IMG/VR virus record: IMGVR_UViG_3300026039_000012
Coordinates: 1 to 61,170 of that record
Direction: 5' to 3' (one strand)
Source: a virus
Lineage: Duplodnaviria > Caudoviricetes
Length of the DNA stretch: 61,170 nt
Made by a program: the position numbers and the translations under genes. Below are positions 1 through 61,170 of this stretch, one piece after another. Within the stretch, counting starts at the first letter, position 1. Each line of letters begins with the position of its first letter. Below the pieces are notes generated by a model. It was not told where the DNA came from. It saw only the letters and a list, made by a program, of their open reading frames with translations, and made no database searches.

Positions 1-538
1 TTCCTGTCGCAGTGGAGTTCCCCGCCCCGACAGCCAGCTTCCCGGTGTTCGTCGCGGTCAGGGTGCTGCTGTTCAGGAAGTCCAGGGGAGTGACACGGGT
101 CAGGGTGATCGACTCACCTGTGACCGTCGCATACATGATCTTGCTACCGATCGCACTGACCGTGAGGCTGAGTCGGTGGTCAGTGCTGGTCGCCCACGTC
201 GTGTACGACCCTCCGATGACGCTGGAGAGGTTGACCCCAGTCAGGACGTAGACGTCGAGACCGAGGCCGGGGTTCGTGGCAGCCGTGGCCGTCACGGTCA
301 TCGCAGCTGTGGGAGAGCTGATGACGGTGTAGTACGCGCGCATTGCGTACTGGTTGACGATCGACGTCCAGGTGTGGCCCTGGGAGTCGGTCATGTTGGT
401 GATGGACCCGCCGGACGTCCATACCGCAGCGAACGCAACGACGACGGAATGCAGAGGGGGTGTGAAGGATTCCGTCGTAACCGTCGTGGCGTTCGCCTTG
501 ACGTACGCCGGAGACGAGCTGTCGAACTCGATAGCCAT
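1..538 (-). CDS. N-terminal part (runs off the window start) of the long repeat fibre/whisker protein; diverged second copy of the domain at 60714-61170
   Basis: ATG at 538 with GGAGG upstream; reads MAIEFDSSSPAYVKANATTVTTESFTPPLHSVVVAFAAVWTSGG... without a stop to base 1; colinear with the N-terminus of ORF 58618..61170. Confidence 0.8.
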   Translation of the reverse strand, partial: MAIEFDSSSPAYVKANATTVTTESFTPPLHSVVVAFAAVWTSGGSITNMTDSQGHTWTSIVNQYAMRAYYTVISSPTAAMTVTATAATNPGLGLDVYVLTGVNLSSVIGGSYTTWATSTDHRLSLTVSAIGSKIMYATVTGESITLTRVTPLDFLNSSTLTATNTGKLAVGAGNSTATG

Positions 539-581
539 CCTTCACACCTCCCTCAGAGAGCAGTTCTCGGAGCTGAAGGTG

Positions 582-971
582 TCAGGCGGCAGTACTCAGC
601 GTGACGTCCAGGTCTCCGATCGGGACGGTGAAGTCAGATCCGGAAGCGATGGCCGCAGCGGTCAGGGTCCCGGAGAACAGGAAGTTCCCACCGGTCGAGG
701 CGTCCCACGCAGAGAAGTGGGAGTAATCCTCAGCCGTCGAGACAGACGTCCAGGTGAGCACAGCGGTGTTGCTGATCGCTCCGGTAGTGGCAGCAGAGCC
801 GAAGGTGGCAGCGACCCGGTCGGTTTCCCCGGCAGCGTTGGACGTTCCGGCTGCTCCCGGGTCGCCGATGTGCAGCTTGACGTAGATCGCATCGGGCTCG
901 GTCCAGGCCGTCGAGCGACACAGGGCGTTGAGTATGGCAGCAGCTGTGGCAGCCGAGAATCCGGTGGCCAT
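582..971 (-). CDS. Virion structural protein, Gp80-like fibre/collar-associated family
   Basis: Motifs YVKLHIGDPG...RVAATFG...ISNT...HFSAWDASTGGNFLFSGTL are typical of this small phage structural family; lies between the major tail and fibre genes; start taken at MATGF. Confidence 0.7.
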   Translation of the reverse strand: MATGFSAATAAAILNALCRSTAWTEPDAIYVKLHIGDPGAAGTSNAAGETDRVAATFGSAATTGAISNTAVLTWTSVSTAEDYSHFSAWDASTGGNFLFSGTLTAAAIASGSDFTVPIGDLDVTLSTAA

Positions 972-982
972 GAGAGATCTCC

Positions 983-1225
983 TCAGGTAGTAGACGACTG
1001 ACGAAGAGCGGACACAGCCTTTCGGACAGCCCAGTCCTTCGCGTACAGAAGGTTCCTGAGACATTCCGTGATCTCAGGCCCGGGTGGAAGACCATCCACG
1101 GTGGCGTGAGCCAGATCGTGGAAGGACATGGAGACAGCCTGGAGAGGCTCTGGAAGATGCTCGTACTCGAAGTACTCCAGCAGGAGGTCAGTTGCCGGAT
1201 CGTTCTGAGCGTCAAGTGGTCTCAT
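983..1225 (-). CDS. Small helical-hairpin protein (FxYxHLP...LRxLLxAKDxAVR family), paralog 1
   Basis: EYFEYEHLPEPLQAVS...GPEITECLRNLLYAKDWAVRKA; paralogs at 55869 and 39379. Confidence 0.75.
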   Translation of the reverse strand: MRPLDAQNDPATDLLLEYFEYEHLPEPLQAVSMSFHDLAHATVDGLPPGPEITECLRNLLYAKDWAVRKAVSALRQSSTT

Positions 1226-1253
1226 CTGTTCGAGCCTCTCCAGGTAGGGATCA

Positions 1254-2195
1254 TCAGGTGTACGTGAATCCGTTGTACTCCGTGGCGTTGCCCCCGGACT
1301 TCGTCACCACGACGTCGACAGCGCCAGCCGCGTGGGCAGGTGTGGTGACCGTGATCGACGTATCCGAGACAACCGTGAAGGACGTCCCAGCAGATCCTCC
1401 GAAGGTGACTCCGGTCGCTCCGGTGAAGCCGACACCCGTGATGGTCACGGCGGTCGACCCGGCAGCCGCGCCAGTCGCCGGAGAGATCAGTGTGATGTAC
1501 GGAGGCATCGGGTACGGGGAACAGCTGGCAGTCGGAGGCGCCACCTCGGTGTCGATGAGCAACAGGTGGTCCAGCGAATCGAGAGCAGTCGGCAGAGGCC
1601 CGGGAACCGGGGTCACGCTGTCGTCCAGGACGACGTTGTACGGCCCGACGCCCCAGGCGTTCCCGCCAACGGTGTAGGCGCCGGTCATCGAGAACGAGAT
1701 GGCGTCCTCTCCGGTGACCTCGATGTTTCCGAGGACGCCTGCGTTCATGAACGGGAGCAGGAGATATCCGCCGTAGAACGCAGCGCCGGACGGGCACGCT
1801 TCGCCGGAGAGCCCGGTCCACAGCTCCAGAGCGAACTTCTTGTCCACGAAGCCTTCAGGGACCGTGAATCCGGCAACATCGTCCGCCGAGTCCAGGTACA
1901 CCTCTGCGTTCGTCATGAACGACAGGAGAGATGGGTTCACTCCGCAGAACTCGACCTCAGCAGTGAACCGCTTGAAGTTCGGGGACAGCTTCTCGTTGAC
2001 GCACAGTGCGCCGTTGGCCGTCTTGGTGATGATCTCCGCCCCGTCGTCGACCTCGGACGACAGCGTGACGGATATGAACCCCTCGACGACGATCAGGCTG
2101 TCGACGGTTGCAGCGGCGGGGACGTTCCCACAGCCGTCCAAGGCCGTGACTCTGAGCCGCTTCCCCAGGATCGGCTTGTAACACTTCGTAGCCAT
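1254..2195 (-). CDS. Major tail protein with C-terminal IPT/TIG Ig-like domain
   Basis: N-terminal GKRLRVTALDGCG resembles cluster B-type major tail proteins; C-terminal ITLISPATG..GSTAVTITGVGF...VTFGG...TSITVTTPAHAAGAVDVVVT is an IPT/TIG domain. Confidence 0.85.
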   Translation of the reverse strand: MATKCYKPILGKRLRVTALDGCGNVPAAATVDSLIVVEGFISVTLSSEVDDGAEIITKTANGALCVNEKLSPNFKRFTAEVEFCGVNPSLLSFMTNAEVYLDSADDVAGFTVPEGFVDKKFALELWTGLSGEACPSGAAFYGGYLLLPFMNAGVLGNIEVTGEDAISFSMTGAYTVGGNAWGVGPYNVVLDDSVTPVPGPLPTALDSLDHLLLIDTEVAPPTASCSPYPMPPYITLISPATGAAAGSTAVTITGVGFTGATGVTFGGSAGTSFTVVSDTSITVTTPAHAAGAVDVVVTKSGGNATEYNGFTYT

Positions 2196-2210
2196 TGGGT
2201 TACTCCTCGC

Positions 2211-3080
2211 TTACTTGATGGCCTCTTCGCAGGGGCATTCGAGAGTGACAAGAGCAGCCCCCACGGGGCACGGATCGAAGCCCAGGAGGTAGGTGCGTTC
2301 TGCGACTGCGTACAGGATGTTTTCTGAACGGTCGAGCAGATCACCCGGCCGATCAGAGGAGGTGAAGACCTCGGACCTGTACCCGAACAGAGCCGACGTG
2401 ACGTACATCCACGTCTCTCCGTCGTCCGGCGCACCGATCTCCCCCGGCCCGGTACCGGGGTACCCGCCTCCGGCAGCGACTGGAGTCCCGAGAGCCGTCA
2501 GGAGACGTCCTCCGGACGTGATCAGCGCCCCCTTGGCGAGGCCGGAGATGGCCGCTGCCCGGGTCATGTGGATCACTCCGAGGCTGCCGTACTCGGCAGA
2601 CACGTAGTCCTCCAGGAGACCGAGACCGAGCAGGTAGGTAACTGCCGTTGCTGCCGTCAGGTCCGTTGCGGAGTCGATCAGGTTCGGGTCGTTGTTCAGG
2701 TCTCCGGACCAGAATGCCTGCTCCACACGACTCTCTTCGCGGGTCAGAAGACGCTGCGTCGCGCGTTCCTGAGCACGCTCAGGAGGCCAGCCGGCGGGCG
2801 AGCACTTGAACGTCCCGTAGACCGTGAAGGTGTCGGAGTCCGCTGACTCCCCCTCACTGGTCTCCAGCGTCTTCGGAAGTCCCAGCGTCTCGTCCCGGGG
2901 GATGTCGCACTGCCACGGGCCGATGCCGTCCAGGGGCTCGCACGACATGGTTTCCGCTGTCGTTCCGGACTCCCAGCGATCAGAGCCGGGTGGACGGAAC
3001 GTGAAGGTACTGAACAGGCCGTAGGGGAGAGGCTGACGCGCCGCCCCTGCGACGACTGCGGGAGGTGCTGGCGCTGTCAT
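2211..3080 (-). CDS. Major capsid pentamer protein (Rosebush/cluster B type)
   Basis: PLPYGLFS...RWESG...FTVYGTFKC...AVAERTY motifs; directly downstream of the hexamer gene. Confidence 0.7.
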   Translation of the reverse strand: MTAPAPPAVVAGAARQPLPYGLFSTFTFRPPGSDRWESGTTAETMSCEPLDGIGPWQCDIPRDETLGLPKTLETSEGESADSDTFTVYGTFKCSPAGWPPERAQERATQRLLTREESRVEQAFWSGDLNNDPNLIDSATDLTAATAVTYLLGLGLLEDYVSAEYGSLGVIHMTRAAAISGLAKGALITSGGRLLTALGTPVAAGGGYPGTGPGEIGAPDDGETWMYVTSALFGYRSEVFTSSDRPGDLLDRSENILYAVAERTYLLGFDPCPVGAALVTLECPCEEAIK

Positions 3081-3121
3081 CGGTTCTCCTCTGATCTACA
3101 GCGGGTGAGTGCTGAGTGGTG

Positions 3122-3165
3122 GCGGGTAGCCGGACTGTGACGGGGGGCACGGCCCGGCTACCCGC
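3122..3165 (-). terminator. Strong stem-loop between the capsid hexamer and pentamer genes (terminator, attenuator or mRNA stabiliser)
   Basis: Inverted repeat GCGGGTAGCCGG (3122-3133) / CCGGCTACCCGC (3154-3165). Confidence 0.6.
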
Positions 3166-3178
3166 GTTCAGAGGGGAC

Positions 3179-5350
3179 TCAGGTGGTGAGAGCCGTGATG
3201 ATCGCACCAGGCGTGGTGTTGCCCTCGGCGTCCCTGGTCTCGTGGCGGCAGTAGTACGTGGTGCCGGTCGTGAGTCCGGTCATGCTCCGGACCGGGTTGG
3301 TCTGCCACTCGGTCCAGGTCACTCCACCGTCCGTGCTGAACCGGTACGGCTCAGCGTTGAGACCGACCACGTCCGAAGCTCCGGACACCGTCAGCGTGAA
3401 GCTGGTCGTTGCCAGGCTGGAAGCCGCGAGAGTACCGGCCACGGGGCCAACCCGGTCGTCCTCAGCGACATCGACGAGGATCGGCTCCTCGTTCTCGTTG
3501 CCGACCGGACTTCCGTCGCAGTTCAGGTGGATGGTTCCACCGGTGGATCCGTCAGCACACAGGCTCACGGTGACCACGCGGGAGTCGTGGCCACGCTTCG
3601 CGACCAGGTAGCCCTCTTCGGTGAACAGCGCTGTGTAGTCGTTCTCGGCCAGAAGGGTCGAGTCGTACATGGTGTCGAGCGTGATGACGTCCGACGTACC
3701 CTGCACCCAGGTACCGGCGACGTACAGCAAGAACTGCACCGTGTCCGGCCAGGTGAGGAACGACCCGGCTGCTCCGGTGATCGGCTGCCAGTCGTAGACG
3801 AACTGGGGGGCGATGCCCCGGAGGGTGAACCAGGCGTTGATCTGGGCGTCAGTAACGGCCAGCATGTCGACCCCGGTGCGCAGCGCGAGGTCAGACCTGA
3901 TCGCGCCGTGCACCCAGTACGGGAAGACGGCTTCCAGCGTCCGGCCACGGGCGAGCCGGTGAACGTGCCGGTAGTGCTCCACCTGCTTCTCGATCGCGTC
4001 GAGAAGCGGAGCGACAGATCCGACTGTGGTGGCAGGGAACGTGACTGCCGTGGACCCAGTGACCAGCGCTGCGAGAATCCGCCCGCTCATCCGGTGGTCG
4101 TGGGAGACGAGCGCACCGCGAACCGTCCGCGCGATGGTCTCGGGGTATCCGCGCGACTGGAGAAGCCCCGCCTGAAGACAGAGACCGGTGAGACGCAGAC
4201 GCGCCTCGACGAACGAAGGGCACGGGATCTTGTAGCAGGGCTTCGACCCGGCAGAACCGGTCCCGACACCCTCGCTGTCGATCGCGTAGTCACCCGCGAT
4301 GTCGTTGGCCTCGGAGTAGTCGAACCCGGGAACAGCCGCGTAGATCGTGCTGAAGTCCGGTCCGGCTGTGTAGTAGATCCCGCCCCTGGCCACGCCGATC
4401 GTCGGGAGAGAGAACAGACCGTCCCGACTCTCGATCTCGAACAGGTCGTAGAGCACCTCGCTCGGAGCGCACCACCCACCCGACGCCACCAGAGATCCGC
4501 CCTGAAGACGAGATTCGTTGGTCGCGTAGGACATGACCTCCTCGACGTGCTCCCGGTCGGAGTTCCGCACGATCAACCGGGAGTCGAGGGGCTTGCGGAT
4601 CGTTGCCACGGAGAACTGCTGACGCAGCGCGCGACCTGACCGGGCAGCCGAGGAGTACGCGGCGGGGTTGTACCCGGCCAGACGCCGGTCGATGATCCGC
4701 GCGACGTCGTCAACGGTGACACCCTGACCGGCCACGTACCCGCTGCCGTCTCCAGCGGCCATCAGAACTTCGCGGATCCCTGAGGGGGTACCGGTCTGCG
4801 CCGGAGGGATTGCCGAACGGCTCTGCCGACTGGCCACACGCGACAGGTTCACTCGAACAGGCGTACGAGTCTCGGCAGACGCAACAACCGTGGTCTCTGC
4901 GTTCGCCGTGTCTGCGTCGGAGGCCAGCTGCTCTCCGTCGACCTCCTCGACAGGGGCCTCCCCTCCGTCCTCGGACCCCTCGCCGGAGTCAGAGTCAGAG
5001 TCGGAGTTCAGGGTGTCGGAGTCGGCAGCGCTGGTGTGAACTCTGCCCGCCAGTTCGGCCGCAGCGGCCGACCGCTCCGCCTCGCTCTCCTGACGGGAGG
5101 CAAGTTCGGCTGCCAGGGACTCGATTCCCTCGGTAAGTGCCGAGAGAGTCTCGATGTCTTCTGGGGTGAGCGACTGGCCGTCTCCGTACAGAGCATCGAA
5201 GTGTGCAACAGCCTCGGTGTGGAGTGCCGCAAGAGCACTGTCGTCGAGACCGGCGAACTCCGCTGGGATGACGAACTCGGAACCGGCAGGGGCGCCCTGG
5301 TCCTCGTAGTCCGTGAAGTACTGGGTGGCACGCTTTCGGCTGGTGAACAT
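3179..5350 (-). CDS. Major capsid (hexamer) protein with acidic N-terminal scaffold-like region and C-terminal Fn3-like extension
   Basis: LVASGGWCAPSEVLYDL...LPTIGVARGGI motif of cluster B-type capsid proteins; start taken at MFTSRK; C-terminal YRFSTDGGVTW...TGLTTGTTYYCRHETRDAEGN is Fn3-like. Confidence 0.85.
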   Translation of the reverse strand: MFTSRKRATQYFTDYEDQGAPAGSEFVIPAEFAGLDDSALAALHTEAVAHFDALYGDGQSLTPEDIETLSALTEGIESLAAELASRQESEAERSAAAAELAGRVHTSAADSDTLNSDSDSDSGEGSEDGGEAPVEEVDGEQLASDADTANAETTVVASAETRTPVRVNLSRVASRQSRSAIPPAQTGTPSGIREVLMAAGDGSGYVAGQGVTVDDVARIIDRRLAGYNPAAYSSAARSGRALRQQFSVATIRKPLDSRLIVRNSDREHVEEVMSYATNESRLQGGSLVASGGWCAPSEVLYDLFEIESRDGLFSLPTIGVARGGIYYTAGPDFSTIYAAVPGFDYSEANDIAGDYAIDSEGVGTGSAGSKPCYKIPCPSFVEARLRLTGLCLQAGLLQSRGYPETIARTVRGALVSHDHRMSGRILAALVTGSTAVTFPATTVGSVAPLLDAIEKQVEHYRHVHRLARGRTLEAVFPYWVHGAIRSDLALRTGVDMLAVTDAQINAWFTLRGIAPQFVYDWQPITGAAGSFLTWPDTVQFLLYVAGTWVQGTSDVITLDTMYDSTLLAENDYTALFTEEGYLVAKRGHDSRVVTVSLCADGSTGGTIHLNCDGSPVGNENEEPILVDVAEDDRVGPVAGTLAASSLATTSFTLTVSGASDVVGLNAEPYRFSTDGGVTWTEWQTNPVRSMTGLTTGTTYYCRHETRDAEGNTTPGAIITALTT

Positions 5351-5428
5351 CAGATCCTTCTCCTCGTCTGTGACGAGGTCCGGCCCTGCTGCCAGCAACC
5401 ACTGAGTGTGAGTGTAGGTGATCTAGGA

Positions 5429-5707
5429 CTATCCGCGTGGCCTGCGTCCGCCGTGGCGGGCCTGAGCCGCACGAGCAAGAGCAGCCCGTACCTCCAGCTG
5501 AGTCCGGAACGACGGGGCTGATTCGCTGACGTTCACGGTCACGGAGAACGAGGACGTCTTACCTGCCGTCGTCGCTGTCGGCCGGAGATTCTCCTGAGGT
5601 GTCGCACCTGCTGGAGGAGTCTTCGGAGGGGTCGGAGCAGGCGTCTTGGCAGAGTCAGGAGTGTTCGACGTGACAGACGACCTGCTCCGCTTTCCGCAGT
5701 TGCACAT
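5429..5707 (-). CDS. Small head-module protein (MCNCGK start)
   Basis: Fills the gap between protease and capsid genes; CxC N-terminal motif seen in this position in related phages. Confidence 0.55.
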   Translation of the reverse strand: MCNCGKRSRSSVTSNTPDSAKTPAPTPPKTPPAGATPQENLRPTATTAGKTSSFSVTVNVSESAPSFRTQLEVRAALARAAQARHGGRRPRG

Positions 5708-5708
5708 G

Positions 5709-7166
5709 TCAGCTTCTCCCTGCCGTAGTGAGTGATCTCCGTGCACGAAGTGCGAGAGCCGAGCCACGAACCCTCAGAGCACATGCCTGAGCGGGGCCGG
5801 CCAGCTCTGCACTGAGCGTCTTCCGCTGCTCGGCTGCCCTCTCCCGAGTGATCAGCGACTTCAGGTACTTCAGGTCCTCGGGATCCAGGCCAGCGACGGT
5901 AGCCGCCGGAAGTTGCCGACGCGCGACCATCCCGGCAGCAACGAGCGACATCATCTCCCCGGAGGCGACGAGACCGGCCGTCCGAGGGACAGGGAAACCA
6001 GGGACGTTCACGGCGAGCGCAGCGACGAGTTCGAGCTGACCGCCGATTCGGCGCCAGTCGCCGGACAGCGGGGCAGAGCGCAGAGATCGAAGCTGCTCAG
6101 CGCTGAGGTCCCTTACCGAGCCGGACACCCAGATCCCGTGACGGTCTTCTCCGACGCAGACGTCAGCGACGACAGCCCCGGTGTTCTCGTAGTGAGCGAG
6201 TGCAAGTGCAGGGGAGGCGTTGGCCGAAGCGTGACCTGTGTCGAGTGTGATGTGTCCGACCGGGATCTCTGCCCCACCCTGAACTCTGACGACTCCGGTG
6301 TGGAAGTAGCTGTACCCAGCGGCAGATCTCGGAGGAGTCACACACTCGCCTGCCCCAGAGTGGGCGATGTGACACGTCCCCCACAGCGCGAGATGACCGA
6401 ACACCTGGCCATCCTCGGTCACCGTCAGCGCTGTGGGGGCAGTCAGACGGGGATCGGCGAACCACTCAGCGCGAGGCAACGGCTGGGGTGCTGCCCCTGC
6501 GGTGAGGCCTGATTCGTCGTCTTCCCCGTCACCGACGCCGCTCGTCGCGTCGGGGTCTTCCAGACTGTCCATGTCGGCAGAGATCTTCGCGTCCGCGAAC
6601 GCTGGAATGGCCACGAGAGTAGCCGCACGGATACGCGCTGAGGTCGTGACCTGGACCTCGTCGTCAGGATTCACACGGGCCACGATGATCCGACCCTCGT
6701 CGTCCTTCTCCAGCTCCGGCTCTTCAGACTCCTCGGGCAGAGCTTCCGAGTCCACTGGACCGAAGAACTCCTCGTACATCTCGGCCAGCTCGCCAGCAAT
6801 CCTGACCTCGAACGCCACAGAGTCGAGATCCATCGACACGCCGACAGTGCGTTCCTCGAGAACCTGCCGAGCAGCCTCCCGCCCCGCCCTCCCCTCCAGG
6901 TCGAAGGTCCCGGTAGCCCAGATCTTCCCGCACTTGCGCCGCTCTGTGGTCTCGATCGTCCCGGCCACCTGAGCACCATCGTGAGCTCCGACGTCTTCTA
7001 CGACGTACCGGAATGGAGCAGGGACCGACCACTCAAGCGCGTTGGTCTCGATCATTCGGCCGTCGCCGGTCAGCTGGCCCTCGATACCGATGACTCCGGA
7101 CCATCTCCGGGGAAGCATCTGGGTGTCAGCAGATGCAGTGAGGGTGGTGACGGCACGCTGTGGCAT
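5709..7166 (-). CDS. Capsid maturation protease
   Basis: EGQLTGDGR, HDGAQVAG, VGVSMDLD, IRAATLVAIPAFADA and LSGDWRRIGGQLELVAALAVNVPGF motifs; upstream of the capsid gene. Confidence 0.8.
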   Translation of the reverse strand: MPQRAVTTLTASADTQMLPRRWSGVIGIEGQLTGDGRMIETNALEWSVPAPFRYVVEDVGAHDGAQVAGTIETTERRKCGKIWATGTFDLEGRAGREAARQVLEERTVGVSMDLDSVAFEVRIAGELAEMYEEFFGPVDSEALPEESEEPELEKDDEGRIIVARVNPDDEVQVTTSARIRAATLVAIPAFADAKISADMDSLEDPDATSGVGDGEDDESGLTAGAAPQPLPRAEWFADPRLTAPTALTVTEDGQVFGHLALWGTCHIAHSGAGECVTPPRSAAGYSYFHTGVVRVQGGAEIPVGHITLDTGHASANASPALALAHYENTGAVVADVCVGEDRHGIWVSGSVRDLSAEQLRSLRSAPLSGDWRRIGGQLELVAALAVNVPGFPVPRTAGLVASGEMMSLVAAGMVARRQLPAATVAGLDPEDLKYLKSLITRERAAEQRKTLSAELAGPAQACALRVRGSALALRARRSLTTAGRS

Positions 7167-7187
7167 ACCTCAGAGGGTAGTGCCCGA

Positions 7188-8057
7188 TCATCGAATTCCG
7201 GCAGCACGCGCTGCCTTGAACCCGAGACCAATCAGGTGGCATCGGCAGTTCGCGCGTTCCGAGTACGGCGCTGAGGGGTCACCTGGGCCGGTCATTGCGT
7301 ATCCGCCAACGATGAACGTCTCTCCGACACGGACGGCCGTCCCGTTCACTTCAGCGTGGCTGTGGCGGACACGGTTATCCCTGACGCTCACCCACCGCTT
7401 GCCCGGGTAGTTCTTCCGGGAGATCTCCTGCTCGGTGAAATGCGAGAACAGCGCTGTGCTCTCCGTGCGAGCGATCCGCTGGGCCTGCACCGCCCAGCTG
7501 TCTCCCTCGGTCGACGTGCCGTCGTCGGTCGTGATGTTCGTGATGACCCGACCTGTCTCCGGGTCGAGCGCAGCGGAAAGAGCGGCGAGCAGTTGTTTCC
7601 GCGAGACCTTCCGCGTGTCCTGTGTCAGCACGGAGAGAGCACTCGTGTGGATCTCCGCCGGAAGGTCGATCGCTTCCAGGCGATCGAGCGTCGAGACGAC
7701 GAACGGGTCTGTCACTCCGAGACGCTGAGCAGCCGTCAGACCGTCAGCCGAATGAGTGGGGGACGGTGGGGAATCGAGCGCCGTGACGTCAGTTCCGACC
7801 GTCGAGACCAGCGCCCAGCCAACAGTGTCGACGAACGACGACCAGAGACGCCGGACTGCTCCAAGGGTGAACGGTTCACGCGGTTGACCGGCAGCGATCA
7901 GAACCGGAGCATCGAGCGCTTGACGAGCGATCAGGTGCACATCGTCGAGCAGCACACCGAGCGCTCGGGTGCTCTCCTGCTGAACACGTCGCTCGAACAC
8001 TGCTCGTTGAGACGTCTGCGACCCGGGGGAGGTGACGTCGAGCAGGATCGTGCTCAT
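7188..8057 (-). CDS. MuF-like minor head protein
   Basis: AQRIARTES...KRWVSVRDNRVRHSH...PGDPSAP.SERANCRC phage Mu F motif. Confidence 0.85.
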   Translation of the reverse strand: MSTILLDVTSPGSQTSQRAVFERRVQQESTRALGVLLDDVHLIARQALDAPVLIAAGQPREPFTLGAVRRLWSSFVDTVGWALVSTVGTDVTALDSPPSPTHSADGLTAAQRLGVTDPFVVSTLDRLEAIDLPAEIHTSALSVLTQDTRKVSRKQLLAALSAALDPETGRVITNITTDDGTSTEGDSWAVQAQRIARTESTALFSHFTEQEISRKNYPGKRWVSVRDNRVRHSHAEVNGTAVRVGETFIVGGYAMTGPGDPSAPYSERANCRCHLIGLGFKAARAAGIR

Positions 8058-8530
8058 GGTGTGACCTCCGTGGACGGGTGTTGTGCAGTGTGCAGACCGA
8101 GGCGGACACTCAGCCGTTCGGCGAGCGCCTCGAGCGTGTGCTGCTCTCCGGTGATCGCCAGGTCGTGCACGTAGCTGTCCAACTCCTGCCCGACCCGATC
8201 AGCGCTGACCGACCCTGGCCACCCCTCCGGAGCGTGCACGTTGAGCAGCACGGGGACGACGTCCCAGGCCTCTCGGATCGCCTTCGTGACCATGTCGTCG
8301 GTCGGGGGCCAGAGCGTGTGGGCGATGTACTTCGGACGATCCCCAAGAGCGGCCCAGCGGGAGCGGTCGAACCGCACGACGTATCTCCCGAGAGCCTCCA
8401 GGGCTTTGGTCACGAGAACGTCACAGACGGCCAGGAGGATCGACGCTCCAGCGGGAGGAACAAGGCTGTACGCCCCACAGCAAGGGCACTGCCCCGGCCA
8501 CTCGTGCGTGTGTGCAGGTGTCTGTGTCAT
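8054..8530 (-). CDS. Hypothetical protein
   Basis: ORF overlaps both neighbours by 4 bp (ATGA coupling). Confidence 0.65.
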   Translation of the reverse strand: MTQTPAHTHEWPGQCPCCGAYSLVPPAGASILLAVCDVLVTKALEALGRYVVRFDRSRWAALGDRPKYIAHTLWPPTDDMVTKAIREAWDVVPVLLNVHAPEGWPGSVSADRVGQELDSYVHDLAITGEQHTLEALAERLSVRLGLHTAQHPSTEVTP

Positions 8531-10284
8531 TCGTCTGTCGGCCCCGGCTGCTCAGGCTCGCCAGGCTGAGGGAGGGGGCCGGCACCTGGCTCCATCTGGT
8601 CAGGGTCGTCGGTCTCACCCTCTCCGGACCCGCCCCCCGAGGTTTCCGACGTCTCTCCCGAGGGGAGCAGATCCTCCGGGGAGATGTCCGGAACGTTTCC
8701 GTTCAGAACGGCGCGGATCTGAGCGACGATCGCAGGAAGTCCCGGCTCAGACATCAGGCTCGGCGCCTTCGCGACGATGTCGAGAGCCATCGTGACCTCG
8801 ATCGGGTGAACCTTGTTCTCTCCGTCTGTCGCAGTCGGAGCGTCACTCTCGTCGAAGCCCGACGTCTTCCGGAGCGCTTCGGCGCTGATCACGCCACGCT
8901 CGTGAAGCACGAGAGCATCCTGCGAAGCCGTAGGCCGGACGACGAGGCCGGAGACGTCGAACCAGATAACCAGGTCCCGGATCTGCTCCGGGGTCTTGCC
9001 CTGGTCGAGTAGAACAGGCCAGAGGTACTGAGAGGTCAGCGCGTCACAGATCAGCGCAAGGGGGGGTTTCAGGTGCGTCGAGACGACGTCATCCTGGACC
9101 AGCCAGGCACCCCAATGGTTCGTCCCTGACGTCCCCAGGAGGATCTCCGGGGGAGCATCGAGACCGAGAGCCAGACGCCGGAGAGACTGATCTACGCGGT
9201 CCCCGGTGTACTCATCGAGCGGAGTAGCGAACGACAGGTGTCGGATCAGCTCTGCCGACTCGTCCGGGACGGTCGCGACGAGGGGGACGACAGCCGACGC
9301 TGACGAGCGGTCCTTGATCGGCGTCAGCATCGCCTCGATCAAGGCACTGGTGAACGGGTCTTCCTCGCTGTCCTCCGGCAGCCCCATGGCGACCTTCAGT
9401 GCACGGGATGCCGACGTCGGGACGACCAGGACCCCGGCACCCGCAAGGCGCGAGTCCACCTCAGCGCCGGTTCGCATCGTCAGGCCGACGAGCTGTCGGA
9501 GGACAGGGAGGCTCGACCTGGTCGGGCTGTCTGCCTGCCACGAGCGTCGAGGGTGCGGACGCCACACGCGGATCAGGAACAGGTCGTCAGGCGAGCAGTT
9601 CACCCACTCTGCCGAGTGCTCACCGAGCTTGAGCTGAACCTGCCCACTCGACAGGAGGGCCACCTCACTAAGCGAGAGCATCCTCCAGTCCAGGTCAGTG
9701 ATCTTGTACGTACCTGCCTGGAGGAAGTCGTCAAGAGACGGAGTGATCTCCTGCCCCGTGTCGGGGTCAACCTGAGCCGTGGGGTTCGTGAGCAGAAGCC
9801 TGTCTGTCGACTGCCCTGCATCACCGAGAGCCTGAGGATCTTCCTGTTGCATCTTCTCCGGGATGGTCCGGAGATCCTTCGGGATCAGCTTCGAGGGGAT
9901 CCCGACCAGCCAGCCGTCCCCGGCAACGAACAGGTTGACTCCGAGCCGAGTGAACATCTGGTGTCGAGCAGACTCGGTGCCACCGAGAGCGTCGAGGATC
10001 TCCGTCAGGTCGGCATCTTCGACCGGCTCCGGGTCCTGTGTCCTGTCGTCTGAGAGCTTCCCGACGTAGAACTTCGCCGAGCTCATGCGCATGGCCAGTG
10101 TCGTCGCGAGGAACCGCAGCTCTCCAACGAGGGAGAACATGTCCCAGGCGTCCTCCTGCCAGCCCTCTGTCGAGACAGACCAGCCGGTTCGGGTCATGTT
10201 CCGGGCTGTGATCCTCCGAGCCGAGGCAGTCAGACTGTCCAGCGGGCGCGGGTCCTCTGGTGTACGCCGTTCGCTGTCAGTCAT
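8527..10284 (-). CDS. Portal protein
   Basis: WQEDAWDMF..VGELRF, VWRPHPRR..QADSPTRS, SRLAGAGVL, RRLALGLDAPPEILLG...NHWGAW motifs of actinophage portals; start taken at MTDSER. Confidence 0.88.
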   Translation of the reverse strand: MTDSERRTPEDPRPLDSLTASARRITARNMTRTGWSVSTEGWQEDAWDMFSLVGELRFLATTLAMRMSSAKFYVGKLSDDRTQDPEPVEDADLTEILDALGGTESARHQMFTRLGVNLFVAGDGWLVGIPSKLIPKDLRTIPEKMQQEDPQALGDAGQSTDRLLLTNPTAQVDPDTGQEITPSLDDFLQAGTYKITDLDWRMLSLSEVALLSSGQVQLKLGEHSAEWVNCSPDDLFLIRVWRPHPRRSWQADSPTRSSLPVLRQLVGLTMRTGAEVDSRLAGAGVLVVPTSASRALKVAMGLPEDSEEDPFTSALIEAMLTPIKDRSSASAVVPLVATVPDESAELIRHLSFATPLDEYTGDRVDQSLRRLALGLDAPPEILLGTSGTNHWGAWLVQDDVVSTHLKPPLALICDALTSQYLWPVLLDQGKTPEQIRDLVIWFDVSGLVVRPTASQDALVLHERGVISAEALRKTSGFDESDAPTATDGENKVHPIEVTMALDIVAKAPSLMSEPGLPAIVAQIRAVLNGNVPDISPEDLLPSGETSETSGGGSGEGETDDPDQMEPGAGPLPQPGEPEQPGPTDE

Positions 10285-10306
10285 GCCTGCCCCGGCTCTG
10301 TGAGGG

Positions 10307-10660
10307 TTACCTGGTTGGTTGACGAGGCACTGAGTACCTCGGCCCCAGGATAGAGGCGAGATCATCGTCAAGAGCGGTACGAGGCTCGACGTACGTGAAC
10401 GTCTCGTGGAACAGGTCGTCACTCATGACCTGATATCGACCTCGATCGAGCACGATCCAATCCCCAGCGCGAGCAACTACGGTCAACGCCGCTCCGCCGG
10501 AGACCACGATGCAGTACGTCCTGATGTCGCCCTCTGCCCCTCGGAACACGCCGTGACACCAGTCAGCGACAGCACCCCAGGGGGTGGAGTCGTCGAGCTG
10601 GACAGCCTGTACGAGCGGACGACGGTAGATGCCTGGTGTAAATCTCTGCGGATCCATCAC
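10307..10660 (-). CDS. Small beta protein of the (KKP)VxAVQ...GDWI...FxxTY phage family, possibly an Acb4-like nucleotide sponge
   Basis: YRRPLVQAVQL...VARAGDWIVLDRGRYQVMSDDLFHETFTYV. Confidence 0.6.
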   Translation of the reverse strand: MMDPQRFTPGIYRRPLVQAVQLDDSTPWGAVADWCHGVFRGAEGDIRTYCIVVSGGAALTVVARAGDWIVLDRGRYQVMSDDLFHETFTYVEPRTALDDDLASILGPRYSVPRQPTR

Positions 10661-10679
10661 GTTTCCCCTGTGCCGAGTG

Positions 10680-11039
10680 TCAGGCGTCCCAGTCGAGACG
10701 TGAGCTGACGTGTGCAGTGACGTAGTTGACGGTCAGCGCTGACGCACCCAGACGCCACGCTGTGAGACGCCGGAGGCGCCGTGCTGTGAAGTAGCTCGCG
10801 ACGACAGCGAACGTCAGATGGAACCCGACGCAGAACGGGCAGTCGAAGCCCTCTGAGTACTTCCCGAGACCAAGGCTGTCGAGTCGAGCGGATAGTGGGT
10901 CAGCGACCCACCACCGTCCGAGATCATCCACGGTGACGAGACGAGTCAGCCGGATCGACGCTCCGACGATCAGCGCGATGTCCACAAGGTTGTCCACAGC
11001 CTGTGGATATCCATGATCAGACGTCTTCCTCATCCTCAT
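10680..11039 (-). CDS. DUF1360-like membrane protein
   Basis: ASIRLTRLVTVDDL...CPFCVGFHL signature with hydrophobic helices; exact start uncertain. Confidence 0.7.
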   Translation of the reverse strand: MRMRKTSDHGYPQAVDNLVDIALIVGASIRLTRLVTVDDLGRWWVADPLSARLDSLGLGKYSEGFDCPFCVGFHLTFAVVASYFTARRLRRLTAWRLGASALTVNYVTAHVSSRLDWDA

Positions 11040-11478
11040 CCTCGCCCTCCTCGTCCATCTCTGGGCTGGTCACGGTGTACCCGTCGTAGGGGTTCGTGAC
11101 CGTCATCTGCCGAGCCGCTGGTCTGGTACGCCACCCACTGGGGTTGGCTCTGAACGCGCCGATGATCTGCGTGGTGGTTTTCACCCACTCGGAGCGCAGG
11201 TGACACGCCAGACACATCACAGAGTCGTGAGGACTGTCTGCGAGTACCCGGTAAACGCACTCCGGAGAGATGTGATCCGGGAGCATGTCGACCAGGTGGA
11301 CCAGGTCATCGTGGTCGTGAATCTCAGGCGATCCGATACAGACCAGAGCTCCGGAATCAGCCGTGACCTTCAGGTTTCGACCGCAGATCAGACACCGAAG
11401 TGGGTTGTCTCTGTCCAGGGCGTGGACGTAGTCGAGCAGCTTCCGCACCTGAGTTGTCGTCATCGTTGGATCGGTCAT
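11017..11478 (-). CDS. Hypothetical Cys-rich (CxxC) protein
   Basis: CLIC and CLAC pairs; ATGA overlap with the upstream gene. Confidence 0.55.
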   Translation of the reverse strand: MTDPTMTTTQVRKLLDYVHALDRDNPLRCLICGRNLKVTADSGALVCIGSPEIHDHDDLVHLVDMLPDHISPECVYRVLADSPHDSVMCLACHLRSEWVKTTTQIIGAFRANPSGWRTRPAARQMTVTNPYDGYTVTSPEMDEEGEDEDEEDV

Positions 11479-11951
11479 TGCACCTCCAGACAGATCAGGA
11501 AGACCCTCAGCGCTGCCAGGGCTCCGGCAGTCGCAAGGAACACCGGGAACAGGATCATCCGCTCGAACCAGCCGTCTGTGTGGATCCACAGCCAGTCAGG
11601 GACCGTCAGGCGACACCTGAGAATCTTCGACGGGATTCCCCGCCGGCCAGAGAAGATGTCGAGCAGGAGATGAGACCCCCACCCGACAGCCAGGGAGAAG
11701 GGGACCCAGTAGAGAGGAAGTCCTGGGAGAGCCATCACAGCGGCCAGGACTCCGAGAGCGAGCGGGATCTCCAGGAGATGAGTCTTCCCCCGGTGACCGA
11801 TGCCCAGTGAGAGATCCATGTCGGGACTGAACGACCCTCCTCCGGAGTAGTAGGCGAGAGCTGTACCCGCAGCAAGCGGAAGCGGGTCGGAGGGGGCGAC
11901 GGCCAGCCAGAGTGCGGCAGCCGCCAGGCGGTGCGTGGACTTCATACACAT
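11475..11951 (-). CDS. Membrane-bound metal-dependent hydrolase (YdjM/DUF457-like)
   Basis: THR...SPDMDL...HRGKTH...SHLLLDIFS..GIP motif set with hydrophobic segments. Confidence 0.78.
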   Translation of the reverse strand: MCMKSTHRLAAAALWLAVAPSDPLPLAAGTALAYYSGGGSFSPDMDLSLGIGHRGKTHLLEIPLALGVLAAVMALPGLPLYWVPFSLAVGWGSHLLLDIFSGRRGIPSKILRCRLTVPDWLWIHTDGWFERMILFPVFLATAGALAALRVFLICLEVQ

Positions 11952-11964
11952 GATCGTTCCCCGT

Positions 11965-12474
11965 TTACCTCGTGTACCACCAGGACCGAATCGGGCCGGT
12001 CGTCTTGCCCGTCGAAACCATGCGCTCAACGATCCGGCGCTCACGCCGATGGATCTGCTCCTCCCTTCGCTCACGCCTCTTGATCTTGCGAAGCCGGTTG
12101 AGAGCCTTCGACCGCCGGTTGCGCTGAGCCGTCTTCCGGTTGAGGGCATCGACGTCACGTGACCACCCGAACAACCAGTCATCGACTGTCTGACGACGCT
12201 TCACGGATCGGCGGTGGTCTGCCCATCTGTCTGCTGTGCTGCGCTCGCAGTCCGGCACCCAGCGCTGAAGCTTCACTCGGCCGTGGAGCACGACCGGCCG
12301 GTGATTCTTGGGCCGCAGCAGATCGAACACACGTCCGGCGGTCAAGCAGGCACGACACACAAGCTGCCCGTCCGTCGTCGGGATGATCGACGGGCTTCCG
12401 CAGACCGGACAGGAGTACGTCCCATTGGCGTCCACAACGACTTCGTAACGATTCGACCCCGTACGTCTCTTCAC
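11965..12474 (-). CDS. Zinc-ribbon and Arg-rich hypothetical protein
   Basis: CPVCGS...LVCRAC; GTG start with GAGGGAGG RBS just downstream of a promoter motif. Confidence 0.6.
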   Translation of the reverse strand: MKRRTGSNRYEVVVDANGTYSCPVCGSPSIIPTTDGQLVCRACLTAGRVFDLLRPKNHRPVVLHGRVKLQRWVPDCERSTADRWADHRRSVKRRQTVDDWLFGWSRDVDALNRKTAQRNRRSKALNRLRKIKRRERREEQIHRRERRIVERMVSTGKTTGPIRSWWYTR

Positions 12475-12496
12475 TGGGAATCCTCCCTCTCGCACT

Positions 12497-12522
12497 TATG
12501 TAGTCGTACTGTAACACACAAG
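12497..12522 (-). promoter_or_regulatory. Repeated promoter/operator, copy 1
   Basis: TGTAgtcgtacTGTAACACAC; the minus strand reads TGTG-T-TACAGT (extended -10). Confidence 0.75.
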
Positions 12523-12539
12523 CGGCTCGAAAGGACTAC

Positions 12540-14234
12540 TCAGCGCCCCGTTGTAGTGACTCGCCGGAGGCCTCTGGGGGAGTTGATCCGTGGGTCAGAC
12601 GGACGTGACCGGATCGGCCGTCCGGGAGCACCTGGGGAGGGGGAGGCAGACGATGCACCAGGAACCGTCAGAGAGGCAGAGCCACGCTCACGGAACTCGG
12701 TCAACGCCTGGGTGAGCGTGTCCACCTGGTCGTCGTTCTTCGCAGACGGGAAATCCCTCAGCTCTGGAAGGAGGTGCTGAAGTACCCAAGCGTTGCCGGG
12801 GTCGCGCGGGTGGGGTAGGTAGACATTCCCGCTCTGACACTCCGGTGTGACCGACCGCGCCCGCGCTTCCTTCGACGTCTTCGGGTTGATCGGCTTGAGT
12901 CCGGGGATCTCCTCGTGAAGCACGTCGAGAATCGCCGGACCGTTCGCCTTGTCCTCGATCAGTCGTTGATGGACGAACCTCCCGTGAGGTCCACCTCCGT
13001 GAGCCCAGGCTTTCATCTCGGAGATCGTCTGTGTGAACGACCAACGGCCACGTCGTTGAGCGATCAAGAACCGATTCGCCTTGACCTTCACCCAGCGCTG
13101 ACCAACGACCCAGTCGGAGGAGTCGAGCCCCTTGAAAGCACAGTCCCAGGAGTCGAGCCAACGCCCGCCGGCCAACGTGTCGGGGTCGAGGTAGACGACA
13201 CGACCGTCCTCGGTAGCTCGTGCCGGGTCTGTCGTCCAGAACCTCCACCAGTCAGTCGAGAAGATCGCACCCTGGGCCGGACTCGGCTTCTGCTGGTACA
13301 GCGCTGCCCAGACGTACTCACCAACGTTCCGCCGGACGTCCTCCAGCCTCTTGGTGGCGCTCTCGTCGTCTTCGTCAATGATCGGAGAGAGAAGCGGGGC
13401 ACCTACCTCACGACCGAGCTGGTCGCCCTCCTCTGCGACAGCGGGGAGCTCGACCACGGTCCAGTCAGCGGGATCGCCGTCGAACTCGGAGCTGAGCAGA
13501 CGGCCCACGATGTCGTCGTCGTGCCAGCGCGTGAGCGTGACGATGACGAGCGAGGGAGGCTCCAGGCGGGTCTGAGCGACAGAGCGCCACCAGTCCCAGA
13601 CAGCGTCACGAGCGATCAAGCTGTGAGCGCTCACTGCATCCTTGATCGGGTCGTCAATGCAGAGCACACGGCAGCCACGGCCTGTGAGGGACTCTCGGTA
13701 CGAGACAGCCATGAGCTTCCCCCGCTCGGTCGTCTCCCACTCCGAGACTGCCCCGGCGTCCGGAGCGACGCGCACACCTGGACCGAGAAGACCCGCTTCG
13801 ACCCAACGCCGGATCTGCCGTCCCCAGCTGGTGGCCAGCGACGGGTCGTGGCTGACGAGAGCAACCGACCACGACGGATGCAGCGCAAGGATCCACGCTG
13901 GGGTGAGCATCGTCAGCATCGTCGTCTTGCCCGACCTCGGAGGCATCTGAACGATGATCTTCCGGTCGATCCCGTTCTCGACGTCGTGCAAGGCATCGAC
14001 GATGACCGACGACAGATACTCCAGCTGGGGACGGACCCGGAACGGCTCACCGAGTGCGTACGCCTGTTCGATCGGAGAGGCCGGGAGCGTGGCCGACTCG
14101 ATCCCTCCCAGACTGTCGAGCAGAGCTGACGCTGCGAGCGGGGGCAGAGAGTCCACCAACTCTCCGATCTGAGCAGGGCTCAGCCCTGAGAGCATGTGCC
14201 GGATGTCGTCATCCGACCCGGTGAGAGCAGCCAC
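12540..14234 (-). CDS. terL: Terminase large subunit
   Basis: MPPRSGKT Walker A, LCIDDPIKD Walker B, TRWHDDD, ALYQQKP, DSWDCAFK, IEDKANG and FPSAKNDDQVD nuclease motifs; start uncertain (ORF extends to 14318). Confidence 0.93.
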   Translation of the reverse strand: MAALTGSDDDIRHMLSGLSPAQIGELVDSLPPLAASALLDSLGGIESATLPASPIEQAYALGEPFRVRPQLEYLSSVIVDALHDVENGIDRKIIVQMPPRSGKTTMLTMLTPAWILALHPSWSVALVSHDPSLATSWGRQIRRWVEAGLLGPGVRVAPDAGAVSEWETTERGKLMAVSYRESLTGRGCRVLCIDDPIKDAVSAHSLIARDAVWDWWRSVAQTRLEPPSLVIVTLTRWHDDDIVGRLLSSEFDGDPADWTVVELPAVAEEGDQLGREVGAPLLSPIIDEDDESATKRLEDVRRNVGEYVWAALYQQKPSPAQGAIFSTDWWRFWTTDPARATEDGRVVYLDPDTLAGGRWLDSWDCAFKGLDSSDWVVGQRWVKVKANRFLIAQRRGRWSFTQTISEMKAWAHGGGPHGRFVHQRLIEDKANGPAILDVLHEEIPGLKPINPKTSKEARARSVTPECQSGNVYLPHPRDPGNAWVLQHLLPELRDFPSAKNDDQVDTLTQALTEFRERGSASLTVPGASSASPSPGAPGRPIRSRPSDPRINSPRGLRRVTTTGR

Positions 14235-14238
14235 GACG

Positions 14239-15252
14239 TCAGGGGGTGTCGACCGTTGCTCCGGGACCCTGTAGACGTCCACGGAACCAGTCGATGGTCC
14301 AGCGCAGACCCTCGTCACGAGAGATGACCGGGTCCCAGCCGAGTACCTCGTTCGCTCGCCGGATGTCCGGCAGTCTGCGCCGAGGGTCCTGCTCGGATGC
14401 AGGAAGGTAGTCGATCTCCGGCACCGTGCCGGGGTGGATCATCTGCCAGATCTCCGCAGCAAGATCAATGATCTTGACCTCGTCGGGATTCCCGACGTTG
14501 ATCGGGTGCGTGATGGCGCAGGGGTAGTCAGCCATCGAGAGCAGCCCGCGCACCGTGTCCGAGATGAAACACAGCGACCGTGTCTGCTCGCCGTTGCCGT
14601 GCACACTCAGTGGCTCCTCGTCGAGAGCCTGCCGGATGAACGTCGAGACGACACGCCCATCGTCGGGAGACATCCCCGGACCGTACGAGTTGAATATCCG
14701 CGCGATCCTGGTGGAAACCCCGCAGCGCTCTCGGTAGAGCGTGACGGCTACCTCCGCCGAGCGCTTCCCCTCGACGTAGCAGGCCCGGTCACACATGCTG
14801 TCGACGTAGCCCGGATCGGTCTCGACCTGGGGGCAGCGGAGCGGGTCGCCGTATACCTCCGACGTGCTCGCCTGAAGGAACGTCGCGCGGTTGATCAGCG
14901 CCAGGTCCAGGAGATTCATCACGCCGACCGACGACGCCGCAAGGGTCCCGAGGGGGTTGAGCCGGTACTGCACTGGGGACGCCGGGCACGCCAGGTTGAT
15001 GATCTTGTCACACCGAGGGACCAGGCGGTCCAAGCCCGGATCGGTGATGTCGTGCTCGATCACCTGAATCCGGTCACTGAACTTCGAGTAGCGCAGAGCG
15101 ATGAGAGTCGTCTGTGACCCAGTGCTGTAGTTATCGACGGCAATGACTCGACTGCCCCGCGACAGAAGCTCCCAGCAAATACGTCCACCGAGGAATCCTG
15201 CTGCTCCGGTAACCAGAACAGTTTCCATCGTGTAGTCAGGTGCGTCACTCAC
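14239..15252 (-). CDS. uxs: UDP-glucuronate decarboxylase (UDP-xylose synthase)-like SDR
   Basis: TGAAGFLG Rossmann motif, NLACPASPVQY, ASTSEVYGDP, RACYVEGKRSAE (YxxxK), RIFNSYGP, DDGRVVSTFIRQAL, DPRRRLPDI. Confidence 0.88.
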   Translation of the reverse strand: MSDAPDYTMETVLVTGAAGFLGGRICWELLSRGSRVIAVDNYSTGSQTTLIALRYSKFSDRIQVIEHDITDPGLDRLVPRCDKIINLACPASPVQYRLNPLGTLAASSVGVMNLLDLALINRATFLQASTSEVYGDPLRCPQVETDPGYVDSMCDRACYVEGKRSAEVAVTLYRERCGVSTRIARIFNSYGPGMSPDDGRVVSTFIRQALDEEPLSVHGNGEQTRSLCFISDTVRGLLSMADYPCAITHPINVGNPDEVKIIDLAAEIWQMIHPGTVPEIDYLPASEQDPRRRLPDIRRANEVLGWDPVISRDEGLRWTIDWFRGRLQGPGATVDTP

Positions 15253-16219
15253 TGGTTTCTTCCTCCTCTGACCGGGACCTGGTCGACCAGTGGCCCTTGG
15301 TGATGTTCAACGAGATGGCCGGAGAAGGTGTGGCGTCCTCGAACGGCACACACAGACGGCGCTGCCATGGCCTGTAGTCCACATGATGGTGCGTCCGGTT
15401 GAACCGCGTGACGACACGTGCGACGTCCGGATGGGCTCTGACCAGGACCAACGCCTTACGGAGGTGAGCGTCAGGACCCGCGTAGATGGTCGTGGTGTTC
15501 CCTCCCTTAGTCCGCATCGTCGTCGTCTTATTGACGATTCCGAATTTAGATAGGATCGTATTCCATCCTGCTTTCATTAAATCTAATGAAAGAATGGTGT
15601 CCTCGTTGTATACACCACGCCATCTCTGTGGAAGATCAGTCCGTATAAGATTGCATGAATATACACGAGTATTGACAAGAGGCGCATTCCCGTTGTTCTT
15701 AGGATTACAGAACATCATGTAATCCAATCCGCCCATTGCGACATTCCTATAACGACGCATCAATTCTTCCAGGTACCGGAGCGGACCGGCATCGCTGGCG
15801 AGCACCTTCCGTGCACCGTAGAACCACCCGAGATCAAGGTGATTGTCGTCCAGACACCAGTAGTACGAGTGCCCCTCTGACAGCGCGTGATCCCACGCGA
15901 AGTTCCGAGCCGGACCTGAGCCGCGCGAGGCGTCAGGTGGAAGGTCCCAGCAGGGGTCGTAGCTGCGCTGATACTCCGGATCGAGGGTCAGCACACGTCC
16001 GTACCCACCGAGACCTGAGACCTGCTCCTCGTAGAGCGACGTTTCGTCGTGCTCGACCACGAGAGTGAAGGGCACACGGATAGCCGAGAGCAGCCGGACA
16101 GTGCCGGAGACCAGGTCAGAGCGCCCCTTGCTCTGGATGTAGATCGGGAACAGGGGCATGACCGGCGAGAGCTGTCGATCAGAGGGCACCCAGACGTCAG
16201 AGATCGGGAGCATCGTCAT
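15245..16219 (-). CDS. TET-associated-type (TAGT/GREB1-related) glycosyltransferase
   Basis: PIYIQSKGR, GSGPARNFAWDH, WCLDDN, NTRVYSCNLI, WRGVYNEDTILSL, TMRTKGGNT, HPDV, RFNRTHHHVDY motifs. Confidence 0.8.
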   Translation of the reverse strand: MTMLPISDVWVPSDRQLSPVMPLFPIYIQSKGRSDLVSGTVRLLSAIRVPFTLVVEHDETSLYEEQVSGLGGYGRVLTLDPEYQRSYDPCWDLPPDASRGSGPARNFAWDHALSEGHSYYWCLDDNHLDLGWFYGARKVLASDAGPLRYLEELMRRYRNVAMGGLDYMMFCNPKNNGNAPLVNTRVYSCNLIRTDLPQRWRGVYNEDTILSLDLMKAGWNTILSKFGIVNKTTTMRTKGGNTTTIYAGPDAHLRKALVLVRAHPDVARVVTRFNRTHHHVDYRPWQRRLCVPFEDATPSPAISLNITKGHWSTRSRSEEEETSE

Positions 16220-17000
16220 CGTCCCCGATCACTGTCTGAGCCTGCTGCGTTGCGTCCCGGCGCCGCTCCGGCTGCTCGCCGTACCAGTAGCTCTCGGTCC
16301 CGTTGCCGGCCCCCCTCCGCATCGGCGTACCGATGAACTCGACGAGACGCCGGTACGCCTCTTCGTCGGAGACACGCACGACGAGCGTCCGGTACGCACC
16401 CAGGTCACGGATCGGGTGTCCTTCGAGCGGAGGTGGGGGAAGCGCATCACGCGCGAGACCAGGCATCCTCGGGTTGCTGAGGTCGTCCGGACCATCGTCA
16501 CCGGTCGGCACCCAGGCTGTGCTGAGGTACTCCTCTGCCTCGGTGAGTCGGCGCAGAGCCTCACGATCCTCATCCGTGAACCCGAGAGGGTAGTCGTCGT
16601 CCATCTCCTGAAGCTCATCGAGCAGGCTGAGCAGGGTCTCGTCAACCCACCCGCCCAGCTCCGTCGTCCTGTTCAGGGCGATGAGAGCAGCGTGAGCCTC
16701 CCGGTCCGACTTCGACGACCATCCGGTGACAACCGGAACGGTCCAGTACCCCTCTTCGTCGATGGACGCGCCGTTCGGGAGGGGTCCCTTGTTCTCGCAG
16801 ATCGAGAGCAGAGCCTTCCGTCGTCCGTGCCCTGAGACCAGGAACCCCGTCCTGCCGTCGATGACGAACGGCTCGATGATCGAGAAGTGCCGGATCGACT
16901 CCTCGATGGCCTTCTCGTCGTGGGCCTTCGGATTGCACGGGTCTTCCTTGAGGTCCGACAACCGCATGTACTCGATGCTGTGCGACTCGTACAGCTTCAC
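16197..17000 (-). CDS. ParB/Srx-like N-terminal domain protein (DNA-modification-cassette type)
   Basis: LSDLKEDPCNPKAHD...IEESIRHF..IEPFVID..TGFLVSGHGRRKAL...IALNRTTELGGW; no C-terminal HTH and no parA. Confidence 0.8.
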   Translation of the reverse strand: MKLYESHSIEYMRLSDLKEDPCNPKAHDEKAIEESIRHFSIIEPFVIDGRTGFLVSGHGRRKALLSICENKGPLPNGASIDEEGYWTVPVVTGWSSKSDREAHAALIALNRTTELGGWVDETLLSLLDELQEMDDDYPLGFTDEDREALRRLTEAEEYLSTAWVPTGDDGPDDLSNPRMPGLARDALPPPPLEGHPIRDLGAYRTLVVRVSDEEAYRRLVEFIGTPMRRGAGNGTESYWYGEQPERRRDATQQAQTVIGDDDDAPDL

Positions 17001-17011
17001 TGAGGATCTCC

Positions 17012-17470
17012 TCACTGCTGATCTCCCTGCTCATCGTCGTCGTCGTCCAGCGGGTCAGACGGGGCGTCGGCCACCCCTGCGTCACGTCCGTCGTTGTCCG
17101 CCTGGATCTCCAGGAGACGCTGAAAGAGCAGCTCACGCGCGTCCGCTGCCTCGATCTTCGTGACCCGACCCCAGCCAGCGCGGTCCAGGAGGCTGTTCGC
17201 CGCTGTCTGCTTGTCCCTCGACGTGTTCGACCTGTCGGCCATCTCCCGTGCCAGGGTGGCAATAGCAGGCTCTACCAGCGCTGCGAGCCTGAGCTTCGCT
17301 GCTCGTTTCGCTGCCGACGCCGCACCGCCGTGAGCCCTGCACACGTTCTGCCCACGCATCGCCGGGGCCATGCACGGCTCGCCCGTCTTACTCCTGTGTG
17401 CCGTGCACAACCGCCGGTTGAACTTGTCACGGCGGGGTTCGATGGGTGTCGAGACCCCATGAGGTTCCAT
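17012..17470 (-). CDS. terS: Terminase small subunit (HGGxS-motif protein)
   Basis: CTAHRSKTGEPC...VCRAHGGAA, then a helical region with AANSLLDRAG; upstream of the terL cluster. Confidence 0.65.
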   Translation of the reverse strand: MEPHGVSTPIEPRRDKFNRRLCTAHRSKTGEPCMAPAMRGQNVCRAHGGAASAAKRAAKLRLAALVEPAIATLAREMADRSNTSRDKQTAANSLLDRAGWGRVTKIEAADARELLFQRLLEIQADNDGRDAGVADAPSDPLDDDDDEQGDQQ

Positions 17471-17557
17471 GATCAACTTCCTCCCGCGTGGACCAGAGTC
17501 GCATCGTCTCATGATCCACGCAGGGTCAGCGTCAGCTGTGGAGGGGTTGAGCTGTAG

Positions 17558-18286
17558 TTACGGGGCCGTCTCTTTCAGGTCTCGCATGAGGTCATGTCCG
17601 GCTTTAGTCAACTTGATCTTGTTAAGGTCCTTCCCTTCGTCAGTCGGCCAGAGGACGACCAGCCCCTGCTCTGACAGCGCCATAGCCGCTGCCCATGCCT
17701 CGGAGGACTCAGGGGAGAGCAGAGACGACCCCGCCCCACGGATGTAGTCGATCCAGAGATTCCAGAGCAGAGACCTCTCAGCTGAGGTGAAACCATCCTC
17801 CGACTCGGAGTCGCTGTTCTCCTCCGGGATACCCCCGGCCGACAAGAGAGCTGAGCCCTGGATCGTCAGAGTGGCCCGCACCCAGTTCTCCACCGGGCCG
17901 CTGTCCCAGGTCACAAGACCGAGAGCAGTCAGCGCCTTCAGGTGGTCCGTCGCCTCCTCCGTGATCGACCACGTCCGATGCCCCTCGCGTGCCCTGCTCT
18001 GAAGTGTCTCCAGGATGAGCCGCTGCTCCAGGGGGAGAGTGTCGACGTCGATCGTCTCTGGCGCCTCCTGAGGTTTCTCCTCCGTCTGAGACCGAATCTC
18101 AGTGATCCTGTCGGCAGCGGCCCGAACCACCTCCCCCGCGAACTCGCCCATGAGGTCTTCGAGATCTATTTTCAGTGTCGACAGCTTGGTGTTGATCAGC
18201 TCTCCGATCCTGAACGAAATCTCAGCCATCGATTTCCTGAGATCTCTCAGCTCTTGCTCCGAATCGAACACCGGATTCCCCGTCAT
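17558..18286 (-). CDS. Hypothetical protein with coiled coil and two winged-helix-like repeats
   Basis: Internal repeat: LKALTALGLVTW...ATLTIQGSALL and AMALSEQGLVVLW...IKLTKAGHDLM. Confidence 0.6.
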   Translation of the reverse strand: MTGNPVFDSEQELRDLRKSMAEISFRIGELINTKLSTLKIDLEDLMGEFAGEVVRAAADRITEIRSQTEEKPQEAPETIDVDTLPLEQRLILETLQSRAREGHRTWSITEEATDHLKALTALGLVTWDSGPVENWVRATLTIQGSALLSAGGIPEENSDSESEDGFTSAERSLLWNLWIDYIRGAGSSLLSPESSEAWAAAMALSEQGLVVLWPTDEGKDLNKIKLTKAGHDLMRDLKETAP

Positions 18287-18597
18287 TGGTCTGTTCCTCT
18301 CGTTTTCAGGTGGGTGAGTACAGCGGCCACGTGGTAGCAGCGGGAGTTACCTCCGCCGGACTTCTGGCCGTGAGCACACGAGCAGGAGACCCAGCGCTGC
18401 TCGGGTGCCTCGATGAGTGTCACGCGGTAGGCAGTCGTCTGCTCCGGCCGGAGGGACCCGACCCACCACACGTTCGGCGCTGTGGCGTCAGGAGTGACCA
18501 GGCAACGGGCCGAAGCCCTCCGAGCCTTGCCCAGTACCGAAGTACTGAACTCGGCCAGGAGGGCTTCAGCCCAGACCTGAGAGTCAGGCAGGGACAC
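18283..18597 (-). CDS. SWIM zinc-finger protein
   Basis: YRVTL...VSCSCAHG...CYHVAAV (CxC...CxH). Confidence 0.7.
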   Translation of the reverse strand: MSLPDSQVWAEALLAEFSTSVLGKARRASARCLVTPDATAPNVWWVGSLRPEQTTAYRVTLIEAPEQRWVSCSCAHGQKSGGGNSRCYHVAAVLTHLKTRGTDQ

Positions 18598-19594
18598 CGG
18601 CGATCTCCTTCACGAGTTTCGTTGCGGTACTGACCAGGTCGCTCCGGTCCAGGTAGGTCCGCTTGAACCTGCTCTCTGCCTGGTGTGCACGCCGACCGTG
18701 GTTCAGGTACTCCAGGCTGGCCTGCACCGTGCCCCACGCCGTGTCTTCGATCCCCTCGCACGTAGGGCTGGCGAGGAACCCGCGAACTGCGGCGCGTGCC
18801 TGCTCGACGTTGTTGGCCACGCGGTCGGAGCAGGTGCCAGGGGCCGGCATCGGGATGAACCGGGAGAGGAAGATCTCCCTGTCCGCCTCGTCGAACTTGA
18901 CCGTGACCAAGTGGTTGCCGAGTGTCTGATACGCGGAGATGCTGTCGCGCCATCCGGCGAGAGCCTTCTGGGCCTGCTCGATCCTGTCGTGCACGTTCTT
19001 CGTGTGAGAGAACGTGAACTCGGTGCCCCACTCCTTGGCGAACATGTCGGCCATCCGCGCCGTGTTGGCGCAGACGATCCTCTCGGCGAGAGCCTGCCCG
19101 CGGAAGCTGGCAGAGCCGTCGTGAGCGTTCTGGAGGGCGAAGAACGGGATCACAGACCCGTTCGGGTCGCCGATGATCTGGATGGGCTCGGCGAGACGCA
19201 GGAGCAGCCACACTCGGCACCCGCCGGCCAGACTTCCGGCCGTCTCGTACTTCACGGCGCCCTTGTCCACGCCCTGAATCGCCTCAGCGATGTCGTACAT
19301 GGTCGAGTTGTTCACCGTGACGTAGCCGGGGCTCACCGGACCGAGCTCGAACCCGTCGTCCGACCGGACGTTCAGCTTCGCGGTGTCGCTGATCTCGAAG
19401 CGCTCGACCAGGTTGCCGTTCTCGTCGATCTCGACCACCTTGCGGTAGAGATCCTCGGTGACCGGCTCCCACGGGTGGGCGATCGCCTGAGCCTCTTCGC
19501 GGGTGGGGTACTCGGGAAGAACAGTCCCGAGGCCGTGCCACATGGGCTCACGGTAAGCAAAGACTCCGTCGCGCTCGGTGATCTCGTGTGCCAT
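18584..19594 (-). CDS. DUF932 family phage/plasmid protein
   Basis: REPMWHGLG, LGPVSPGYVTVNN, YETAGSLAGG.RVW, NAHDGS, RIVCANT, HTKN and TAWG...EY motifs. Confidence 0.85.
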   Translation of the reverse strand: MAHEITERDGVFAYREPMWHGLGTVLPEYPTREEAQAIAHPWEPVTEDLYRKVVEIDENGNLVERFEISDTAKLNVRSDDGFELGPVSPGYVTVNNSTMYDIAEAIQGVDKGAVKYETAGSLAGGCRVWLLLRLAEPIQIIGDPNGSVIPFFALQNAHDGSASFRGQALAERIVCANTARMADMFAKEWGTEFTFSHTKNVHDRIEQAQKALAGWRDSISAYQTLGNHLVTVKFDEADREIFLSRFIPMPAPGTCSDRVANNVEQARAAVRGFLASPTCEGIEDTAWGTVQASLEYLNHGRRAHQAESRFKRTYLDRSDLVSTATKLVKEIAGVPA

Positions 19595-19630
19595 GGTGTG
19601 CTCCTTCGATCAGCGGGGTCGTTCCCCCTT

Positions 19631-19655
19631 GTGTATGTCTACTGTAACACACAAC
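19631..19655 (-). promoter_or_regulatory. Repeated promoter/operator, copy 2
   Basis: TGTAtgtctacTGTAACACAC upstream of the DUF932 gene. Confidence 0.75.
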
Positions 19656-19682
19656 GGGGAAATAATCCTCTCGCTAGAACTT

Positions 19683-20012
19683 TTATTCTGAGGAATTTTT
19701 CAGAGCCCGCTCGATCACGCTCAGCGCTTCGGTGTGAGACAGCACGACCTCGGCAGTACACCCGGCGTCCCTCAGCTGGACTATCTGCGTCAGCTGGAGT
19801 CTCGTCGCGCGGTTCCGCGCTGCCTGCTCTGACTCACCCGCCCGCCGGCACTTCACCTCCAGGCCGACGAGACGACCGTCCACGGCCACCAGAAGATCCG
19901 GAACTCCGCTCTCCTGCTGGGGACTTCCGACGACCTTGAACACCCAGGCCAGCGGGTACCTGTCGATGATCGCTCTCTTGATCCGGTTGACCAGAACGCT
20001 CTCGTTGCTCAC
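19683..20012 (-). CDS. VRR-NUC domain nuclease / Holliday junction resolvase
   Basis: ESVLVNRI...GVPDLL...LEVK...TRLQL; GTGA overlap start. Confidence 0.82.
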   Translation of the reverse strand: MSNESVLVNRIKRAIIDRYPLAWVFKVVGSPQQESGVPDLLVAVDGRLVGLEVKCRRAGESEQAARNRATRLQLTQIVQLRDAGCTAEVVLSHTEALSVIERALKNSSE

Positions 20013-20308
20013 GGCGTCTCGACCTTCCGAACGATGTGGAGACCTGACGACCACTCCGGTCCGCGCACCCCAGGTATTGCTCTGTGCTCCTCTACCCACG
20101 GCTCAATCTCGTACGTCCCCCCAGCCAACTCACTGAACTCGTCAGTCTCCAGGGCACCATCTGCCACGAACTGATCAACGTCACAGCCGTAACAGATAGC
20201 CGTGAACCCGTCCCCGTAGCTCACCAGCTCTTCCGGACATCCCTCGTGGATCACCTCCAGCTCTGTGAGTTCCCCGTCCTTGGTCACTTCCAGCAGGTGC
20301 CGTCCCAT
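20009..20308 (-). CDS. Hypothetical protein
   Basis: ATG after a purine-rich RBS; coupled to the downstream gene. Confidence 0.6.
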   Translation of the reverse strand: MGRHLLEVTKDGELTELEVIHEGCPEELVSYGDGFTAICYGCDVDQFVADGALETDEFSELAGGTYEIEPWVEEHRAIPGVRGPEWSSGLHIVRKVETP

Positions 20309-20332
20309 CTCTCCCTCTCCTCTTGCTGAATA

Positions 20333-20371
20333 CAGAAACCGGCCAGAGGCCGAAGCCCCTGACCGGCTCTG
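20333..20371 (-). terminator. Stem-loop with cUUCGg loop after the SSB gene
   Basis: Minus strand CAGAGCCGGTCAGGGGC-TTCG-GCCTCTGGCCGGTTTCTG. Confidence 0.6.
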
Positions 20372-20465
20372 AGATGGGCGACCCGGGTCAGTCATTACTC
20401 GCCACGGCCAACCAGCCGCCGTGCTGACCCAGGTTCTTACCTCGCTGTCCGGCCCGTCAGACGAA

Positions 20466-21014
20466 CTACAGATCCACCATGGCTACGTCCAGCGGACCAG
20501 GAGTAGCCTCGATGGCCGCCAGGGTCTCTGCCTCGCTCATCCCGGCAGCACTCTCCTCCTGGAACGCAGCGCTCACCTGAGAGGGAGCAGTGACCAGGTC
20601 GTCCAGGTCCTTCTCCGGCTGAGCGGACGACGCGACCAGCTTGAGGTATCCGCGCACCTCACTCTTGATCTTGCCCCTGAACGGCTCACCGTCGTCAGCG
20701 TCAATCTCCAGACGCTTGCCAACCCAGGAGTTGATATCGAACTCCAGACGCTGCCGAGGGGTCTTGATCCCAAGAGCCTGGAGGAACTCGACCACCCTCC
20801 ACAGCGACTTCTCCGACAGGATGAGCCGGTCAGCGATCGTCGCTCCGTCGAACTCCCCGCCGATCACTCGGAACAAGACGATGATCATTGGATTCCCCTT
20901 GGCGGAATTACCGTCGTCACGCACGTAGTCGACAGCGACCAAGTACCGCCCTGGATTCACTCGATCTCCGAAGTTGTTCCGGTAGTTCCGAAGGTCAATT
21001 GTGATGCGCGCCAT
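20466..21014 (-). CDS. ssDNA-binding protein (DUF669-like)
   Basis: PGRYLVAV...SAKGNPMI...SLWRVVEFLQALG...VGKRLEI with an acidic tail; follows the AAA ATPase. Confidence 0.7.
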   Translation of the reverse strand: MARITIDLRNYRNNFGDRVNPGRYLVAVDYVRDDGNSAKGNPMIIVLFRVIGGEFDGATIADRLILSEKSLWRVVEFLQALGIKTPRQRLEFDINSWVGKRLEIDADDGEPFRGKIKSEVRGYLKLVASSAQPEKDLDDLVTAPSQVSAAFQEESAAGMSEAETLAAIEATPGPLDVAMVDL

Positions 21015-21916
21015 CAGGCGTTCTCCTCTGCTGAATCAGTCGAGTTGAGTGGGTTGATCGGTTCGGTTGTCGGTGCCGGAGCAGTAGGCAGCGCAGGGAT
21101 TCCCCCGACTCCCAGAACACGCCCGAGGGTGGTGAGATCCGTCGCCTTCCCGCTCCGCCCGAGGACGGTGGGAAGCTTCCCCTGAAGGAGGTACGGAATC
21201 CGTCCCTTTGTCCGGTACCCACCGCCGGGACCTATCCGAGCTGTGTAGAGCACCCCGTCCTCTACCTCGGGGTTGTCCTCCACCTGGGTGTAGACGACGT
21301 AGTCAGGGGAGGCAAGGGAAGCCGAGACAGCCCCCTTCTGGACATCCGGAAGACGCTCGACGATGCCCTCCACCTCGTTCTCGATCGTCTTCACCTGGGC
21401 GGTGAGAACGACGTGCATCGGCCTGTTGCGCGAAGCGTCAGCCAGTCCGCACCAGTACCCGCAGATGTCATTCATGATCTCCAGGGATTGGCCCCAGACC
21501 CGCATGTCCGGAGGGGCCACTCCTCGCTTGATCTCTCTGACCACGGTCTCGTCGTAGTTCTGGAGGAACCGCATCGCGAGCTTCTGTGCCGACGTGAGGC
21601 TGTCGAGAACCACAGCCTTGAACTCGTGATCACCCTTGGCCAGATACCAGTACAGGTCGTCAAGATCAGTCACAGACTCCGGCCGATAAACAACGATGTT
21701 GTCAGCCCAAGGCGCGCCCTGGAAAGACCGAACACCCTTCTCTCCGGGGAGGTCGACATACAACGTCTTCCCAACATTGGCCATGGTCGATGCGAGGAAC
21801 GTCTTTCCAGTTCCCTGATACCCGTAGATCAACATCGACGTGTAGTCAGAACCCAGCTCGTCGAGCGTCTTGAACGCTGTGCTGAAGTCAGTCACCTTCA
21901 GCCTCCGAGCACTCAC
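21014..21916 (-). CDS. AAA_24/Sak4-like ATPase (recombination)
   Basis: LIYGYQGTGKTFLA Walker A, VVLDSLT Walker B. Confidence 0.82.
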   Translation of the reverse strand: MSARRLKVTDFSTAFKTLDELGSDYTSMLIYGYQGTGKTFLASTMANVGKTLYVDLPGEKGVRSFQGAPWADNIVVYRPESVTDLDDLYWYLAKGDHEFKAVVLDSLTSAQKLAMRFLQNYDETVVREIKRGVAPPDMRVWGQSLEIMNDICGYWCGLADASRNRPMHVVLTAQVKTIENEVEGIVERLPDVQKGAVSASLASPDYVVYTQVEDNPEVEDGVLYTARIGPGGGYRTKGRIPYLLQGKLPTVLGRSGKATDLTTLGRVLGVGGIPALPTAPAPTTEPINPLNSTDSAEENA

Positions 21917-22184
21917 TGGTCACACGCTCGCCTGCCTGCTTCCGCGCGATGACCTCTGACCGCTTGATCTCCGTCAGGCCCCACCTGCTGACTCCGGCGT
22001 CATCTGCCGTCCGGTACTGGTGACTCCACATCCGGCCGAACAGCTCGTGCATGAGGGTCCGAGCCTCCGGGCTGGTGCCGTACAACGTGATGTACCGCTG
22101 ACCGAGGGACTCACCCCCCAGTGCATGCCCCGAGCCGAACGTGAAGAACCACGTCCGGACTTCCGGGGATCTCTTCTCTGTCAC
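21888..22184 (-). CDS. Hypothetical protein
   Basis: WFFTFGSGH...ARTLMHELFGRMWSHQY; first gene after promoter copy 3. Confidence 0.6.
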   Translation of the reverse strand: MTEKRSPEVRTWFFTFGSGHALGGESLGQRYITLYGTSPEARTLMHELFGRMWSHQYRTADDAGVSRWGLTEIKRSEVIARKQAGERVTSECSEAEGD

Positions 22185-22218
22185 ATCACTACCTTTCGTC
22201 GGGATCTTGCTCCCTGTT

Positions 22219-22252
22219 GTGTAGACCTAGTGTAGCACAGTACGACTACATA
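22219..22252 (-). promoter_or_regulatory. Repeated promoter/operator, copy 3 (full palindrome)
   Basis: TGTAgacctagTGTAGCACAgtacgacTACA. Confidence 0.75.
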
Positions 22253-23485
22253 TCAGCTCTCAGCGCGCTTCTGGAGACGCAACGACGCGAGGTCGTAATC
22301 CCCGCCCGGACCACCGGTGAGCTGGGCCTGACACAAGCCGGAGTAGTCGCACCAGGTGCAGTGAGGCGCGAACAGACGTGATGCGAACCCGTCCCGGGCG
22401 TACTGCGCTCGCGTACGCGAGATGTCCGCCGCCGTCACAGCAGCGCTCATCAGGTGGGCTCTCATCGCATGCCGACTGACCGGCGTCAGCGTTCTGTGGC
22501 ACCAGCCGGCCCACACCGCAGGGGTGTCGAGCCGAGCCAGAACGGCCTCGTCCAGCGTGTAGATGCCGGAGGCAGAGCCGTCCTTCTTCCGACCGGCGAA
22601 CGGCTGACCGTCCCCGACCCATGCCCGGTACGTGATCGCGTCGTAGTCCGTGACCGACTTCGAGAGAGTGCCTGCCTGTGTCAGGACAGGAGTGGACGGC
22701 GCAGTCATCCGCACACGGTCGTACGCCGTGGCCTGCACCTGACCGATTCCCCACTGTTCGAGAGTCGGTGTCAGGCCCCAGACGTAGAGCTGGAGCTGGG
22801 AGTCGAGCAGCTCGTCAGACTTCGTGATCCTGCCCAGTTTCTTGTGGGACTTGTGATCACGGGCGACCACGATCCCGCGCTTAGTGTCGCGAACGACCTC
22901 GTCTGTGATCCCGACCAGGACGTATCGCGTGTTGGTGGACTGATCCACCCACAGCTCACGCTCCCAGTGGACTTCGACAGCGATCGGCTCCTCGAACTGG
23001 AGATCCATCTGGTGGACGTAACCCCATCGGAGGTTCATCGTCTGAATCCGGGTCACCGGGTCTTCGCCGAGACGCTCGACCCAGACGGCCCGAATCCCAA
23101 GAGGCTGATGACTCCACCACTCGGCCAGGAGAGCGATCACCTTGTCTGGTGTGTCGACGCGGGCCCACGAAACCTTCCCCTCAGCGTTGACGGGGAGAGA
23201 AACCTCCGGCGGAACGTACTTGAGCGAACCCTTCGCAAGACCTCTGACCGCCGAGTCCGCTGCTCGCAGCGCATGCCACCACGAGCCGAACTCCCTCTCA
23301 ACGGGGACGTCGTCCTCCGACACCAGAGACTCCAGGCGGTCGACGCGCTTGAACGCCCACTTCTGCGGACACGTCCTGTGCTGGACCAGGCCCGAGTAGC
23401 TGACGTAGACAGTCGTCGGAGACTCAGGCGTGGGCAGAGTCCCCACCGTCTCCGGAGCACTCCCCATATCCACGGTGTCTGTCAT
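22253..23485 (-). CDS. Cas4/RecB-like PD-(D/E)XK exonuclease
   Basis: VSYS...TCPQKW, FGSWWH, GITDEV...DHKS, QLQLY and C-terminal CTWCDYSGLC Fe-S cysteines. Confidence 0.82.
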   Translation of the reverse strand: MTDTVDMGSAPETVGTLPTPESPTTVYVSYSGLVQHRTCPQKWAFKRVDRLESLVSEDDVPVEREFGSWWHALRAADSAVRGLAKGSLKYVPPEVSLPVNAEGKVSWARVDTPDKVIALLAEWWSHQPLGIRAVWVERLGEDPVTRIQTMNLRWGYVHQMDLQFEEPIAVEVHWERELWVDQSTNTRYVLVGITDEVVRDTKRGIVVARDHKSHKKLGRITKSDELLDSQLQLYVWGLTPTLEQWGIGQVQATAYDRVRMTAPSTPVLTQAGTLSKSVTDYDAITYRAWVGDGQPFAGRKKDGSASGIYTLDEAVLARLDTPAVWAGWCHRTLTPVSRHAMRAHLMSAAVTAADISRTRAQYARDGFASRLFAPHCTWCDYSGLCQAQLTGGPGGDYDLASLRLQKRAES

Positions 23486-25113
23486 GTCCGATAACTCCTC
23501 ACATGGTTGAGCATCGCGGTTTCGAGCGAACCGCGTTGCTGGTGTGTTGTCATGACGACCTCGTCCACCGTGCCGGGGGCGACGGTGTACCAGAACGTCA
23601 CAGGCTTGGTCTGCCCCAGACGGTTGAGCCGATCCCTGGCCTGCACCAGGTCGTCCCTCTGCTGGGGAAGCGTGGCGAATACTGCGTGGCTGGCTGTGAC
23701 CAGCTCGTTGACGGCCAGGGACATCGTCCTGATCTGGCAGACCATGACGAGTCGAGCAGGATCGTCGGACTTGAATCTCTTCCGCATGGCCATGCGATCC
23801 TCGACCGACGTGTCTCCGGTGATGACCTGTACCTCTGTCCCCTTGGCCGTCAGCGCTGACGCGATGGCCCTGATCTCCTCCCGGAACAGAGCGAAGACGA
23901 CGACGCGCGTCTCGTCAGCCAGCGTGTCCTGGACCAGGGACTTGATCACCTGGACCTTCGAGGACTTGACCATCCCCGAGCCCTGTCCGATCGCCCCAGC
24001 CGTGATCTGCCTGAGCCGCATCATCTGCGCCAGCTGACCCTTGGCGACGACCTGAGACGTTCCCAGCTGGGCGATCATCGTCTTGACCATGTCGCCGTAG
24101 GCCTGTTGCTCAGGTCCCGAGAGCGTCACCGGGACGATGACGTCTGTGGTCTTCGGAAGGTCCAGGGCGTCGGCCTTACGGACGACTGACGCCCGTTCCG
24201 ACATGACCTCCTGCATTTCCTCGAGTCGACGAAACCCGACGACCTGTTTCCCCATCCAGCCGCCCATCTTGGCGTAGCGGTCCTGGAACATCTGGAAGCT
24301 CAGCGGGTGGAACGTCCCATCCCGAAGCCTGATCGCGAAGGCTGTCGGATCGAGGAACCGCCACTGCGCCCAGACGTCGAGCGGCGAGTGGGGCATCACC
24401 GTCCCGGTGAGGATGATCCGGCGAGGCACCTTCCGGCCGATCCGGGCCATAACTCGGGACACGTTCGACGAGACACCCTTGATCCGGTGAACCTCATCGA
24501 CGATGACCACCTCGGGGTCGAAGCGAGTCACAGCGTCCAGGAGGACGTCAGCCATCGTCCGAGAGCCGACTGCCACCCGGGAGGAGAACGTGTCGAGGTT
24601 CAGCACCTCGACCACTAGGCGTGGATGCTTCTCGTCAGCAGGGACCACAAGATCGTGGGTGTACGACAGTGCTCTGGTTTTCTCGAGGTGCAGAGTCCGA
24701 GGTGCTCCGGAGGATGTCCGGGCTCTCCCGGCTCGACTGCCTGCCTTGCTGCCTCCGAGAGAGCGAGCGAACGGCTTCCCCCCACGAGCAGCCAGCGCCT
24801 CAGCGCGGTGAAGGAGAGTCCCCCCGAGAGCCTCAGCCCAGAATCCGATCTGCGGGGAGGCCCACTTGGGCATCTGACTCACCCAGGTGTCGACGGCTGC
24901 CAGAGGACAGGCAACCAGGACGCGCGTCTCCGGCTGAGCCTTCCGAGCACGCACGAGCGTGAGCACCCCAAGAAAGTCAATCGTGGCCGCTGTCTTGCCC
25001 GTACCGGGCTCCCAGAGCAGCGCTGACGTCCCGCCGGTTCTGATCATGTGACGCAGGCCGTCTTCCTGGTGCTTGAACCTCGGAGGCCCCCCAGGTACGA
25101 AAGTGCTCACCAC
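23482..25113 (-). CDS. SNF2-family DNA helicase
   Basis: WEPGTGKT, IVDEVHRIK, LTGT, MRLRQI, VVVFALF and QARDRLNRLGQ motifs. Confidence 0.88.
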   Translation of the reverse strand: MVSTFVPGGPPRFKHQEDGLRHMIRTGGTSALLWEPGTGKTAATIDFLGVLTLVRARKAQPETRVLVACPLAAVDTWVSQMPKWASPQIGFWAEALGGTLLHRAEALAARGGKPFARSLGGSKAGSRAGRARTSSGAPRTLHLEKTRALSYTHDLVVPADEKHPRLVVEVLNLDTFSSRVAVGSRTMADVLLDAVTRFDPEVVIVDEVHRIKGVSSNVSRVMARIGRKVPRRIILTGTVMPHSPLDVWAQWRFLDPTAFAIRLRDGTFHPLSFQMFQDRYAKMGGWMGKQVVGFRRLEEMQEVMSERASVVRKADALDLPKTTDVIVPVTLSGPEQQAYGDMVKTMIAQLGTSQVVAKGQLAQMMRLRQITAGAIGQGSGMVKSSKVQVIKSLVQDTLADETRVVVFALFREEIRAIASALTAKGTEVQVITGDTSVEDRMAMRKRFKSDDPARLVMVCQIRTMSLAVNELVTASHAVFATLPQQRDDLVQARDRLNRLGQTKPVTFWYTVAPGTVDEVVMTTHQQRGSLETAMLNHVRSYRT

Positions 25114-25128
25114 CGCTCCCCTTCCCAG

Positions 25129-25162
25129 TATGTAAGCTTAGTGTAACACATAACTTGACTAC
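25129..25162 (-). promoter_or_regulatory. Repeated promoter/operator, copy 4
   Basis: TGTAagcttagTGTAACACAT upstream of the helicase. Confidence 0.72.
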
Positions 25163-27324
25163 GGCAGTCCGTAGGGAAGCGCAATCGGGGCAGCCTCGTT
25201 AGCCAGCGAGTAGTAGAGCTTGGTCGACCTGTCACCTGCCCGCTTCTCCCGAGTCATGACGAGCGTCCCGTCAGCCGTCAGCGTCGACAGCACAGTGTTG
25301 AGGTCCGACGACGAGAGCGGGACATGATCAGACAGGTCCGTCTTGCTCCAGCTGTGACCTCGGAGAGTCTGAACGACCGTCAAGGCCTTGGCAGCCTCTT
25401 CAGCCTCCGGAGACGGGGGCTCTGACGGCCGGAGAAGCTCAGCGCGGACGTGCTCACCTGTCCCGTCGATGAGCAGCTCAGCGATCCGCTGAATACGTCC
25501 TGAGCCTGCGTCTGACATGGCGTGCTGCCGGACTGCCCCACCCCGGTCCTTCCCGACCTTCAGCAGAACACGACCGACCCGCCCACGCCCGAGAGGCTGA
25601 AGGATCTCCGCGATGTATGCGGCCCCGGTGATACCCGAGAGCTTCCGCTCGGCACCGATCGCGAACCGACCCTCTGACCCCTTCGCGACGTGATCGAGCA
25701 TGACCACGGCTGCCCCAGTGACCTCGGCGAGGCGCTTCGGGAACCGGTTGATCCACGCGCTGACGTAGTCGTTGTCGTTGATCGAGCGCTGGCCTGGGGA
25801 ATCCTTCGGCATCCACGTCTGAACGGCGTCAGTGACACCGTCGATGACGATCAACCGGTACCGCGTCGTCAGAAGATCTCGCATCATGATGCTGCTCGGA
25901 GCTGACTCGGGACGTCGGTAGTCCAGGTGCTCGATCACCAGATCTGCCGGAACCCCGAGGTCGAGCACAAGCCGCGTGAGAACGTCCTGCTCGTCGGAGT
26001 CGGTGTCCAGGTAGAGAACCGGCTGCCCCTCACGGAGCAGCCGAGCCACCTCGATCTGAGCCACCCAGGATTTCCCGGACTCCGACTCACCGTTGATCGC
26101 GTGAGTCTTCCCGGGGTAGAGGAGACAGACCCCGTCGTCCCTCGGGAGCATCGTCGGCTGAGGCCGTGAGAGCCCGCCGGCCAACGCCCCGTGAAGGTCG
26201 ATGGGATGCCACGACGATCGGCTCTCAGCAGGCTGTTCCTCGCCATCAACAGATGCATCTCCGTCAGCGCTGACCTCCCCCTGGACGTCATCCTCATCGT
26301 CGTCCTGGTCCTCGTCGTCCTCGACCATCTCAGCCACCCAGTCAGCCATCCCCGCGCGAAGACCTGAGCTGACGGTGCGCTCGAACTCTCGGGACGGTAG
26401 GTCACAGATGGCCCGGAGACGCTCGACGGCCTCGTCCCAGGTCCAGAAGTCTCCGACGAAGTGCCCCATGATCGCTGACGCAGCGTTCAGTCGTGGATGC
26501 CGTGTGCCCTTCGGCGCGTGCTCCAACTCGGAGAGCTTCGATGCCACGAAGGTCTCTGCCTGCTCCATCGTGAAGCGGCGAGCCCGGTCTGGGTCTACCT
26601 CTGACCGGGGCCCAGGACCATCGACAGCGCTGACGGCAGGCTGCTCGACGATCACCGCGCCGAGCTGCTTGACGAGAAGCTCCGGCTCCCAGGTCCCAGC
26701 GTCCTCCGGACGGATCAGCCACGAAACGGCCTGAGCACCTGGCTTGAGATTCTGCGTCCCACACGGACGCAACACGTCGTTGTCGTGCACCTTGCTGGAG
26801 TCCCACCCGGCAGCCTCTCCACCGAGGTAGGCGCCCAGGGCGACGCAGAGCGCCGTGTGTGTTGCAGCGTCGACCGACTCCGACAGACGGACGTAGACGT
26901 GACCACGCGGCTCTCCGTCCGCGGTCAGGGATCCACTCGCGACAGCGAAACCGCCGAGAGCCCTGACAGCTCCGAGATTGACGGCACCGTCCATGTCCGC
27001 GTGCACGAACAGGCGGTGGGAGGCATTGCCCTTGAGTCGACGTCCTCCGGACGCAGATGGATAGGGGCAACAGAAGACATTGAACTCGGAGGATGCCTGC
27101 ACCACAGAGTCAGCAAGACTCTCCAGCCACTCGGGATCGTTGTCGAAGATCCCTTGGTGCATCGGCAGAAGCTCGTCCCAGTCGTCCCGACCCTGACACA
27201 AGGTCAGGTGGATGTACGGCCTCGGGATCTGCGGATGAACGAAGAATGTCTCCAGCCACTCTGTGGCCAGATCGACGGGCGTCCCAGTGCGCACCGTGTG
27301 AGCCCCTTCCCGTGGGGACGCCAC
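25159..27324 (-). CDS. Primase-helicase: N-terminal RepB-like AEP primase plus AAA_25/RecA-like helicase
   Basis: HADMDG, SGS...RGHVYVRL and VLRPCGTQNLK primase motifs; GTRH..LN PriCT-like region; GESESGKSW Walker A, IVIDGV Walker B, LDHVAK. Confidence 0.85.
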   Translation of the reverse strand: MASPREGAHTVRTGTPVDLATEWLETFFVHPQIPRPYIHLTLCQGRDDWDELLPMHQGIFDNDPEWLESLADSVVQASSEFNVFCCPYPSASGGRRLKGNASHRLFVHADMDGAVNLGAVRALGGFAVASGSLTADGEPRGHVYVRLSESVDAATHTALCVALGAYLGGEAAGWDSSKVHDNDVLRPCGTQNLKPGAQAVSWLIRPEDAGTWEPELLVKQLGAVIVEQPAVSAVDGPGPRSEVDPDRARRFTMEQAETFVASKLSELEHAPKGTRHPRLNAASAIMGHFVGDFWTWDEAVERLRAICDLPSREFERTVSSGLRAGMADWVAEMVEDDEDQDDDEDDVQGEVSADGDASVDGEEQPAESRSSWHPIDLHGALAGGLSRPQPTMLPRDDGVCLLYPGKTHAINGESESGKSWVAQIEVARLLREGQPVLYLDTDSDEQDVLTRLVLDLGVPADLVIEHLDYRRPESAPSSIMMRDLLTTRYRLIVIDGVTDAVQTWMPKDSPGQRSINDNDYVSAWINRFPKRLAEVTGAAVVMLDHVAKGSEGRFAIGAERKLSGITGAAYIAEILQPLGRGRVGRVLLKVGKDRGGAVRQHAMSDAGSGRIQRIAELLIDGTGEHVRAELLRPSEPPSPEAEEAAKALTVVQTLRGHSWSKTDLSDHVPLSSSDLNTVLSTLTADGTLVMTREKRAGDRSTKLYYSLANEAAPIALPYGLP

Positions 27325-27374
27325 ATAACCAGGCCACTGTTATCCTGGTTTAGCTGACGACGTCCTGTATCTCT

Positions 27375-27404
27375 AAGACCCCCGATCTGGCAATCGGGGG
27401 TCTT
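27375..27404. terminator. Intrinsic terminator hairpin after the RHH gene
   Basis: AAGACCCCCGAT / ATCGGGGGTCTT inverted repeat. Confidence 0.7.
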
Positions 27405-27455
27405 TCCGGTTGTCAGGTGCCTGTTCTCTGAATCAACTTCCCCAGCAATGCGGAA

Positions 27456-27659
27456 TCAGGACTCATCACAGTCAGCACCGTTCACTGGATTCTTCTCAAG
27501 CCACTCCTCCAGGAGGTTCGAGACGAGCGCACTCATCGACGTGTTCTGGGCGTGAGCAGCCTCCTTGGCTGACTCCCAGATACTCGTGTCGACGCGCACC
27601 GAGATCGGACGCGACAGGAGCGAGCCTCCGGGGCGCCTACGGCCTGGTGTCACCTTCAT
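27456..27659 (-). CDS. Ribbon-helix-helix (Arc/CopG-like) DNA-binding protein
   Basis: PISVRVDTSIWESAKEAAHAQNTSMSALVSNLLEEWL has the RHH pattern; GGGAGG RBS. Confidence 0.78.
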   Translation of the reverse strand: MKVTPGRRRPGGSLLSRPISVRVDTSIWESAKEAAHAQNTSMSALVSNLLEEWLEKNPVNGADCDES

Positions 27660-27682
27660 GATCAACCTCCCTAAGCCAGCGT

Positions 27683-27708
27683 TATGTAAGTTCAATGTAA
27701 CACACAAG
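27683..27708 (-). promoter_or_regulatory. Repeated promoter/operator, copy 5 (upstream of the RHH gene)
   Basis: TGTAagttcaaTGTAACACAC. Confidence 0.72.
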
Positions 27709-27753
27709 TGGGGAGAGCCATCAGCGCCAGAGGCTCTCCCCGTGTGCAGTCTG

Positions 27754-28194
27754 TCAGCCGTCAGAAGCCGTCTCAGAGCCGTGGGCAGGTGCACCGTGAC
27801 CGGGGAACAGCTGGGGATATCCCCATCCCTGTGACGTCACGAGAACCGCCCCACCGTCGATCCGGCGGAAACTCTCCGAGCGGCGCATGTCGTAGGGACC
27901 GATAGCCCCTTTGGGGACTTCCCACTGCTCGGTTGTGTAGTACTTCCCGCTGGGCTTGAACAGCTCGACCTCGATGAGGTCACCAGCTGAAGGGAGCACC
28001 TCCCCCAGGGCTCTGGGGGAGTCCCGCTTGATGGGCGGAGTGACCTCCTTCAGCAGGTGACGGCGCTCGACCGACCTCATGTCCCCGAAGGGATTCCGCT
28101 CGACGACGGTCTTAACCACCTCGTACTGAACCCCGATACGCAGATCAATCGGATGGGAATCCAGGTCCAGGAAAAACAGATCTTCGATATTCAT
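27754..28194 (-). CDS. Hypothetical protein
   Basis: ORF in the operon after polA; VELFKPSGKYYT motif. Confidence 0.55.
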   Translation of the reverse strand: MNIEDLFFLDLDSHPIDLRIGVQYEVVKTVVERNPFGDMRSVERRHLLKEVTPPIKRDSPRALGEVLPSAGDLIEVELFKPSGKYYTTEQWEVPKGAIGPYDMRRSESFRRIDGGAVLVTSQGWGYPQLFPGHGAPAHGSETASDG

Positions 28195-28357
28195 CAGACT
28201 TCCCCGCATCCACTCGCGCGTCCCACTCCTTGCGGAACGCCACCTTCTCTTCCTTGGTCAGGAGACGTCCGGGGTGAACCGGGCACTCCTGAACTCCGAT
28301 GTTGCATAGGCAGTTATCAACCGCCATCCCCGGAACCCTGAACGAAGACCGCTCCAC
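28145..28357 (-). CDS. Small hypothetical protein (CxC...CPVH)
   Basis: Fills the operon gap; GGAGG before GTG. Confidence 0.4.
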   Translation of the reverse strand: MERSSFRVPGMAVDNCLCNIGVQECPVHPGRLLTKEEKVAFRKEWDARVDAGKSDEYRRSVFPGPGFPSD

Positions 28358-28359
28358 GA

Positions 28360-28539
28360 TCAGTCCTCCCTCACGTAGCCGTCTCGGGCCGACTCGGCGA
28401 GGAACTCGCACGTCTGGGCCAAGGTGACTCGCTCCTGAGGGAGCATGGTGGACAAGAGCCTGCTCAGCTCGCTCATGTCGTCCGCCAAGCAGGCCAACAG
28501 CGCCTCAGTCTCGACAACCTTCGTCCCGTACTTGCTCAC
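28360..28539 (-). CDS. 59-aa hypothetical protein (absent from the ORF track)
   Basis: GTG start overlaps the polA stop; MSKYGTKVVETEALLACLADD...GYVRED*. Confidence 0.55.
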   Translation of the reverse strand: MSKYGTKVVETEALLACLADDMSELSRLLSTMLPQERVTLAQTCEFLAESARDGYVRED

Positions 28540-30515
28540 GTCAGCACCCCCACGTCAGCCAAGCCCCAGCGAGTACCGCACTTCGCTTCGACGGCCAGGG
28601 GGACGTCGAGAGTGCACCCAAGCGGGCTGAGCAGAGTCCCGACGAACACCATTCGCTCCATGCACGTACGGACGACACGCTCCCAGCCGTCTCTCGGGAC
28701 TTCGACCACGATCGAGTCGTGAACCGTACCCACGATCTCGGCACCTTGAACGGCGCCATGACCCCGGACGAACCCGCCGATCCACGCAGCGGCCAGCTGC
28801 ATGAGGTCGGAGGCGAAACCCTGCACAGGGGAGTTGACCGACGAGCGTTCCGCCCACCCGACCTTCTGGCCGTTGGGGCTGTGGATGTCCGGCAGACGGC
28901 GGACACGGCCGATTGGTGAGACCACCTGACCGTCGAGACGCGCCCTCTGAATCGACCGGATGTGCCACGCGCCGATCCCTGTCCACATCTCGTAGAAGGC
29001 ACGGTGCACCGCAGCGGCCTCGTCTTGAGTGAAGGCCACCCCGTACGACGTCTCTGCGTACGTCTGAAACCCTCCGGGCGACATCATGTAGAGCAGTCCG
29101 AAGTTCGCGGACTTCGCTGCCTGCCTCTCGGTGTCCGTCACGTCCTCTGGGGCTTTACCGGTCAGCTTCGCACCGAGCAGACGGTGAAGATCTTGACCAG
29201 CTCGGAACGCGTCCAGCATCGGTCCACAGCGCGAGATGAACGCTGCCACCCTCAGTTCGATCTGAGAGAAGTCCAGCTCGGCAATGACGTTCTCCGGACT
29301 CTTCGGGACGAACGCAGGCTTCAGGGACTTCGTGATCTGCTGAACGTTCGGCTCGCTCGACGAGAGCCGGCCCGTCACGACCCGACCCGCGTGATACGTC
29401 GTGTGGATCGTTCCCTCCGGAGTCACCATCCCGAGCCAGCTCGTCAGATACTCAGCGCGCTTCACAGCAGAGCGCAATTCCAGGAGGTCTTCAGCGACGG
29501 ACGACCCGCGTCGAGCCTGCCGGACGAGCGTGGCCTTGTCCCACTGCGGACGGCCGGTCTTCGTCAGTCCACCGATGACGAGATCCCCGGCTGCTACTGC
29601 TCGACCGGTCCACTCCAGGAACCACTTCGAGGTCGGCGCGAACGACGCCCCGTCGGGATCCATGTCGTACAGCTCTGCGAGAGAGACAGTCAGTTCCGAT
29701 GCACGGGACTTGTCTTCCGTCAGGTGCTTTCGCACCCAGCCGGAGTCGAGCCCCATGCCGCGCTGCTCGATCGCTGTCAGAGACGACACGGTGGGCATCG
29801 CGACGAGATCAGCAAGAGTCCCGAGCCGGATCAGCTCTCGCGACTCGGGATCGAGATACCCATCCTCGTCAGAGACGCAGACACCGTCTGTCATGAGGTC
29901 CGTGTGCCGCTCGTACAGTTTCCATGTCCAATAAGTGTCTCTTGCGGCATACGACCCGAGATCGAATACAGGTACTTCCTCAGCCGCCCCGGGGTACGTC
30001 AGGTCGTGGTCGTCCCAGCGCTCGACCCCGAAGGTCGCCGGGGCTCTCTCCTTCAGTCGAGTACTCGATGTCTCGTCGAGCAGGTGCGACGACATCTGCG
30101 TATCCCAGCTGAGCCAGAACGACAGGTCGACACCCGTGTGGGCATAGATCCACTTCGCGTCGAACTTGATGTTCTGCCCGATGATGGGCTTCTCGTGATC
30201 AACGGCTGCCTGTGCGAGATCTCGTGTGACTGCCCGCCACGAGCCGATCATCGGCGAGTGTGGGTGGCTCAGCGGGACGACCCAGGTCAGCGGATCTCCC
30301 TCATCACTTCTCTGGGGCAGCGTGAACGACGCGAGCACGATCCGGGCCGGATACCCACCGTTGCTCGCCCCGCCGAACGTCGCGTGTTCGTCGAGGCCCG
30401 TCGTCTCGAGGTCCAGGACGCAGACAGTGCACGTCGAGATTGCCTCGATCAAGTCGTTGAATGTCGAAGTATCAAGCACCCAGCGGACTCGCCGGATGTC
30501 GAAAGTGTCAGCCAC
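28536..30515 (-). CDS. polA: Family A DNA polymerase with 3'-5' exonuclease
   Basis: DLETTG, QNIKFD and YAARD exonuclease motifs; TGRLSSSEPNVQQI, DFSQIELR, RQAAKSANFGLLY, NSPVQG, VHDS. Confidence 0.95.
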   Translation of the reverse strand: MADTFDIRRVRWVLDTSTFNDLIEAISTCTVCVLDLETTGLDEHATFGGASNGGYPARIVLASFTLPQRSDEGDPLTWVVPLSHPHSPMIGSWRAVTRDLAQAAVDHEKPIIGQNIKFDAKWIYAHTGVDLSFWLSWDTQMSSHLLDETSSTRLKERAPATFGVERWDDHDLTYPGAAEEVPVFDLGSYAARDTYWTWKLYERHTDLMTDGVCVSDEDGYLDPESRELIRLGTLADLVAMPTVSSLTAIEQRGMGLDSGWVRKHLTEDKSRASELTVSLAELYDMDPDGASFAPTSKWFLEWTGRAVAAGDLVIGGLTKTGRPQWDKATLVRQARRGSSVAEDLLELRSAVKRAEYLTSWLGMVTPEGTIHTTYHAGRVVTGRLSSSEPNVQQITKSLKPAFVPKSPENVIAELDFSQIELRVAAFISRCGPMLDAFRAGQDLHRLLGAKLTGKAPEDVTDTERQAAKSANFGLLYMMSPGGFQTYAETSYGVAFTQDEAAAVHRAFYEMWTGIGAWHIRSIQRARLDGQVVSPIGRVRRLPDIHSPNGQKVGWAERSSVNSPVQGFASDLMQLAAAWIGGFVRGHGAVQGAEIVGTVHDSIVVEVPRDGWERVVRTCMERMVFVGTLLSPLGCTLDVPLAVEAKCGTRWGLADVGVLT

Positions 30516-30538
30516 GGAAGTGCTCCCCTGTCGTCTAC

Positions 30539-31099
30539 TCAGTGTGTCGTCTTGACCTTGTTCGGCCAGGTGCCCTGGAGGCGCTCCCACTCCGTCTGCC
30601 CCAGCGCTGCCCTGATCAGAGCAGTCTCGACCCAGTCAGCGGACACCCCAGCCAGCGCTGCACCCGTCCGGTCAGAGTAGTCACACGCTTCGACTCTGGT
30701 CAGATTCACCAAGAGAGGTTCGTCCTTGAACCGCGCTGGGTGATGATCTCGTGCATCGTCATGGCCCTGAGACTCCACGAAGTCCCAGAACTTGACGGCT
30801 GCCTCCTTGTCACGGTCCACCAACTCTGCCCAGGTCGGAAGCGTCGTGAACCGCAGTTCGTGGCACATGTTCTGGAGGGGCGTCATCGAGATCACCGACG
30901 TTGCTTCTGCTGGGGTGTCCTCATCCCCAGGGTCTCCGAAGTCCGGGAACAGCTCTCCCTCGAAGTAGGCGACGGTGTCTGTCGCTACGCACGGGAGAGC
31001 CGGCCCCAGATCCCCAGGGGACAACGCCATCACTACCGGAGTCCCCGGGGGTACTGCCTCAAGCTGCTCGATCAGGAGTGCAGCAGTCATCTGGTTCAC
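30539..31099 (-). CDS. Hypothetical protein, tandem paralog of 31148..31693
   Basis: Shares MTxAxLIEQL..PPxTPVVxAL.PG.L, PLQNMCHE.R..TLPTWA.L and LG.TEW.RL with its neighbour. Confidence 0.7.
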   Translation of the reverse strand: MNQMTAALLIEQLEAVPPGTPVVMALSPGDLGPALPCVATDTVAYFEGELFPDFGDPGDEDTPAEATSVISMTPLQNMCHELRFTTLPTWAELVDRDKEAAVKFWDFVESQGHDDARDHHPARFKDEPLLVNLTRVEACDYSDRTGAALAGVSADWVETALIRAALGQTEWERLQGTWPNKVKTTH

Positions 31100-31147
31100 G
31101 GCGGTACCTCCGAGGCTCTGAGTGATGTCTGTCCTCAACTGTCCCGC

Positions 31148-31693
31148 TTACGGGAGTGCTTCGTATATGTCCATGAGCCGACCCCACTCAGTAGGCCCCA
31201 GAACGGCGAAGGCATCCCCTTCACCGGGGTCCGTGCTGTCGTCACACAGGTCGACCAGGAGTCGGTCAGCGTGCAAGCACGCCTCCGCGGTGGTCAGGTT
31301 CGCCAGCTCGAACGAGTCGACGAACTTCACGGAGTAGTTCTCTCTCGCATAGCTCACCCCTTCGCTGTCGCACTTCGCCCAGTAGGCGACGACGCAAGCC
31401 TTGTCGATATCGGACAGGGAGGCCCACGTCGGCAGCGTGGCGTACCTCATCTCGTGACACATGTTCTGGAGAGGCAGCAGAGCGACAACCGGTATCGCGT
31501 CCTTCGGGGTGTCGTAGTCCATCTCACTTCCCAGCGCCGAGTACAACATCCCGTTGGCGTAGGCCACGAGGTCCAGGGCGACGACCGGCTGAGCCTCGCA
31601 GAGTTCCCCTGGAGCGAGAGCGAGCACGATCGGGGTGCTGGGGCTGAACTCCCTGAGCTGGTCGATCAGGTCGGCCACGGTGATCTGTTTCAT
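31148..31693 (-). CDS. Hypothetical protein, tandem paralog of 30539..31099
   Basis: Same shared motifs; AGAAGGA RBS. Confidence 0.7.
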   Translation of the reverse strand: MKQITVADLIDQLREFSPSTPIVLALAPGELCEAQPVVALDLVAYANGMLYSALGSEMDYDTPKDAIPVVALLPLQNMCHEMRYATLPTWASLSDIDKACVVAYWAKCDSEGVSYARENYSVKFVDSFELANLTTAEACLHADRLLVDLCDDSTDPGEGDAFAVLGPTEWGRLMDIYEALP

Positions 31694-31728
31694 GGTGAGT
31701 CCTTCTGTGTGCGTCGGAGCTGAACGAG

Positions 31729-32073
31729 TCAGGCCTCGTAGGGAACCCTGAGCCAGTAGATGACGTAGTCGTCCCGGAACTGATCAATCTCCGGATACCC
31801 CAAGCAGCGCAGAGCGTCCGCCAGGAGATCCGACAACGTGACCCCGGTGTCGGCGAACTCCTCCGCCATCTCGGCGATGATCTCCCCGATGACCATCCCC
31901 AGGGTGAGCCCCGTCTTCAGGCTGTCGACGACCACAGCGGCATACGTCAGGCCACGTCCCAGAGGTGAGTGAGGGGTGTGCCCGCCCTCCTTCACCTCGC
32001 AGATCTTGGTCGTGTACTCATTCACCCGCTCAGCGGCCTGAGCGATGATCGAATTGAGTGTGGTGCTGTCCAT
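31729..32073 (-). CDS. Hypothetical protein
   Basis: First gene after promoter copy 6. Confidence 0.6.
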   Translation of the reverse strand: MDSTTLNSIIAQAAERVNEYTTKICEVKEGGHTPHSPLGRGLTYAAVVVDSLKTGLTLGMVIGEIIAEMAEEFADTGVTLSDLLADALRCLGYPEIDQFRDDYVIYWLRVPYEA

Positions 32074-32091
32074 CACGTCTCCGTTCTCGGA

Positions 32092-32125
32092 ATGTAAGGC
32101 TAGTGTAACACACAACGACTACATA
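32092..32125 (-). promoter_or_regulatory. Repeated promoter/operator, copy 6 (full palindrome)
   Basis: TGTAaggctagTGTAACACAcaacgacTACA. Confidence 0.78.
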
Positions 32126-32685
32126 TCACGAGAAGGGGCCGGCGACTTCCTCCGCTCACGATCCATCCGGAAGCACGAGAGACAGCGCTTCCCCGATGGG
32201 GGCCATGTGGCGCAGCTCCACTGGAGTTCTCCGACGTCCCAGGCGTCTTCCAGTAGCTCCAGGGAGGTGCACCCGCAGAGAGCCCTGTACGACGTCCTGG
32301 GGGCGCTGAGGTCGTACGACTCAGCGGCTACGTGCCACAGCCCAGCAGGGCTCTGGCAGTACTCGTCCGGAGGCTGTCGCACACGGAACCGGAGGATGTG
32401 CGTGTCGTCCGGAGCGTGCAGGGCGTTCGTGATCGCAGCACCTCGCTGGGACGCGCACTGTGCGCAGATGGGCTGAATGTTGCCCAGGCCGTAGGGCTGA
32501 CTGCGGTCGATCCTCCCGACGCACAGAGTCTCCTCGACCAGCGTCTTCCCACACTTCACGCACGGGATCGTTTTCTTCCCCTGCAGGAGGTGAGCACGTC
32601 GAGCCCACTTGGTGCGCTGATTCCCCCTGCGCCGAGAGTTCCTACGGCTCGTCGTCATCCCACTCCCCAGCTTCCGCGTACTCAT
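32119..32685 (-). CDS. HNH-like zinc-finger protein (degenerate) with an extra C-terminal Cys-rich domain
   Basis: PCVKCG...LCVGRID...YGLGNIQPICAQCAS. Confidence 0.55.
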   Translation of the reverse strand: MSTRKLGSGMTTSRRNSRRRGNQRTKWARRAHLLQGKKTIPCVKCGKTLVEETLCVGRIDRSQPYGLGNIQPICAQCASQRGAAITNALHAPDDTHILRFRVRQPPDEYCQSPAGLWHVAAESYDLSAPRTSYRALCGCTSLELLEDAWDVGELQWSCATWPPSGKRCLSCFRMDRERRKSPAPSRDM

Positions 32686-32902
32686 CGTCGTCTTTCCTCG
32701 CTGCTCTCGTCGCTGTCGATATCGCAGCCGCCAGCGCAAGGATCAGCGCCCCCAGACAGAGTGCGCTGACTCCCGCGATGGTTGCGAATACTTCGATTAC
32801 CCCGCCCACAGTCCCCTGCCTCTCATCAGTCTCCGAGGCCCCAACCTCGAAGCACTTCCCGAAGTTCTTCCAGGTCAACGGAGATCCCTTCATGACGCTC
32901 AT
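32642..32902 (-). CDS. Small membrane protein
   Basis: One hydrophobic helix and an acidic tail; the true start is probably downstream. Confidence 0.45.
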   Translation of the reverse strand: MSVMKGSPLTWKNFGKCFEVGASETDERQGTVGGVIEVFATIAGVSALCLGALILALAAAISTATRAARKDDDEYAEAGEWDDDEP

Positions 32903-33137
32903 CCGGAGTCCAGAAGTAGAACCGAGGACCTTCCTGCCCTCTCAGAGGATTCCGCTCCGGCTTGTACGACATGTGGCTCAGGATCAAGCCAAGACGACTA
33001 CACAGGTCCGGGATCCCCCAGAAGCCGGATGCAGTCCGACCGATGAGAAGCCAGTACTTCTCCGTCTTCGTCTCCCAGCTCTCCATTGGTTCGCTGAGTG
33101 CCTGAAGGTGTGCGATCTGCACAACGCGCTGAGACAT
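32826..33137 (-). CDS. Hypothetical protein
   Basis: Tightly packed ORF in the minus-strand operon. Confidence 0.5.
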   Translation of the reverse strand: MSQRVVQIAHLQALSEPMESWETKTEKYWLLIGRTASGFWGIPDLCSRLGLILSHMSYKPERNPLRGQEGPRFYFWTPDERHEGISVDLEELREVLRGWGLGD

Positions 33138-33138
33138 G

Positions 33139-33561
33139 TCACTCCACTCCCTTATGCCCTGAGTAAGTCGCTACGTCCCACTTATCGGCGAGAACTCGCA
33201 CGAGTGGCCCACTGTCGGTTTCGGCTGGAGTCTCGGGGATGACCCAGACCTGATTCGTCTGCTGCCCAGCTGACCAGACAGTCCCCCGACGCTCGCAGTG
33301 CTCGTCACGATCCCGGAAGGTGATCACATCACCGGGCTGCATCCCCAACGGAAGTCGAGCCGCACGGCCACGGCCAGGAGCAGGCGTGCTGGGGAACCCT
33401 CCAGAACGAACGCGCTTCTGGTGGTCCGGGAGAAGCCTCCGTCCGTGCTCGTCAAGCATGTGCCGGACGAAGTCATCTCGACCGACCCGGTTGACGAAGA
33501 CGCTGGGGTTCTCCCAGCACTTCCCGATCCGGCAGGTTGCCCGGAACTCTCCCGGCCTCAT
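33139..33561 (-). CDS. Hypothetical protein (C2H2-like N-terminus)
   Basis: CRIGKC...HMLDEH; abuts its neighbours. Confidence 0.55.
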   Translation of the reverse strand: MRPGEFRATCRIGKCWENPSVFVNRVGRDDFVRHMLDEHGRRLLPDHQKRVRSGGFPSTPAPGRGRAARLPLGMQPGDVITFRDRDEHCERRGTVWSAGQQTNQVWVIPETPAETDSGPLVRVLADKWDVATYSGHKGVE

Positions 33562-33562
33562 G

Positions 33563-34156
33563 TCAGCGACCGGGGAAGTAGTAGGACGACGACAGCGCCA
33601 GCTGGGCTACCTGCTGAACCTGAGCGTGAGAGAGGTCGCGATTGACGATGATCCACAGCGCTGTCTCTCTGAGCTGGAACTCTGCGCTCTCAGCGGCCTC
33701 GGGGTCCTTGTTCTTCACATGGACCTCCACCTCACCGAGCATGTGCTGGGCTATCCCGATGAGCGTCTCGACGTTCAGCGTTGTGATGTGCTGGGGAGGG
33801 GCCGGGTCAGCCATCGCCTGAACCCTCCGGCTCAAGTGAGAGGCGAATTTCTCCTCCACCTGAGACTGGAGTTCAGACTGCGCTGCCTCCCGCATCTCCT
33901 GAAACTTCTTGGCGCACTTCGAGCAGTGCTGACCAGCTGGCCGCTTGACGGCAGCGCTGACCCTCACTCCCCCGAGGGCGCCGTTCACGGTGTACCCGCA
34001 CAGACCGCGGTACTCCATGTAACACCCGCTACGGGTGTATTCCCACTCGGCAACGTGCCACTTTGGATCACCATATGTCGGGTCGTGGTACCCCAACCTC
34101 TTGAACCGCGTAACCACAGTATTCAGTGGATCAATTCTCTGAATGTCGGCCATCAC
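33563..34156 (-). CDS. Hypothetical Zn-binding protein
   Basis: KWHVA...GLCG...HCSKC, similar in pattern to the WHVA...ALCG...RCLSC tail of 32119..32685. Confidence 0.55.
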   Translation of the reverse strand: MMADIQRIDPLNTVVTRFKRLGYHDPTYGDPKWHVAEWEYTRSGCYMEYRGLCGYTVNGALGGVRVSAAVKRPAGQHCSKCAKKFQEMREAAQSELQSQVEEKFASHLSRRVQAMADPAPPQHITTLNVETLIGIAQHMLGEVEVHVKNKDPEAAESAEFQLRETALWIIVNRDLSHAQVQQVAQLALSSSYYFPGR

Positions 34157-34362
34157 AATCCCTCGATCTTTAAGCGCTGAAGCACGGCGGATGCCTGAAT
34201 ATCGCGAAGTCGGTTGAGCATGTCTCTCATCGCGTGGCGCTGCTCGGGAGACATCTGTCCGGTCAGGATGTCGGTCACCTCATGAATGACGTCTGTCAAT
34301 TCTCTGAGGTCGAGTTCTTCTGACAGACGACTCATCATCTTCTGGACTCGGCTCTCCGTCAT
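34153..34362 (-). CDS. Small helical hypothetical protein
   Basis: GGAGGAGG RBS; first gene after promoter copy 7. Confidence 0.6.
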   Translation of the reverse strand: MTESRVQKMMSRLSEELDLRELTDVIHEVTDILTGQMSPEQRHAMRDMLNRLRDIQASAVLQRLKIEGL

Positions 34363-34377
34363 GACCCCTCCTCCGTT

Positions 34378-34411
34378 GTGTAGAGCTAATGTAACACACT
34401 AGCTCTACATA
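34378..34411 (-). promoter_or_regulatory. Repeated promoter/operator, copy 7 (near-perfect 31-bp palindrome)
   Basis: TGTAGAGCTAaTGT-AAC-ACAcTAGCTCTACA. Confidence 0.8.
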
Positions 34412-34599
34412 GCGGAACCCCCCGACGAGAGCGAACTTCTCCCCGACGTTCGACCGATGACATAGCTCCCAGACGCCTCAGGCTGGCCTCTCACAGATGA
34501 ACTCCCCTCCACCCGATACGTCGTAAGGGTGAGGGGAGTCGATGTCTCAGAGGAGCACGCACGGGTTGAGTGTCTTGCTGCCCGATGGATCTTGATTCT

Positions 34600-34718
34600 G
34601 TCCCCAGTGACCTCCCCCCATCCACCCCCTGCCCCCTACGGGGGCTACGGGGGTGGTGGGGGGAGGTTGGGGACTTTGGCGCCACCCCCAGAACCCCCTA
34701 CGGGGGTTCTAGGGGGTG
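34600..34718. repeat. Two adjacent C/G-run hairpins with CCCCC-TAC-GGGGG apex; candidate replication origin or priming sites
   Basis: 34600-34674 long imperfect stem; 34683-34718 CACCCCC-AGAACCCCC-TAC-GGGGGTTCT-A-GGGGGTG; noncoding. Confidence 0.65.
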
Positions 34719-34727
34719 TTTCCATGA

Positions 34728-34895
34728 TCAGAACGCCCAGCTCAGCGCGAGTCCCCAGCCTCGGTAGATGACTCCTGCCAGGAGGACCATCAGAGGTCCG
34801 AGAAGCACGGCGGCAATAATCCCCAACCCCACCAGAACTGGGGTCGGAGGGCGCTCAGGATCTTTACCTTGAATACCACTCTCGTCATTTCCCAT
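34728..34895 (-). CDS. Small membrane protein
   Basis: VLVGLGIIAAVLLGPLMVLLAGVIY hydrophobic stretch. Confidence 0.5.
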   Translation of the reverse strand: MGNDESGIQGKDPERPPTPVLVGLGIIAAVLLGPLMVLLAGVIYRGWGLALSWAF

Positions 34896-35934
34896 CGAGC
34901 GTTCCCGCATTCTTCTCGTCGTTCTTGTTGGCATTCTTTTTGGTGTCGATGATCTTCTTCAGTTGACCCCAGCGCACACTTCCGACAGCGTCCAGGACGT
35001 CATCGGAGTTGGAATCCTTGAAAGGCCTACCGACCAGTAGGCCGATGATTCCCTGAGCCATTTCTCGTGCCTCTTCTGGCGCGAGATCTGCCAGATCAGG
35101 GCGGCTGAACATCATCTGAGCGCTGTCACCTACTCGCGCGTACTCGTCCGCGTACTCCGTAACAGCGGCCTGGTCATCGTCCGAGAGATCCGCCCAAGTC
35201 AGCCCGACAATCCTGGGACTCGCCAGCTGCGAGGAACTGCTACACATCTCCGTCAGCAAGGAGCACCACGAGGTACTACCGATAGCCACCTCCATCTGCA
35301 GGGGCGTCGGCCGTCCGGCTGTCCCCGCGCGTTCAGCCAGGATCTTGTCAGCGACAGTGAGCGCCAACTCGTGAGGCAGCCGCCTGATGTCGTCCCGAAC
35401 CTGAGGGACGGGGTACAGGAGTCGAGCAAGCTCCGCGTCGTGATCTGCCACGAGGATGTACCGGACGAGGGCTGTCTGGTCAGCCCACTCCAGAGCCTCC
35501 CAAGTCAGCGCACTCAGCCGCTCAACCTCACTACCCAGGCTCTCGCGCTGAGCACGTGAACGCAGAGTCTCGGAGACATACCCAAGGAGTCTCTGGACGA
35601 CGTCCGGTGCCGTGTGACCGTCGTAGGCCAGGGCGTTCTGGAGCTCGTCCCCGGGGCAGAGGTCCCAGTACTTTTCCTCGAGGTGATACGTCACCGGGCC
35701 GGCGCCTGGCAGTTGCGCACCGACGATGAAATACCCGGGGAACATCTCTGCTCCGCCGATCTCGTGCTGACGGGACTTCCAGGCGTGGATGTCCGGAGTC
35801 AGCGCGAGAGCCATCCACAGCGCTGACCTGTGCTCGTACAGCTCACCGAACGTGTGATAGCCGTCCGAGATCTCGTTGGTACCTGCCCCCGTGCCTGCCT
35901 CGGAGGAGTACAGCCGTTCGTTGCTCATGGTCAT
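34885..35934 (-). CDS. WDGH-type domain fused to two copies of a lineage-specific helical repeat
   Basis: SDGYHTFGELYEHR...AWKSRQH...YFIVG...TYH...WD...YDGHT; then two LTWxxL...G...W repeats. Confidence 0.7.
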   Translation of the reverse strand: MTMSNERLYSSEAGTGAGTNEISDGYHTFGELYEHRSALWMALALTPDIHAWKSRQHEIGGAEMFPGYFIVGAQLPGAGPVTYHLEEKYWDLCPGDELQNALAYDGHTAPDVVQRLLGYVSETLRSRAQRESLGSEVERLSALTWEALEWADQTALVRYILVADHDAELARLLYPVPQVRDDIRRLPHELALTVADKILAERAGTAGRPTPLQMEVAIGSTSWCSLLTEMCSSSSQLASPRIVGLTWADLSDDDQAAVTEYADEYARVGDSAQMMFSRPDLADLAPEEAREMAQGIIGLLVGRPFKDSNSDDVLDAVGSVRWGQLKKIIDTKKNANKNDEKNAGTLDGK

Positions 35935-35990
35935 CCTTCAGTTGGGAAGTGCTCGGGAACTTCCAACTCTCAGCGTCGAGAGTTGGGAGA

Positions 35991-36407
35991 TCAGGTCTTC
36001 GGCTGAGCAGCCTGCATCTTCAGCGGCGTCGTGACAGTGTCGTAACCGGCAGCCTCCAGAACGCTCAGTGCCCTCAGCGCCAGAGCTGTCGGCTGGTCGT
36101 TCTTGTTCGTCTGCTCGGCGAGATCCATCACGAACTCAGCCAGCTTGGCCGTAGCTCGGAAGGTTGCTGCCAGGGAGTCAGACACGTCGAGCACGAGCTG
36201 GTCCGACCGAAGGTCTACATGGTCGACGTCGAGCACGATCTGGTCATTGCGCTGATTCGAGTCCGACTCGTGCATGATCTCGTTCCCCGCGTCTTCCGGG
36301 TCAGAGACTAGGACGACGACCGGGATCAGCCGGGCTACCGAGTCGTACAGGTGTGCTGTTGTCTCTCGGATCTCTCCGAGAGAGATGGACCGTTCGGACG
36401 CTTTCAT
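35991..36407 (-). CDS. Hypothetical protein
   Basis: GAAGGGGAG RBS; first gene after promoter copy 8. Confidence 0.6.
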   Translation of the reverse strand: MKASERSISLGEIRETTAHLYDSVARLIPVVVLVSDPEDAGNEIMHESDSNQRNDQIVLDVDHVDLRSDQLVLDVSDSLAATFRATAKLAEFVMDLAEQTNKNDQPTALALRALSVLEAAGYDTVTTPLKMQAAQPKT

Positions 36408-36424
36408 GATCTCCCCTTCGTCGT

Positions 36425-36450
36425 TATGTAGTGTTAGTGTAACACACTAG
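36425..36450 (-). promoter_or_regulatory. Repeated promoter/operator, copy 8
   Basis: TGTAgtgttagTGTAACACACTA. Confidence 0.75.
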
Positions 36451-36452
36451 AG

Positions 36453-36492
36453 ACGAAAGAAACCCCCAACAGATGTTGAGGGTTTTCTTCGT
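36453..36492 (-). terminator. Intrinsic terminator
   Basis: Minus strand GAAGAAAACCCTCAACA-TC-TGTTGGGGGTTTCTTTC. Confidence 0.7.
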
Positions 36493-36509
36493 TGTCGGGG
36501 GTCAGGAGT

Positions 36510-36929
36510 TCAGAGTGTGGCCCTCTTTCGGCGGTCAGCACTGGGCTCGTACGCAGTCACCAGGACCGGCCAGCCTCGCCACTCCCCAGCCCACCAGAAG
36601 TGACCTTGGTTCGGGGTACTCATGGGAGAGACTGGCAATCCGATCTTCTGCGCGAGCGCCTCGGCGTCCTCTCGGCGGTCGAAGTGCACCGAGATATTCC
36701 CCGAGGGATAAGGAGCGACAGTCACCGAGACCATCTTGGTTCCCTCCGGGACCATCCCCATGATCGTGTAGATCACTCGGCAGGAGTCCCTGATGCGGGC
36801 GACAGGCTCCACCTCGGTGAACGGTGGGACCTGAACCTGCCCCTCGAAGTCGGTCTGTCCCCCACTGGTGTCGTGCATGTCGCACGGATGACCCAGCTCG
36901 TCGCAGGTGCACTCTCGTTCGTCGTTCAT
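36510..36929 (-). CDS. Hypothetical protein, paralog of 36932..37249
   Basis: DAEALAQKIGL...GHFWWAGEWRG..VLVTAY. Confidence 0.6.
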   Translation of the reverse strand: MNDERECTCDELGHPCDMHDTSGGQTDFEGQVQVPPFTEVEPVARIRDSCRVIYTIMGMVPEGTKMVSVTVAPYPSGNISVHFDRREDAEALAQKIGLPVSPMSTPNQGHFWWAGEWRGWPVLVTAYEPSADRRKRATL

Positions 36930-36931
36930 GA

Positions 36932-37249
36932 TCAGTCCTTCTCATCTTCGGCTGACACGTACGCAATAACGGTGACCGGGGTTCTTGCCCCACCCCACCT
37001 GCCTTCCCAGACGTAATGGCCTGGTGTCTTCGACCTCTCACTGTTCTTCCTGAGGCCAAGTGACTCGGCAAGTACCTGTGCGTCCTTACTGACGGGCATC
37101 TGGACGACAACAGAGGTGATGATCTGGTCATCCTGCGGATAGATAGTCAGGGCTGTCAGAGGGACTTCCTCTGGGATCAGGTCCATGATCCTGGAGGCAG
37201 TCTCCAGGGCGTACTTCGCTGTTACTACGTGGCTGGTCATGGCTATCAC
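36932..37249 (-). CDS. Hypothetical protein, paralog of 36510..36929
   Basis: DAQVLAESLGL...GHYVWEGRWGG..VTVIAY. Confidence 0.6.
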   Translation of the reverse strand: MIAMTSHVVTAKYALETASRIMDLIPEEVPLTALTIYPQDDQIITSVVVQMPVSKDAQVLAESLGLRKNSERSKTPGHYVWEGRWGGARTPVTVIAYVSAEDEKD

Positions 37250-37657
37250 TCACTTCATGCGGATAGCAGGGCGAACAGGTGCGGGTGCTGGACGAGGAGC
37301 AGCAGGGCGCGGAGCGGGTGCCTTGTTCTGCTGACGGTTCACAGACGACGGTGCCTTGTTCTGCTGCTTCACGACAGGGGCAGCACTCCGACCCTTGGCA
37401 GGGGCGTTCATCTTCACCGCGGCGCTCACGGGCTTTTTGCGAGTTCCTCCCGAGGCAACGCGCCCGATGGCGGGGATGTCGTACCAGACCGGAATGAAGT
37501 ACCAGACCGCCTCGGTTCCTCCGTCACACGCTGAGGGGTCCATCCTCGTCTGGGTGGTTTCGTTCACGCACACCTGGTAGTACCCGTCGTCTTCCTCAGC
37601 ACACCCGGTGAGGGAGAGGAGTGCCAGGGGGATGAGGAGCAGAGGGCTGATCTTCAT
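37250..37657 (-). CDS. Putative lipoprotein with Pro/Lys/Arg-rich tail
   Basis: MKISPLLLIPLALLSLTG-C lipobox; CV...R..PSAC...WYF. Confidence 0.68.
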   Translation of the reverse strand: MKISPLLLIPLALLSLTGCAEEDDGYYQVCVNETTQTRMDPSACDGGTEAVWYFIPVWYDIPAIGRVASGGTRKKPVSAAVKMNAPAKGRSAAPVVKQQNKAPSSVNRQQNKAPAPRPAAPRPAPAPVRPAIRMK

Positions 37658-37737
37658 GGTGTTCTCCTGTGAGTAGTCGATCTTGGTGAGTGTGGCCGCG
37701 GGGGAGTTCTCACGGCCAGCGCCCATGTGCCTATTCG

Positions 37738-38067
37738 TCAGACTGCCGAGGTGCTCTTGACGCTCCGGTGAGCTTCCTCGGTGAACTGGAACCCGAGCAG
37801 TGCCAGCCGGTCGAGGGCGAGTTTCTCGGCCAGCTCAGTGGCCTCGGCGTACGTCTTCGGGGAGGCGTTGACCGGAGAGAGGGTCATCACCCCGTCGACG
37901 AGCTGGAGAGTCTCGATCTTCCACTCGATCCGCAGAGTCCCTGTTGGGGCGAAGACCCGGGCGAGTGTCCACTGTGGACCACCCTGGACACCTGCCGTGA
38001 GCATGTTGTGGGAGTGAGTGTCCGAGTCGGGCTTGCTAATCCAGGTGAGTCTCACGGGAGTGGCCAT
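37738..38067 (-). CDS. Hypothetical protein
   Basis: First gene after promoter copy 9. Confidence 0.6.
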   Translation of the reverse strand: MATPVRLTWISKPDSDTHSHNMLTAGVQGGPQWTLARVFAPTGTLRIEWKIETLQLVDGVMTLSPVNASPKTYAEATELAEKLALDRLALLGFQFTEEAHRSVKSTSAV

Positions 38068-38088
38068 GGTCTTCTCTCTTCCCTCGGT

Positions 38089-38122
38089 GTGTAGGTCTAG
38101 TGTAACACACTACGACTACATA
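38089..38122 (-). promoter_or_regulatory. Repeated promoter/operator, copy 9 (full palindrome)
   Basis: TGTAggtctagTGTAACACActacgacTACA. Confidence 0.8.
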
Positions 38123-38250
38123 TGAAGTATCGAGAGGGATATTTTTCGAGATGATCTGAACATCCCCACAGACGCAGACAGCGCCCGCAGGGGGTCTGAG
38201 GCCCTGTGAGCGCTGCCTGGTCTTGCAACTGGCGTCAGGTCGAGAGTAGC

Positions 38251-38526
38251 TCAGTCGTCGAAGCGAGCAACGACGTCGGCGGCGGGGCACTCGTCGAAGA
38301 TCTTGTCCCAGTCGATGCCCTCGACCAGGTGCTCGTGATCGACCCGGTACATGTCCACGACACCTTCTGGGGTGTCGACCAGGATGAACGAGGGAACGAC
38401 CTCACGCACGGCCAGCTGGAGCTCGGTGAGCCAAGCTCCCCAGATCCCGTAGTCACTGAGGTGCGCCGGGATGTCCGTCGCGAACCACTCGTCGTTGATC
38501 TTGGCGTTGAGCGTCTGCGTGGCCAT
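38251..38526 (-). CDS. Acidic hypothetical protein
   Basis: MATQTLNAKINDEWF... with GAAGGA RBS after promoter copy 10. Confidence 0.65.
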   Translation of the reverse strand: MATQTLNAKINDEWFATDIPAHLSDYGIWGAWLTELQLAVREVVPSFILVDTPEGVVDMYRVDHEHLVEGIDWDKIFDECPAADVVARFDD

Positions 38527-38543
38527 GGTGTTCCTTCCCTCGT

Positions 38544-38577
38544 TGGTAGGCTTAGTGTAACACACTAGCTCTACATA
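38544..38577 (-). promoter_or_regulatory. Repeated promoter/operator, copy 10
   Basis: GGTAggcttagTGTAACACActagctcTACA. Confidence 0.78.
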
Positions 38578-38578
38578 A

Positions 38579-38613
38579 GGAAACCCCACCTGTCTCAGAC
38601 AGGCGGGGCTCCC
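38579..38613 (-). terminator. Intrinsic terminator
   Basis: Minus strand GGGAGCCCCGCCTGTC-TGA-GACAGGTGGGGTTTCC. Confidence 0.68.
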
Positions 38614-38626
38614 CCTCGAAGTCAGG

Positions 38627-38896
38627 TCAGGTGAGGTCAGGTTCCTGGGAGCTGAGCACGAGAATCGTCTCCGCTTCTGCGGTAGCAGCGTGATAGAAGT
38701 ACCCGCTCCACATGTGGGCGAAGGACTTGTCTTCCGGCCCCAGCTCCGAGTCATGGATGATCTTCTGAGCTTTCGCCACACTGTCAGGACTGGACGGGAT
38801 GAACCGGAGTAGCTCCCGCTCCGTACCGTCTTCGAACAGGATGACCTCCTCGTCAACCTGCTGCATGAGGTACCGCTCACTCGGTAGACGTGCCAT
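38627..38896 (-). CDS. Hypothetical protein
   Basis: Packed ORF, AGGGGAG RBS. Confidence 0.55.
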   Translation of the reverse strand: MARLPSERYLMQQVDEEVILFEDGTERELLRFIPSSPDSVAKAQKIIHDSELGPEDKSFAHMWSGYFYHAATAEAETILVLSSQEPDLT

Positions 38897-39146
38897 GACT
38901 AGCTCCCCTGTCATCTGTAATCAGTCGGTGCAGTGCACTTACGGACAGGCCAGCCACAACCGAGAACAGGCCGACCTCGATCTCTGACAGCAACGACCCC
39001 TGAAGCGCGGCCAGGATATTGAGGACTGCCGTCCCCACCCCGAGACCTGTGCACGTCAGGCGTTGCCACTGTTTCTGGAAGTGGTTCGTCTGCCGGATGA
39101 GCTGAATTGCGAGAGCCCCCACGAGGACCGTGAGAACCGCCTCCAT
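38877..39146 (-). CDS. Small membrane protein (about 3 TM helices)
   Basis: MEAVLTVLVGALAI...LGVGTAVLNILAAL...VGLFSVVAGLSV. Confidence 0.55.
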   Translation of the reverse strand: MEAVLTVLVGALAIQLIRQTNHFQKQWQRLTCTGLGVGTAVLNILAALQGSLLSEIEVGLFSVVAGLSVSALHRLITDDRGASHGTSTE

Positions 39147-39376
39147 CACCTCATCCTCTCTTCCGGATACGTCTGTATCCCTGTCGATTTCACCCAGTTG
39201 CTGACCCACACCGACTGCCCATGACCGTCGACCAGGGACGGCCAGCCTGGCGCAGTCGGACCGTCTGCGTTGTGGTAGGCCCGGCTGACACGCACCGCCC
39301 CGCAGCGCTGACAGATCTCGTAATGGTGGCAGCCGACGAGCTGCCAGTTCGGATCGCGATGGATGTGGAACCTCAC
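39146..39376 (-). CDS. Small Cys/His hypothetical protein
   Basis: HIH...EICQRCG; abuts its neighbours. Confidence 0.5.
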   Translation of the reverse strand: MRFHIHRDPNWQLVGCHHYEICQRCGAVRVSRAYHNADGPTAPGWPSLVDGHGQSVWVSNWVKSTGIQTYPEERMR

Positions 39377-39378
39377 GA

Positions 39379-39630
39379 CTATCCGACCGGGTCAGAAACG
39401 TCGCTCGCACGAGCCGCAGCGTCGAGACACTCCAGCAACTTCCTCAGCGCCACGGCTGCCTCTGGACCCTCCTGGTACTTCGCGATCAGGTCGGCCAGCT
39501 CACAGGCCACCTCGGTGATGCTCTCTCCGTCAGGGAGGGACCCTCCCCACTCCTCCGACTCCACCGCGTTATTCGAGAAGTTGTGGATGTGGTTCAGGAG
39601 AGACTCGATAGAGGGGTGCATCCTTGCCAT
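39379..39630 (-). CDS. Small helical-hairpin protein, diverged paralog 3
   Basis: GPEAAVALRKLLECLDAAARA matches the C-terminal helix of the 983 and 55869 proteins. Confidence 0.65.
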   Translation of the reverse strand: MARMHPSIESLLNHIHNFSNNAVESEEWGGSLPDGESITEVACELADLIAKYQEGPEAAVALRKLLECLDAAARASDVSDPVG

Positions 39631-39700
39631 ATCTTCTCCAGAGCTCGTCAGGTCGGCTCTCTGCCGACGACGCCCCGTGGGGCGTTTCGCTCGTGGGCTG

Positions 39701-40057
39701 TTACTCTCCTCGCTGGGCCGCGCCCGGCTGCCTCTCTCCCTTCACGGGACAAGACGTCTCTGACTCACCGGGCCCACTACCTTCCTCAGGCTGGGGAGGC
39801 GAGATGACCCCCGCCACTCGGTACAGATCCTCACCGGACGCCTCCAGCAAGATCCGAGCAACTTCCTTGATCGGGAGATTTACGCGGAACGCGTCCCCTC
39901 CGTGGTGGGGGTCGATCCACGTCGTGGTCTTCGTCGAGGGGTAAGCCGCTCCGACGTAGGCCGGAGACAGTAGGACATATGCATCAGGATCGTTCACGCT
40001 GTCCAGAGGCAAGTACACGAAGGGTGCAGGCGTCCTCTGGAGTTCCTCGGGGTTCAC
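39701..40057 (-). CDS. Hypothetical protein
   Basis: GTGA-coupled ORF. Confidence 0.5.
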   Translation of the reverse strand: MNPEELQRTPAPFVYLPLDSVNDPDAYVLLSPAYVGAAYPSTKTTTWIDPHHGGDAFRVNLPIKEVARILLEASGEDLYRVAGVISPPQPEEGSGPGESETSCPVKGERQPGAAQRGE

Positions 40058-40362
40058 ACGGTCTCCTCCCACTGCGATCGACAGATGTCGCACAGTGTGT
40101 AGTTCGGATTGTCGGCCAGCCTTGCGCTTGGAAGTCCGATCGGCGGACTCCCGTTCTCGCCCAGGATCCAATCCCTGGGGAAGCACAGCGCGTCGTCGTG
40201 CACGTAGAAGTCACCGGAGCGCCATGTCCAGACGCGACCGAACCGGTCTGTGATCGGCGGGTGCTCCAGCCTGTCCAGGTGCCGGATCTCAGCGCGACAC
40301 TCGGCGAGAGTGCTCAGAAGATCCTCCACGACCTGAGCAGCGCGGTCAGGGGGCCGGCTCAC
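40054..40362 (-). CDS. Hypothetical protein
   Basis: Packed ORF, C-terminal CDIC. Confidence 0.5.
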   Translation of the reverse strand: MSRPPDRAAQVVEDLLSTLAECRAEIRHLDRLEHPPITDRFGRVWTWRSGDFYVHDDALCFPRDWILGENGSPPIGLPSARLADNPNYTLCDICRSQWEETV

Positions 40363-40364
40363 GT

Positions 40365-40589
40365 CTACTCCCCCAGACTCTTCGCTGACTTCGGTGACAC
40401 CCGGACCCAGTGCCCCAGCGCCAGCAGTCCCTCGATGGTCCTGAAGACGTGCGACTCCTCGACCAGGAGTGTCGTTCGGTGGGTTGCTCCAGGCCGTCCG
40501 TTCGGTGTCAGCGTGGAAAACCTCATCGGTCTGACGACCTGCCGAGCCACACTCAGCGGAGCGTCCGTCACAATCTTCGTCAGCATCAC
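40365..40589 (-). CDS. Hypothetical protein
   Basis: Coupled to the whiB stop. Confidence 0.45.
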   Translation of the reverse strand: MMLTKIVTDAPLSVARQVVRPMRFSTLTPNGRPGATHRTTLLVEESHVFRTIEGLLALGHWVRVSPKSAKSLGE

Positions 40590-40885
40590 GCCTCCCGCCC
40601 CTTCGCTCGGTTCATCCGGCGGACGTAGGCCCGACGCTCCCTGGGGTCCATCCCTCCCCAGACACCGTCCGAGGCGTGAAGGATCAGCGCCCGCTCAAGG
40701 CACTTCATGGGCATGCGGCACCGAGCGCAGACTGCCTTGGCCTCTTCCGTCTGGAGTACGGACGGCCCGGTCTCCCCGATCGGGAAGAACAGCTCAGGGT
40801 CTTCCTCGAGGCACGCGGCCCCCTCCATCCACTTCGTAGGTAGGCGGGTGTCAGACCCCACCCGTGTGTGCACACTGTGAGCCAT
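40586..40885 (-). CDS. whiB: WhiB-family transcription factor (WhiB1-like)
   Basis: W..GAAC.EEDPELFFPIG.TGP....EAKAVCARC....C...GVWGGM...ER: four Cys plus G[VI]WGG. Confidence 0.93.
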   Translation of the reverse strand: MAHSVHTRVGSDTRLPTKWMEGAACLEEDPELFFPIGETGPSVLQTEEAKAVCARCRMPMKCLERALILHASDGVWGGMDPRERRAYVRRMNRAKGREA

Positions 40886-41388
40886 TACCGACCCTTCCTG
40901 TGAGCGCTGGTCACGATGTCGTCGAAGTTGTCGAGCAGATGTTCCAGGACTGCTTCGCGGGCCACGCGAGGCAGTTGGATCACCTGCGCCGAGTCGTCGT
41001 CCTCTGTCTCGTCCATTACGTCGAAGTCATCCGGAACAGCCTCGGCGCGCTGACGGGATGCCCGTGAGGTGCTCCCCGCTCTGGGGGTAGTGCGCCGGGA
41101 GGTTGATGCAGTCACCCGCTTCCGACGTACCTGAGGTGACTTCCTGGTCTGCCGACCTCGAGAAGGTCGAGCCCCTCCACCGATCATCTGAAGTCGCTCG
41201 ATCAGGACTCGCCATGGCTGACCGACGTACAACCATGCCGCCACCAGCGGGAGCAGCACTACCCACTTTCGGTCAGCCGTCAGGACTGCGGCCTTCGGGC
41301 TGATCAGCAACCACTCAGTGAACGCCCCGGAGGCGAAGAACGGAACCCACAACCGCAGAGGTGGGCCAAGTCTGCGTCCGTATTTCAT
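40885..41388 (-). CDS. Membrane protein with basic then acidic tail
   Basis: Two hydrophobic N-terminal segments. Confidence 0.55.
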   Translation of the reverse strand: MKYGRRLGPPLRLWVPFFASGAFTEWLLISPKAAVLTADRKWVVLLPLVAAWLYVGQPWRVLIERLQMIGGGARPSRGRQTRKSPQVRRKRVTASTSRRTTPRAGSTSRASRQRAEAVPDDFDVMDETEDDDSAQVIQLPRVAREAVLEHLLDNFDDIVTSAHRKGR

Positions 41389-41404
41389 AATGTCTCCCCG
41401 CTAA

Positions 41405-41926
41405 CTAATTGCAGATGAAAACCATCAGCCCCTTCGACGAGGCGCCGGACTGTTCACGTGGGAATGCGAAAGTCATTCCCGGGAAACTCCCCGAAAATGT
41501 GATGTACATAGCTGTCGCATTCGACACAATGTAGATTGTGTCTTCTCGAAGAATGTGTGAAATCTCTTTCAGCCTGTTGATATCGCGTAACGATACCTTC
41601 GTGTACGTGATTCCGGAGTGCGTTTCTTTACTGGTCGGAAACACCTCCACCGTGTACCCACTCGGAGGGACTCTCTGAGGGGAGTCACCCTCACCGAGCC
41701 GGACGATGATCGGCCTGGAGCAGAGGTTCACGTACCGCTGACCCTCGTGGACGAACTGCCTCAAGCCCTGGAACTGAGCCACAGACGGGCTCCTCTCGTG
41801 ATGTGCACGAGCTTGTGCAAGACGCTTGTGCAAGTCCTTGCACAACGCTCTGACCTGTAATCCCTCGCGTCTGGGCGTCTTCATGTGCACATGCGCCCAG
41901 GTGTTGATCTTGAAAGTCTTGATCAC
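41405..41926 (-). CDS. Hypothetical protein
   Basis: YVNLCSRPI...VPPSG...IYIVS pattern; lower GC; first gene after promoter copy 11. Confidence 0.55.
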   Translation of the reverse strand: MIKTFKINTWAHVHMKTPRREGLQVRALCKDLHKRLAQARAHHERSPSVAQFQGLRQFVHEGQRYVNLCSRPIIVRLGEGDSPQRVPPSGYTVEVFPTSKETHSGITYTKVSLRDINRLKEISHILREDTIYIVSNATAMYITFSGSFPGMTFAFPREQSGASSKGLMVFICN

Positions 41927-41978
41927 TGTGGAGTTGTCAAGGATCTCGGTCCGGGGAGAGTAGCTGCCCCGCCCCTTC

Positions 41979-42012
41979 GTGTAGCTCTACTGTAACACAC
42001 TAGCTCTACATA
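41979..42012 (-). promoter_or_regulatory. Repeated promoter/operator, copy 11 (full palindrome)
   Basis: TGTAgctctacTGTAACACActagctcTACA. Confidence 0.8.
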
Positions 42013-42043
42013 GCAATAGCCTCATGAATAAATCTCAGAAAAA

Positions 42044-42080
42044 GATGAGGACCTCGGGAGTGTCTCCGGAGGTCCTCGTC
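42044..42080 (-). terminator. Terminator after the holin gene
   Basis: GATGAGGACCTC / GAGGTCCTCGTC inverted repeat followed by a T-run on the minus strand. Confidence 0.62.
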
Positions 42081-42101
42081 CTGGTGGTGCAGACGATGCA
42101 C

Positions 42102-42425
42102 TTACTCGTCATACCGAGCAGCGCTGGCTGGTGACGTCGCCTGCTCGATCACGTCAGATATCCCTGTCGTCTTCCAGAAGTTCCGGTGAGCCGTCTGCGC
42201 TGCCACGATGACGACAGCGATGGCACCGAGGATCTCCTCCACGGAATGCCCGGGAAGTGAAAGATCACCACTGAGCCAGGCAGTCATTCCGCCGACTGCC
42301 GTACAGATCAGCACAGTGACGACGGACCTCAGCCTGTTGCTCCACGAGGGTCGCTGGACGACAGCGATCACCGGAGGCAGAAGCACCCCCAGTACCAGTG
42401 CCCAGGTTGTCAGGACTTCGCTCAT
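42102..42425 (-). CDS. Putative holin (3 TM)
   Basis: WALVLGVLLPPVIAVVQRPSWS...AQTAHRNFWKTTGIS..IEQAT pattern of actinophage holins; adjacent to the endolysin. Confidence 0.7.
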   Translation of the reverse strand: MSEVLTTWALVLGVLLPPVIAVVQRPSWSNRLRSVVTVLICTAVGGMTAWLSGDLSLPGHSVEEILGAIAVVIVAAQTAHRNFWKTTGISDVIEQATSPASAARYDE

Positions 42426-42540
42426 TTCTGCCTCCGTGAGTAGTCACGTCTGCGTCCTCGGCCGGTCGGCCTCGTGCCTCTAGCCTAGGGTTTCAGCATG
42501 ATCACCGAGTGCAGGCGCAGCGCAGGGGAGGGGTGGGGGA

Positions 42541-42900
42541 GTGTCTCCGATTGAGGTCGTTTTCGGGTTCCTGGGGATCATGGTCACCCAGGTCTGCGGA
42601 GTCTTGGGACTCTGGCTACAGAGCCGAGGAAATCACTCGACGCAGACCACGAAACTGGACGAGCTGGCAGCACAATTCCAGCGACACATGGCCCGATTCC
42701 ACCAGGTGAGAGGCAATCATGGCGAAGGTGAAGACACCGACACCTACGAAGATCATTACGACCCTCGGATTCACGACGACGGAGGCATTCCAGGCCGCGT
42801 GGAATCTCGGTCCAGCGCTGACGGTAGACGGGAAGATCGGCCCGGCAACCAAGGCGGCGGCACTCACCTCCTGGGGGAGGCACCTCCACAACCGGCCTGA
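42541..42900 (+). CDS. Possible single-TM lysis-associated membrane protein
   Basis: GGGGGA RBS; N-terminal TM helix then a coiled segment; the 3' half overlaps the endolysin out of frame. Confidence 0.45.
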   Translation: MSPIEVVFGFLGIMVTQVCGVLGLWLQSRGNHSTQTTKLDELAAQFQRHMARFHQVRGNHGEGEDTDTYEDHYDPRIHDDGGIPGRVESRSSADGRREDRPGNQGGGTHLLGEAPPQPA

Positions 42901-43276
42901 CCTCTCGGAGCACTTCTCTACGAGCGACTTTCGGTGCCACTGCGGAGGGAAGTACGCAGGGTGTCAGGGAGTCCTCGTACAGCGTGACCTGCTGATCGGT
43001 CTCGAAGTTCTCCGGACTCGGGCCTACCCGAGAGGCCTGGTCATCGTCTCCGGCTACCGCTGCGAGAGGCACAACGCGAAGGTCAACGGAGCAGACGGCT
43101 CGAAGCACGTCCTCGGTCAGGCCGCTGACATCAAAGGAACCGTCCCGATCGCGACCATGAAGAGCTTCCAGCTCTTCGGCGGGATCGGGTACAAGCGCTC
43201 AACTGGGAAGGTGACTCACGTCGACTGCCGTCGTGTCTCTCACACCAACCCCACCGTGTGGATCTACAACAGCTGA
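42719..43276 (+). CDS. Endolysin: peptidoglycan-binding helix plus peptidase M15A
   Basis: FQ...LTVDGKIGPATK PG-binding motif; SEHFS..DFRCHCGG, IVSGYRC..HNAKVNGA.GSKHVLGQAADI, THVDCR. Confidence 0.88.
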   Translation: MAKVKTPTPTKIITTLGFTTTEAFQAAWNLGPALTVDGKIGPATKAAALTSWGRHLHNRPDLSEHFSTSDFRCHCGGKYAGCQGVLVQRDLLIGLEVLRTRAYPRGLVIVSGYRCERHNAKVNGADGSKHVLGQAADIKGTVPIATMKSFQLFGGIGYKRSTGKVTHVDCRRVSHTNPTVWIYNS

Positions 43277-43298
43277 CCCAACGAAGTGCAGGCAAAAC

Positions 43299-43341
43299 CA
43301 ACGAGCCCCCAGACCTCTCGCGAAAGTCCGGGGGCTCGTCG
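43299..43341 (-). terminator. Terminator hairpin, best formed on the minus strand (possibly bidirectional)
   Basis: ACGAGCCCCC / GGGGGCTCGT; stem mismatches become G-U pairs on the minus strand and are followed by GTTTTG. Confidence 0.65.
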
Positions 43342-43449
43342 CTGGGTAGATCGACGCGGGGAGCGCCTCTCAATGCCTCGACGTGATGATCGCAGCGACG
43401 TCAGCATACGTGTCGGCTGACCCGCCCGCTACCTGCCCGGCGCTGTGCA

Positions 43450-43778
43450 GCCGCTCGATATCTGTGCGTGGCCTCGATCACGTCGAGCGCTCGCGAGCGA
43501 TCGCCATTCACACGTCGAGCGATCGGCAGACAGCTGGGAACGTCGGGTGTCCGGAGTCCCGAACACCTGTAGCAGATCGAGGCCTCAGCATGCACGCGTC
43601 GAACGCCTGTGACCTGGTCGAACATCATCGAGCACGTCTGTGCAGGGGGTACGTTCCTGTGCTCGCTCGACGTTGATACCGGTACGTTCCTGCGCTCGAT
43701 CGGCGAGCGCTCAGGCGAGCAGCTCCGAGCGTTCCGACGAACGTCGAGCGCTCGATCCGTCTTGGCCGATCGAGCATC
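43450..43778. repeat. Noncoding repeat-rich region; candidate clt (TraB-binding locus)
   Basis: ACGTCGAGCG at 43480, 43512, 43741 and inverted at 43664; GGTACGTTCCTGYGCTCG at 43648 and 43681; many further TCGAGC/GCTCGA cores. Confidence 0.55.
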
Positions 43779-43802
43779 GTGTGTTACACAAGACGTACAT
43801 AC
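43779..43802 (+). promoter_or_regulatory. Repeated promoter/operator, copy 12, the only inverted copy, upstream of the spd/traB operon
   Basis: GTGTGTTACAcaagacgTACA is the reverse complement of TGTA-N7-TGTAACACAC; its -10 reads TACACA. Confidence 0.72.
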
Positions 43803-43904
43803 ACACACGTTGACTCGCCGTGGCTCTGGCCAGCCCCGGCGACCTGGGCGGGGATACGCCACTGGCCTGCTCGATCCGGCGACTCCTCGCGAACTGGAGT
43901 CGTC

Positions 43905-44771
43905 ATGATCATTCAGCAGAAGTTCCCCTGGTACATGGCTCTCGTCGGAGCAGTCGGAGCAGCCGGTCTCGTGACCGGTATCGGCACGCTCGCCGAAGCG
44001 TTCATCCCCCTGTTCGGAGCGTTCTGGGCCTGGGGTGCAGCTATCTTGCTCGACCTCCTGGCGCTCGCTCTGACCGTGTGGGCCATTCAGGAGATCCGTG
44101 ACGGAATCCCTGCGGGCCTTGTCCGGTCGTCAGCTCACGGCTGCATTGGGGTGAGCGTCGCCGTGCAGGCTGTCACTGCTGCGCAGGGACTCAGCAACAC
44201 CGCGGGCGGCTGGACCTCCGCGGGCATGCACACGATCCCCCCGCTGGCTCTCGGTCTGGCCCTAGAGCTGATCTACCAGCACTACGCGAAGGAGTGGCGT
44301 GCCAAGACAGCTCCGATCGTGGCAGCCGAGACCATGCGGGAGCAGGCTGCTCGTGCCGCTGTCGGAGTGCCCGTGAAGATTTCACGTGTGCAGCGTGCCG
44401 TCATCAGCGCTGCCAAGGCCGGGGTCGTCGACATGCGTGCTCTCACCCGCCAGATCTCGGATGACGACCTGCTCCAATCCCCGGCAGTTCGGGCTCTCCA
44501 CGCGGTGGTCGACCCCGAGGCCGCAGCGGCTCTGACGGTCAGAGCCAATGCTCAGAAGGCTCTGAGCACCCGTGAGACTGCCGGGTTCCGTCTGCTCCCT
44601 GTCTCAAGTACGGATGACGCTCCAGACGAACTCACGACGCAAGAACGCCGTGAGCGTGTCTGGGAGCTGACCGACAAGGGGAAGGCCACCCGAGAGATCG
44701 CTCGGATTCTCAGATGCTCGCCCAGCACGGTGAGCACTGACCAGCGTGCACGTCGAAAGGAGGTTGGCTGA
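43905..44771 (+). CDS. SpdB2/DUF2637-like 4-TM membrane protein with C-terminal HTH
   Basis: Four TM helices with AW...LLD and MHTIPPLAL..ALEL motifs; C-terminal RRERVWEL..KGKATREIARILRCSPSTVS HTH. Confidence 0.72.
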   Translation: MIIQQKFPWYMALVGAVGAAGLVTGIGTLAEAFIPLFGAFWAWGAAILLDLLALALTVWAIQEIRDGIPAGLVRSSAHGCIGVSVAVQAVTAAQGLSNTAGGWTSAGMHTIPPLALGLALELIYQHYAKEWRAKTAPIVAAETMREQAARAAVGVPVKISRVQRAVISAAKAGVVDMRALTRQISDDDLLQSPAVRALHAVVDPEAAAALTVRANAQKALSTRETAGFRLLPVSSTDDAPDELTTQERRERVWELTDKGKATREIARILRCSPSTVSTDQRARRKEVG

Positions 44772-46924
44772 TGGCACTCCGCAGAAGCGAGGGGTACAAG
44801 ACCAAGCGGATCACGCGGAAGTCTCGATACCGGCGCAACACTGCCCAGGGCGGCGGCACGTCCGAGCTCGTCACGGTCGCTGAACCGGTCATCCCGATCG
44901 CTCCGTGGGTCTCCGGCCCGTTCCTGTACGGCGCAGGCGTGTTCCTGCACTACCTGTGGCTTCACGGGTTCTGGGAGCGCCTCATGTTCGTCGGGATCTT
45001 CGCGGTGGCCGGCGGGGTCATCGGTCTCTTCGCGGTCAGCTACGGCCGTGCTCGAACTGAGTTCCAGCGCGGGCACGCGGGAGTCACACCGGTTCTCTTC
45101 TCCCTGATCGTGAGCGTCCCGCTCATGCTCGGGTTCGGCAGGTACTCGTCGCTGATCATGCTCACGTACTGGTTCGTCCTGTCCGGTGGTTGGGTCGCTC
45201 GTGTCGCTCGCTCGGTCTGGGGCGACGGGGCAGACATCCACAAGGGTGATCCCGCTGCGCTCGTCGGCGAGACCTTCGGTCTCCCGGGGATGCAGGTGCA
45301 CGATCAGTTCGGGGACCCCATGCCGACCCCGGAGAGGCCTCGGTCTCGGGTCATCCGGATGACTGCGCTGCGCTCGCGCACGGAGGCACCTGCTCCGGCG
45401 CTGCCTGCCGGAGAAGACCTCGACAGAGATCCCGACATGGACCCCTCACGATTCGTCGATGGGGCACCTGACGACCTCGACGTCATGGAGGGGGTCGTCA
45501 CTCGGAAGGTGACCGTACGTGGGACGCAGGGGTACGAGGACATCCTCAAGGCTCTTCCTGGACTGCGGAATGCGGCACGAGCGCACTCGGCAACGGCGAA
45601 GCCAGTATCCGGGAACCCTCAGGCTGCTCTCGTCACGCTCGTGCTGAAGGACTTCCTCGAGGACGTGCTCCCGTGGCCGGGGCCGTCTCAGCCTCCGGGG
45701 TCCAGCTCGGTCGAGGTCTGCGTGGGTGTCCGGCAGAGCGGGCACTATCAGCGCTTCGCTCTGGCCGGACGTCAGGGGACGTGGCGCGGGGTCGTCTGCG
45801 GTACAGCCGGGTCAGGGAAGTCTCGTTGGTTGTGGCTGATCATGGCCGACTGCGCTGACCGGGAGATCGTCTGGTGGGTCTGTGACACGGCGAAGGCCGG
45901 ACAGACTCTCGGACCTGTCCTGGAAATGATCGACTGGCTGGTCACGGAGGAGGAGGACGTCATGGGAATGCTCAGCGCTCTCCGTGACGTCATCTCCGAG
46001 CGCTCGAAGCTGCTCGGAGATCGTCAGGTCTGGACTGAGGACTGCGGACTTCCCTTGCTCGTGTTCGTGTGCGACGAGTTCGCGAACGTCGCGACGGCCA
46101 CCAAGAAGACAGCAACGATGATCACTCGGCTGAGCGAGCAAGCGCGGTCGGTCGGTGTGTCGCTGGTCTTCCTGATCCAGCGTCCGTCGTCGACCAACAT
46201 GCCGACTGACGCGCGTGCCCAGCTGAAGTCGCGATTCTGTTTCGGCCTGGTGGACGAGCAGACCTCACGGATGGCTCTGTCAGCGCAGACGCTCGCCGCA
46301 GGGGCTGCCCCTCACCTCGTTGATGTCGAGGAGGACTTCGGCCTGCACTGGTATGAGGGACCGGGATTCCCTGCGAAGGATTGGGTTACCCGCTGCCGGA
46401 CGTACGGGATCGAAGCTGACGTAGTCAGAACTCGGGTCAAGGCGGGCCGGCTATACCGACGGGGGTTGGACGAAGGTTCGACACGGGCAGCAGGTCCCGC
46501 CTATGCCGCGCGTCAGCGGACGGCCGTGTTCGGCCGGTCGACAGACGACGCTCAGGCGCCGGCCTCGCAGACGTCGGGTGGATCTGACGCGAAGACCATA
46601 GGAGGCCATTTCACGGCCGACAATGACCTCAACCCTGACGGAGACACCGGGGATGGGGTTTCGAGCTTCTCCGACGAACCTCGCGCCGCTGAGGTAGTCA
46701 CGAACCCTCCAGAGGAGACACGCACCCGGGAGGAGGTGCTTCGAGCAGTGATCGAACCGCTGAACGACGGGACGGTCACGACAGCGGAGATCCTTTCCCG
46801 CTGGGAGAAGATCACGACGTTGCACCGTCGTGAGTTGTACCGGGCGATCAAGGCGTGTCCGGACCTTTCGGCCACGACGCAGAAGGGGCTGTGGATCTTG
46901 AGTCGCTCACGTCAGCGTTCATGA
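44771..46924 (+). CDS. traB: TraB-type FtsK/SpoIIIE dsDNA translocase
   Basis: N-terminal TM helices; GTAGSGKS Walker A; FVCDEFA Walker B; QARSVGVSLVFLIQRPSSTNMPTDARAQL..RFCFG; low-complexity linker; C-terminal winged-helix-like domain. Confidence 0.82.
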   Translation: MALRRSEGYKTKRITRKSRYRRNTAQGGGTSELVTVAEPVIPIAPWVSGPFLYGAGVFLHYLWLHGFWERLMFVGIFAVAGGVIGLFAVSYGRARTEFQRGHAGVTPVLFSLIVSVPLMLGFGRYSSLIMLTYWFVLSGGWVARVARSVWGDGADIHKGDPAALVGETFGLPGMQVHDQFGDPMPTPERPRSRVIRMTALRSRTEAPAPALPAGEDLDRDPDMDPSRFVDGAPDDLDVMEGVVTRKVTVRGTQGYEDILKALPGLRNAARAHSATAKPVSGNPQAALVTLVLKDFLEDVLPWPGPSQPPGSSSVEVCVGVRQSGHYQRFALAGRQGTWRGVVCGTAGSGKSRWLWLIMADCADREIVWWVCDTAKAGQTLGPVLEMIDWLVTEEEDVMGMLSALRDVISERSKLLGDRQVWTEDCGLPLLVFVCDEFANVATATKKTATMITRLSEQARSVGVSLVFLIQRPSSTNMPTDARAQLKSRFCFGLVDEQTSRMALSAQTLAAGAAPHLVDVEEDFGLHWYEGPGFPAKDWVTRCRTYGIEADVVRTRVKAGRLYRRGLDEGSTRAAGPAYAARQRTAVFGRSTDDAQAPASQTSGGSDAKTIGGHFTADNDLNPDGDTGDGVSSFSDEPRAAEVVTNPPEETRTREEVLRAVIEPLNDGTVTTAEILSRWEKITTLHRRELYRAIKACPDLSATTQKGLWILSRSRQRS

Positions 46925-46943
46925 TCAACTTCCCCCAAAAATC

Positions 46944-47003
46944 CACCCCTGGGAAAACCCCCGTAGCCCCCCGTAGGGGGGCAGGGGGTTTTACCCAGGG
47001 GTG
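46944..47003. repeat. Hairpin with CCCCCC-GTA-GGGGGG apex, an inverted relative of the 34.6-kb hairpin
   Basis: Its reverse complement contains CCCCCTGCCCCCCTACGGGGGGCTACGGGGG, against CCCCCTGCCCCCTACGGGGGCTACGGGGG at 34625-34653. Confidence 0.68.
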
Positions 47004-47022
47004 TGCTGCATAAAGATCATGC

Positions 47023-47733
47023 TCAGACTGCGGCTGCTCGGTAGTGGAACTCCCCCGAGAGGACGTCTGTCGAGGCCACGGTGAACGGCTTGTCCGTCGT
47101 GATCCGGCTCTGGGGCGCGGTGCCGTCCCAGGTCCCGGACATCGAGACGTCAGTCCCCGCCGCGTTCCAGGTGCCGAGAGCCCCGGAGAAGTGGTGCAGC
47201 GTCGGGCTCTGGTCACGGAAGATCCACGTTCCGACCGAGAGTTGTAGCAGGTCAGAGGCCGGTGACCACACCGCACGAGGGAGCGAGATGCTGCATGTCG
47301 CACTGATCGAGGGGGACGTTCCGAAGACGAGGTAGAACCCGCCGTCAATCCAGTCCTCTCCCCCGAACCTGGGGGTGACGGTGTACCAGCCGTAGGTCGC
47401 TCCCCCAGTCCCGACCGTGATGTTAGACAAAGTCGGGACATAGCTCGTGTAGCCCTGAAGCGGTGTCGGAGTCGGAGGGGTCAGCGTGCTCGACCCGAGC
47501 ACGATCACCCGGCGACCGTGGAGCTGGACCCACACTCGTTGATCGACTTCCAGCGCAGGGAGGTCGAGCACCTCTGGAACGAACGGCAGCTGGTTCAGGT
47601 CGCCGTCCAGCTTGATCCTCAGCGGACTGACAGCCATGACTGTGGCCCACCTGAACGCGCTTGTGGTGGATGCCTGGGGCTGCTCAGGTGGTGCTACAAC
47701 GATCGGCTCGAACGTCGTGAGGGCCTCGGTCAC
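47023..47733 (-). CDS. Minor tail / receptor-binding protein
   Basis: FRWATV..VSPLRIKLDGD...VDQRVWV N-terminal spike-like domain and beta-rich C-terminus; last tail gene. Confidence 0.7.
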   Translation of the reverse strand: MTEALTTFEPIVVAPPEQPQASTTSAFRWATVMAVSPLRIKLDGDLNQLPFVPEVLDLPALEVDQRVWVQLHGRRVIVLGSSTLTPPTPTPLQGYTSYVPTLSNITVGTGGATYGWYTVTPRFGGEDWIDGGFYLVFGTSPSISATCSISLPRAVWSPASDLLQLSVGTWIFRDQSPTLHHFSGALGTWNAAGTDVSMSGTWDGTAPQSRITTDKPFTVASTDVLSGEFHYRAAAV

Positions 47734-48855
47734 TCAGATCACCTCTGCGAGGGTCGACTCTGCTGGAGCGACCGGATCGAACGGAACCTTCGTCTTCCGG
47801 ACGACAGCCTTGATGTTGATCTCCCTCTCCGGGTGCACGACGTTCACCACGTCGTTGACGTTCAGGCCGGGGAGCAGGGCGTGCTTCACCTCCAGCGTGG
47901 TCGTGACGGAGGTGAGCTGAGACAGCCGACGTGCCGCGTAGGTGTCCAGCGCAGCCTGGTCGAGCGCCTCCACCCCGGTCTCGACCGTCGTGATCCAGCG
48001 CCCCCTCGACGGCTCGGAGTACGGGCTGTCCGGGTCCTCGTTCGTCGCTGTCGACGTGAGCGCAGCGGTCTCCCCGTCCCCCTGAGAGATGGCCACGACA
48101 CGATTCGGGACCGCGTAGATGTCTCTGTCCCGGGTCCAGTCCGGCAGCCATAGGGAGTTAGCCCCGACCTCGAACGGGGCCATGAGCGAGAACCTCGGGG
48201 CTCGTGAGGACGGCTCTGTGTACGGAGTCGCGCGGAAGTGACCCCACCCGTCGACCCAGAGCGAGAAGTACCCAGCCGCGTCGAGCAGGTCATTGATGAT
48301 CCGGAGTCTCGTCGTCCCGACGTCCCACGTCAGGGCGCTCGTGACGAGCAGCGCAGGGTCTGGCTCGATCGTGTCGGCAGTTTCCCCGGTGTCCTCGATC
48401 AGGAGACGGATCAGCTCCAGAACCTCGTCACCGACCGCGGCCACGTAGGTGGACGGGACCCCGCTCCCATCTGTCCAGATGTCTGAGTCGAGGAGAGCGC
48501 ACTTGTCATGCAGCTCGACCTCGGAGACTGCACCGAGAGCGGAGTTCGTCTCCAGGGGAGCGCTGGGAAGGAAGACGCCGACCGGCATCTCCACCACCAG
48601 GTACTCACTCCCAGGGAGGAGGTTCGTCAGCGTGACGACCGGCCGGATGCGGACGTTCAGCCAGTCGATCTCCTGACCGATGTCCTGGACCGTGATCTGC
48701 CCGCCACCCTTGACTGACGCCGTGGCTTCCCAGTCGACGTATCCGTCTGACTGCACACCGCCCAGCTCTCCGATCGGAGTCTCGTCGGAGTCGAGCAGCT
48801 CGAACCGCCATGACGTACTCCGGGGTGCACCTGGGAGGTTGTCCATTACGGTCAT
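47734..48855 (-). CDS. Minor tail (hub) protein
   Basis: RFELLD, PVGVF, LRIINDLL.AAGY, VPNRVVA and SPYS..SRGRWI motifs of actinophage minor tails. Confidence 0.78.
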   Translation of the reverse strand: MTVMDNLPGAPRSTSWRFELLDSDETPIGELGGVQSDGYVDWEATASVKGGGQITVQDIGQEIDWLNVRIRPVVTLTNLLPGSEYLVVEMPVGVFLPSAPLETNSALGAVSEVELHDKCALLDSDIWTDGSGVPSTYVAAVGDEVLELIRLLIEDTGETADTIEPDPALLVTSALTWDVGTTRLRIINDLLDAAGYFSLWVDGWGHFRATPYTEPSSRAPRFSLMAPFEVGANSLWLPDWTRDRDIYAVPNRVVAISQGDGETAALTSTATNEDPDSPYSEPSRGRWITTVETGVEALDQAALDTYAARRLSQLTSVTTTLEVKHALLPGLNVNDVVNVVHPEREINIKAVVRKTKVPFDPVAPAESTLAEVI

Positions 48856-48883
48856 GTGCTCTCCTCTCCTCCAGCTGGGGTCA

Positions 48884-51214
48884 TCAGTCGCTGAAGTCCG
48901 GGAAGCCGGTCAGGACCCGCTCCAGGTCGGGATCCAACGTCGTGAGCGAGAGGGATAGATCAGCGATACCTGGTCTGGTCACTGAGACCTGGACCGACTC
49001 CAGCGCACCGACGACGCGTCTCCCCTCGTGGTCCCTGAACATGATCGCGTCTGCAATCTGGCTCATGTTCTCCCACTCCCAGGCTGTCGACGTCGCCCCG
49101 TCGCGCGGGGTGCAGTCATCACAGTCTGGATCGAAGTGGAGGACTCCCTTGAACGAGATCTTCTGAGTGATCGGATCTCCGACCAGGAGGGACGGCCATT
49201 GCCGTCCGAGGTAGTGCACGGCTGCCCTGAGACGAGAGGTGTCAGCGCTGACCTCCGGGGCTCCGTTGCATCGGACGACGGTCGTCAGGTTCGGGCCGAA
49301 GTTCACCCGCACCCACTCGCAGTCCTGGGGGTTACACGTGATCTCGTCGCTGACGATGTTCGCCCCGTTGATCCCGGTCACGATCGCGTGGTAGCCGTTC
49401 GGGACAGACGTCGCAGGGAGGGGGTCGATGACGACACCGTCACCCCCGTCGAGCGGTTCAGCGACCGGCAGCCAGTCCCCCACCCCGTTGACCTGGCGCA
49501 TGACGCTGACGCTCTCGATGGCCTCAGTGACTCCGACCTCGGGGTCTTCGCTGGTGGCCTCGATGCTCATGCTCCCGCTGACCGGGTCGTACATGCACGT
49601 CAACGTGACGGCAGCCGGAGGGAGAAGGATGATCTCGGTGTCGAACGTCGCCCAGCTGGACCAGAGCCCCGCCGCAGACTGAGCCCGGACCCCGACGGTG
49701 TAGGTCTCTCCTGCGATCGGGGAGGTGGCAAACGTCGTCGACGTCTCGGAGGTCCCGGTCAGAACCTCGATGATGTTCGAGGTGTAGATCAGGACCGCTT
49801 GCCACTGAGCCTGAGCGCTGGACTGAGCCTGGGCGTAGGCCCAGCCCAGGTAGATGAATGGGTCGGTCGTGATCGCGTCAGGCTCACCTGCGTTGATCGT
49901 GACCGTGGGAGTGGACGTCGTGGTGATCGTTGCCGACGCCGAGAACGGTCCCCAGGCAGCCGCAGTGTTACCTCGTGTCCGGACCTGCCAGACGTAGGTG
50001 TTCCCGTTCGTCAGAGTCCCGCCAGCGAGGGTGTGGGAGCTGGTCGTCGAAGCTGTCTCGCTGAGGGTTGTCCACGACGAGCCGCCGTTGGACGAGTAAC
50101 GCACCTGGTAGTACGTCTGTGTGGCGTAGTCCCCGCTGTGGTTGTGAACCCACGTCAGGGTGTTGCTCAGCGCTGCATCAACAGGGACGCCGCTGGGAGA
50201 GAGCCCTGTCGGTGCGTACGGTGCGCTCGCTGACCCGATTGCCGCAGCAGATGTCCACGCGCTGGTCAGGTTGGCCGGGCCGTAGCCACCTGCCCCGGCT
50301 GACAGGACGGTGTACGCCTGAATCCGGTAGATGACGACACCTGCTGACGGGGAGGTGTCCGTCCAGTAGGTGGTGGACCCTGACAGCCCCTCGACGACTG
50401 TTGAGTAGGCACCGCCCGAGACGCTGCGCTGAATCCTCCAGCGGAAGCACGACGTCGAATACCTGACCGTGTTGTCCCAATAGAGCATGACTCCAGAGCC
50501 GGAGACGTACCAGGTACCGAGGTACGTCGGCGCCCCTGGGGACGTGAGCACATCCTCATCGGTCTGGTACGCCCAGTCGGACGACCCGATCGAGTTGTTC
50601 GCCCGTACCCGGAAGCTGTATCTGTAGTTGGCCTGAGTCGTGACCGAGACTGAGTAGGCCGACCCCACAGTGTTGGCCGGAGTCAGATAGTCGGAGTCAT
50701 ACCCGATCCGCTTGTAGGTGACGGAGATCGTGTCGTACGGCTCGCCGGTCGTGCTGTGCAAGGTCCAGGTGAGCTGAGCGAGTACGTCTGACGTCCTGTC
50801 CCCGGTCAGCGCTGTGACGGCAGCAGGGAGTCCATACGGTCGGGCAGGGATCGCCCAGCTGACTGAGACGTACGGAGTGACCCCATTGGAGGCGCCGGAG
50901 ATCGTCGCCGTGAACGTCCGGCTTCCTGGGGAAGACCCGTACGTCGTGTAGTTGTACGTGTAGGTCTTGGTCGCCCTGAGCTGAGCTGTCGACGTGTCGT
51001 TGTTCGTGAACGTGGTAGAGGACTGCCCGCCTCCGCTCCCTGTGTACGACAAGGTCTGTGAGTCCGACGTCCAGGTGTACTGGTTCTGGGTGTACACAGC
51101 GTAGGTGGCCGTGACACTGGTCGACGAGTGAGTGACGGATGAGAAGGTCGTCTCGACCCCGACCCGCATGCCGTTTCCACCCGAGTAAGACCAACTGCCC
51201 CAGATGATGCTCAC
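48884..51214 (-). CDS. Minor tail protein with Fn3 repeats
   Basis: Directly after the tape measure gene; several YxFRVRA / YVWQVRT Fn3-like units. Confidence 0.78.
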   Translation of the reverse strand: MSIIWGSWSYSGGNGMRVGVETTFSSVTHSSTSVTATYAVYTQNQYTWTSDSQTLSYTGSGGGQSSTTFTNNDTSTAQLRATKTYTYNYTTYGSSPGSRTFTATISGASNGVTPYVSVSWAIPARPYGLPAAVTALTGDRTSDVLAQLTWTLHSTTGEPYDTISVTYKRIGYDSDYLTPANTVGSAYSVSVTTQANYRYSFRVRANNSIGSSDWAYQTDEDVLTSPGAPTYLGTWYVSGSGVMLYWDNTVRYSTSCFRWRIQRSVSGGAYSTVVEGLSGSTTYWTDTSPSAGVVIYRIQAYTVLSAGAGGYGPANLTSAWTSAAAIGSASAPYAPTGLSPSGVPVDAALSNTLTWVHNHSGDYATQTYYQVRYSSNGGSSWTTLSETASTTSSHTLAGGTLTNGNTYVWQVRTRGNTAAAWGPFSASATITTTSTPTVTINAGEPDAITTDPFIYLGWAYAQAQSSAQAQWQAVLIYTSNIIEVLTGTSETSTTFATSPIAGETYTVGVRAQSAAGLWSSWATFDTEIILLPPAAVTLTCMYDPVSGSMSIEATSEDPEVGVTEAIESVSVMRQVNGVGDWLPVAEPLDGGDGVVIDPLPATSVPNGYHAIVTGINGANIVSDEITCNPQDCEWVRVNFGPNLTTVVRCNGAPEVSADTSRLRAAVHYLGRQWPSLLVGDPITQKISFKGVLHFDPDCDDCTPRDGATSTAWEWENMSQIADAIMFRDHEGRRVVGALESVQVSVTRPGIADLSLSLTTLDPDLERVLTGFPDFSD

Positions 51215-54200
51215 GCAGTCACCGTCCCTGATCTCGCCGTGCGGCGCTTCCGCCCGCGGGTCCCCTTGAGCATCTCCAGGAAGTCGTCCAGCGTCTTGAG
51301 CTGAGCGAGATCCTCAAGAGACAGCTGGATCGAGATGTTCGTGTCCCCTACAGGGAGCTGATCTGTCGGGATCAGGCTCTCAGGTCGTCCAGTCCTGTTG
51401 GAGACAGCAGACACACCTGGCGGGAGGATTCCCCCGTTGTCGAAGACCGGAGGCTTCCAGACACCCCCTCCGGCGAACGTCCGACCGAAGTTCGTGAAGC
51501 TCGTCGTACCCAGAGTCGAGATCTTGGTGACGTCTCCGCTGTGCGGGGCCTGAGCCCACTTCCCGCCGCCCAGCGCCATCATCACGTGGTGCGCCGGAGA
51601 GCCGTTGAACGCTAGGTCACCTCCGCGAATCGCACTCCCGGCAATCCGCTTGCTGGCCTTCTGCTGTTCCTTGGCCGTCCGAGGGATGCTCACTCCTCCG
51701 GCCTTCGATGCTGCCTGGGTAAACCCGGAGCAGTCGTAGCGCGGGCCTGTCCCTCCCCAGAGGTAGGGGATCCCGAGGTGGTCGTTGATCCACGTTTTCA
51801 TCTTCGCGAACTTGACCCCGCCCCCCGCGCTGTATGCCTTGTTGAACGTGTCGAACATGGACTTCACCTTGTCCACGCTCGAATCGACGAGCTCAACACG
51901 AGCAGCTCCGGCGAGATCCTTCACCACGCCGGTACCGGTCATCGTCGGCACCTTCGACGCGAAGTACTTGATCGGGTTCTTGAACGCCTGCCAGATGGCA
52001 GAAGCCTTGTCTCCGACCCAGTCGAACGCGTTGCTGCCCTGTTTCTTGATCCAGTCGATGACCCCGCCACCGAGGTAGTGGTGCACTCCGCCGCTTCTCG
52101 AACCCCGGCCGATCACTCCACCACCCGCGAAGTCTCCGGACAACTCCCCGCTGCGAGCGAGAGTGTTGAGCCGATCGACACCCTTCGGCCCGCCGACAGC
52201 CTTGGTGAACTCCGGCCGCATGACGGCTTCCCCGCCGCTCAGCGCGAGCAGGCCACCGGTTGGCGAGTAGAACTGGTGCACATCCCGGCCCGGGGTGTAC
52301 CCGGGAAGAACCCCACCCTTCGCGAACGGCAACGGGATGTTGTCGATGTGAGGTCCGCCGACCTTCGCGCCCAGCCAGTTGAACGCCTTGATCAGTCCCT
52401 TGTTCAACACCGTGTTGATCATGAACTTGATCGGCTTCTTGGCGATGCCCTCCAGGGAGTTCCAGGCGGTGCGGATCCCATCCCGAGCAGCCCCGAACGC
52501 TGTCTTCACCGCAGCAACCCCGATCTTCATGGCGGAGAAGACCGGCTTGATCGCGGACCAGGCCCCAGACACGGCCGACTTGATCGAGTTCCACACTGGC
52601 TTGATCACGCTGTTGTACAGAGACGAGAAGGCAGATCCCAGAGCTTTCAGAGCAGGCTGAACTGTCGATGTCCACAGCGTCTTGAGGGAACTGCACACGG
52701 ACTGAACCAGGGACTTCGCGGAGTTCCACGCGGGCTTGATCGCGCTGTCGTACAGCCACTTGAACACTGCACCGAGTGACTTCAGCGCCGGCTGGACGAC
52801 CGTTGTCCACTGTGTCTTGAGCGCCGTGCACGTCGCTGTCACCAGGGACTTGATCGCGTTCCAGGCAGGCTTGACAGCGTTGTCGTAAAGCCACGTGAAG
52901 ACGGCACCGAGGGCTTTGAGTCCGGCCGTGGCGGCAGTAAACGTCGGCTTGACGCTCAGCTCCCACCACGCCTTGATCAGGATGATGATCGCCTTGAAGA
53001 CGAACTCCAGCGTGGCCTGGAAGGTCTTGAACCACGGGGCGAGGGTGTTCACCACCCACGAGCCGACCGTCTTCAGCGTCGACCACACCGAGTTCCAGGC
53101 CGACGATATGGCGGACGCCACTGTCTTCAGCGCTGACCAGATGGCGGACCAGGCCCCAGAGAGGGCGGGGACAGCAGTAGACGTCACCCAACTGACGACC
53201 GACGAGATGGCTGACTTGACCGTAGACCAGACCGCCTGGACGACGTTCCGGAACGTCTCACTGTTCTTGTACGCAACGACGATCGCAGCGACCAGAGCCA
53301 CGATGACGGCAATCACGATGCCGATCGGGTTCCCGATCAGAGCCGTGTTCAGAAGCCATTGAGCAGCCGTCCACGCGAGCGTCGCCCCGTGGATCAGCTT
53401 CATGGCCGTCTGCTGAATGACCAGCTTCGTCGTTGACGCTGCCGTGGCCACTGACATGGCCGTCTGCGCAGCGGCCCACTTGAACGCTGAAGCCGTGGCA
53501 GAGACCAGCGCTGCCCCAGTGTCTCGAACCTTCCCCCCGAGTGTCCCTATCGTCCCGGAGGCTTCAGACGCCGCTGCCTTCGCCGAGAACAGCCCGGCCG
53601 TGAACTGGCCGACTCCGGTCACGGTCTTCGTCGCCACACCGCCGATATCCAGGGCTGTCTTCACGGCAGTCGCCACGGGGGCGTACAGCCTGGCAGCGAC
53701 AGACGCAGCGACGAACGCCTGAGCCAGTGCTGCGATGACCGGAGCAGGAGTGTTCGCGACGAGGACAGAGAACGCGTTGGCCGTGATCAGCATCGACCCG
53801 GCGAACGGCTCCATGGCCTTCATGATCTGGAGGAAAGCTGAACCGAGGTTCTTCAGCATCGGCCCTGACTGCTGACCGAAGGCGAGGAAATCCTCCATCC
53901 CCTGCGAGCCCTCAAGAGACATCGCCCAGTCCCTGAAGGACGCGGACAGCGTCACCAGTCCGCCGCTGACCTCGGAAGAGGCCGGAGCGAACGCGTGAAG
54001 GATTGCGAGGACACCGACGAACAGGTTCTTGACGGTCTCCAGGGTGTTCGCGAGGGTGTACCCCGCAGCCGCAGAGAAGTCCGCCACCCAGGTGAAGAAC
54101 TCATCAGACTTGCTGGCCTTCAGGACGGACTGAGCGAACTCCTCGAAGACCCCGGCTGTTCCGCGGACCAGGGGGGATAGCTGGGGGAGGATCGTCCGGA

Positions 54201-54981
54201 TGATGTTGATCCCGGTCTTGAACGGCTTGAAAACGTCCGGGGCCAGCTTGGCGGACCAGTCTTCGTATTCATCCTTCAGCTTGATTAGGTCGAGGGTGAA
54301 CGCCCGGACAGCCGGAGGCATGCCCTTCAGCGCTTCCTGATATTTCTTCTGCTCCTGCTTGACTGCCTTGGTCGTCTGACCGACATTCTCCTGTGTCGCC
54401 TCGTACAGGGTCAGGGCATCGGTTACGTTCTCCAGCTGGGGCTTCGCTGCCTGGACGAACGCCACGACGCCCAGCTGAGCGCCGAACATCCCTGCCCCGA
54501 GTGCGGCAGTCGAGGCAGTCAGCGCCGCCAGCGGTGGCCCTATTGCCCCCAGACCGGCAGTAGCAACTGCGAGTCCAGTCCCGACACCCTTGAGCTTGGT
54601 GTATGTCCCTCCGAGAGATTTCTTGAGCTTCTCGTTCTCGGTGACCGACTTCCCGATGCCCTTGACGAATCCCGTTGTTGACGAAACCGCAGTCTTCAGG
54701 CTGTCGCGTACGGAGTCGGTAGCTCGGATCAAGCCGGACATCTTCGTCTTGGCCGTGTCGAGCACGGTCAGCTTCGAGAAGCCCTTGGCCAGTGATGTCG
54801 AGAGATTCGACGAGAGGTCTTTCCCGAGGGACTTAGTCCCTTCGAGAAGACCGGAGTTCAGCGCGTCGGCCAGCTTCCGTCCGGCACGCTTGGTGCCGGA
54901 GGAAGCCTGCCGATCAATGTCCTTCTCTACCTTCGAGGCGTCGGCCCGGATGACGATGGTTGCGTCACCGTATGTCGGCAT
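51211..54981 (-). CDS. Tape measure protein with C-terminal NlpC/P60 peptidase domain
   Basis: 1256 aa, Ala-rich and helical; NPIG..I...AYKNSETFR; periodic Trp repeats; LGIPYLWGG...DCSGF...HV motif. Confidence 0.92.
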   Translation of the reverse strand: MPTYGDATIVIRADASKVEKDIDRQASSGTKRAGRKLADALNSGLLEGTKSLGKDLSSNLSTSLAKGFSKLTVLDTAKTKMSGLIRATDSVRDSLKTAVSSTTGFVKGIGKSVTENEKLKKSLGGTYTKLKGVGTGLAVATAGLGAIGPPLAALTASTAALGAGMFGAQLGVVAFVQAAKPQLENVTDALTLYEATQENVGQTTKAVKQEQKKYQEALKGMPPAVRAFTLDLIKLKDEYEDWSAKLAPDVFKPFKTGINIIRTILPQLSPLVRGTAGVFEEFAQSVLKASKSDEFFTWVADFSAAAGYTLANTLETVKNLFVGVLAILHAFAPASSEVSGGLVTLSASFRDWAMSLEGSQGMEDFLAFGQQSGPMLKNLGSAFLQIMKAMEPFAGSMLITANAFSVLVANTPAPVIAALAQAFVAASVAARLYAPVATAVKTALDIGGVATKTVTGVGQFTAGLFSAKAAASEASGTIGTLGGKVRDTGAALVSATASAFKWAAAQTAMSVATAASTTKLVIQQTAMKLIHGATLAWTAAQWLLNTALIGNPIGIVIAVIVALVAAIVVAYKNSETFRNVVQAVWSTVKSAISSVVSWVTSTAVPALSGAWSAIWSALKTVASAISSAWNSVWSTLKTVGSWVVNTLAPWFKTFQATLEFVFKAIIILIKAWWELSVKPTFTAATAGLKALGAVFTWLYDNAVKPAWNAIKSLVTATCTALKTQWTTVVQPALKSLGAVFKWLYDSAIKPAWNSAKSLVQSVCSSLKTLWTSTVQPALKALGSAFSSLYNSVIKPVWNSIKSAVSGAWSAIKPVFSAMKIGVAAVKTAFGAARDGIRTAWNSLEGIAKKPIKFMINTVLNKGLIKAFNWLGAKVGGPHIDNIPLPFAKGGVLPGYTPGRDVHQFYSPTGGLLALSGGEAVMRPEFTKAVGGPKGVDRLNTLARSGELSGDFAGGGVIGRGSRSGGVHHYLGGGVIDWIKKQGSNAFDWVGDKASAIWQAFKNPIKYFASKVPTMTGTGVVKDLAGAARVELVDSSVDKVKSMFDTFNKAYSAGGGVKFAKMKTWINDHLGIPYLWGGTGPRYDCSGFTQAASKAGGVSIPRTAKEQQKASKRIAGSAIRGGDLAFNGSPAHHVMMALGGGKWAQAPHSGDVTKISTLGTTSFTNFGRTFAGGGVWKPPVFDNGGILPPGVSAVSNRTGRPESLIPTDQLPVGDTNISIQLSLEDLAQLKTLDDFLEMLKGTRGRKRRTARSGTVTA

Positions 54982-55061
54982 TCCGAGCCTCCCGGGTTAG
55001 CGTCGTACAGCAGACACATCCCCGTCGTCCCAGACCACGAGCGTACTGGGTGTGATCACGT

Positions 55062-55349
55062 TTACCCCATGAGCGCAGCCTTGACGTCGTGGAACGCCGC
55101 CATCTGAGACTCCACTGACCAGGGTCCCGTCGTGGCCACTTCTCCCTGGGGCGGCATGTACAACTTGATCTCGATCTTCTGTCGCTCAGCGTCATCTCGA
55201 TCGCGCATGAGCCAGAACCAGATCAGGTTGACGAACCGCTCAGGGTCGAGGTCGTTCTCCGGGTCAATGCCTTGCGACGCTGCCCACCCGTCGAAATCCC
55301 TCCAGAACTGATCAGCAGTGCTGACCAGGCGAAGAACTACCCAGTAGGG
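55062..55349 (-). CDS. Tail assembly chaperone, -1 frameshift extension (gpGT-like)
   Basis: Open frame with no start codon at its 5' end, PYWVVLRLVSTADQFWRDFDGW...ERFVNLIWFWL...AALMG*, overlapping the end of the upstream chaperone at GAC CCT ACT. Confidence 0.68.
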   Translation of the reverse strand, partial: PYWVVLRLVSTADQFWRDFDGWAASQGIDPENDLDPERFVNLIWFWLMRDRDDAERQKIEIKLYMPPQGEVATTGPWSVESQMAAFHDVKAALMG

Positions 55350-55876
55350 TCCCCGCCGCCCGCCCGAGCCATGAGCGCCTTGATCAGCTCGGTGATGTGC
55401 TCCAGGTCCAGGTCGTCGTCGTCGTCCTCCATGCGAGAGATGATCTCGTCGCCACTGCCTCGGAACAGTCGACGAACGATCGCGTCGATCTGCTCGAACA
55501 TCTCGGCAGGCTTGCTCTCGTCGACCTTCTGGAGCTGCTCGAACATCTTCAGTGCCGAACGGATCTTCGGCGGAACGACCCAGTACCTCACGCTGACCAG
55601 CTCGACGAGAACCGGCTTCCGCTGCTTGCTCTTCCGATCGCCGAAGACCAGCGCCGGTTCGGAGGTTGTCATCCGAGCGGCGGCTGGAGATCCCGGGGGT
55701 GCGAGATCTATCAGTGGAGGCTCTGCACTCTCCGGAGCAGGGGGCTGAAGCTCCACGACCGGAGGCTGAGCCGGGCGTGTCGCGACCCCGATCGGGGCAC
55801 CTGCTGCGACCACAGCAGGAATGGGGTGGAAGTCCTGCTCTTCTGCCTCTTCCTCAGAAATCAGGTGCTCAGCCAT
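55337..55876 (-). CDS. Tail assembly chaperone (gpG-like)
   Basis: Upstream of the tape measure gene; IISRMED...LDLEHITELI..L...G.DPT ending. Confidence 0.72.
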   Translation of the reverse strand: MAEHLISEEEAEEQDFHPIPAVVAAGAPIGVATRPAQPPVVELQPPAPESAEPPLIDLAPPGSPAAARMTTSEPALVFGDRKSKQRKPVLVELVSVRYWVVPPKIRSALKMFEQLQKVDESKPAEMFEQIDAIVRRLFRGSGDEIISRMEDDDDDLDLEHITELIKALMARAGGGDPTG

Positions 55877-56150
55877 TGAGACCCTTCTCCTTCAGGTAGG
55901 TCACGCGCCGTGCCCTGACAGCGCAGTCCTTGGCCGTCAGGAGGTTCCGAAGTCCCTGAAGGACTTCCTGGTTGTACGGGGTGTAGGACGCCATCCACCA
56001 GGCCAGTTCGGAGAATCTCCGAGAGACAGCCTGGAGATATGCAGGTAGGTGGGCGTACGCGAAGTGCTGAAGAATCTCAGCGATATCCGGATGCAGGCTC
56101 TCGGTGTCGGTCGGCTCTGCCGACTCACCTGGCCCCGTTGTGTCGGTCAT
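55869..56150 (-). CDS. Small helical-hairpin protein, paralog 2
   Basis: QHFAYAHLPAYLQAVSRRFSELA...GLRNLLTAKDCAVRA. Confidence 0.75.
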   Translation of the reverse strand: MTDTTGPGESAEPTDTESLHPDIAEILQHFAYAHLPAYLQAVSRRFSELAWWMASYTPYNQEVLQGLRNLLTAKDCAVRARRVTYLKEKGLNG

Positions 56151-56154
56151 GATC

Positions 56155-56592
56155 TCACTGTAGGTGCTCTCCAGGTTCCGGCAGGAAGTCCCGCACCGAG
56201 AGAGCGTTGTACGCCGACCGCATGAAGTGGTGAGCGGGGATTCCCTTCGTGCTCATGCAGAAGACGTAGAAGCTTTTCCCACGTGGCTGGAACCTCAGCG
56301 CCTTCGCCTTCCGGGGGAAGATCGGACCAACTCCGTCCTCCTGCCAGTCGACGATCTTGAGCGGAGATCCGACCTCGTACGTCGTGATCAGGCCCGCCGG
56401 CCCCCTCCGCTGATTCCCGATGCTGGCAATCATCCGACCTGTCCGCTGTAGCCCCTTGTCACGAGCAGCCTGCCTGGCGCGGTTCTGTGTGACACGCGCT
56501 GCTCGGTGTGCTGCGTCGTCAGAGATCCTGACGATCTCCCCGTGAAGTGTCTGCCGTAGCCGCAGTCTGGTTGTCGATCTGGACGTGAACAC
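56155..56592 (-). CDS. HK97 gp10-like neck/tail-completion protein
   Basis: RTGRMIASI...VGS...DG..PIFPRKAKALRF...GIPAHHFM..A. Confidence 0.7.
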   Translation of the reverse strand: MFTSRSTTRLRLRQTLHGEIVRISDDAAHRAARVTQNRARQAARDKGLQRTGRMIASIGNQRRGPAGLITTYEVGSPLKIVDWQEDGVGPIFPRKAKALRFQPRGKSFYVFCMSTKGIPAHHFMRSAYNALSVRDFLPEPGEHLQ

Positions 56593-56968
56593 CGTTGTCG
56601 TCCCCCTTCAGGTCGTTGATCCTGATCTGCTCAGACTCTTCGTCTGCTGTCGGCTTCCCCCCAGCCTTCGACGCTGCGATCTTCGCTGCATGGAACTCTT
56701 CGCGAGTCGGGACGTGCCTGGTCTTCAGAGGCTTCTCCGGCTTCCCTCCACCGTTGCCGTTCGGCTTCCCTCCGCCGTTGCCGTTCTGACCGGATGAGAC
56801 GACCGGCTGTGGACGGAGAACGCCTGTATCGACATATCGAGAGAGCTTCTGAAGTTCTGCCGAAGTCACCCGGATGACGTCACCAGGACGACCTTGAGGG
56901 CACGTCTTGAGGATCAGGACAGTGACGGTGTCTGCCTGAGGCTTCTCGACCGGGTTGCTGCGTGCCAT
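56519..56968 (-). CDS. Hypothetical protein with NGNGGGKP duplication
   Basis: AGGAGGA RBS; 24-bp tandem repeat near 56738-56786. Confidence 0.55.
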   Translation of the reverse strand: MARSNPVEKPQADTVTVLILKTCPQGRPGDVIRVTSAELQKLSRYVDTGVLRPQPVVSSGQNGNGGGKPNGNGGGKPEKPLKTRHVPTREEFHAAKIAASKAGGKPTADEESEQIRINDLKGDDNGVHVQIDNQTAATADTSRGDRQDL

Positions 56969-56980
56969 GACGTTCCTCCT

Positions 56981-57448
56981 TCAGCACCCGCATGGGGTGG
57001 CGATGAACACGACTCGGAAGGTCCACTCTCCTCCGGCGCAACCTCCGCTCGGCCCCAGCGGGAGGTAGTTCACGAGCGTTAGCCGATCGACGAGACCTGA
57101 GACCGTGCACGTCAAGACCTGCTCCAGCACGCTCGCGTCTGTCAGGACGTCGATCGCGTCAGCCGTCAGCTGGTCCGACGTCGGAGGATTCCCTGCATCG
57201 TCGAGAGACGCCACACAGCGGATCAGGCCCAGCCCGAGGTGAGCCTTCCAGCCGGCGGGAGCACACGCAGATGACGAGCTGCCCGCCGAAACCGGCTCCA
57301 GGTGAATCAGCCGGAGAGCCAGCTGCCCGTCGCAACAGTCGTCCCAGGCAACTTCGGTCCCCGGCTGAACGAACGCTCGTTCGGGGGTCGGAGTGATCCC
57401 TGCCTGAGCGGCATTGAGGATGGCCTGGAGCAGGTCTGGGAGCGTCAT
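56981..57448 (-). CDS. Tail terminator-like protein
   Basis: PG.EVAWDDCC.GQL...GLIRC...PLGPSGGCAGG motif of cluster B-type neck genes. Confidence 0.65.
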   Translation of the reverse strand: MTLPDLLQAILNAAQAGITPTPERAFVQPGTEVAWDDCCDGQLALRLIHLEPVSAGSSSSACAPAGWKAHLGLGLIRCVASLDDAGNPPTSDQLTADAIDVLTDASVLEQVLTCTVSGLVDRLTLVNYLPLGPSGGCAGGEWTFRVVFIATPCGC

Positions 57449-57455
57449 GAGGTCC

Positions 57456-58280
57456 TCACGTCGTCACAGGTGGATGACGCAAGATCGTAGCCGGGAGATC
57501 GACGCTCCGGACGGAACTGGGCATCGGCGGGTTGACGATCGACGAGACCCAGGAGTCCACGAGGTAGATGCCCGTTCGACCCTTGTCCAGGTCGTCAAAC
57601 CCGTCGAGCACGGCCATCGAGATCCCCTGGCGGGTGATCGACCGGACCCGCTGAGGGAGCTGACACCCAGAGTCTCCACACAGTGCCTTCGCCAGCTCCA
57701 GCGCGAACACCCCTGCAGCGATCTGCCCGCCGACAGGAACAGGGTGGCCGATCGAGTACGACACTGACCAGGTGCCGACTTCGGTATCAGGTAGTTCGAG
57801 GTTCTGAGTTGCCGGCCAACTCGAACCGTCGAGACGCAGCAACCGGCCGTTGTCCAGAGACCAGTTCACCTCGGGGAAGTCCACTCCGTCGATCGTGACA
57901 GCGCTGACGCTCACGACAGGTCCCGGCAACTTCACGGAGGTCATGCCCGTGCATGTGCACGTGCCGATAGCCCCGCACGTCCCACATGCGACGAATGCCG
58001 ACACGTCTCCGCCGGAGAGAACCCACTGAGAGACCGGGCTGGAGTGCCACGACATGGACCCTCCGGAGTACGGACCCCATCCCCAGAACGAGGACTGGTA
58101 GCACGTCCTCTGCGGTCGAGCGACGATCGAGCAGACACCGAACGCGCGATTCGTCCACCGCCACAACAGCTCGACGGCCATCTCCTCGATCATTGCTCGG
58201 TCTGTCGGATCGAGCTGATCAAGTGCCGCAGTGGAGGGACAGCCGATGTACGCGGCTGGCCAGTTACAGGGTCCGGCCAT
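57456..58280 (-). CDS. Head-to-tail adaptor
   Basis: GPCNWP...AVELLWRWT..FGVC...LPGPV..V..VTIDG...WP..QNL...CQLPQRVRSITRQGI...TGI..VDSWV; start at MAGPC. Confidence 0.75.
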   Translation of the reverse strand: MAGPCNWPAAYIGCPSTAALDQLDPTDRAMIEEMAVELLWRWTNRAFGVCSIVARPQRTCYQSSFWGWGPYSGGSMSWHSSPVSQWVLSGGDVSAFVACGTCGAIGTCTCTGMTSVKLPGPVVSVSAVTIDGVDFPEVNWSLDNGRLLRLDGSSWPATQNLELPDTEVGTWSVSYSIGHPVPVGGQIAAGVFALELAKALCGDSGCQLPQRVRSITRQGISMAVLDGFDDLDKGRTGIYLVDSWVSSIVNPPMPSSVRSVDLPATILRHPPVTT

Positions 58281-58294
58281 GACGGACATCCTTC

Positions 58295-58624
58295 CTACGG
58301 AGTGGCGGGGACTTCGAGGTTCGGAGTGACCTTGATCAGCTCCAGTGACTCTGTCGGAGCTGTGGTCTGAATCCCGTCCTTCTCCAACTTGATCACTCCA
58401 CTGTAGGTGCCGGGGGCGAGAGTCCCCGTCAGCCCATGGGTGAGCACTCCCAGCGCGGGGTCCCCGACAACCGTCACGTCCAGCTCGGTGACGACCCCTG
58501 CGCGGGAGCTGACCAGCATCGTGGCTGTGACTCCGGTGAGCGAGACAGGATCGCCTGTCACTCGATCCGTCAACGTGAACGTCACGTCGTGCGTGTCGCC
58601 CTCTTTCACGGTCAGCATCAGCAC
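58295..58624 (-). CDS. Small BppU-like beta-sandwich structural protein
   Basis: VKEGDT...TLTD..TG.PVSLTG.TA...G.Y.G...T.P pattern. Confidence 0.6.
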   Translation of the reverse strand: MLMLTVKEGDTHDVTFTLTDRVTGDPVSLTGVTATMLVSSRAGVVTELDVTVVGDPALGVLTHGLTGTLAPGTYSGVIKLEKDGIQTTAPTESLELIKVTPNLEVPATP

Positions 58625-61170
58625 GACCCTCCTGGGGTGATGTCGAGAAGTGGGCCGGTGGACGCGAGGTCGAGCAGGGGGCCCGCGGAGACGACATCGA
58701 GCAAGGGGCCTGACGCCTCGACGTCGATGATCCCAGGCCAGCAGAAATCCGGGGTGAAGATCTCACCGGAGGCTGTCGCTTCCAGGACGAGCAGAGCCTC
58801 AGCCAGCCCCGGGATGTACGGACTGCCGGAGGCTGTCGCTGTGAGAGAGAGCGACGCAGACCCGGACCCGTACTGATCGACTTCTCCCGACGCCTGGGCG
58901 AGTAGCTCCAGGGCAGCGAGAGCCACCCCGTACGCGGAGATGACCCCGACTGCTGTGGCCTCCAGCGACAGCGGAGCAGTGGCCTGACCGGAACGGCCGA
59001 TGACGCCGACAGCAGTCGCCAGCATCGACAGGGAGGATTCGGCTCTACCGGTGACGACTCCCCGGCCAGAGGCCGACGCACCCATCGTCAGGGAAGCGCT
59101 GGCAGATCCTTCCAGGTCCGCAGACCCCTGGGCTGTGGCAGTCAGGGCAAGGGGGGCGACCGCGTGTCCCCGGAGAACGGCCGACCCTTGAGCTGTCGCA
59201 CTCATCGACAGGTCGGCCGTCGCCGTACCGAGCAGGCCAGACGCTCCGGACGCCTGAGCCGTGAGGGAGAGGCCAGCCGACGCCGTTCCCGTCAGGCTCC
59301 CCGAGCCCGATGCCGTCGCCGAGAGGGTGAGGTCTGCCGACCCTGAGCCGACGTCCGGCTGTTGACCGGAGGCTGTCGCGACAAGGGTGAGATCTGCTGT
59401 CGCTGATCCTGCGAGGGACCCAGACCCGGTGGCTGTCGCTGAGAGGGAGAGATCTGCCGTGGCCCGCCCGAGACCAGCGCTCTCACCTGAGGCTGTCGCC
59501 GTGAGCAACAGGTCGGCGGTGGCGGTCCCTGCCAGAGAGGACGATCCGGAGGCCGACGAGGAGAGGCCGAGCTGGGCCAGGCCACTGCCCAGCACGGACC
59601 CCGAACCAGACGCCGTAGCCGCCGCCGTCAGCGCTGCCAAGGCACTGCCGACGATGACCTCTCGACCGCCCGCAGCCGCCCCAAGGACGAGCTCGGCCAG
59701 AGCCGACGTCGCGTACAGGGTGCCAGATCCCGAAGCCGTAGCGGTCAGCGAGAGGTCAGCAGAGGCCGACCCATCCCCCGCGCTTGCACCCACGGCTGTA
59801 GCCGTCAGTGTCAGGGAGGCAGACGCAGAGCCCGAAGCCGCACCAGATCCGGAGGCGACGGCACCCAGCGCCAGCGCTGCCTGGGCCTGCCCGTACTGCT
59901 CGATCTCTCCGGCTGCCTGAGCGTCGAGCGTGAGATCTGCCGAGGCCGAACCTGTCCGCTGCCCTGAGCCGGACCCGGTGGCCGTCAGCACGAGGTCAGC
60001 CGACGCACTCCCCGTGAGAGCGCTGGACCCGGACGCTGTCGCGGCGAGGGTCAGCCCCGCAGACGCCTGCCCAGAGACCTTCCCAGACCCCTGCGCTGTC
60101 GCTGTGAGCGAGAGGGCTGCGAGTGCAGAGCCGGAGGAAGAGCCAGACCCCGAGGCTGTGGCGCCGAGAGTCAGCGCAGCGGTAGCAGAGCCCTTGACCA
60201 CCTCGTGGCCGGACGCTGTGGCCCCGAAGGTCAGTGGTGCAAGAGCTGTACCCGAGAGAGATCCAGAACCCGAGGCAGTCGCTCCGAGCTGGAGAGCGGC
60301 CTCGGCAGTTCCCCGCAGAGTGGCCGATCCGGAGGCAGTAGCCGAGAGAGCAAGGGAAGTGGAGGCAGCGCCAGCCAGTGATCCAGCCCCGGACGCCGTA
60401 GCCCCAAGGGTGAGGCCCGCGAGAGCAGAGCCGTAGACGGTCGGGAGAGTCGCTGACCCCGAGGCAGTGGCCCCCAGGGAGAGCGATGCACTGGCAGACC
60501 CGGAGAGCTTCCCTGCGCCGGAGGCAGTAGCCCCGAGGGAGAAGTCAGCAGAGGCAGTTCCGTAGGTCGGAGGGACCGTTGCACTTCCGGAGGCTGTTGC
60601 CCCGAGAGAGAAGTCAGCCGCAGCAGAGCCGGTCGCGACAGTACGGGCCTTGACCTCGAAGACCATCTTCGAGTGGGTGAATGAGGCGCTGCCCGTCGCC
60701 CCGGTGTTCAGGGTGCCGGTCGCAGTCGAGTCTCCCGCCGAGACAGCGAACCGACCGACATTCGTCGAGGTCAGGGAGTGGTTACCGAGGATCGTCAGGG
60801 GGGCTACGGTCGTCAGCGTCAGCGTGTCAGACGTAACCGTGGAGTACATGATCTTGCTGCCGATGGCACCGACCGTGAGGCTGAGCCGGTGGTCAGAGCT
60901 AGTCGCCCAGGTCGTGTACGACCCCCCAATGATGCTGGAGAGGTTGACTCCGGTCAGGACGTAGACGTCAAGACCGAGCCCGGGGTTCGTCGCAGCCGTG
61001 GCCGTCACGGTCATCGCAGCTGTTTCTGCGCTGATGACGGTGTAGTACGCGCGCATCGCGTACTGGTTGAGGATCGACGTCCAGGTGTGACCCTGGGAGT
61101 CGGTCATGTTGGTGATGGACCCGCCGGACGTCCATACCGCAGCGAACGCAACGACGACGGAATGCAGAGG
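58618..61170 (-). CDS. Long Ala/Gly/Ser/Thr-rich fibre protein with about 30 ~20-aa repeats (5' end beyond the window edge)
   Basis: Repeat unit G[ST]A[ST]AxL[ST]LxATASGSGxx; the frame is open to the window end. Confidence 0.8.
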   Translation of the reverse strand, partial: PLHSVVVAFAAVWTSGGSITNMTDSQGHTWTSILNQYAMRAYYTVISAETAAMTVTATAATNPGLGLDVYVLTGVNLSSIIGGSYTTWATSSDHRLSLTVGAIGSKIMYSTVTSDTLTLTTVAPLTILGNHSLTSTNVGRFAVSAGDSTATGTLNTGATGSASFTHSKMVFEVKARTVATGSAAADFSLGATASGSATVPPTYGTASADFSLGATASGAGKLSGSASASLSLGATASGSATLPTVYGSALAGLTLGATASGAGSLAGAASTSLALSATASGSATLRGTAEAALQLGATASGSGSLSGTALAPLTFGATASGHEVVKGSATAALTLGATASGSGSSSGSALAALSLTATAQGSGKVSGQASAGLTLAATASGSSALTGSASADLVLTATGSGSGQRTGSASADLTLDAQAAGEIEQYGQAQAALALGAVASGSGAASGSASASLTLTATAVGASAGDGSASADLSLTATASGSGTLYATSALAELVLGAAAGGREVIVGSALAALTAAATASGSGSVLGSGLAQLGLSSSASGSSSLAGTATADLLLTATASGESAGLGRATADLSLSATATGSGSLAGSATADLTLVATASGQQPDVGSGSADLTLSATASGSGSLTGTASAGLSLTAQASGASGLLGTATADLSMSATAQGSAVLRGHAVAPLALTATAQGSADLEGSASASLTMGASASGRGVVTGRAESSLSMLATAVGVIGRSGQATAPLSLEATAVGVISAYGVALAALELLAQASGEVDQYGSGSASLSLTATASGSPYIPGLAEALLVLEATASGEIFTPDFCWPGIIDVEASGPLLDVVSAGPLLDLASTGPLLDITPGGSC
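60714..61170. repeat. Diverged copy of 1..457; the last 80 bp are identical to 378..457
   Basis: Gap-free alignment at offset 60713. Confidence 0.9.

Follow-up and report, generated by a model that had tools for sequence, protein, structure and literature searches.

To our knowledge, phage DNA glycosylation always begins at a hydroxymethyl (or hydroxy) pyrimidine that either a dioxygenase or a thymidylate-synthase-like enzyme has made, and every biochemically characterised TAGT glycosyltransferase requires a hydroxymethyl-pyrimidine or a sugar already on the DNA. The TAGT family, with its shared GT-A fold, includes the T2/T6 beta-glucosyl-HMC-alpha-glucosyltransferase and the GT-A enzymes of phage C5-MT/5mYOX(TET) systems (PMC8256090, 10.1101/2023.12.21.572611, PMC13216743). 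As far as the published accounts describe them, the characterised members of PF20691 all act on DNA (PMC13216743, PMC13390438, 10.1101/2023.12.21.572611). Solitary TAGTs occur in 288 of 753 phage genomes in one survey, which leaves their function open (PMC13216743), and approximately 65% of glycosyltransferase contigs, those lacking 5mYOX/ThyS, were set aside by Pyle et al. (10.1101/2023.12.21.572611).

Three other groups of systems are relevant here. According to the account of ParB-dependent thymine dioxygenase pathways by O'Toole et al. 2026, phage T-dioxygenases are activated on dsDNA by cognate ParB-like proteins that have no DNA-binding domain (PMC13229309). The ParB-CTPase fold is also found joined to an N6_N4_Mtase domain in ParB-DNA methyltransferase fusions (phrog_498; PMC12704722). 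Finally, pentose-modified phage DNA has been reported as arabinosyl-cytosine in RB69/Mosigvirus and as a cytosine pentose in Shewanella phage Thanatos, whose TH1_063 makes UDP-xylose in vitro (PMC6024577, PMC13390438, PMC12838424).

The stretch of DNA analysed here is a window of 61,170 nucleotides from an uncultured actinobacterial phage and carries a cassette with a TAGT. We found no described TAGT-UXS or ParB-TAGT system in the open-access literature searched. Our best reading, which we put forward tentatively, is that the cassette could well encode a ParB-tethered enzyme that xylosylates phage DNA.

A three-gene cassette directly upstream of terL

Overlapping genes on the minus strand encode, in order of transcription, a ParB-like protein (272 aa; 16197..17015), a TAGT-family GT-A glycosyltransferase (324 aa; 15245..16219) and a predicted UDP-glucuronate decarboxylase (UDP-xylose synthase, UXS; 337 aa; 14239..15252), and they lie directly upstream of terL on the same strand (12540..14234, with an uncertain start at 14318, 14282, 14234 or 14195). 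The ParB-like and TAGT genes overlap by 23 nt, or by 17 nt if TAGT starts at its second ATG (16213), as in the 322-aa database protein P0001, and the TAGT and UXS genes overlap by 8 nt. No promoter-like or terminator-like sites were found across 12200-20300. The terL assignment is given by Terminase_6N/6C in Pfam and by phrog_38 at 1.1e-83. Its product is 56% identical to TerL of Microbacterium phages Margaery and Hendrix, and by this gene the nearest cultured relatives are Microbacterium phages such as Margaery.

An initial annotation had the cassette splitting terS from terL. The three genes are indeed coupled and precede terL, but the terS label proved to be a guess from position. The gene in question (166 aa; 17012..17512, minus strand), which overlaps the ParB-like gene by 4 nt, matches the HGGxSTG domain NF041373 at 27.2 bits, under the cut-off of 29, and its PHROG match, phrog_3678, is of "unknown function". 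All 20 of the 20 records with homologues are Microbacterium phages, in which the gene under each match is annotated as hypothetical and lies near the right genome end. For the 242-aa protein encoded upstream of this gene, the ESM Atlas offered no dioxygenase, and its matches, to MarR-like winged-helix proteins, were weak (TM 0.37).

The record had likewise been described as an apparently complete genome. CheckV rates it 98% complete and linear; ORFs are cut at both ends and cannot be joined in frame, so a small piece within the tail genes is missing. Circular closure was rejected for the same reason. Pfam scans took in 57 of its 77 ORF calls, and approximately 20 ORFs of the window have no Pfam or PHROG match.

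Profile, PHROG and structure matches bear out the family originally assigned to each cassette protein. TAGT scores 91 bits with PF20691 (1.3e-25; cut-off 27.5), with residues 24-239 covering profile positions 1-204 of 205, and matches phrog_842 at 7.7e-31. The PF20691 domain is present in 120 of 120 TAGT homologues among the matches listed. Across 36 sequences R103, D122-D123-N124 and E204-D205 are invariant. The R, DD and ED catalytic blocks are common to known TAGTs and the window enzyme, whereas the R...DDD...EDY/F blocks reported for 5mYOX-linked GT-A enzymes (Pyle et al., 10.1101/2023.12.21.572611) are replaced in this clade by DDN and EDT, with N124 and T206 at the third positions, a difference that counts against our best reading.

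In searches for close relatives, megablast of the cassette region against GenBank phages gave no match, tblastn with TAGT gave 23 records with none from an actinophage, and a single-protein scan of IMG/VR found no close relative. A metagenome scan yielded one 1.7-kb contig (L086) that carries a TAGT 68% identical to that of the window and the start of a UXS gene.

A PDB sequence search with TAGT gave no significant match. Its AF2 model (pLDDT 89.5, pTM 0.89) matches the GT-A enzymes ColGalT1, LH3 and TarP in Foldseek with probability 1.0. Since the solved structures that the model resembles most are glycosyltransferases acting on proteins and teichoic acid, the GT-A fold does not in itself point to DNA.

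The ParB-like partner of TAGT

The ParB-like protein matches phrog_620 at 6e-24 and phrog_498, the family of ParB-methyltransferase fusions, at 6.3e-24. It has no Pfam match at E<=0.01, ParBc included, and no significant match in a PDB sequence search. Its AF2 model has a mean pLDDT of 79.4, with residues 10-170 mostly above 90, and Foldseek returns ParB-N, Noc and ParB-CDP structures with probability 1.0 (5k5d, 6sdk, 7nfu, 7bm8). To judge from this model, the N-terminal part (approximately residues 10-160) is a ParB-CTPase-fold domain and putative nucleotide-binding domain (NBD).

Canonical ParB proteins carry the arginine-rich nucleotide-binding motif GERR. The family consensus at this site is AGHGR, in which G62 is invariant and R65 aligns to an Arg of Spo0J GERRF. 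The protein does not appear to be a canonical partition ParB of a ParABS system: Pfam detects no HTH or ParB C-domain family in it, and no ParA-type gene is present among the 57 ORFs scanned.

Beyond the NBD, residues ~165-258 (16242..16523, minus strand) form a C-terminal domain (CTD) that stands out as a conserved block in an alignment of 71 ParB-like partners. Its consensus, "EW.GMPEF ... VHF ... W.P", belongs to no Pfam family. In the ESM Atlas its nearest clusters are unnamed viral hypothetical proteins of 78-92 aa, an observation that serves as a lead only. The CTD profile matches the N-terminal extension of TAGT in Aeromonas phage 65 and in Vibrio phages Kuja and 1.076.O. These three are among the 18 of 158 surveyed TAGT loci in which CTD and TAGT share one ORF, an arrangement that amounts to a Rosetta-stone fusion.

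This survey of TAGT contexts drew its 158 loci from four collections. Upstream of TAGT, 98 loci encode both NBD and CTD, 37 encode a CTD but no NBD, 7 have an NBD alone and 11 lack both domains; in the remaining 5 the upstream stretch is too short to judge. Of the 80 loci from IMG/VR, 70 carry a ParB-like homologue, which is the ORF next upstream of TAGT in 61 and the second ORF in that direction in 6. No third conserved gene accompanies the pair within 6 kb. ParB-TAGT is therefore a widespread module, in which TAGT is constantly accompanied by the ParB-like protein or, more precisely, by its unclassified CTD. A prediction of the complex between TAGT and the CTD (residues 165-258) gave a median score of 0.23 against a mark of 0.32, a result that speaks neither for nor against binding.

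A parallel to this arrangement lies in Margaery, where genes 1-3, in the slot before terL, encode ParB (gp1), a Tet_JBP-like dioxygenase (29 bits) and a P-loop kinase3 (1.9e-20). The NBD of the window protein is 55% identical to Margaery gp1 over 122 residues (1e-44). As in the pathways of O'Toole et al. (PMC13229309), an NBD-bearing ParB without a recognisable DNA-binding domain adjoins a DNA-modifying enzyme just upstream of terL. However, that enzyme is a dioxygenase in Margaery and a glycosyltransferase here, and the C-terminal domains are unrelated. The CTD was not found in Margaery gp1, so the NBD is the shared part and the C-terminus is specific to the partner. The phrog_498 fusions resemble the window protein in joining the same ParB N-domain to a DNA-modifying activity, but they do so in one polypeptide with a methyltransferase (PMC12704722), whereas ParB and glycosyltransferase are separate here.

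These relationships favour DNA over virion proteins as the acceptor, because of the ParB homology and the slot held in common with the Margaery dioxygenase pathway. That TAGT instead attaches xylose to a phage protein, be it of the virion, of the packaging machinery or another, with the ParB-like protein as a scaffold unrelated to DNA modification, seems improbable to us. Such a target would suit the position of the cassette among packaging and head genes, which recurs in Vibrio phage 1.076.O, where the relative lies between portal and head-morphogenesis genes. It would also suit the hydroxylysine glycosyltransferases among the best solved structural matches, and DNA offers no known candidate acceptor. 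It is harder to reconcile with a ParB-CTPase-fold partner whose N-domain is 55% identical to that of a protein encoded beside a DNA dioxygenase and a kinase, or with the occurrence of CTD-fused relatives in large phages that encode TS-family genes. Nor is any Ser, Thr or Tyr of the CTD close enough to invariant to act as a fixed acceptor.

Supply of the sugar donor

The third cassette protein matches human UXS1 structures (4gll, 2b69) at 1.4e-74 and 254 bits over residues 10-328, far above other SDR classes, of which the next best scores 102 bits, AXS 89 and ArnA 56. No NCBIfam equivalog reaches its cut-off. The blocks ASTSEVYGDP, ACYVEGKR and RIFNSYGPGM align to identical blocks of hUXS1, and within them STSEVYGDP, Y..GKR and RIFN..GP are invariant in four phage UXS sequences. 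We take the catalytic residues to be Thr/Ser-Glu, Tyr-x3-Lys and the RIFN arginine. This SDR is thus predicted to be a UDP-glucuronate decarboxylase, or UDP-xylose synthase. No UGDH was found in the record, so the UDP-glucuronate substrate must come from the host.

Genomic context supports the earlier proposal that UXS feeds the TAGT donor pool. The UXS gene directly follows TAGT in four further loci of the 158 (L034, L057, L061 and L086), and in L061 a UGDH-family gene (PF00984, 2.7e-16) lies between the two. From the opposite direction, among the 80 viral UXS loci that most resemble that of the window (the best 80 of at least 477), 18 contain a TAGT-profile match. Of these matches 14 are strong, 1 is cut by a contig end and 3 are weak. 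We infer from this linkage that UDP-xylose is the donor for TAGT.

The glycosyltransferase sequences carry no visible mark of this pairing. When 9 groups of UXS-linked TAGTs were compared with 145 unlinked ones, no discriminating column was found, so donor specificity is not visible from sequence; the best column, Ser versus Pro in a G(S/P)G block, stood at 8 of 9 UXS-linked groups and at 37% of the unlinked enzymes. In a FastTree leaf order covering 164 TAGT domains, which is not a formal clade test and for which loci L161-L240 had been chosen for having UXS, the UXS-linked enzymes form 9 separate runs.

A xylose donor would set the window enzyme apart from described TAGTs. Published TAGT products carry a hexose, HexNAc or heptose (PMC8256090, 10.1101/2023.12.21.572611, PMC13216743). 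RB69, Mosigvirus and Thanatos also encode a pentose nucleotide-sugar supply, there with a DNA-directed transferase, but the donor is made by other enzymes (a pyrophosphorylase in Thanatos), the transferases are different and the acceptor comes from a TS-family enzyme at the nucleotide stage (PMC6024577, PMC13390438, PMC12838424). The window instead has UXS, and has no TS-family gene.

Phage UXS genes also occur apart from TAGT, and 62 of the same best 80 loci are without a TAGT match. Many relatives lie in prophages, and the best structural matches include TarP, which transfers GlcNAc to teichoic acid and is itself encoded by prophages. These observations would fit an enzyme that decorates a polymer of the host wall, or a metabolite, to exclude superinfecting phages or to take over the host; UXS would then be an auxiliary metabolic gene. 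We consider such an envelope or small-molecule target very improbable, since the constant ParB/CTD pairing and the site beside the terminase gene do not fit an envelope enzyme, and no further polysaccharide-synthesis gene was found among the 57 ORFs scanned in the window.

Priming enzymes and the acceptor

Known TAGTs are likewise phage-encoded and, in published surveys, often lie near ParB, terminase and sugar epimerase genes (PMC8256090, 10.1101/2023.12.21.572611, PMC13216743). Neither a 5mYOX nor a C5-methyltransferase nor a TS-type hydroxymethylase, the enzymes that would supply the acceptor, was found in the window genome, where the partner of TAGT is a ParB with a dedicated CTD. Six-frame searches of the record at E<=1 for five families, Tet_JBP (PF12851), Thymidylat_synt (PF00303), ThyX (PF02511), N6_N4_Mtase (PF01555) and C5 DNA_methylase (PF00145), were all empty, in agreement with the initial annotation, which had recognised no dioxygenase, methyltransferase or thymidylate-synthase-like gene. 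None of these priming families turned up when 57 of the 77 ORF calls were scanned with Pfam, and the Margaery dioxygenase as a protein query gave no match at E<=10. Compared with a Margaery-type pathway, the window lacks a 5hmU-forming step, a kinase and a cognate 5mYOX beside ParB.

The lack of TET does not set this particular phage apart. It is common to all 69 related records searched, 13 of them near-complete, which contain no Tet_JBP above cut-off and no TS-family gene. In the 50 records with the closest TAGTs, both Tet_JBP above cut-off and PF00303 were found in 0 of 50, a set in which 10 genomes reach 90% completeness or more; in 22 UXS-TAGT records both were again found in 0 of 22, three of them complete genomes that end in terminal repeats. 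As positive controls, the TS-family search recovered the genes of Kuja and Aeromonas phage 65, and the Tet_JBP search detected the Margaery dioxygenase at 30.7 bits, which is below the Pfam cut-off.

This last value bears on a conventional explanation, in which a divergent dioxygenase or hydroxylase, encoded by an unannotated gene or in the missing piece of the record, makes 5hmU, 5hmC or 5-hydroxy-C and TAGT xylosylates that base. The sub-threshold enzyme occupies Margaery's syntenic slot, PF12851 is reported to miss 5-17% of phage 5mYOX contigs (PMC13229309), the window has its ORFs without any family match, and the record is 98% rather than 100% complete. We nonetheless regard a hidden partner of this kind as unlikely given the empty family and dioxygenase searches, the finding of TET or TS in 0 of 13 near-complete related genomes and the lack of a third conserved gene beside ParB-TAGT. 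The sole weak Tet_JBP match in the 50 records (14.8 bits, in G001) is a prolyl-hydroxylase-type 2OG-FeII_Oxy_3 protein located elsewhere on its contig, outside the TAGT locus.

Under the preferred reading of a ParB-tethered DNA xylosyltransferase, the cassette would be a late-expressed DNA-glycosylation module of three parts. UXS would convert host UDP-glucuronate to UDP-xylose, the GT-A enzyme would take this as donor, and the ParB-like protein would serve as its DNA-directed helper. The CTPase-fold N-domain of this helper might engage double-stranded DNA, as in the ParBs that activate phage thymine dioxygenases, with the CTD acting as a TAGT-specific adaptor. DNA is favoured as the target because the characterised PF20691 members all act on DNA, because the NBD resembles that of Margaery gp1 and because a further match links it to the N-domain found in phage ParB-methyltransferase fusions. 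Most likely this would be the phage's own replicated DNA, modified around the time of packaging; gene position is the basis for suggesting that the reaction may be coupled to packaging. The acceptor would not be a hydroxymethyl-pyrimidine from any recognisable phage enzyme.

A large TAGT clade that lacks such an enzyme and is instead bound up with a ParB-like protein by way of a putative adaptor domain dedicated to it suggests an unrecognised DNA acceptor or priming enzyme. The cassette may mark DNA with xylose in a manner not yet described. If so, this new DNA modification would bear on restriction and CRISPR evasion and on sequencing artefacts, and the helper role of the ParB fold, newly found for dioxygenases, would extend to glycosyltransferases. 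UXS-bearing cassettes would be expected to cause a mass shift that is both specific and easy to detect, that of a pentose (+132 Da; +132.04 Da).

A bolder proposal, for which we see some chance but which we would not expect to hold, is that ParB-CTD-TAGT glycosylates DNA unprimed by hydroxymethylation, here with UXS-supplied xylose, the acceptor being a canonical base or other native DNA group reached via a ParB-fold clamp. This would constitute a new class of post-replicative modification, shared by phages and prophages of different bacterial phyla and numbering in the hundreds, in which the donor sugar would vary with the neighbouring accessory gene (UXS, UGDH plus UXS, a cytidylyltransferase or other SDRs). 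Other sugar-nucleotide genes are present at other TAGT loci, with CTP_transf_like in 10 and an epimerase-type SDR cluster in 8.

A gene block leading into terL

The virus record is linear and 98% complete as estimated by CheckV. A GC content of ~63%, a WhiB gene and a terL that shares 54-56% identity with its counterparts in Microbacterium phages, Margaery and Hendrix among them, mark it as an actinobacterial siphophage-like virus that has not been cultured. Rather than a closed circle, the record is a fragment that is almost complete: both of its ends (window 1-538 and 58618-61170) interrupt minus-strand ORFs, and end-to-end joining yields no single open frame, so that a small piece must be missing inside the tail genes.

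Five minus-strand genes are arranged head to tail with overlaps. These encode an HGGxSTG-domain protein (17012-17512), a ParB-like protein (16197-17015), the TAGT glycosyltransferase (15245-16219), a short-chain dehydrogenase/reductase (SDR; 14239-15252) and terL (from ~14234 down to 12540), and no promoter-like or terminator-like sites were found within the block. The initial annotation placed the three central genes between terS and terL. The genes and their positions hold, but the terS label for the HGGxSTG protein is unsupported: no family backs it, and its relatives in Microbacterium phages are annotated as hypothetical.

Two genes lie upstream of the cassette: one for a 242-aa protein (17558-18286; phrog_2590) whose weak structural matches are tandem winged-helix and MarR-like, and one for a DUF932 protein (18584-19594). 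One or the other might be the packaging subunit that actually recognises DNA. The genome is otherwise read on the minus strand except for one sizeable plus-strand block (43779-46924), which encodes a protein of 330 aa with a LuxR/GerE-like HTH at its C-terminus, and one of 717 aa that weakly matches FtsK/SpoIIIE. A Peptidase_M15 gene is present at 42719-43276.

All three cassette proteins can be assigned. The TAGT scores 91 bits against PF20691 (cut-off 27.5), and its model adopts a confident GT-A fold (pLDDT 89.5) with GT-A matches by Foldseek. The SDR matches human UXS1 over its full length (1.4e-74, 254 bits, versus 102 bits for the next SDR class) with its catalytic blocks aligned, and by these matches it is a UDP-glucuronate decarboxylase (UXS). 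The ParB-like protein has no match in a Pfam search; in PHROG it hits ParB-like families as well as the N-domain of fusions between ParB and methyltransferase, and Foldseek pairs its model with ParB-N, Noc and ParB-CDP structures at a probability of 1.0.

A widespread ParB-TAGT unit

The window cassette is one case of a widespread unit. Our searches identified 327 TAGT relatives in the protein database (E<=1e-5), at least 588 TAGT loci in IMG/VR and 74 in species genomes, the latter from Actinomycetota, Pseudomonadota, Bacteroidota, Acidobacteriota, Bacillota, Cyanobacteria, CPR bacteria and one Methanosarcinales MAG. Neighbour clustering of 80 IMG/VR loci places a ParB-like homologue in 70 of them, directly upstream of TAGT in 61. 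The ParB-TAGT pair is also present in L091-L093, which are prophages of the enterobacteria Pantoea, Erwinia and Pseudescherichia.

Alignment of the ParB-like partners reveals two blocks, a nucleotide-binding N-domain (NBD; consensus AGHGR and IADN) and a C-terminal domain (CTD; consensus EW.GMPEF ... VHF ... W.P). Profiles of both were run over 158 TAGT loci. The stretch upstream of TAGT carries both domains in 98 loci, the CTD without the NBD in 37, the NBD only in 7 and neither in 11, and is too short to score in the remaining 5. Moreover, CTD and TAGT share one ORF in 18 of the 158 loci, with fused proteins of 389-452 aa in Aeromonas phage 65, Vibrio phage 1.076.O and, as two tandem copies, Kuja. 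The CTD therefore occurs in three ways: it ends a ParB-like protein, stands by itself or is joined to TAGT in one chain. Its presence upstream in most loci and its fusions make it the constant companion of the window's TAGT clade. Structure prediction of a complex between TAGT and the ParB CTD yielded no verdict either way. In the main texts of the open-access papers searched, neither the ParB-CTD-TAGT unit nor a pairing of TAGT with UXS was found to be described.

Several members have additional features. The tandem paralogues of Kuja (L083, 3233-5921; 452 and 446 aa), a member of the Ackermannviridae with a TS-family gene as well, adjoin a DNA end protector gene. Two TAGT homologues of 535-546 aa (P0036 and P0074) carry a fused Methyltransf_21 domain (PF05050, FkbM-type), which suggests that some TAGT members handle methylated sugars.

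Predicted sugar donor

UXS is recurrently linked to TAGT. Of the 80 viral UXS loci with the greatest similarity to that of the window, 18 have an adjoining TAGT-profile match (14 strong, 1 cut by the contig end and 3 weak). UXS directly follows TAGT in L034, L057 and L086, and follows it after one intervening gene in L061, an AT-rich viral contig. The intervening gene (10852-11604) encodes a 250-aa UDP-glucose/GDP-mannose dehydrogenase (UGDH)-family protein with a central-domain match of 2.7e-16, a weak N-domain match and none to a C-terminal UDP-binding domain. If active, the protein would count as a minimal UGDH of phage origin, and together with UXS it would provide a two-step route from UDP-glucose.

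In other loci among the 80 from IMG/VR the same place is taken by a cytidylyltransferase (10) or other SDRs (8), and the gene next to TAGT seems to set the donor. One such cytidylyltransferase (L054, 9004-9420; 138 aa, PF01467, 1.1e-13) lies beside ParB-TAGT, and genes of this kind hint that the phages concerned use a donor linked to CDP or ADP. For the window, UDP-xylose is the favoured donor judging from gene content. No UGDH was found in the window, so UDP-glucuronate must be supplied by the host. The sugar may end as arabinose if the host has a UDP-xylose 4-epimerase, a route raised in the RB69 paper.

In three further loci (L193, 205-1852; L194, 53-1700; L224, 4384-6001), a strong ParB N-domain match (137 bits) that lacks the CTD, a TAGT-like ORF of high divergence (37-42 bits) and UXS stand in this order. 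The arrangement may represent a second, more distant ParB-GT-UXS design.

Predicted acceptor and target

The claim that the window lacks a recognisable TET, methylase or TS-like partner was borne out. Six-frame searches of the whole record with Tet_JBP, Thymidylat_synt, ThyX, N6_N4_Mtase and C5 DNA_methylase gave no match at E<=1, and the Margaery dioxygenase used as a protein query gave none at E<=10. A Pfam scan of 57 of the 77 ORF calls detected no priming enzyme, and an HNH endonuclease was all that a PHROG scan contributed for ten ORFs lacking annotation. The approach is sound for phage records, since the Tet_JBP search recovers the Margaery dioxygenase (30.7 bits) and the TS search is likewise positive for Kuja and Aeromonas phage 65.

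A priming enzyme could nonetheless be hidden among the ~20 window ORFs that match no family, and PF12851 is reported to miss 5-17% of phage 5mYOX contigs (PMC13229309). We consider this unlikely. Neither Tet_JBP above cut-off nor a TS-family gene was found in the 50 records with the closest TAGTs, including ten genomes at least 90% complete, or in 22 UXS-TAGT records, including three complete genomes with terminal repeats; these sets overlap by three and comprise 69 distinct records and 13 near-complete genomes. TS-family genes are, however, encoded by Kuja and Aeromonas phage 65, in which the CTD is fused to TAGT. Separately, a prolyl-hydroxylase-type oxygenase of 333 aa (2OG-FeII_Oxy_3) is encoded on one TAGT-bearing viral contig (L081, 1169-2170; record G001), outside the TAGT locus retrieved from it.

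Three lines of comparison favour DNA as the target. Every characterised PF20691 enzyme in the accounts cited here decorates DNA (PMC13216743, PMC13390438, 10.1101/2023.12.21.572611). The N-domain of the window ParB-like protein is the same as that fused to DNA methyltransferases in many phages (PMC12704722). Also, in Margaery (L085, NC_073366.1, 1-3810) the slot before terL is occupied by gp1, annotated as a ParB-like nuclease domain protein, gp2, an annotated oxidoreductase that is Tet_JBP-like (29-31 bits), and gp3, an annotated hypothetical protein that matches P-loop nucleotide kinase3 (1.9e-20). The first 122 residues of gp1 are 55% identical to the window ParB (1e-44) and similarity ends near residue 135, in keeping with an NBD profile match (8.5e-25) and no CTD profile match. 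These genes look like a ParB-dependent thymine-dioxygenase pathway, and a ParB-like protein has been described to activate its cognate thymine dioxygenase on double-stranded DNA (O'Toole et al., PMC13229309).

Because the slot and the kind of N-domain are common to both phages, the window looks like a modular swap, in which the ParB N-domain would be kept while the C-terminal adaptor and the DNA-modifying enzyme are exchanged. Given these ties to DNA, glycosylation of proteins is an improbable use of the cassette, and an envelope or metabolite target is more improbable still.

Solitary TAGTs of undefined function are reported in 288 of 753 phage genomes (PMC13216743). Pyle et al. (10.1101/2023.12.21.572611) find neither 5mYOX nor ThyS beside the GT in ~65% of GT contigs, and they note co-occurring genes for ParB-like proteins, terminases and epimerases. 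Pentose-modified phage DNA is known from RB69/Mosigvirus phages and Thanatos (PMC6024577, PMC13390438, PMC12838424), in which a TS-family enzyme makes the acceptor, whereas no such gene was found in the window.

Our leading interpretation, to which we give somewhat less than an even chance, is a DNA xylosyltransferase module, tethered through ParB, with an acceptor that no known route supplies. The earlier proposal of xylosylation of an unknown acceptor is thus partly supported by the UXS identity, the recurrent TAGT-UXS linkage and the searches for priming enzymes, while acceptor and donor use remain predicted. The cassette would be a variant of known phage DNA-glycosylation systems, with a predicted nucleoside mass shift of +132 Da that is directly testable. 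Margaery, which is cultured and easily grown, may itself carry hypermodified thymidine, given the resemblance of its first three genes to a thymine-dioxygenase pathway.

Follow-up and report, generated by a model that had tools for sequence, protein, structure and literature searches.

An actinophage operon encoding a TraB-type DNA translocase and a coupled membrane protein: a possible route for cell-to-cell transfer of phage DNA

The window, by which we mean the whole 61,170-base virus record analysed here, is the near-complete genome of an uncultivated actinophage (98% complete by CheckV), with nearly all of its gene load on the minus strand, where PHROG matches mark terminase, portal, capsid, tail, tape-measure, DNA polymerase, primase, helicase and WhiB genes. 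The initial annotation singled out a plus-strand gene pair in this mostly minus-strand genome; the orientation is confirmed, although the pair is not alone on the plus strand, which also carries an M15 endolysin gene. For this pair we establish the identity of the genes, the architecture of their products, the limits of the operon, its conservation and its residence in phages. The locus contains the following features:

42719-43276, plus strand: M15 endolysin gene, a separate unit closed by a hairpin.
43298..43345, no strand: left-border hairpin, closing the endolysin unit (-26.7 kcal/mol, z -4.2, 0 of 200 shuffles equal).
43340..43904, plus strand: repeat-rich non-coding region of 565 nt with a dense cluster of short repeats.
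43780..43803, plus strand: sole plus-strand copy of a promoter-like motif, TGTGTTACAC...TACA, extended -10-like (TGnTAnnnT-like).
43905-46924, plus strand: operon of two translationally coupled genes (ORF1 and the TraB-like pump) between two strong hairpins.
43905..44771, plus strand: ORF1 (288 aa), with a four-helix membrane domain, a helical middle and a C-terminal HTH.
44771..46924, plus strand: TraB-like dsDNA translocase (717 aa; the pump), with a basic N-terminus, four membrane helices, an FtsK-type motor and a predicted C-terminal winged helix.
46950..46997, no strand: right-border hairpin, between the convergent pump gene and tail gene 47023-47733.

The stop codon of ORF1 and the start codon of the pump gene overlap in the sequence TGATG, with AAGGAGG 9 nt upstream, which bears out the coupling first proposed for the pair; in an unrelated circular 16.8-kb mini-phage element that also carries the pair (L004), the overlap is 4 nt. 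A consensus scan called the left-border hairpin terminator-like on the minus strand, and the right-border hairpin folds at -37.9 kcal/mol (z -4.1, 0 of 200 shuffles equal). Contigs of a second sample bridge both module junctions, at 43.3 and 47.0 kb, so the module is not the assembly chimera that had been considered. The first gene was originally called as 43779-44771 on the plus strand; we have replaced this start with the ATG at 43905, which is preceded by a GGAG ribosome-binding site and is most likely the true start, because 15 of 15 homologues begin with MII or MIV and because the GTG at 43779 sits in the promoter-like motif. Two small membrane ORFs on the far side of the left-border hairpin, 42102-42425 and 42541-42900, are better holin candidates than ORF1.

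The pair indeed stands behind the only inverted copy of a 12-copy phage motif: of the copies of its core, TGTGnTACA...TAC, in the window, 11 lie on the minus strand and one on the plus strand, and alignment of all 12 gives the invariant pattern T..TGTG.TACA...TAC. A pattern search for the motif at 43780-43803 returned 1 match versus 0.00 expected. The plus-strand copy lacks the upstream TATGTAG and would leave a leader of ~100 nt. We infer that the motif acts as a promoter; a sigma-70 consensus scan found no site in 42400-47100. The surrounding non-coding region holds four copies of ACGTCGAGCG (43480, 43512, 43664 on the minus strand, and 43741), two copies of the palindrome CGAGCGCTCG, and two copies of GGTACGTTCCTG 33 nt apart; 4/5 of the window's exact 10-mers fall within it. 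ACGTCGAG, a motif picked post hoc, has 5 of its 24 window copies here versus 0.18 expected from the remaining window, and no other non-coding 565-nt stretch contains 5 copies of one 8-mer. The region is a candidate array of binding sites (operator- or clt-like), with the HTH of ORF1, the winged helix of TraB and other regulators as possible ligands; it is just as possible that the repeats are operators or an origin of replication. Repeat arrays also adjoin the operon in three related loci, upstream in L009 and L010 as in the window and downstream in L004, with motifs that differ between lineages; a conserved array resembling the pSVH1-type clt was not found across these four. GC skew in the window tracks gene strand and was therefore not used as an origin marker.

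Family models, profile alignment and trees together support the assignment of the 717-aa protein to the TraB type, not the FtsK type. The NCBIfam model plasmid_TraB (NF041214) matches with an E value of 1.6e-56, whereas the rival models FtsK (1.2e-6), EssC and EccC all reach 1e-6 or weaker; the plasmid_TraB score of 192.1 bits lies far below the equivalog cut-off of 800 bits, so the pump represents a divergent subfamily rather than an equivalog, and its substrate could differ. A profile alignment (hhalign) with 11 plasmid/AICE TraB proteins covers 634 columns from position 4 to 702 (Prob 100, E 1.5e-70), taking in the membrane part and the C-terminal domain; identity to plasmid/AICE TraB is 25-32%, and among plasmids the strongest matches are to Streptomyces traB genes, with Streptomyces accounting for 45 of the 62 records matched. 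In a quick tree, 22 TraB-like rows stand apart from the FtsK/EccC/FtsK-like rows (SH-aLRT 94); in a careful tree, from which one long-branch EccC row was omitted, the same split between TraB and FtsK/EccC has support of 78/95, moderate by its bootstrap of 78. Both trees take their FtsK/EccC/FtsK-like rows from two actinomycete genomes. A grouping with non-TraB proteins, which the initial annotation had named as evidence against its proposal, was therefore not what we found.

The pump has an FtsK/SpoIIIE-type motor (Pfam FtsK_SpoIIIE matches weakly, at 22.8 bits) with a Walker A motif (GTAGSGKS, 344-351), an acidic pair (D435/E436) and a QRPS motif (470-473); G344, G347, G349, K350, E436, Q470, R471, P472 and S473 are invariant in 11 sequences, and D435 is nearly so. 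Its structural model places N-terminal helices at 43-62, 67-91, 97-119 and 124-150, a four-helix domain with the invariant family-specific motif WVARVARSVWGDG, and residues 653-710 are modelled as helix-strand-helix-helix-strand-strand (pLDDT ~84), the topology of a predicted winged helix; the earlier description of a membrane-anchored FtsK-type ATPase with a wHTH-like C-terminus agrees with this model. Likeness to structures in the PDB is limited to the motor fold, with TcpA of the Clostridium plasmid pCW3 (E 1.8e-14) and the FtsK motor (3.8e-14) as best matches at 16-20% identity. FtsK-family ATPases borne by phages are familiar from the FtsK/SpoIIIE-like proteins of cultured actinophages and Bacillus phages; those genes, unlike the present one, lack an ORF1 partner and are not full-length relatives of the pump, as tblastn against cultured phages returned only 31 Bacillus-type records, each with 21% query coverage at 26-31% identity.

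ORF1 is predicted by AlphaFold (mean pLDDT 79.9) to form helices at 9-37, 39-65, 71-95 and 100-152 and three C-terminal helices within 245-287; Pfam HTH_38 matches it at 25.5 bits, slightly below the cut-off of 27. The four membrane helices and the C-terminal HTH of the original description thus stand in the model, whereas its DUF2637/SpdB2 label draws weak support: Pfam DUF2637 (PF10935) gave no ORF1 match even at E<=10, none in a six-frame search of the window at E<=1, and none among six distant ORF1 relatives at E<=1. Profile, language-model and fold comparisons all weakly suggest a DUF2637/SpdB-like protein. Alignment with DUF2637 by hhalign gave Prob 40-51% over 103-111 columns with the conserved Asp aligned (for a 4-sequence profile, Prob 50.6 and score 33 over 111 columns), while four decoys reached Prob <=0.4 and <=22 columns. 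The best ESM Atlas matches are DUF2637/SpdB_N by features (0.86) and a DUF2637 cluster by structure (TM 0.75); in BFVD, DUF2637 proteins rank 2 and 6 (E 5.6e-3 and 6.6e-2), with no match of any kind at E<=1e-3. Sequence reading of four bona fide DUF2637 proteins finds HTH-like C-terminal tails. A tblastn search with ORF1 against 50,697 phage and 72,556 plasmid records found no counterpart. A search of 1.84 billion representatives with a profile from the ORF1 alignment gave 818 matches at E<=0.001; among the 150 matches listed, only 7 rows span the membrane domain and the others are confined to the HTH, frequently in tandem repeats, with no link to a named family among these. The TraA of pCQ4 was considered as a counterpart of ORF1 and ruled out (Prob 0.6).

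ORF1 adjoins the pump gene in all six related loci with sequence upstream of the pump (L003, L004, L006, L007, L009 and L010; L008 ends at that side of the pump and was left out of the count). In both L006 and L004 the convergent gene after the pump is the tail gene that stands there in the window (59% and 37% identity, respectively), and protein identities of 39-66% across relatives of the pair point to long co-descent. Beside the operon, L004 carries a plasmid-like core with an Arc-like repressor and a Rep-like gene with four 23-nt iterons. The search of viral contigs yielded L003 and L004 only; a pattern scan of isolate genomes with the family alignment found no relative, and a scan with a distant protein (P0013) found two AICE-like loci only, with Prim-Pol and DUF3987. 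Because the pair keeps its place beside the tail gene in diverged relatives and in L004, the search for it in related phages having succeeded, our comparisons support an old, conserved phage gene set rather than a fresh plasmid or AICE insert.

The window phage has the appearance of a lytic-type replicator with its own DNA polymerase, primase and helicase. No cultured phage genome matches it at the nucleotide level. Its portal is closest (~50% identity) to those of Microbacterium, Mycobacterium and Gordonia phages; its structural genes resemble those of phages of both unicellular and filamentous actinobacteria, so a mycelial host is not implied and the host may be non-mycelial. The pump shares with TraB/Tra of Streptomyces conjugative plasmids and AICEs (pSVH1 TraB) a full-length collinear organization of membrane N-terminus, PGPS region, motor and winged helix, as well as the same side of the tree, a small coupled gene in front and short flanking repeats. 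Unlike them, its setting is the genome of a tailed phage that has no rep, int, GntR/TraR or spd operon. That no int, rep or kor/traR gene accompanies the pair had been stated before, and this held for Phage_integrase, Resolvase and GntR, with no match at E<=0.1 in a six-frame search of the window. AICEs are recognized by the joint presence of Int, Rep and Tra (Ghinet et al. 2011, PMC3218068); in the window we found no tyrosine or serine recombinase and no Rep among the 64 ORFs scanned, and the neighbours of the pair are phage genes. TraA and other Spd proteins are likewise absent.

The idea that a phage might transfer its DNA in this way has precedents and is less new than first claimed. pZL12 has been described as a Streptomyces plasmid-phage (Zhong et al. 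2010, J Bacteriol 192:3747), and pZL12 and pCQ4 (NC_019307) are presented as 85-90-kb plasmids with ParA/ParB and traA-traB; in pCQ4, traA-traB lies 3 kb from a terminase gene. The window differs from both in its 61 kb, its own DNA polymerase, its lack of a partition pair (no ParA was seen in a PHROG scan of its genes) and its lack of a TraA homologue, the TraA of pCQ4 being unrelated to ORF1; its pump also falls in a separate clade in our trees. As reported by Thoma et al. (2015, PMC4447253), TraB alone moves dsDNA, Spd proteins spread it in the mycelium, SpdB2 copurifies with TraB, and the actinophages phiC31 and VWB hold SpdB2 homologues for which a role in spreading phage DNA was proposed. 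Like SpdB2/DUF2637 proteins, ORF1 has four modelled membrane helices, a neighbouring TraB gene and a C-terminal DNA-binding-type tail; unlike SpdB2, it is encoded upstream of and coupled to the traB-like gene, not in a downstream spd operon.

We propose, tentatively and at somewhat less than even chances, that the pair is a phage version of the actinomycete dsDNA transfer machinery that pumps phage DNA from cell to cell. The 717-aa protein would form a membrane-embedded, probably hexameric TraB-type pump, whose C-terminal winged helix may dock on the short DNA repeats at 43.34-43.90 kb; ORF1, a putatively DUF2637/SpdB-like protein with four membrane helices and a separate HTH, would be made in fixed ratio to the pump through translational coupling and might contact it. 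With the phage-type motif in front of it as promoter, the operon would allow replicating phage DNA to be pushed through the membrane or the wall of a septum into the next host cell or compartment of the hypha, so that one adsorption could seed several cells. The wider claim, that a lytic-type phage which encodes a polymerase but no integrase, and likewise the unrelated 16.8-kb mini-phage, retains a dedicated TraB/Spd-like pump for "movement" and so spreads without virions, we regard as doubtful; it would entail that neighbouring cells or hyphal compartments receiving phage dsDNA also make virions.

It is unlikely, but deserves weight, that the pump acts on non-phage DNA, either disturbing host chromosome segregation and septation or expelling or blocking incoming plasmid and phage DNA (superinfection exclusion). 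A role in segregation and septation has been proposed in print for phage FtsK-like genes, which papers on Streptomyces phages group with WhiB and Lsr2 as genes that mimic regulators of host development; the window also has a WhiB gene, and PHROGs places related FtsK/SpoIIIE families under "moron, auxiliary metabolic gene and host takeover". However, the pump groups with conjugative TraB rather than chromosomal FtsK, it retains a predicted sequence-reading winged helix and a dedicated membrane partner, and the genome's only dense non-coding repeat cluster adjoins its operon. FtsK-family pumps clear DNA from septa, and such a role, together with the missing integrase and the plasmid-like core of L004, would suit a pump for replication, resolution or partition in a plasmid-like carrier state, or for DNA delivery to spores, rather than for passage from cell to cell; we hold this to be a slimmer prospect, given the window's own replication genes and lytic look, the lack of a ParA among its matches, a ParB-like PHROG match (16197-17015) that lacks Pfam support, and TraB relatives that serve transfer, not partition.

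Improbable in our judgement is a selfish cassette of plasmid or AICE origin that rides phage genomes without gain to the phage. Its closest isolate relatives do lie in plasmids and the AICE-like loci, and it occurs in two unrelated phage backbones; yet its place beside the same tail gene is kept over 37-59% protein identity, its motifs are intact in 11 members, its G+C (0.65) lies inside the genome range of 0.59-0.685, int and rep were not found with it in the window, and it takes up ~16% of the 16.8-kb genome, which could ill carry ballast. More improbable still is that ORF1 is a holin-like pore for the neighbouring endolysin, with the pump secondary. SpdB2 gave T7 lysozyme access to the wall and made pores in bilayers (PMC4447253), and an endolysin gene lies directly upstream of the module in the window (M15) and in L009 (Amidase_2); but the coupling of ORF1 is to the pump and not the endolysin, whose gene forms a separate unit closed by a hairpin, a C-terminal HTH is no holin feature, no endolysin was found beside the pair in L004, and the two small membrane ORFs noted above fit a holin better.

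In conclusion, the pump, a divergent TraB to which a strongly conserved membrane domain is fused, lends itself to work on the mechanism of single-protein dsDNA conjugation, and the compactness of the set, two genes and a flanking non-coding region that also fit into a 16.8-kb genome, permits a cheap direct test of transfer. If the movement reading is true, a bacterial virus would be spreading from cell to cell without virions, much as plant viruses do by means of their movement proteins. Should the pump move phage DNA between cells, phages of filamentous or aggregated actinobacteria would not spread solely via receptors, particles and lysis, and plaque growth, host range, resistance and gene flow in actinobacteria would have to be read differently.

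The two genes of interest lie in a plus-strand block that separates the tail genes from the early genes, where they form an operon bounded by two hairpins.

Features of the plus-strand block and its borders
42719-43276, plus strand: M15 endolysin (Pfam PF08291, 8.5e-13; phrog_894)
43298-43345: hairpin 3' of the endolysin gene (-26.7 kcal/mol, z -4.2)
Between hairpin 43298-43345 and ORF1: non-coding stretch of 565 nt
43905-44771, plus strand: ORF1, 288 aa, from ATG 43905
44771-46924, plus strand: ATPase gene, 717 aa
46950-46997: hairpin between the ATPase gene and the convergent tail gene 47023-47733 (-37.9 kcal/mol, z -4.1)

The stop codon of ORF1 shares the sequence TGATG with the start codon of the ATPase gene, and AAGGAGG precedes this overlap. 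The initial annotation had begun ORF1 at GTG 43779, the start given by an ORF finder; all homologues (15/15) begin at an MII or MIV equivalent to 43905, the start used here. Two small membrane ORFs adjoin the endolysin gene and are candidate holins: 42102-42425 (minus), with a homologue at 43% identity next to the Amidase_2 endolysin of the related locus L009, and 42541-42900 (plus), which overlaps the endolysin start by ~180 nt in a different frame.

Sequence comparisons identify the ATPase as TraB-type, distinct from FtsK: the NCBIfam model plasmid_TraB matched it with 192 bits (E 1.6e-56), whereas FtsK, EssC and EccC reached no better than 1e-6; the Pfam FtsK_SpoIIIE match was weak (22.8 bits). 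As 192 bits is far below the plasmid_TraB equivalog cut-off of 800 bits, the protein is a divergent relative of TraB. A tblastn search of 72,556 plasmids returned 62 records (45 from Streptomyces), none with a match covering 80% of the query, and the best annotated matches were traB genes. When a profile of the 11 close homologues was compared with one of 11 TraB proteins (plasmid, AICE and distant), 634 columns aligned (Prob 100, E 1.5e-70; positions 4-702 vs. 39-744), extending over the membrane region at the N-terminus as well as the C-terminal domain. Two actinomycete genomes supplied the FtsK, EccC and other FtsK-like sequences that were included in trees of the motor domain. A quick tree (33 rows) recovered the 11 rows of the phage family as one clade (SH-aLRT 98), and a branch with SH-aLRT 94 set the 22 TraB-like rows on one side; in a more careful tree of 32 rows, from which one long-branch EccC row was omitted, the TraB split had support of 78/95 and was present in 76% of 200 bootstrap trees. 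The profile and tree evidence thus groups the ATPase with TraB, as the initial annotation had proposed, and not with non-TraB FtsK-like proteins.

The AlphaFold model of the ATPase (mean pLDDT 64.5, with disordered linkers) contains four membrane helices (43-150) and a motor with pLDDT ~80; residues 653-710 are modelled as helix-strand-helix-helix-strand-strand, a predicted winged-helix topology. Among solved structures, TcpA of pCW3 and the motor of FtsK come nearest to the modelled motor (~1e-14). Walker A residues, E436 and QRPS show no variation across the family.

For the partner protein, ORF1, the model (mean pLDDT 79.9) places four long helices in residues 1-150, followed by a helical middle and a three-helix C-terminus; Pfam HTH_38 and GerE score slightly below their cut-offs. 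Pfam DUF2637 matched neither ORF1 nor any of six distant relatives tested (6/6), which come from seven profile-search rows covering the membrane domain. Alignment by hhalign gave Prob 40% against one bona fide DUF2637 protein and Prob 50.6% (score 33, 111 collinear columns) against a four-sequence DUF2637 profile, with a conserved Asp aligned; with four decoys (another four-helix domain and reversed profiles), Prob stayed at <=0.4 and the alignments at <=22 columns. As leads only, the ESM Atlas placed DUF2637 and SpdB_N clusters top by features (0.86) and a DUF2637 cluster top by structure (TM 0.75). A fold search against viral models returned no match at E<=1e-3; its ranks 2 and 6 were phage DUF2637 proteins and its rank 10 was phiC31 Gp25. 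HTH-like C-terminal tails also occur, as judged by eye, in four bona fide DUF2637 proteins from plasmids and genomes. The profile, language-model and fold signals, three independent but weak kinds of evidence, agree in hinting that ORF1 is DUF2637/SpdB-like by remote evidence, outside membership of the DUF2637 family.

The same two genes recur together in relatives. A search of 5.8 billion proteins yielded 15 matches to the ATPase, 11 of them close, and 15 to ORF1; the lengths of the contigs encoding the two sets of homologues coincide at 54,402, 11,604, 10,683 and 16,955 bases, which suggests that both genes sit on common contigs. In all six retrieved loci with sequence upstream of the ATPase gene (6/6; L008 ends there), ORF1 is adjacent to it, and the pair flagged by the initial annotation is thus found in related loci. 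In locus L006, counterparts of both tail genes of the window (59% and 65%) come after the ATPase homologue (46% identity). Locus L004 is a complete, circular, phage-like element of 16.8 kb (1-16955, 127-nt terminal overlap). Its terminase is a different one, its portal, protease and capsid are fused in a single ORF (1003 aa), and it also encodes a tape measure and a Rep-like HTH protein accompanied by four 23-nt iterons (6089-6181); directly upstream of its ORF1-ATPase pair is a gene for an Arc-like repressor (PF03869, 26.1 bits), and a tail gene homologous to window 47023-47733 (37% identity) lies convergent, 3' of the ATPase gene. Contigs L003 and L007, from other records, are near-identical to L004, which is a candidate for one of the smallest tailed-phage genomes, or for a phage-plasmid. 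The G+C content of the module (~0.65) is inside the range of the genome. Such a pattern fits genes kept in phages by selection and does not match what a recent AICE insertion would give. In L009 (2852-3200) and L010 (minus), a membrane ORF of ~93 aa (MRRSSRVGFDEG...) is divergent from the ORF1-TraB operon; the window has no counterpart of it.

The genome that carries the pair is estimated to be 98% complete at 61,170 bases, the window being the whole record, and almost all of its genes, by PHROG matches, are on the minus strand.

Minus-strand genes assigned by PHROG match
1254-2195: major tail protein
3179-5398: major capsid protein
8527-10422: portal
12540-14318: large terminase
Between 42.4 and 14.3 kb: WhiB, DNA polymerase, primase-like protein, helicase, exonuclease and Sak4
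Far record end down to 47023: head-tail adaptor, tape measure and tail proteins

The portal shares ~50% identity with its counterparts in Microbacterium phages and matches 877 actinophage records; on these likenesses the phage is an actinobacteriophage. No nucleotide relative was found among 50,697 cultured-phage records, and the runs containing the stretch are wetland metagenomes. Six-frame searches of the window gave no tyrosine integrase, resolvase-type recombinase or GntR regulator, in line with the initial annotation's view that no int or kor/traR-type gene accompanies the pair. Elsewhere in the genome, nucleotide-sugar epimerase-like and glycosyltransferase-like genes (phrog_540, phrog_842; 14239-16219, minus), directly upstream of the large terminase gene, may serve glycosylation of DNA or virion proteins; an 89-nt tRNA-Cys called by ARAGORN at 2059-2147 (minus), within the major tail protein ORF, is probably false; and a 99-nt repeat (71% identity; 30828-30926 and 31422-31520) links ORFs 30539-31138 and 31148-31693, which adjoin each other and are apparently tandem paralogues, of unassigned function.

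The assembly around the module is sound, including the junctions at 43.3 and 47.0 kb singled out for checking. In metagenome run X1, which may be the source sample of the record, a single 13,696-nt contig covers 42400-47500 with zero differences; run X2, from another sample and another study, has identical contigs over all 30 bins, with one bridging 43004-43513 and one bridging 46572-47253. At the ends of the record, a long ORF (58618-61170, minus), in which a 45-nt unit recurs 18 times with a spacing of 60 nt, leaves the high end and a second ORF (2-538, minus) leaves the low end; bases 3-302 and 60716-61015 are 80% identical, and the two frames are not directly joinable. The assembler probably broke the record inside one repetitive virion gene.

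The repeated motif reported earlier is real: the core TGTGnTACA...TAC has 11 minus-strand copies in the window (12509, 19642, 22230, 25141, 27695, 32103, 34389, 36437, 38100, 38555 and 41990) and one plus-strand copy, at 43780-43803, ahead of the pair. Each minus-strand copy stands a few bases 5' of a ribosome-binding site and start codon, and inverted words TATGTAG...CTACA flank 6 of the 11; the plus-strand copy has no TATGTAG on its upstream side, and a leader of ~100 nt comes after it. The motif may be an extended -10 promoter (TGnTAnnnT), many copies being flanked by TGTAG/CTACA; it looks like either such a promoter with operator half-sites or a start-associated sequence. The 565-nt spacer also contains four of the window's five exact ACGTCGAGCG copies, two copies of the palindrome CGAGCGCTCG and a 12-mer repeated 33 nt apart, and is the sole non-coding stretch of its size with five copies of one 8-mer. 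In L009 and L010, several hundred non-coding bases 5' of ORF1 are rich in different short words, among them GGTGTCCA, TGTGCGA and GAACAC; in L004, the repeat arrays lie 3' of the ATPase gene. The repeat words vary between lineages, and the flanking repeats are candidate operators, clt-like docking sites or origins.

Our comparisons establish the architecture and ancestry of the pair, and we infer every functional step. The evidence best supports reading the pair as a membrane machine of two proteins, of the type used in Streptomyces conjugation, which would be expressed within the phage programme and would move phage dsDNA into an adjoining cell or compartment. Deletion of TraB itself eliminated the formation of pocks and caused a dramatic drop in transfer (Thoma et al. 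2015, PMC4447253). As rivals to this reading, the ATPase could act in manipulation of the host or of a competitor, or the pair could maintain an episome, help lysis, or be a selfish passenger; we place all four behind the dsDNA transfer machine.

Earlier accounts describe FtsK-like genes in many Streptomyces phages and assign them no function. The 84.8-kb Streptomyces plasmid pCQ4 (NC_019307) carries traA-traB at 2784-8966, 3 kb upstream of a "terminase family protein" gene; with this terminase gene near traA-traB, pCQ4 appears to be a pZL12-type phage-plasmid. Our literature search found no published test of a phage TraB besides pZL12. The novelty lies in the TraB clade, which is separate and rare and comes with a coupled membrane-HTH partner of its own; in its occurrence in a mini-phage of 16.8 kb as well as in a phage that lacks an integrase and encodes its own polymerase; and in its conserved placement next to a tail gene.
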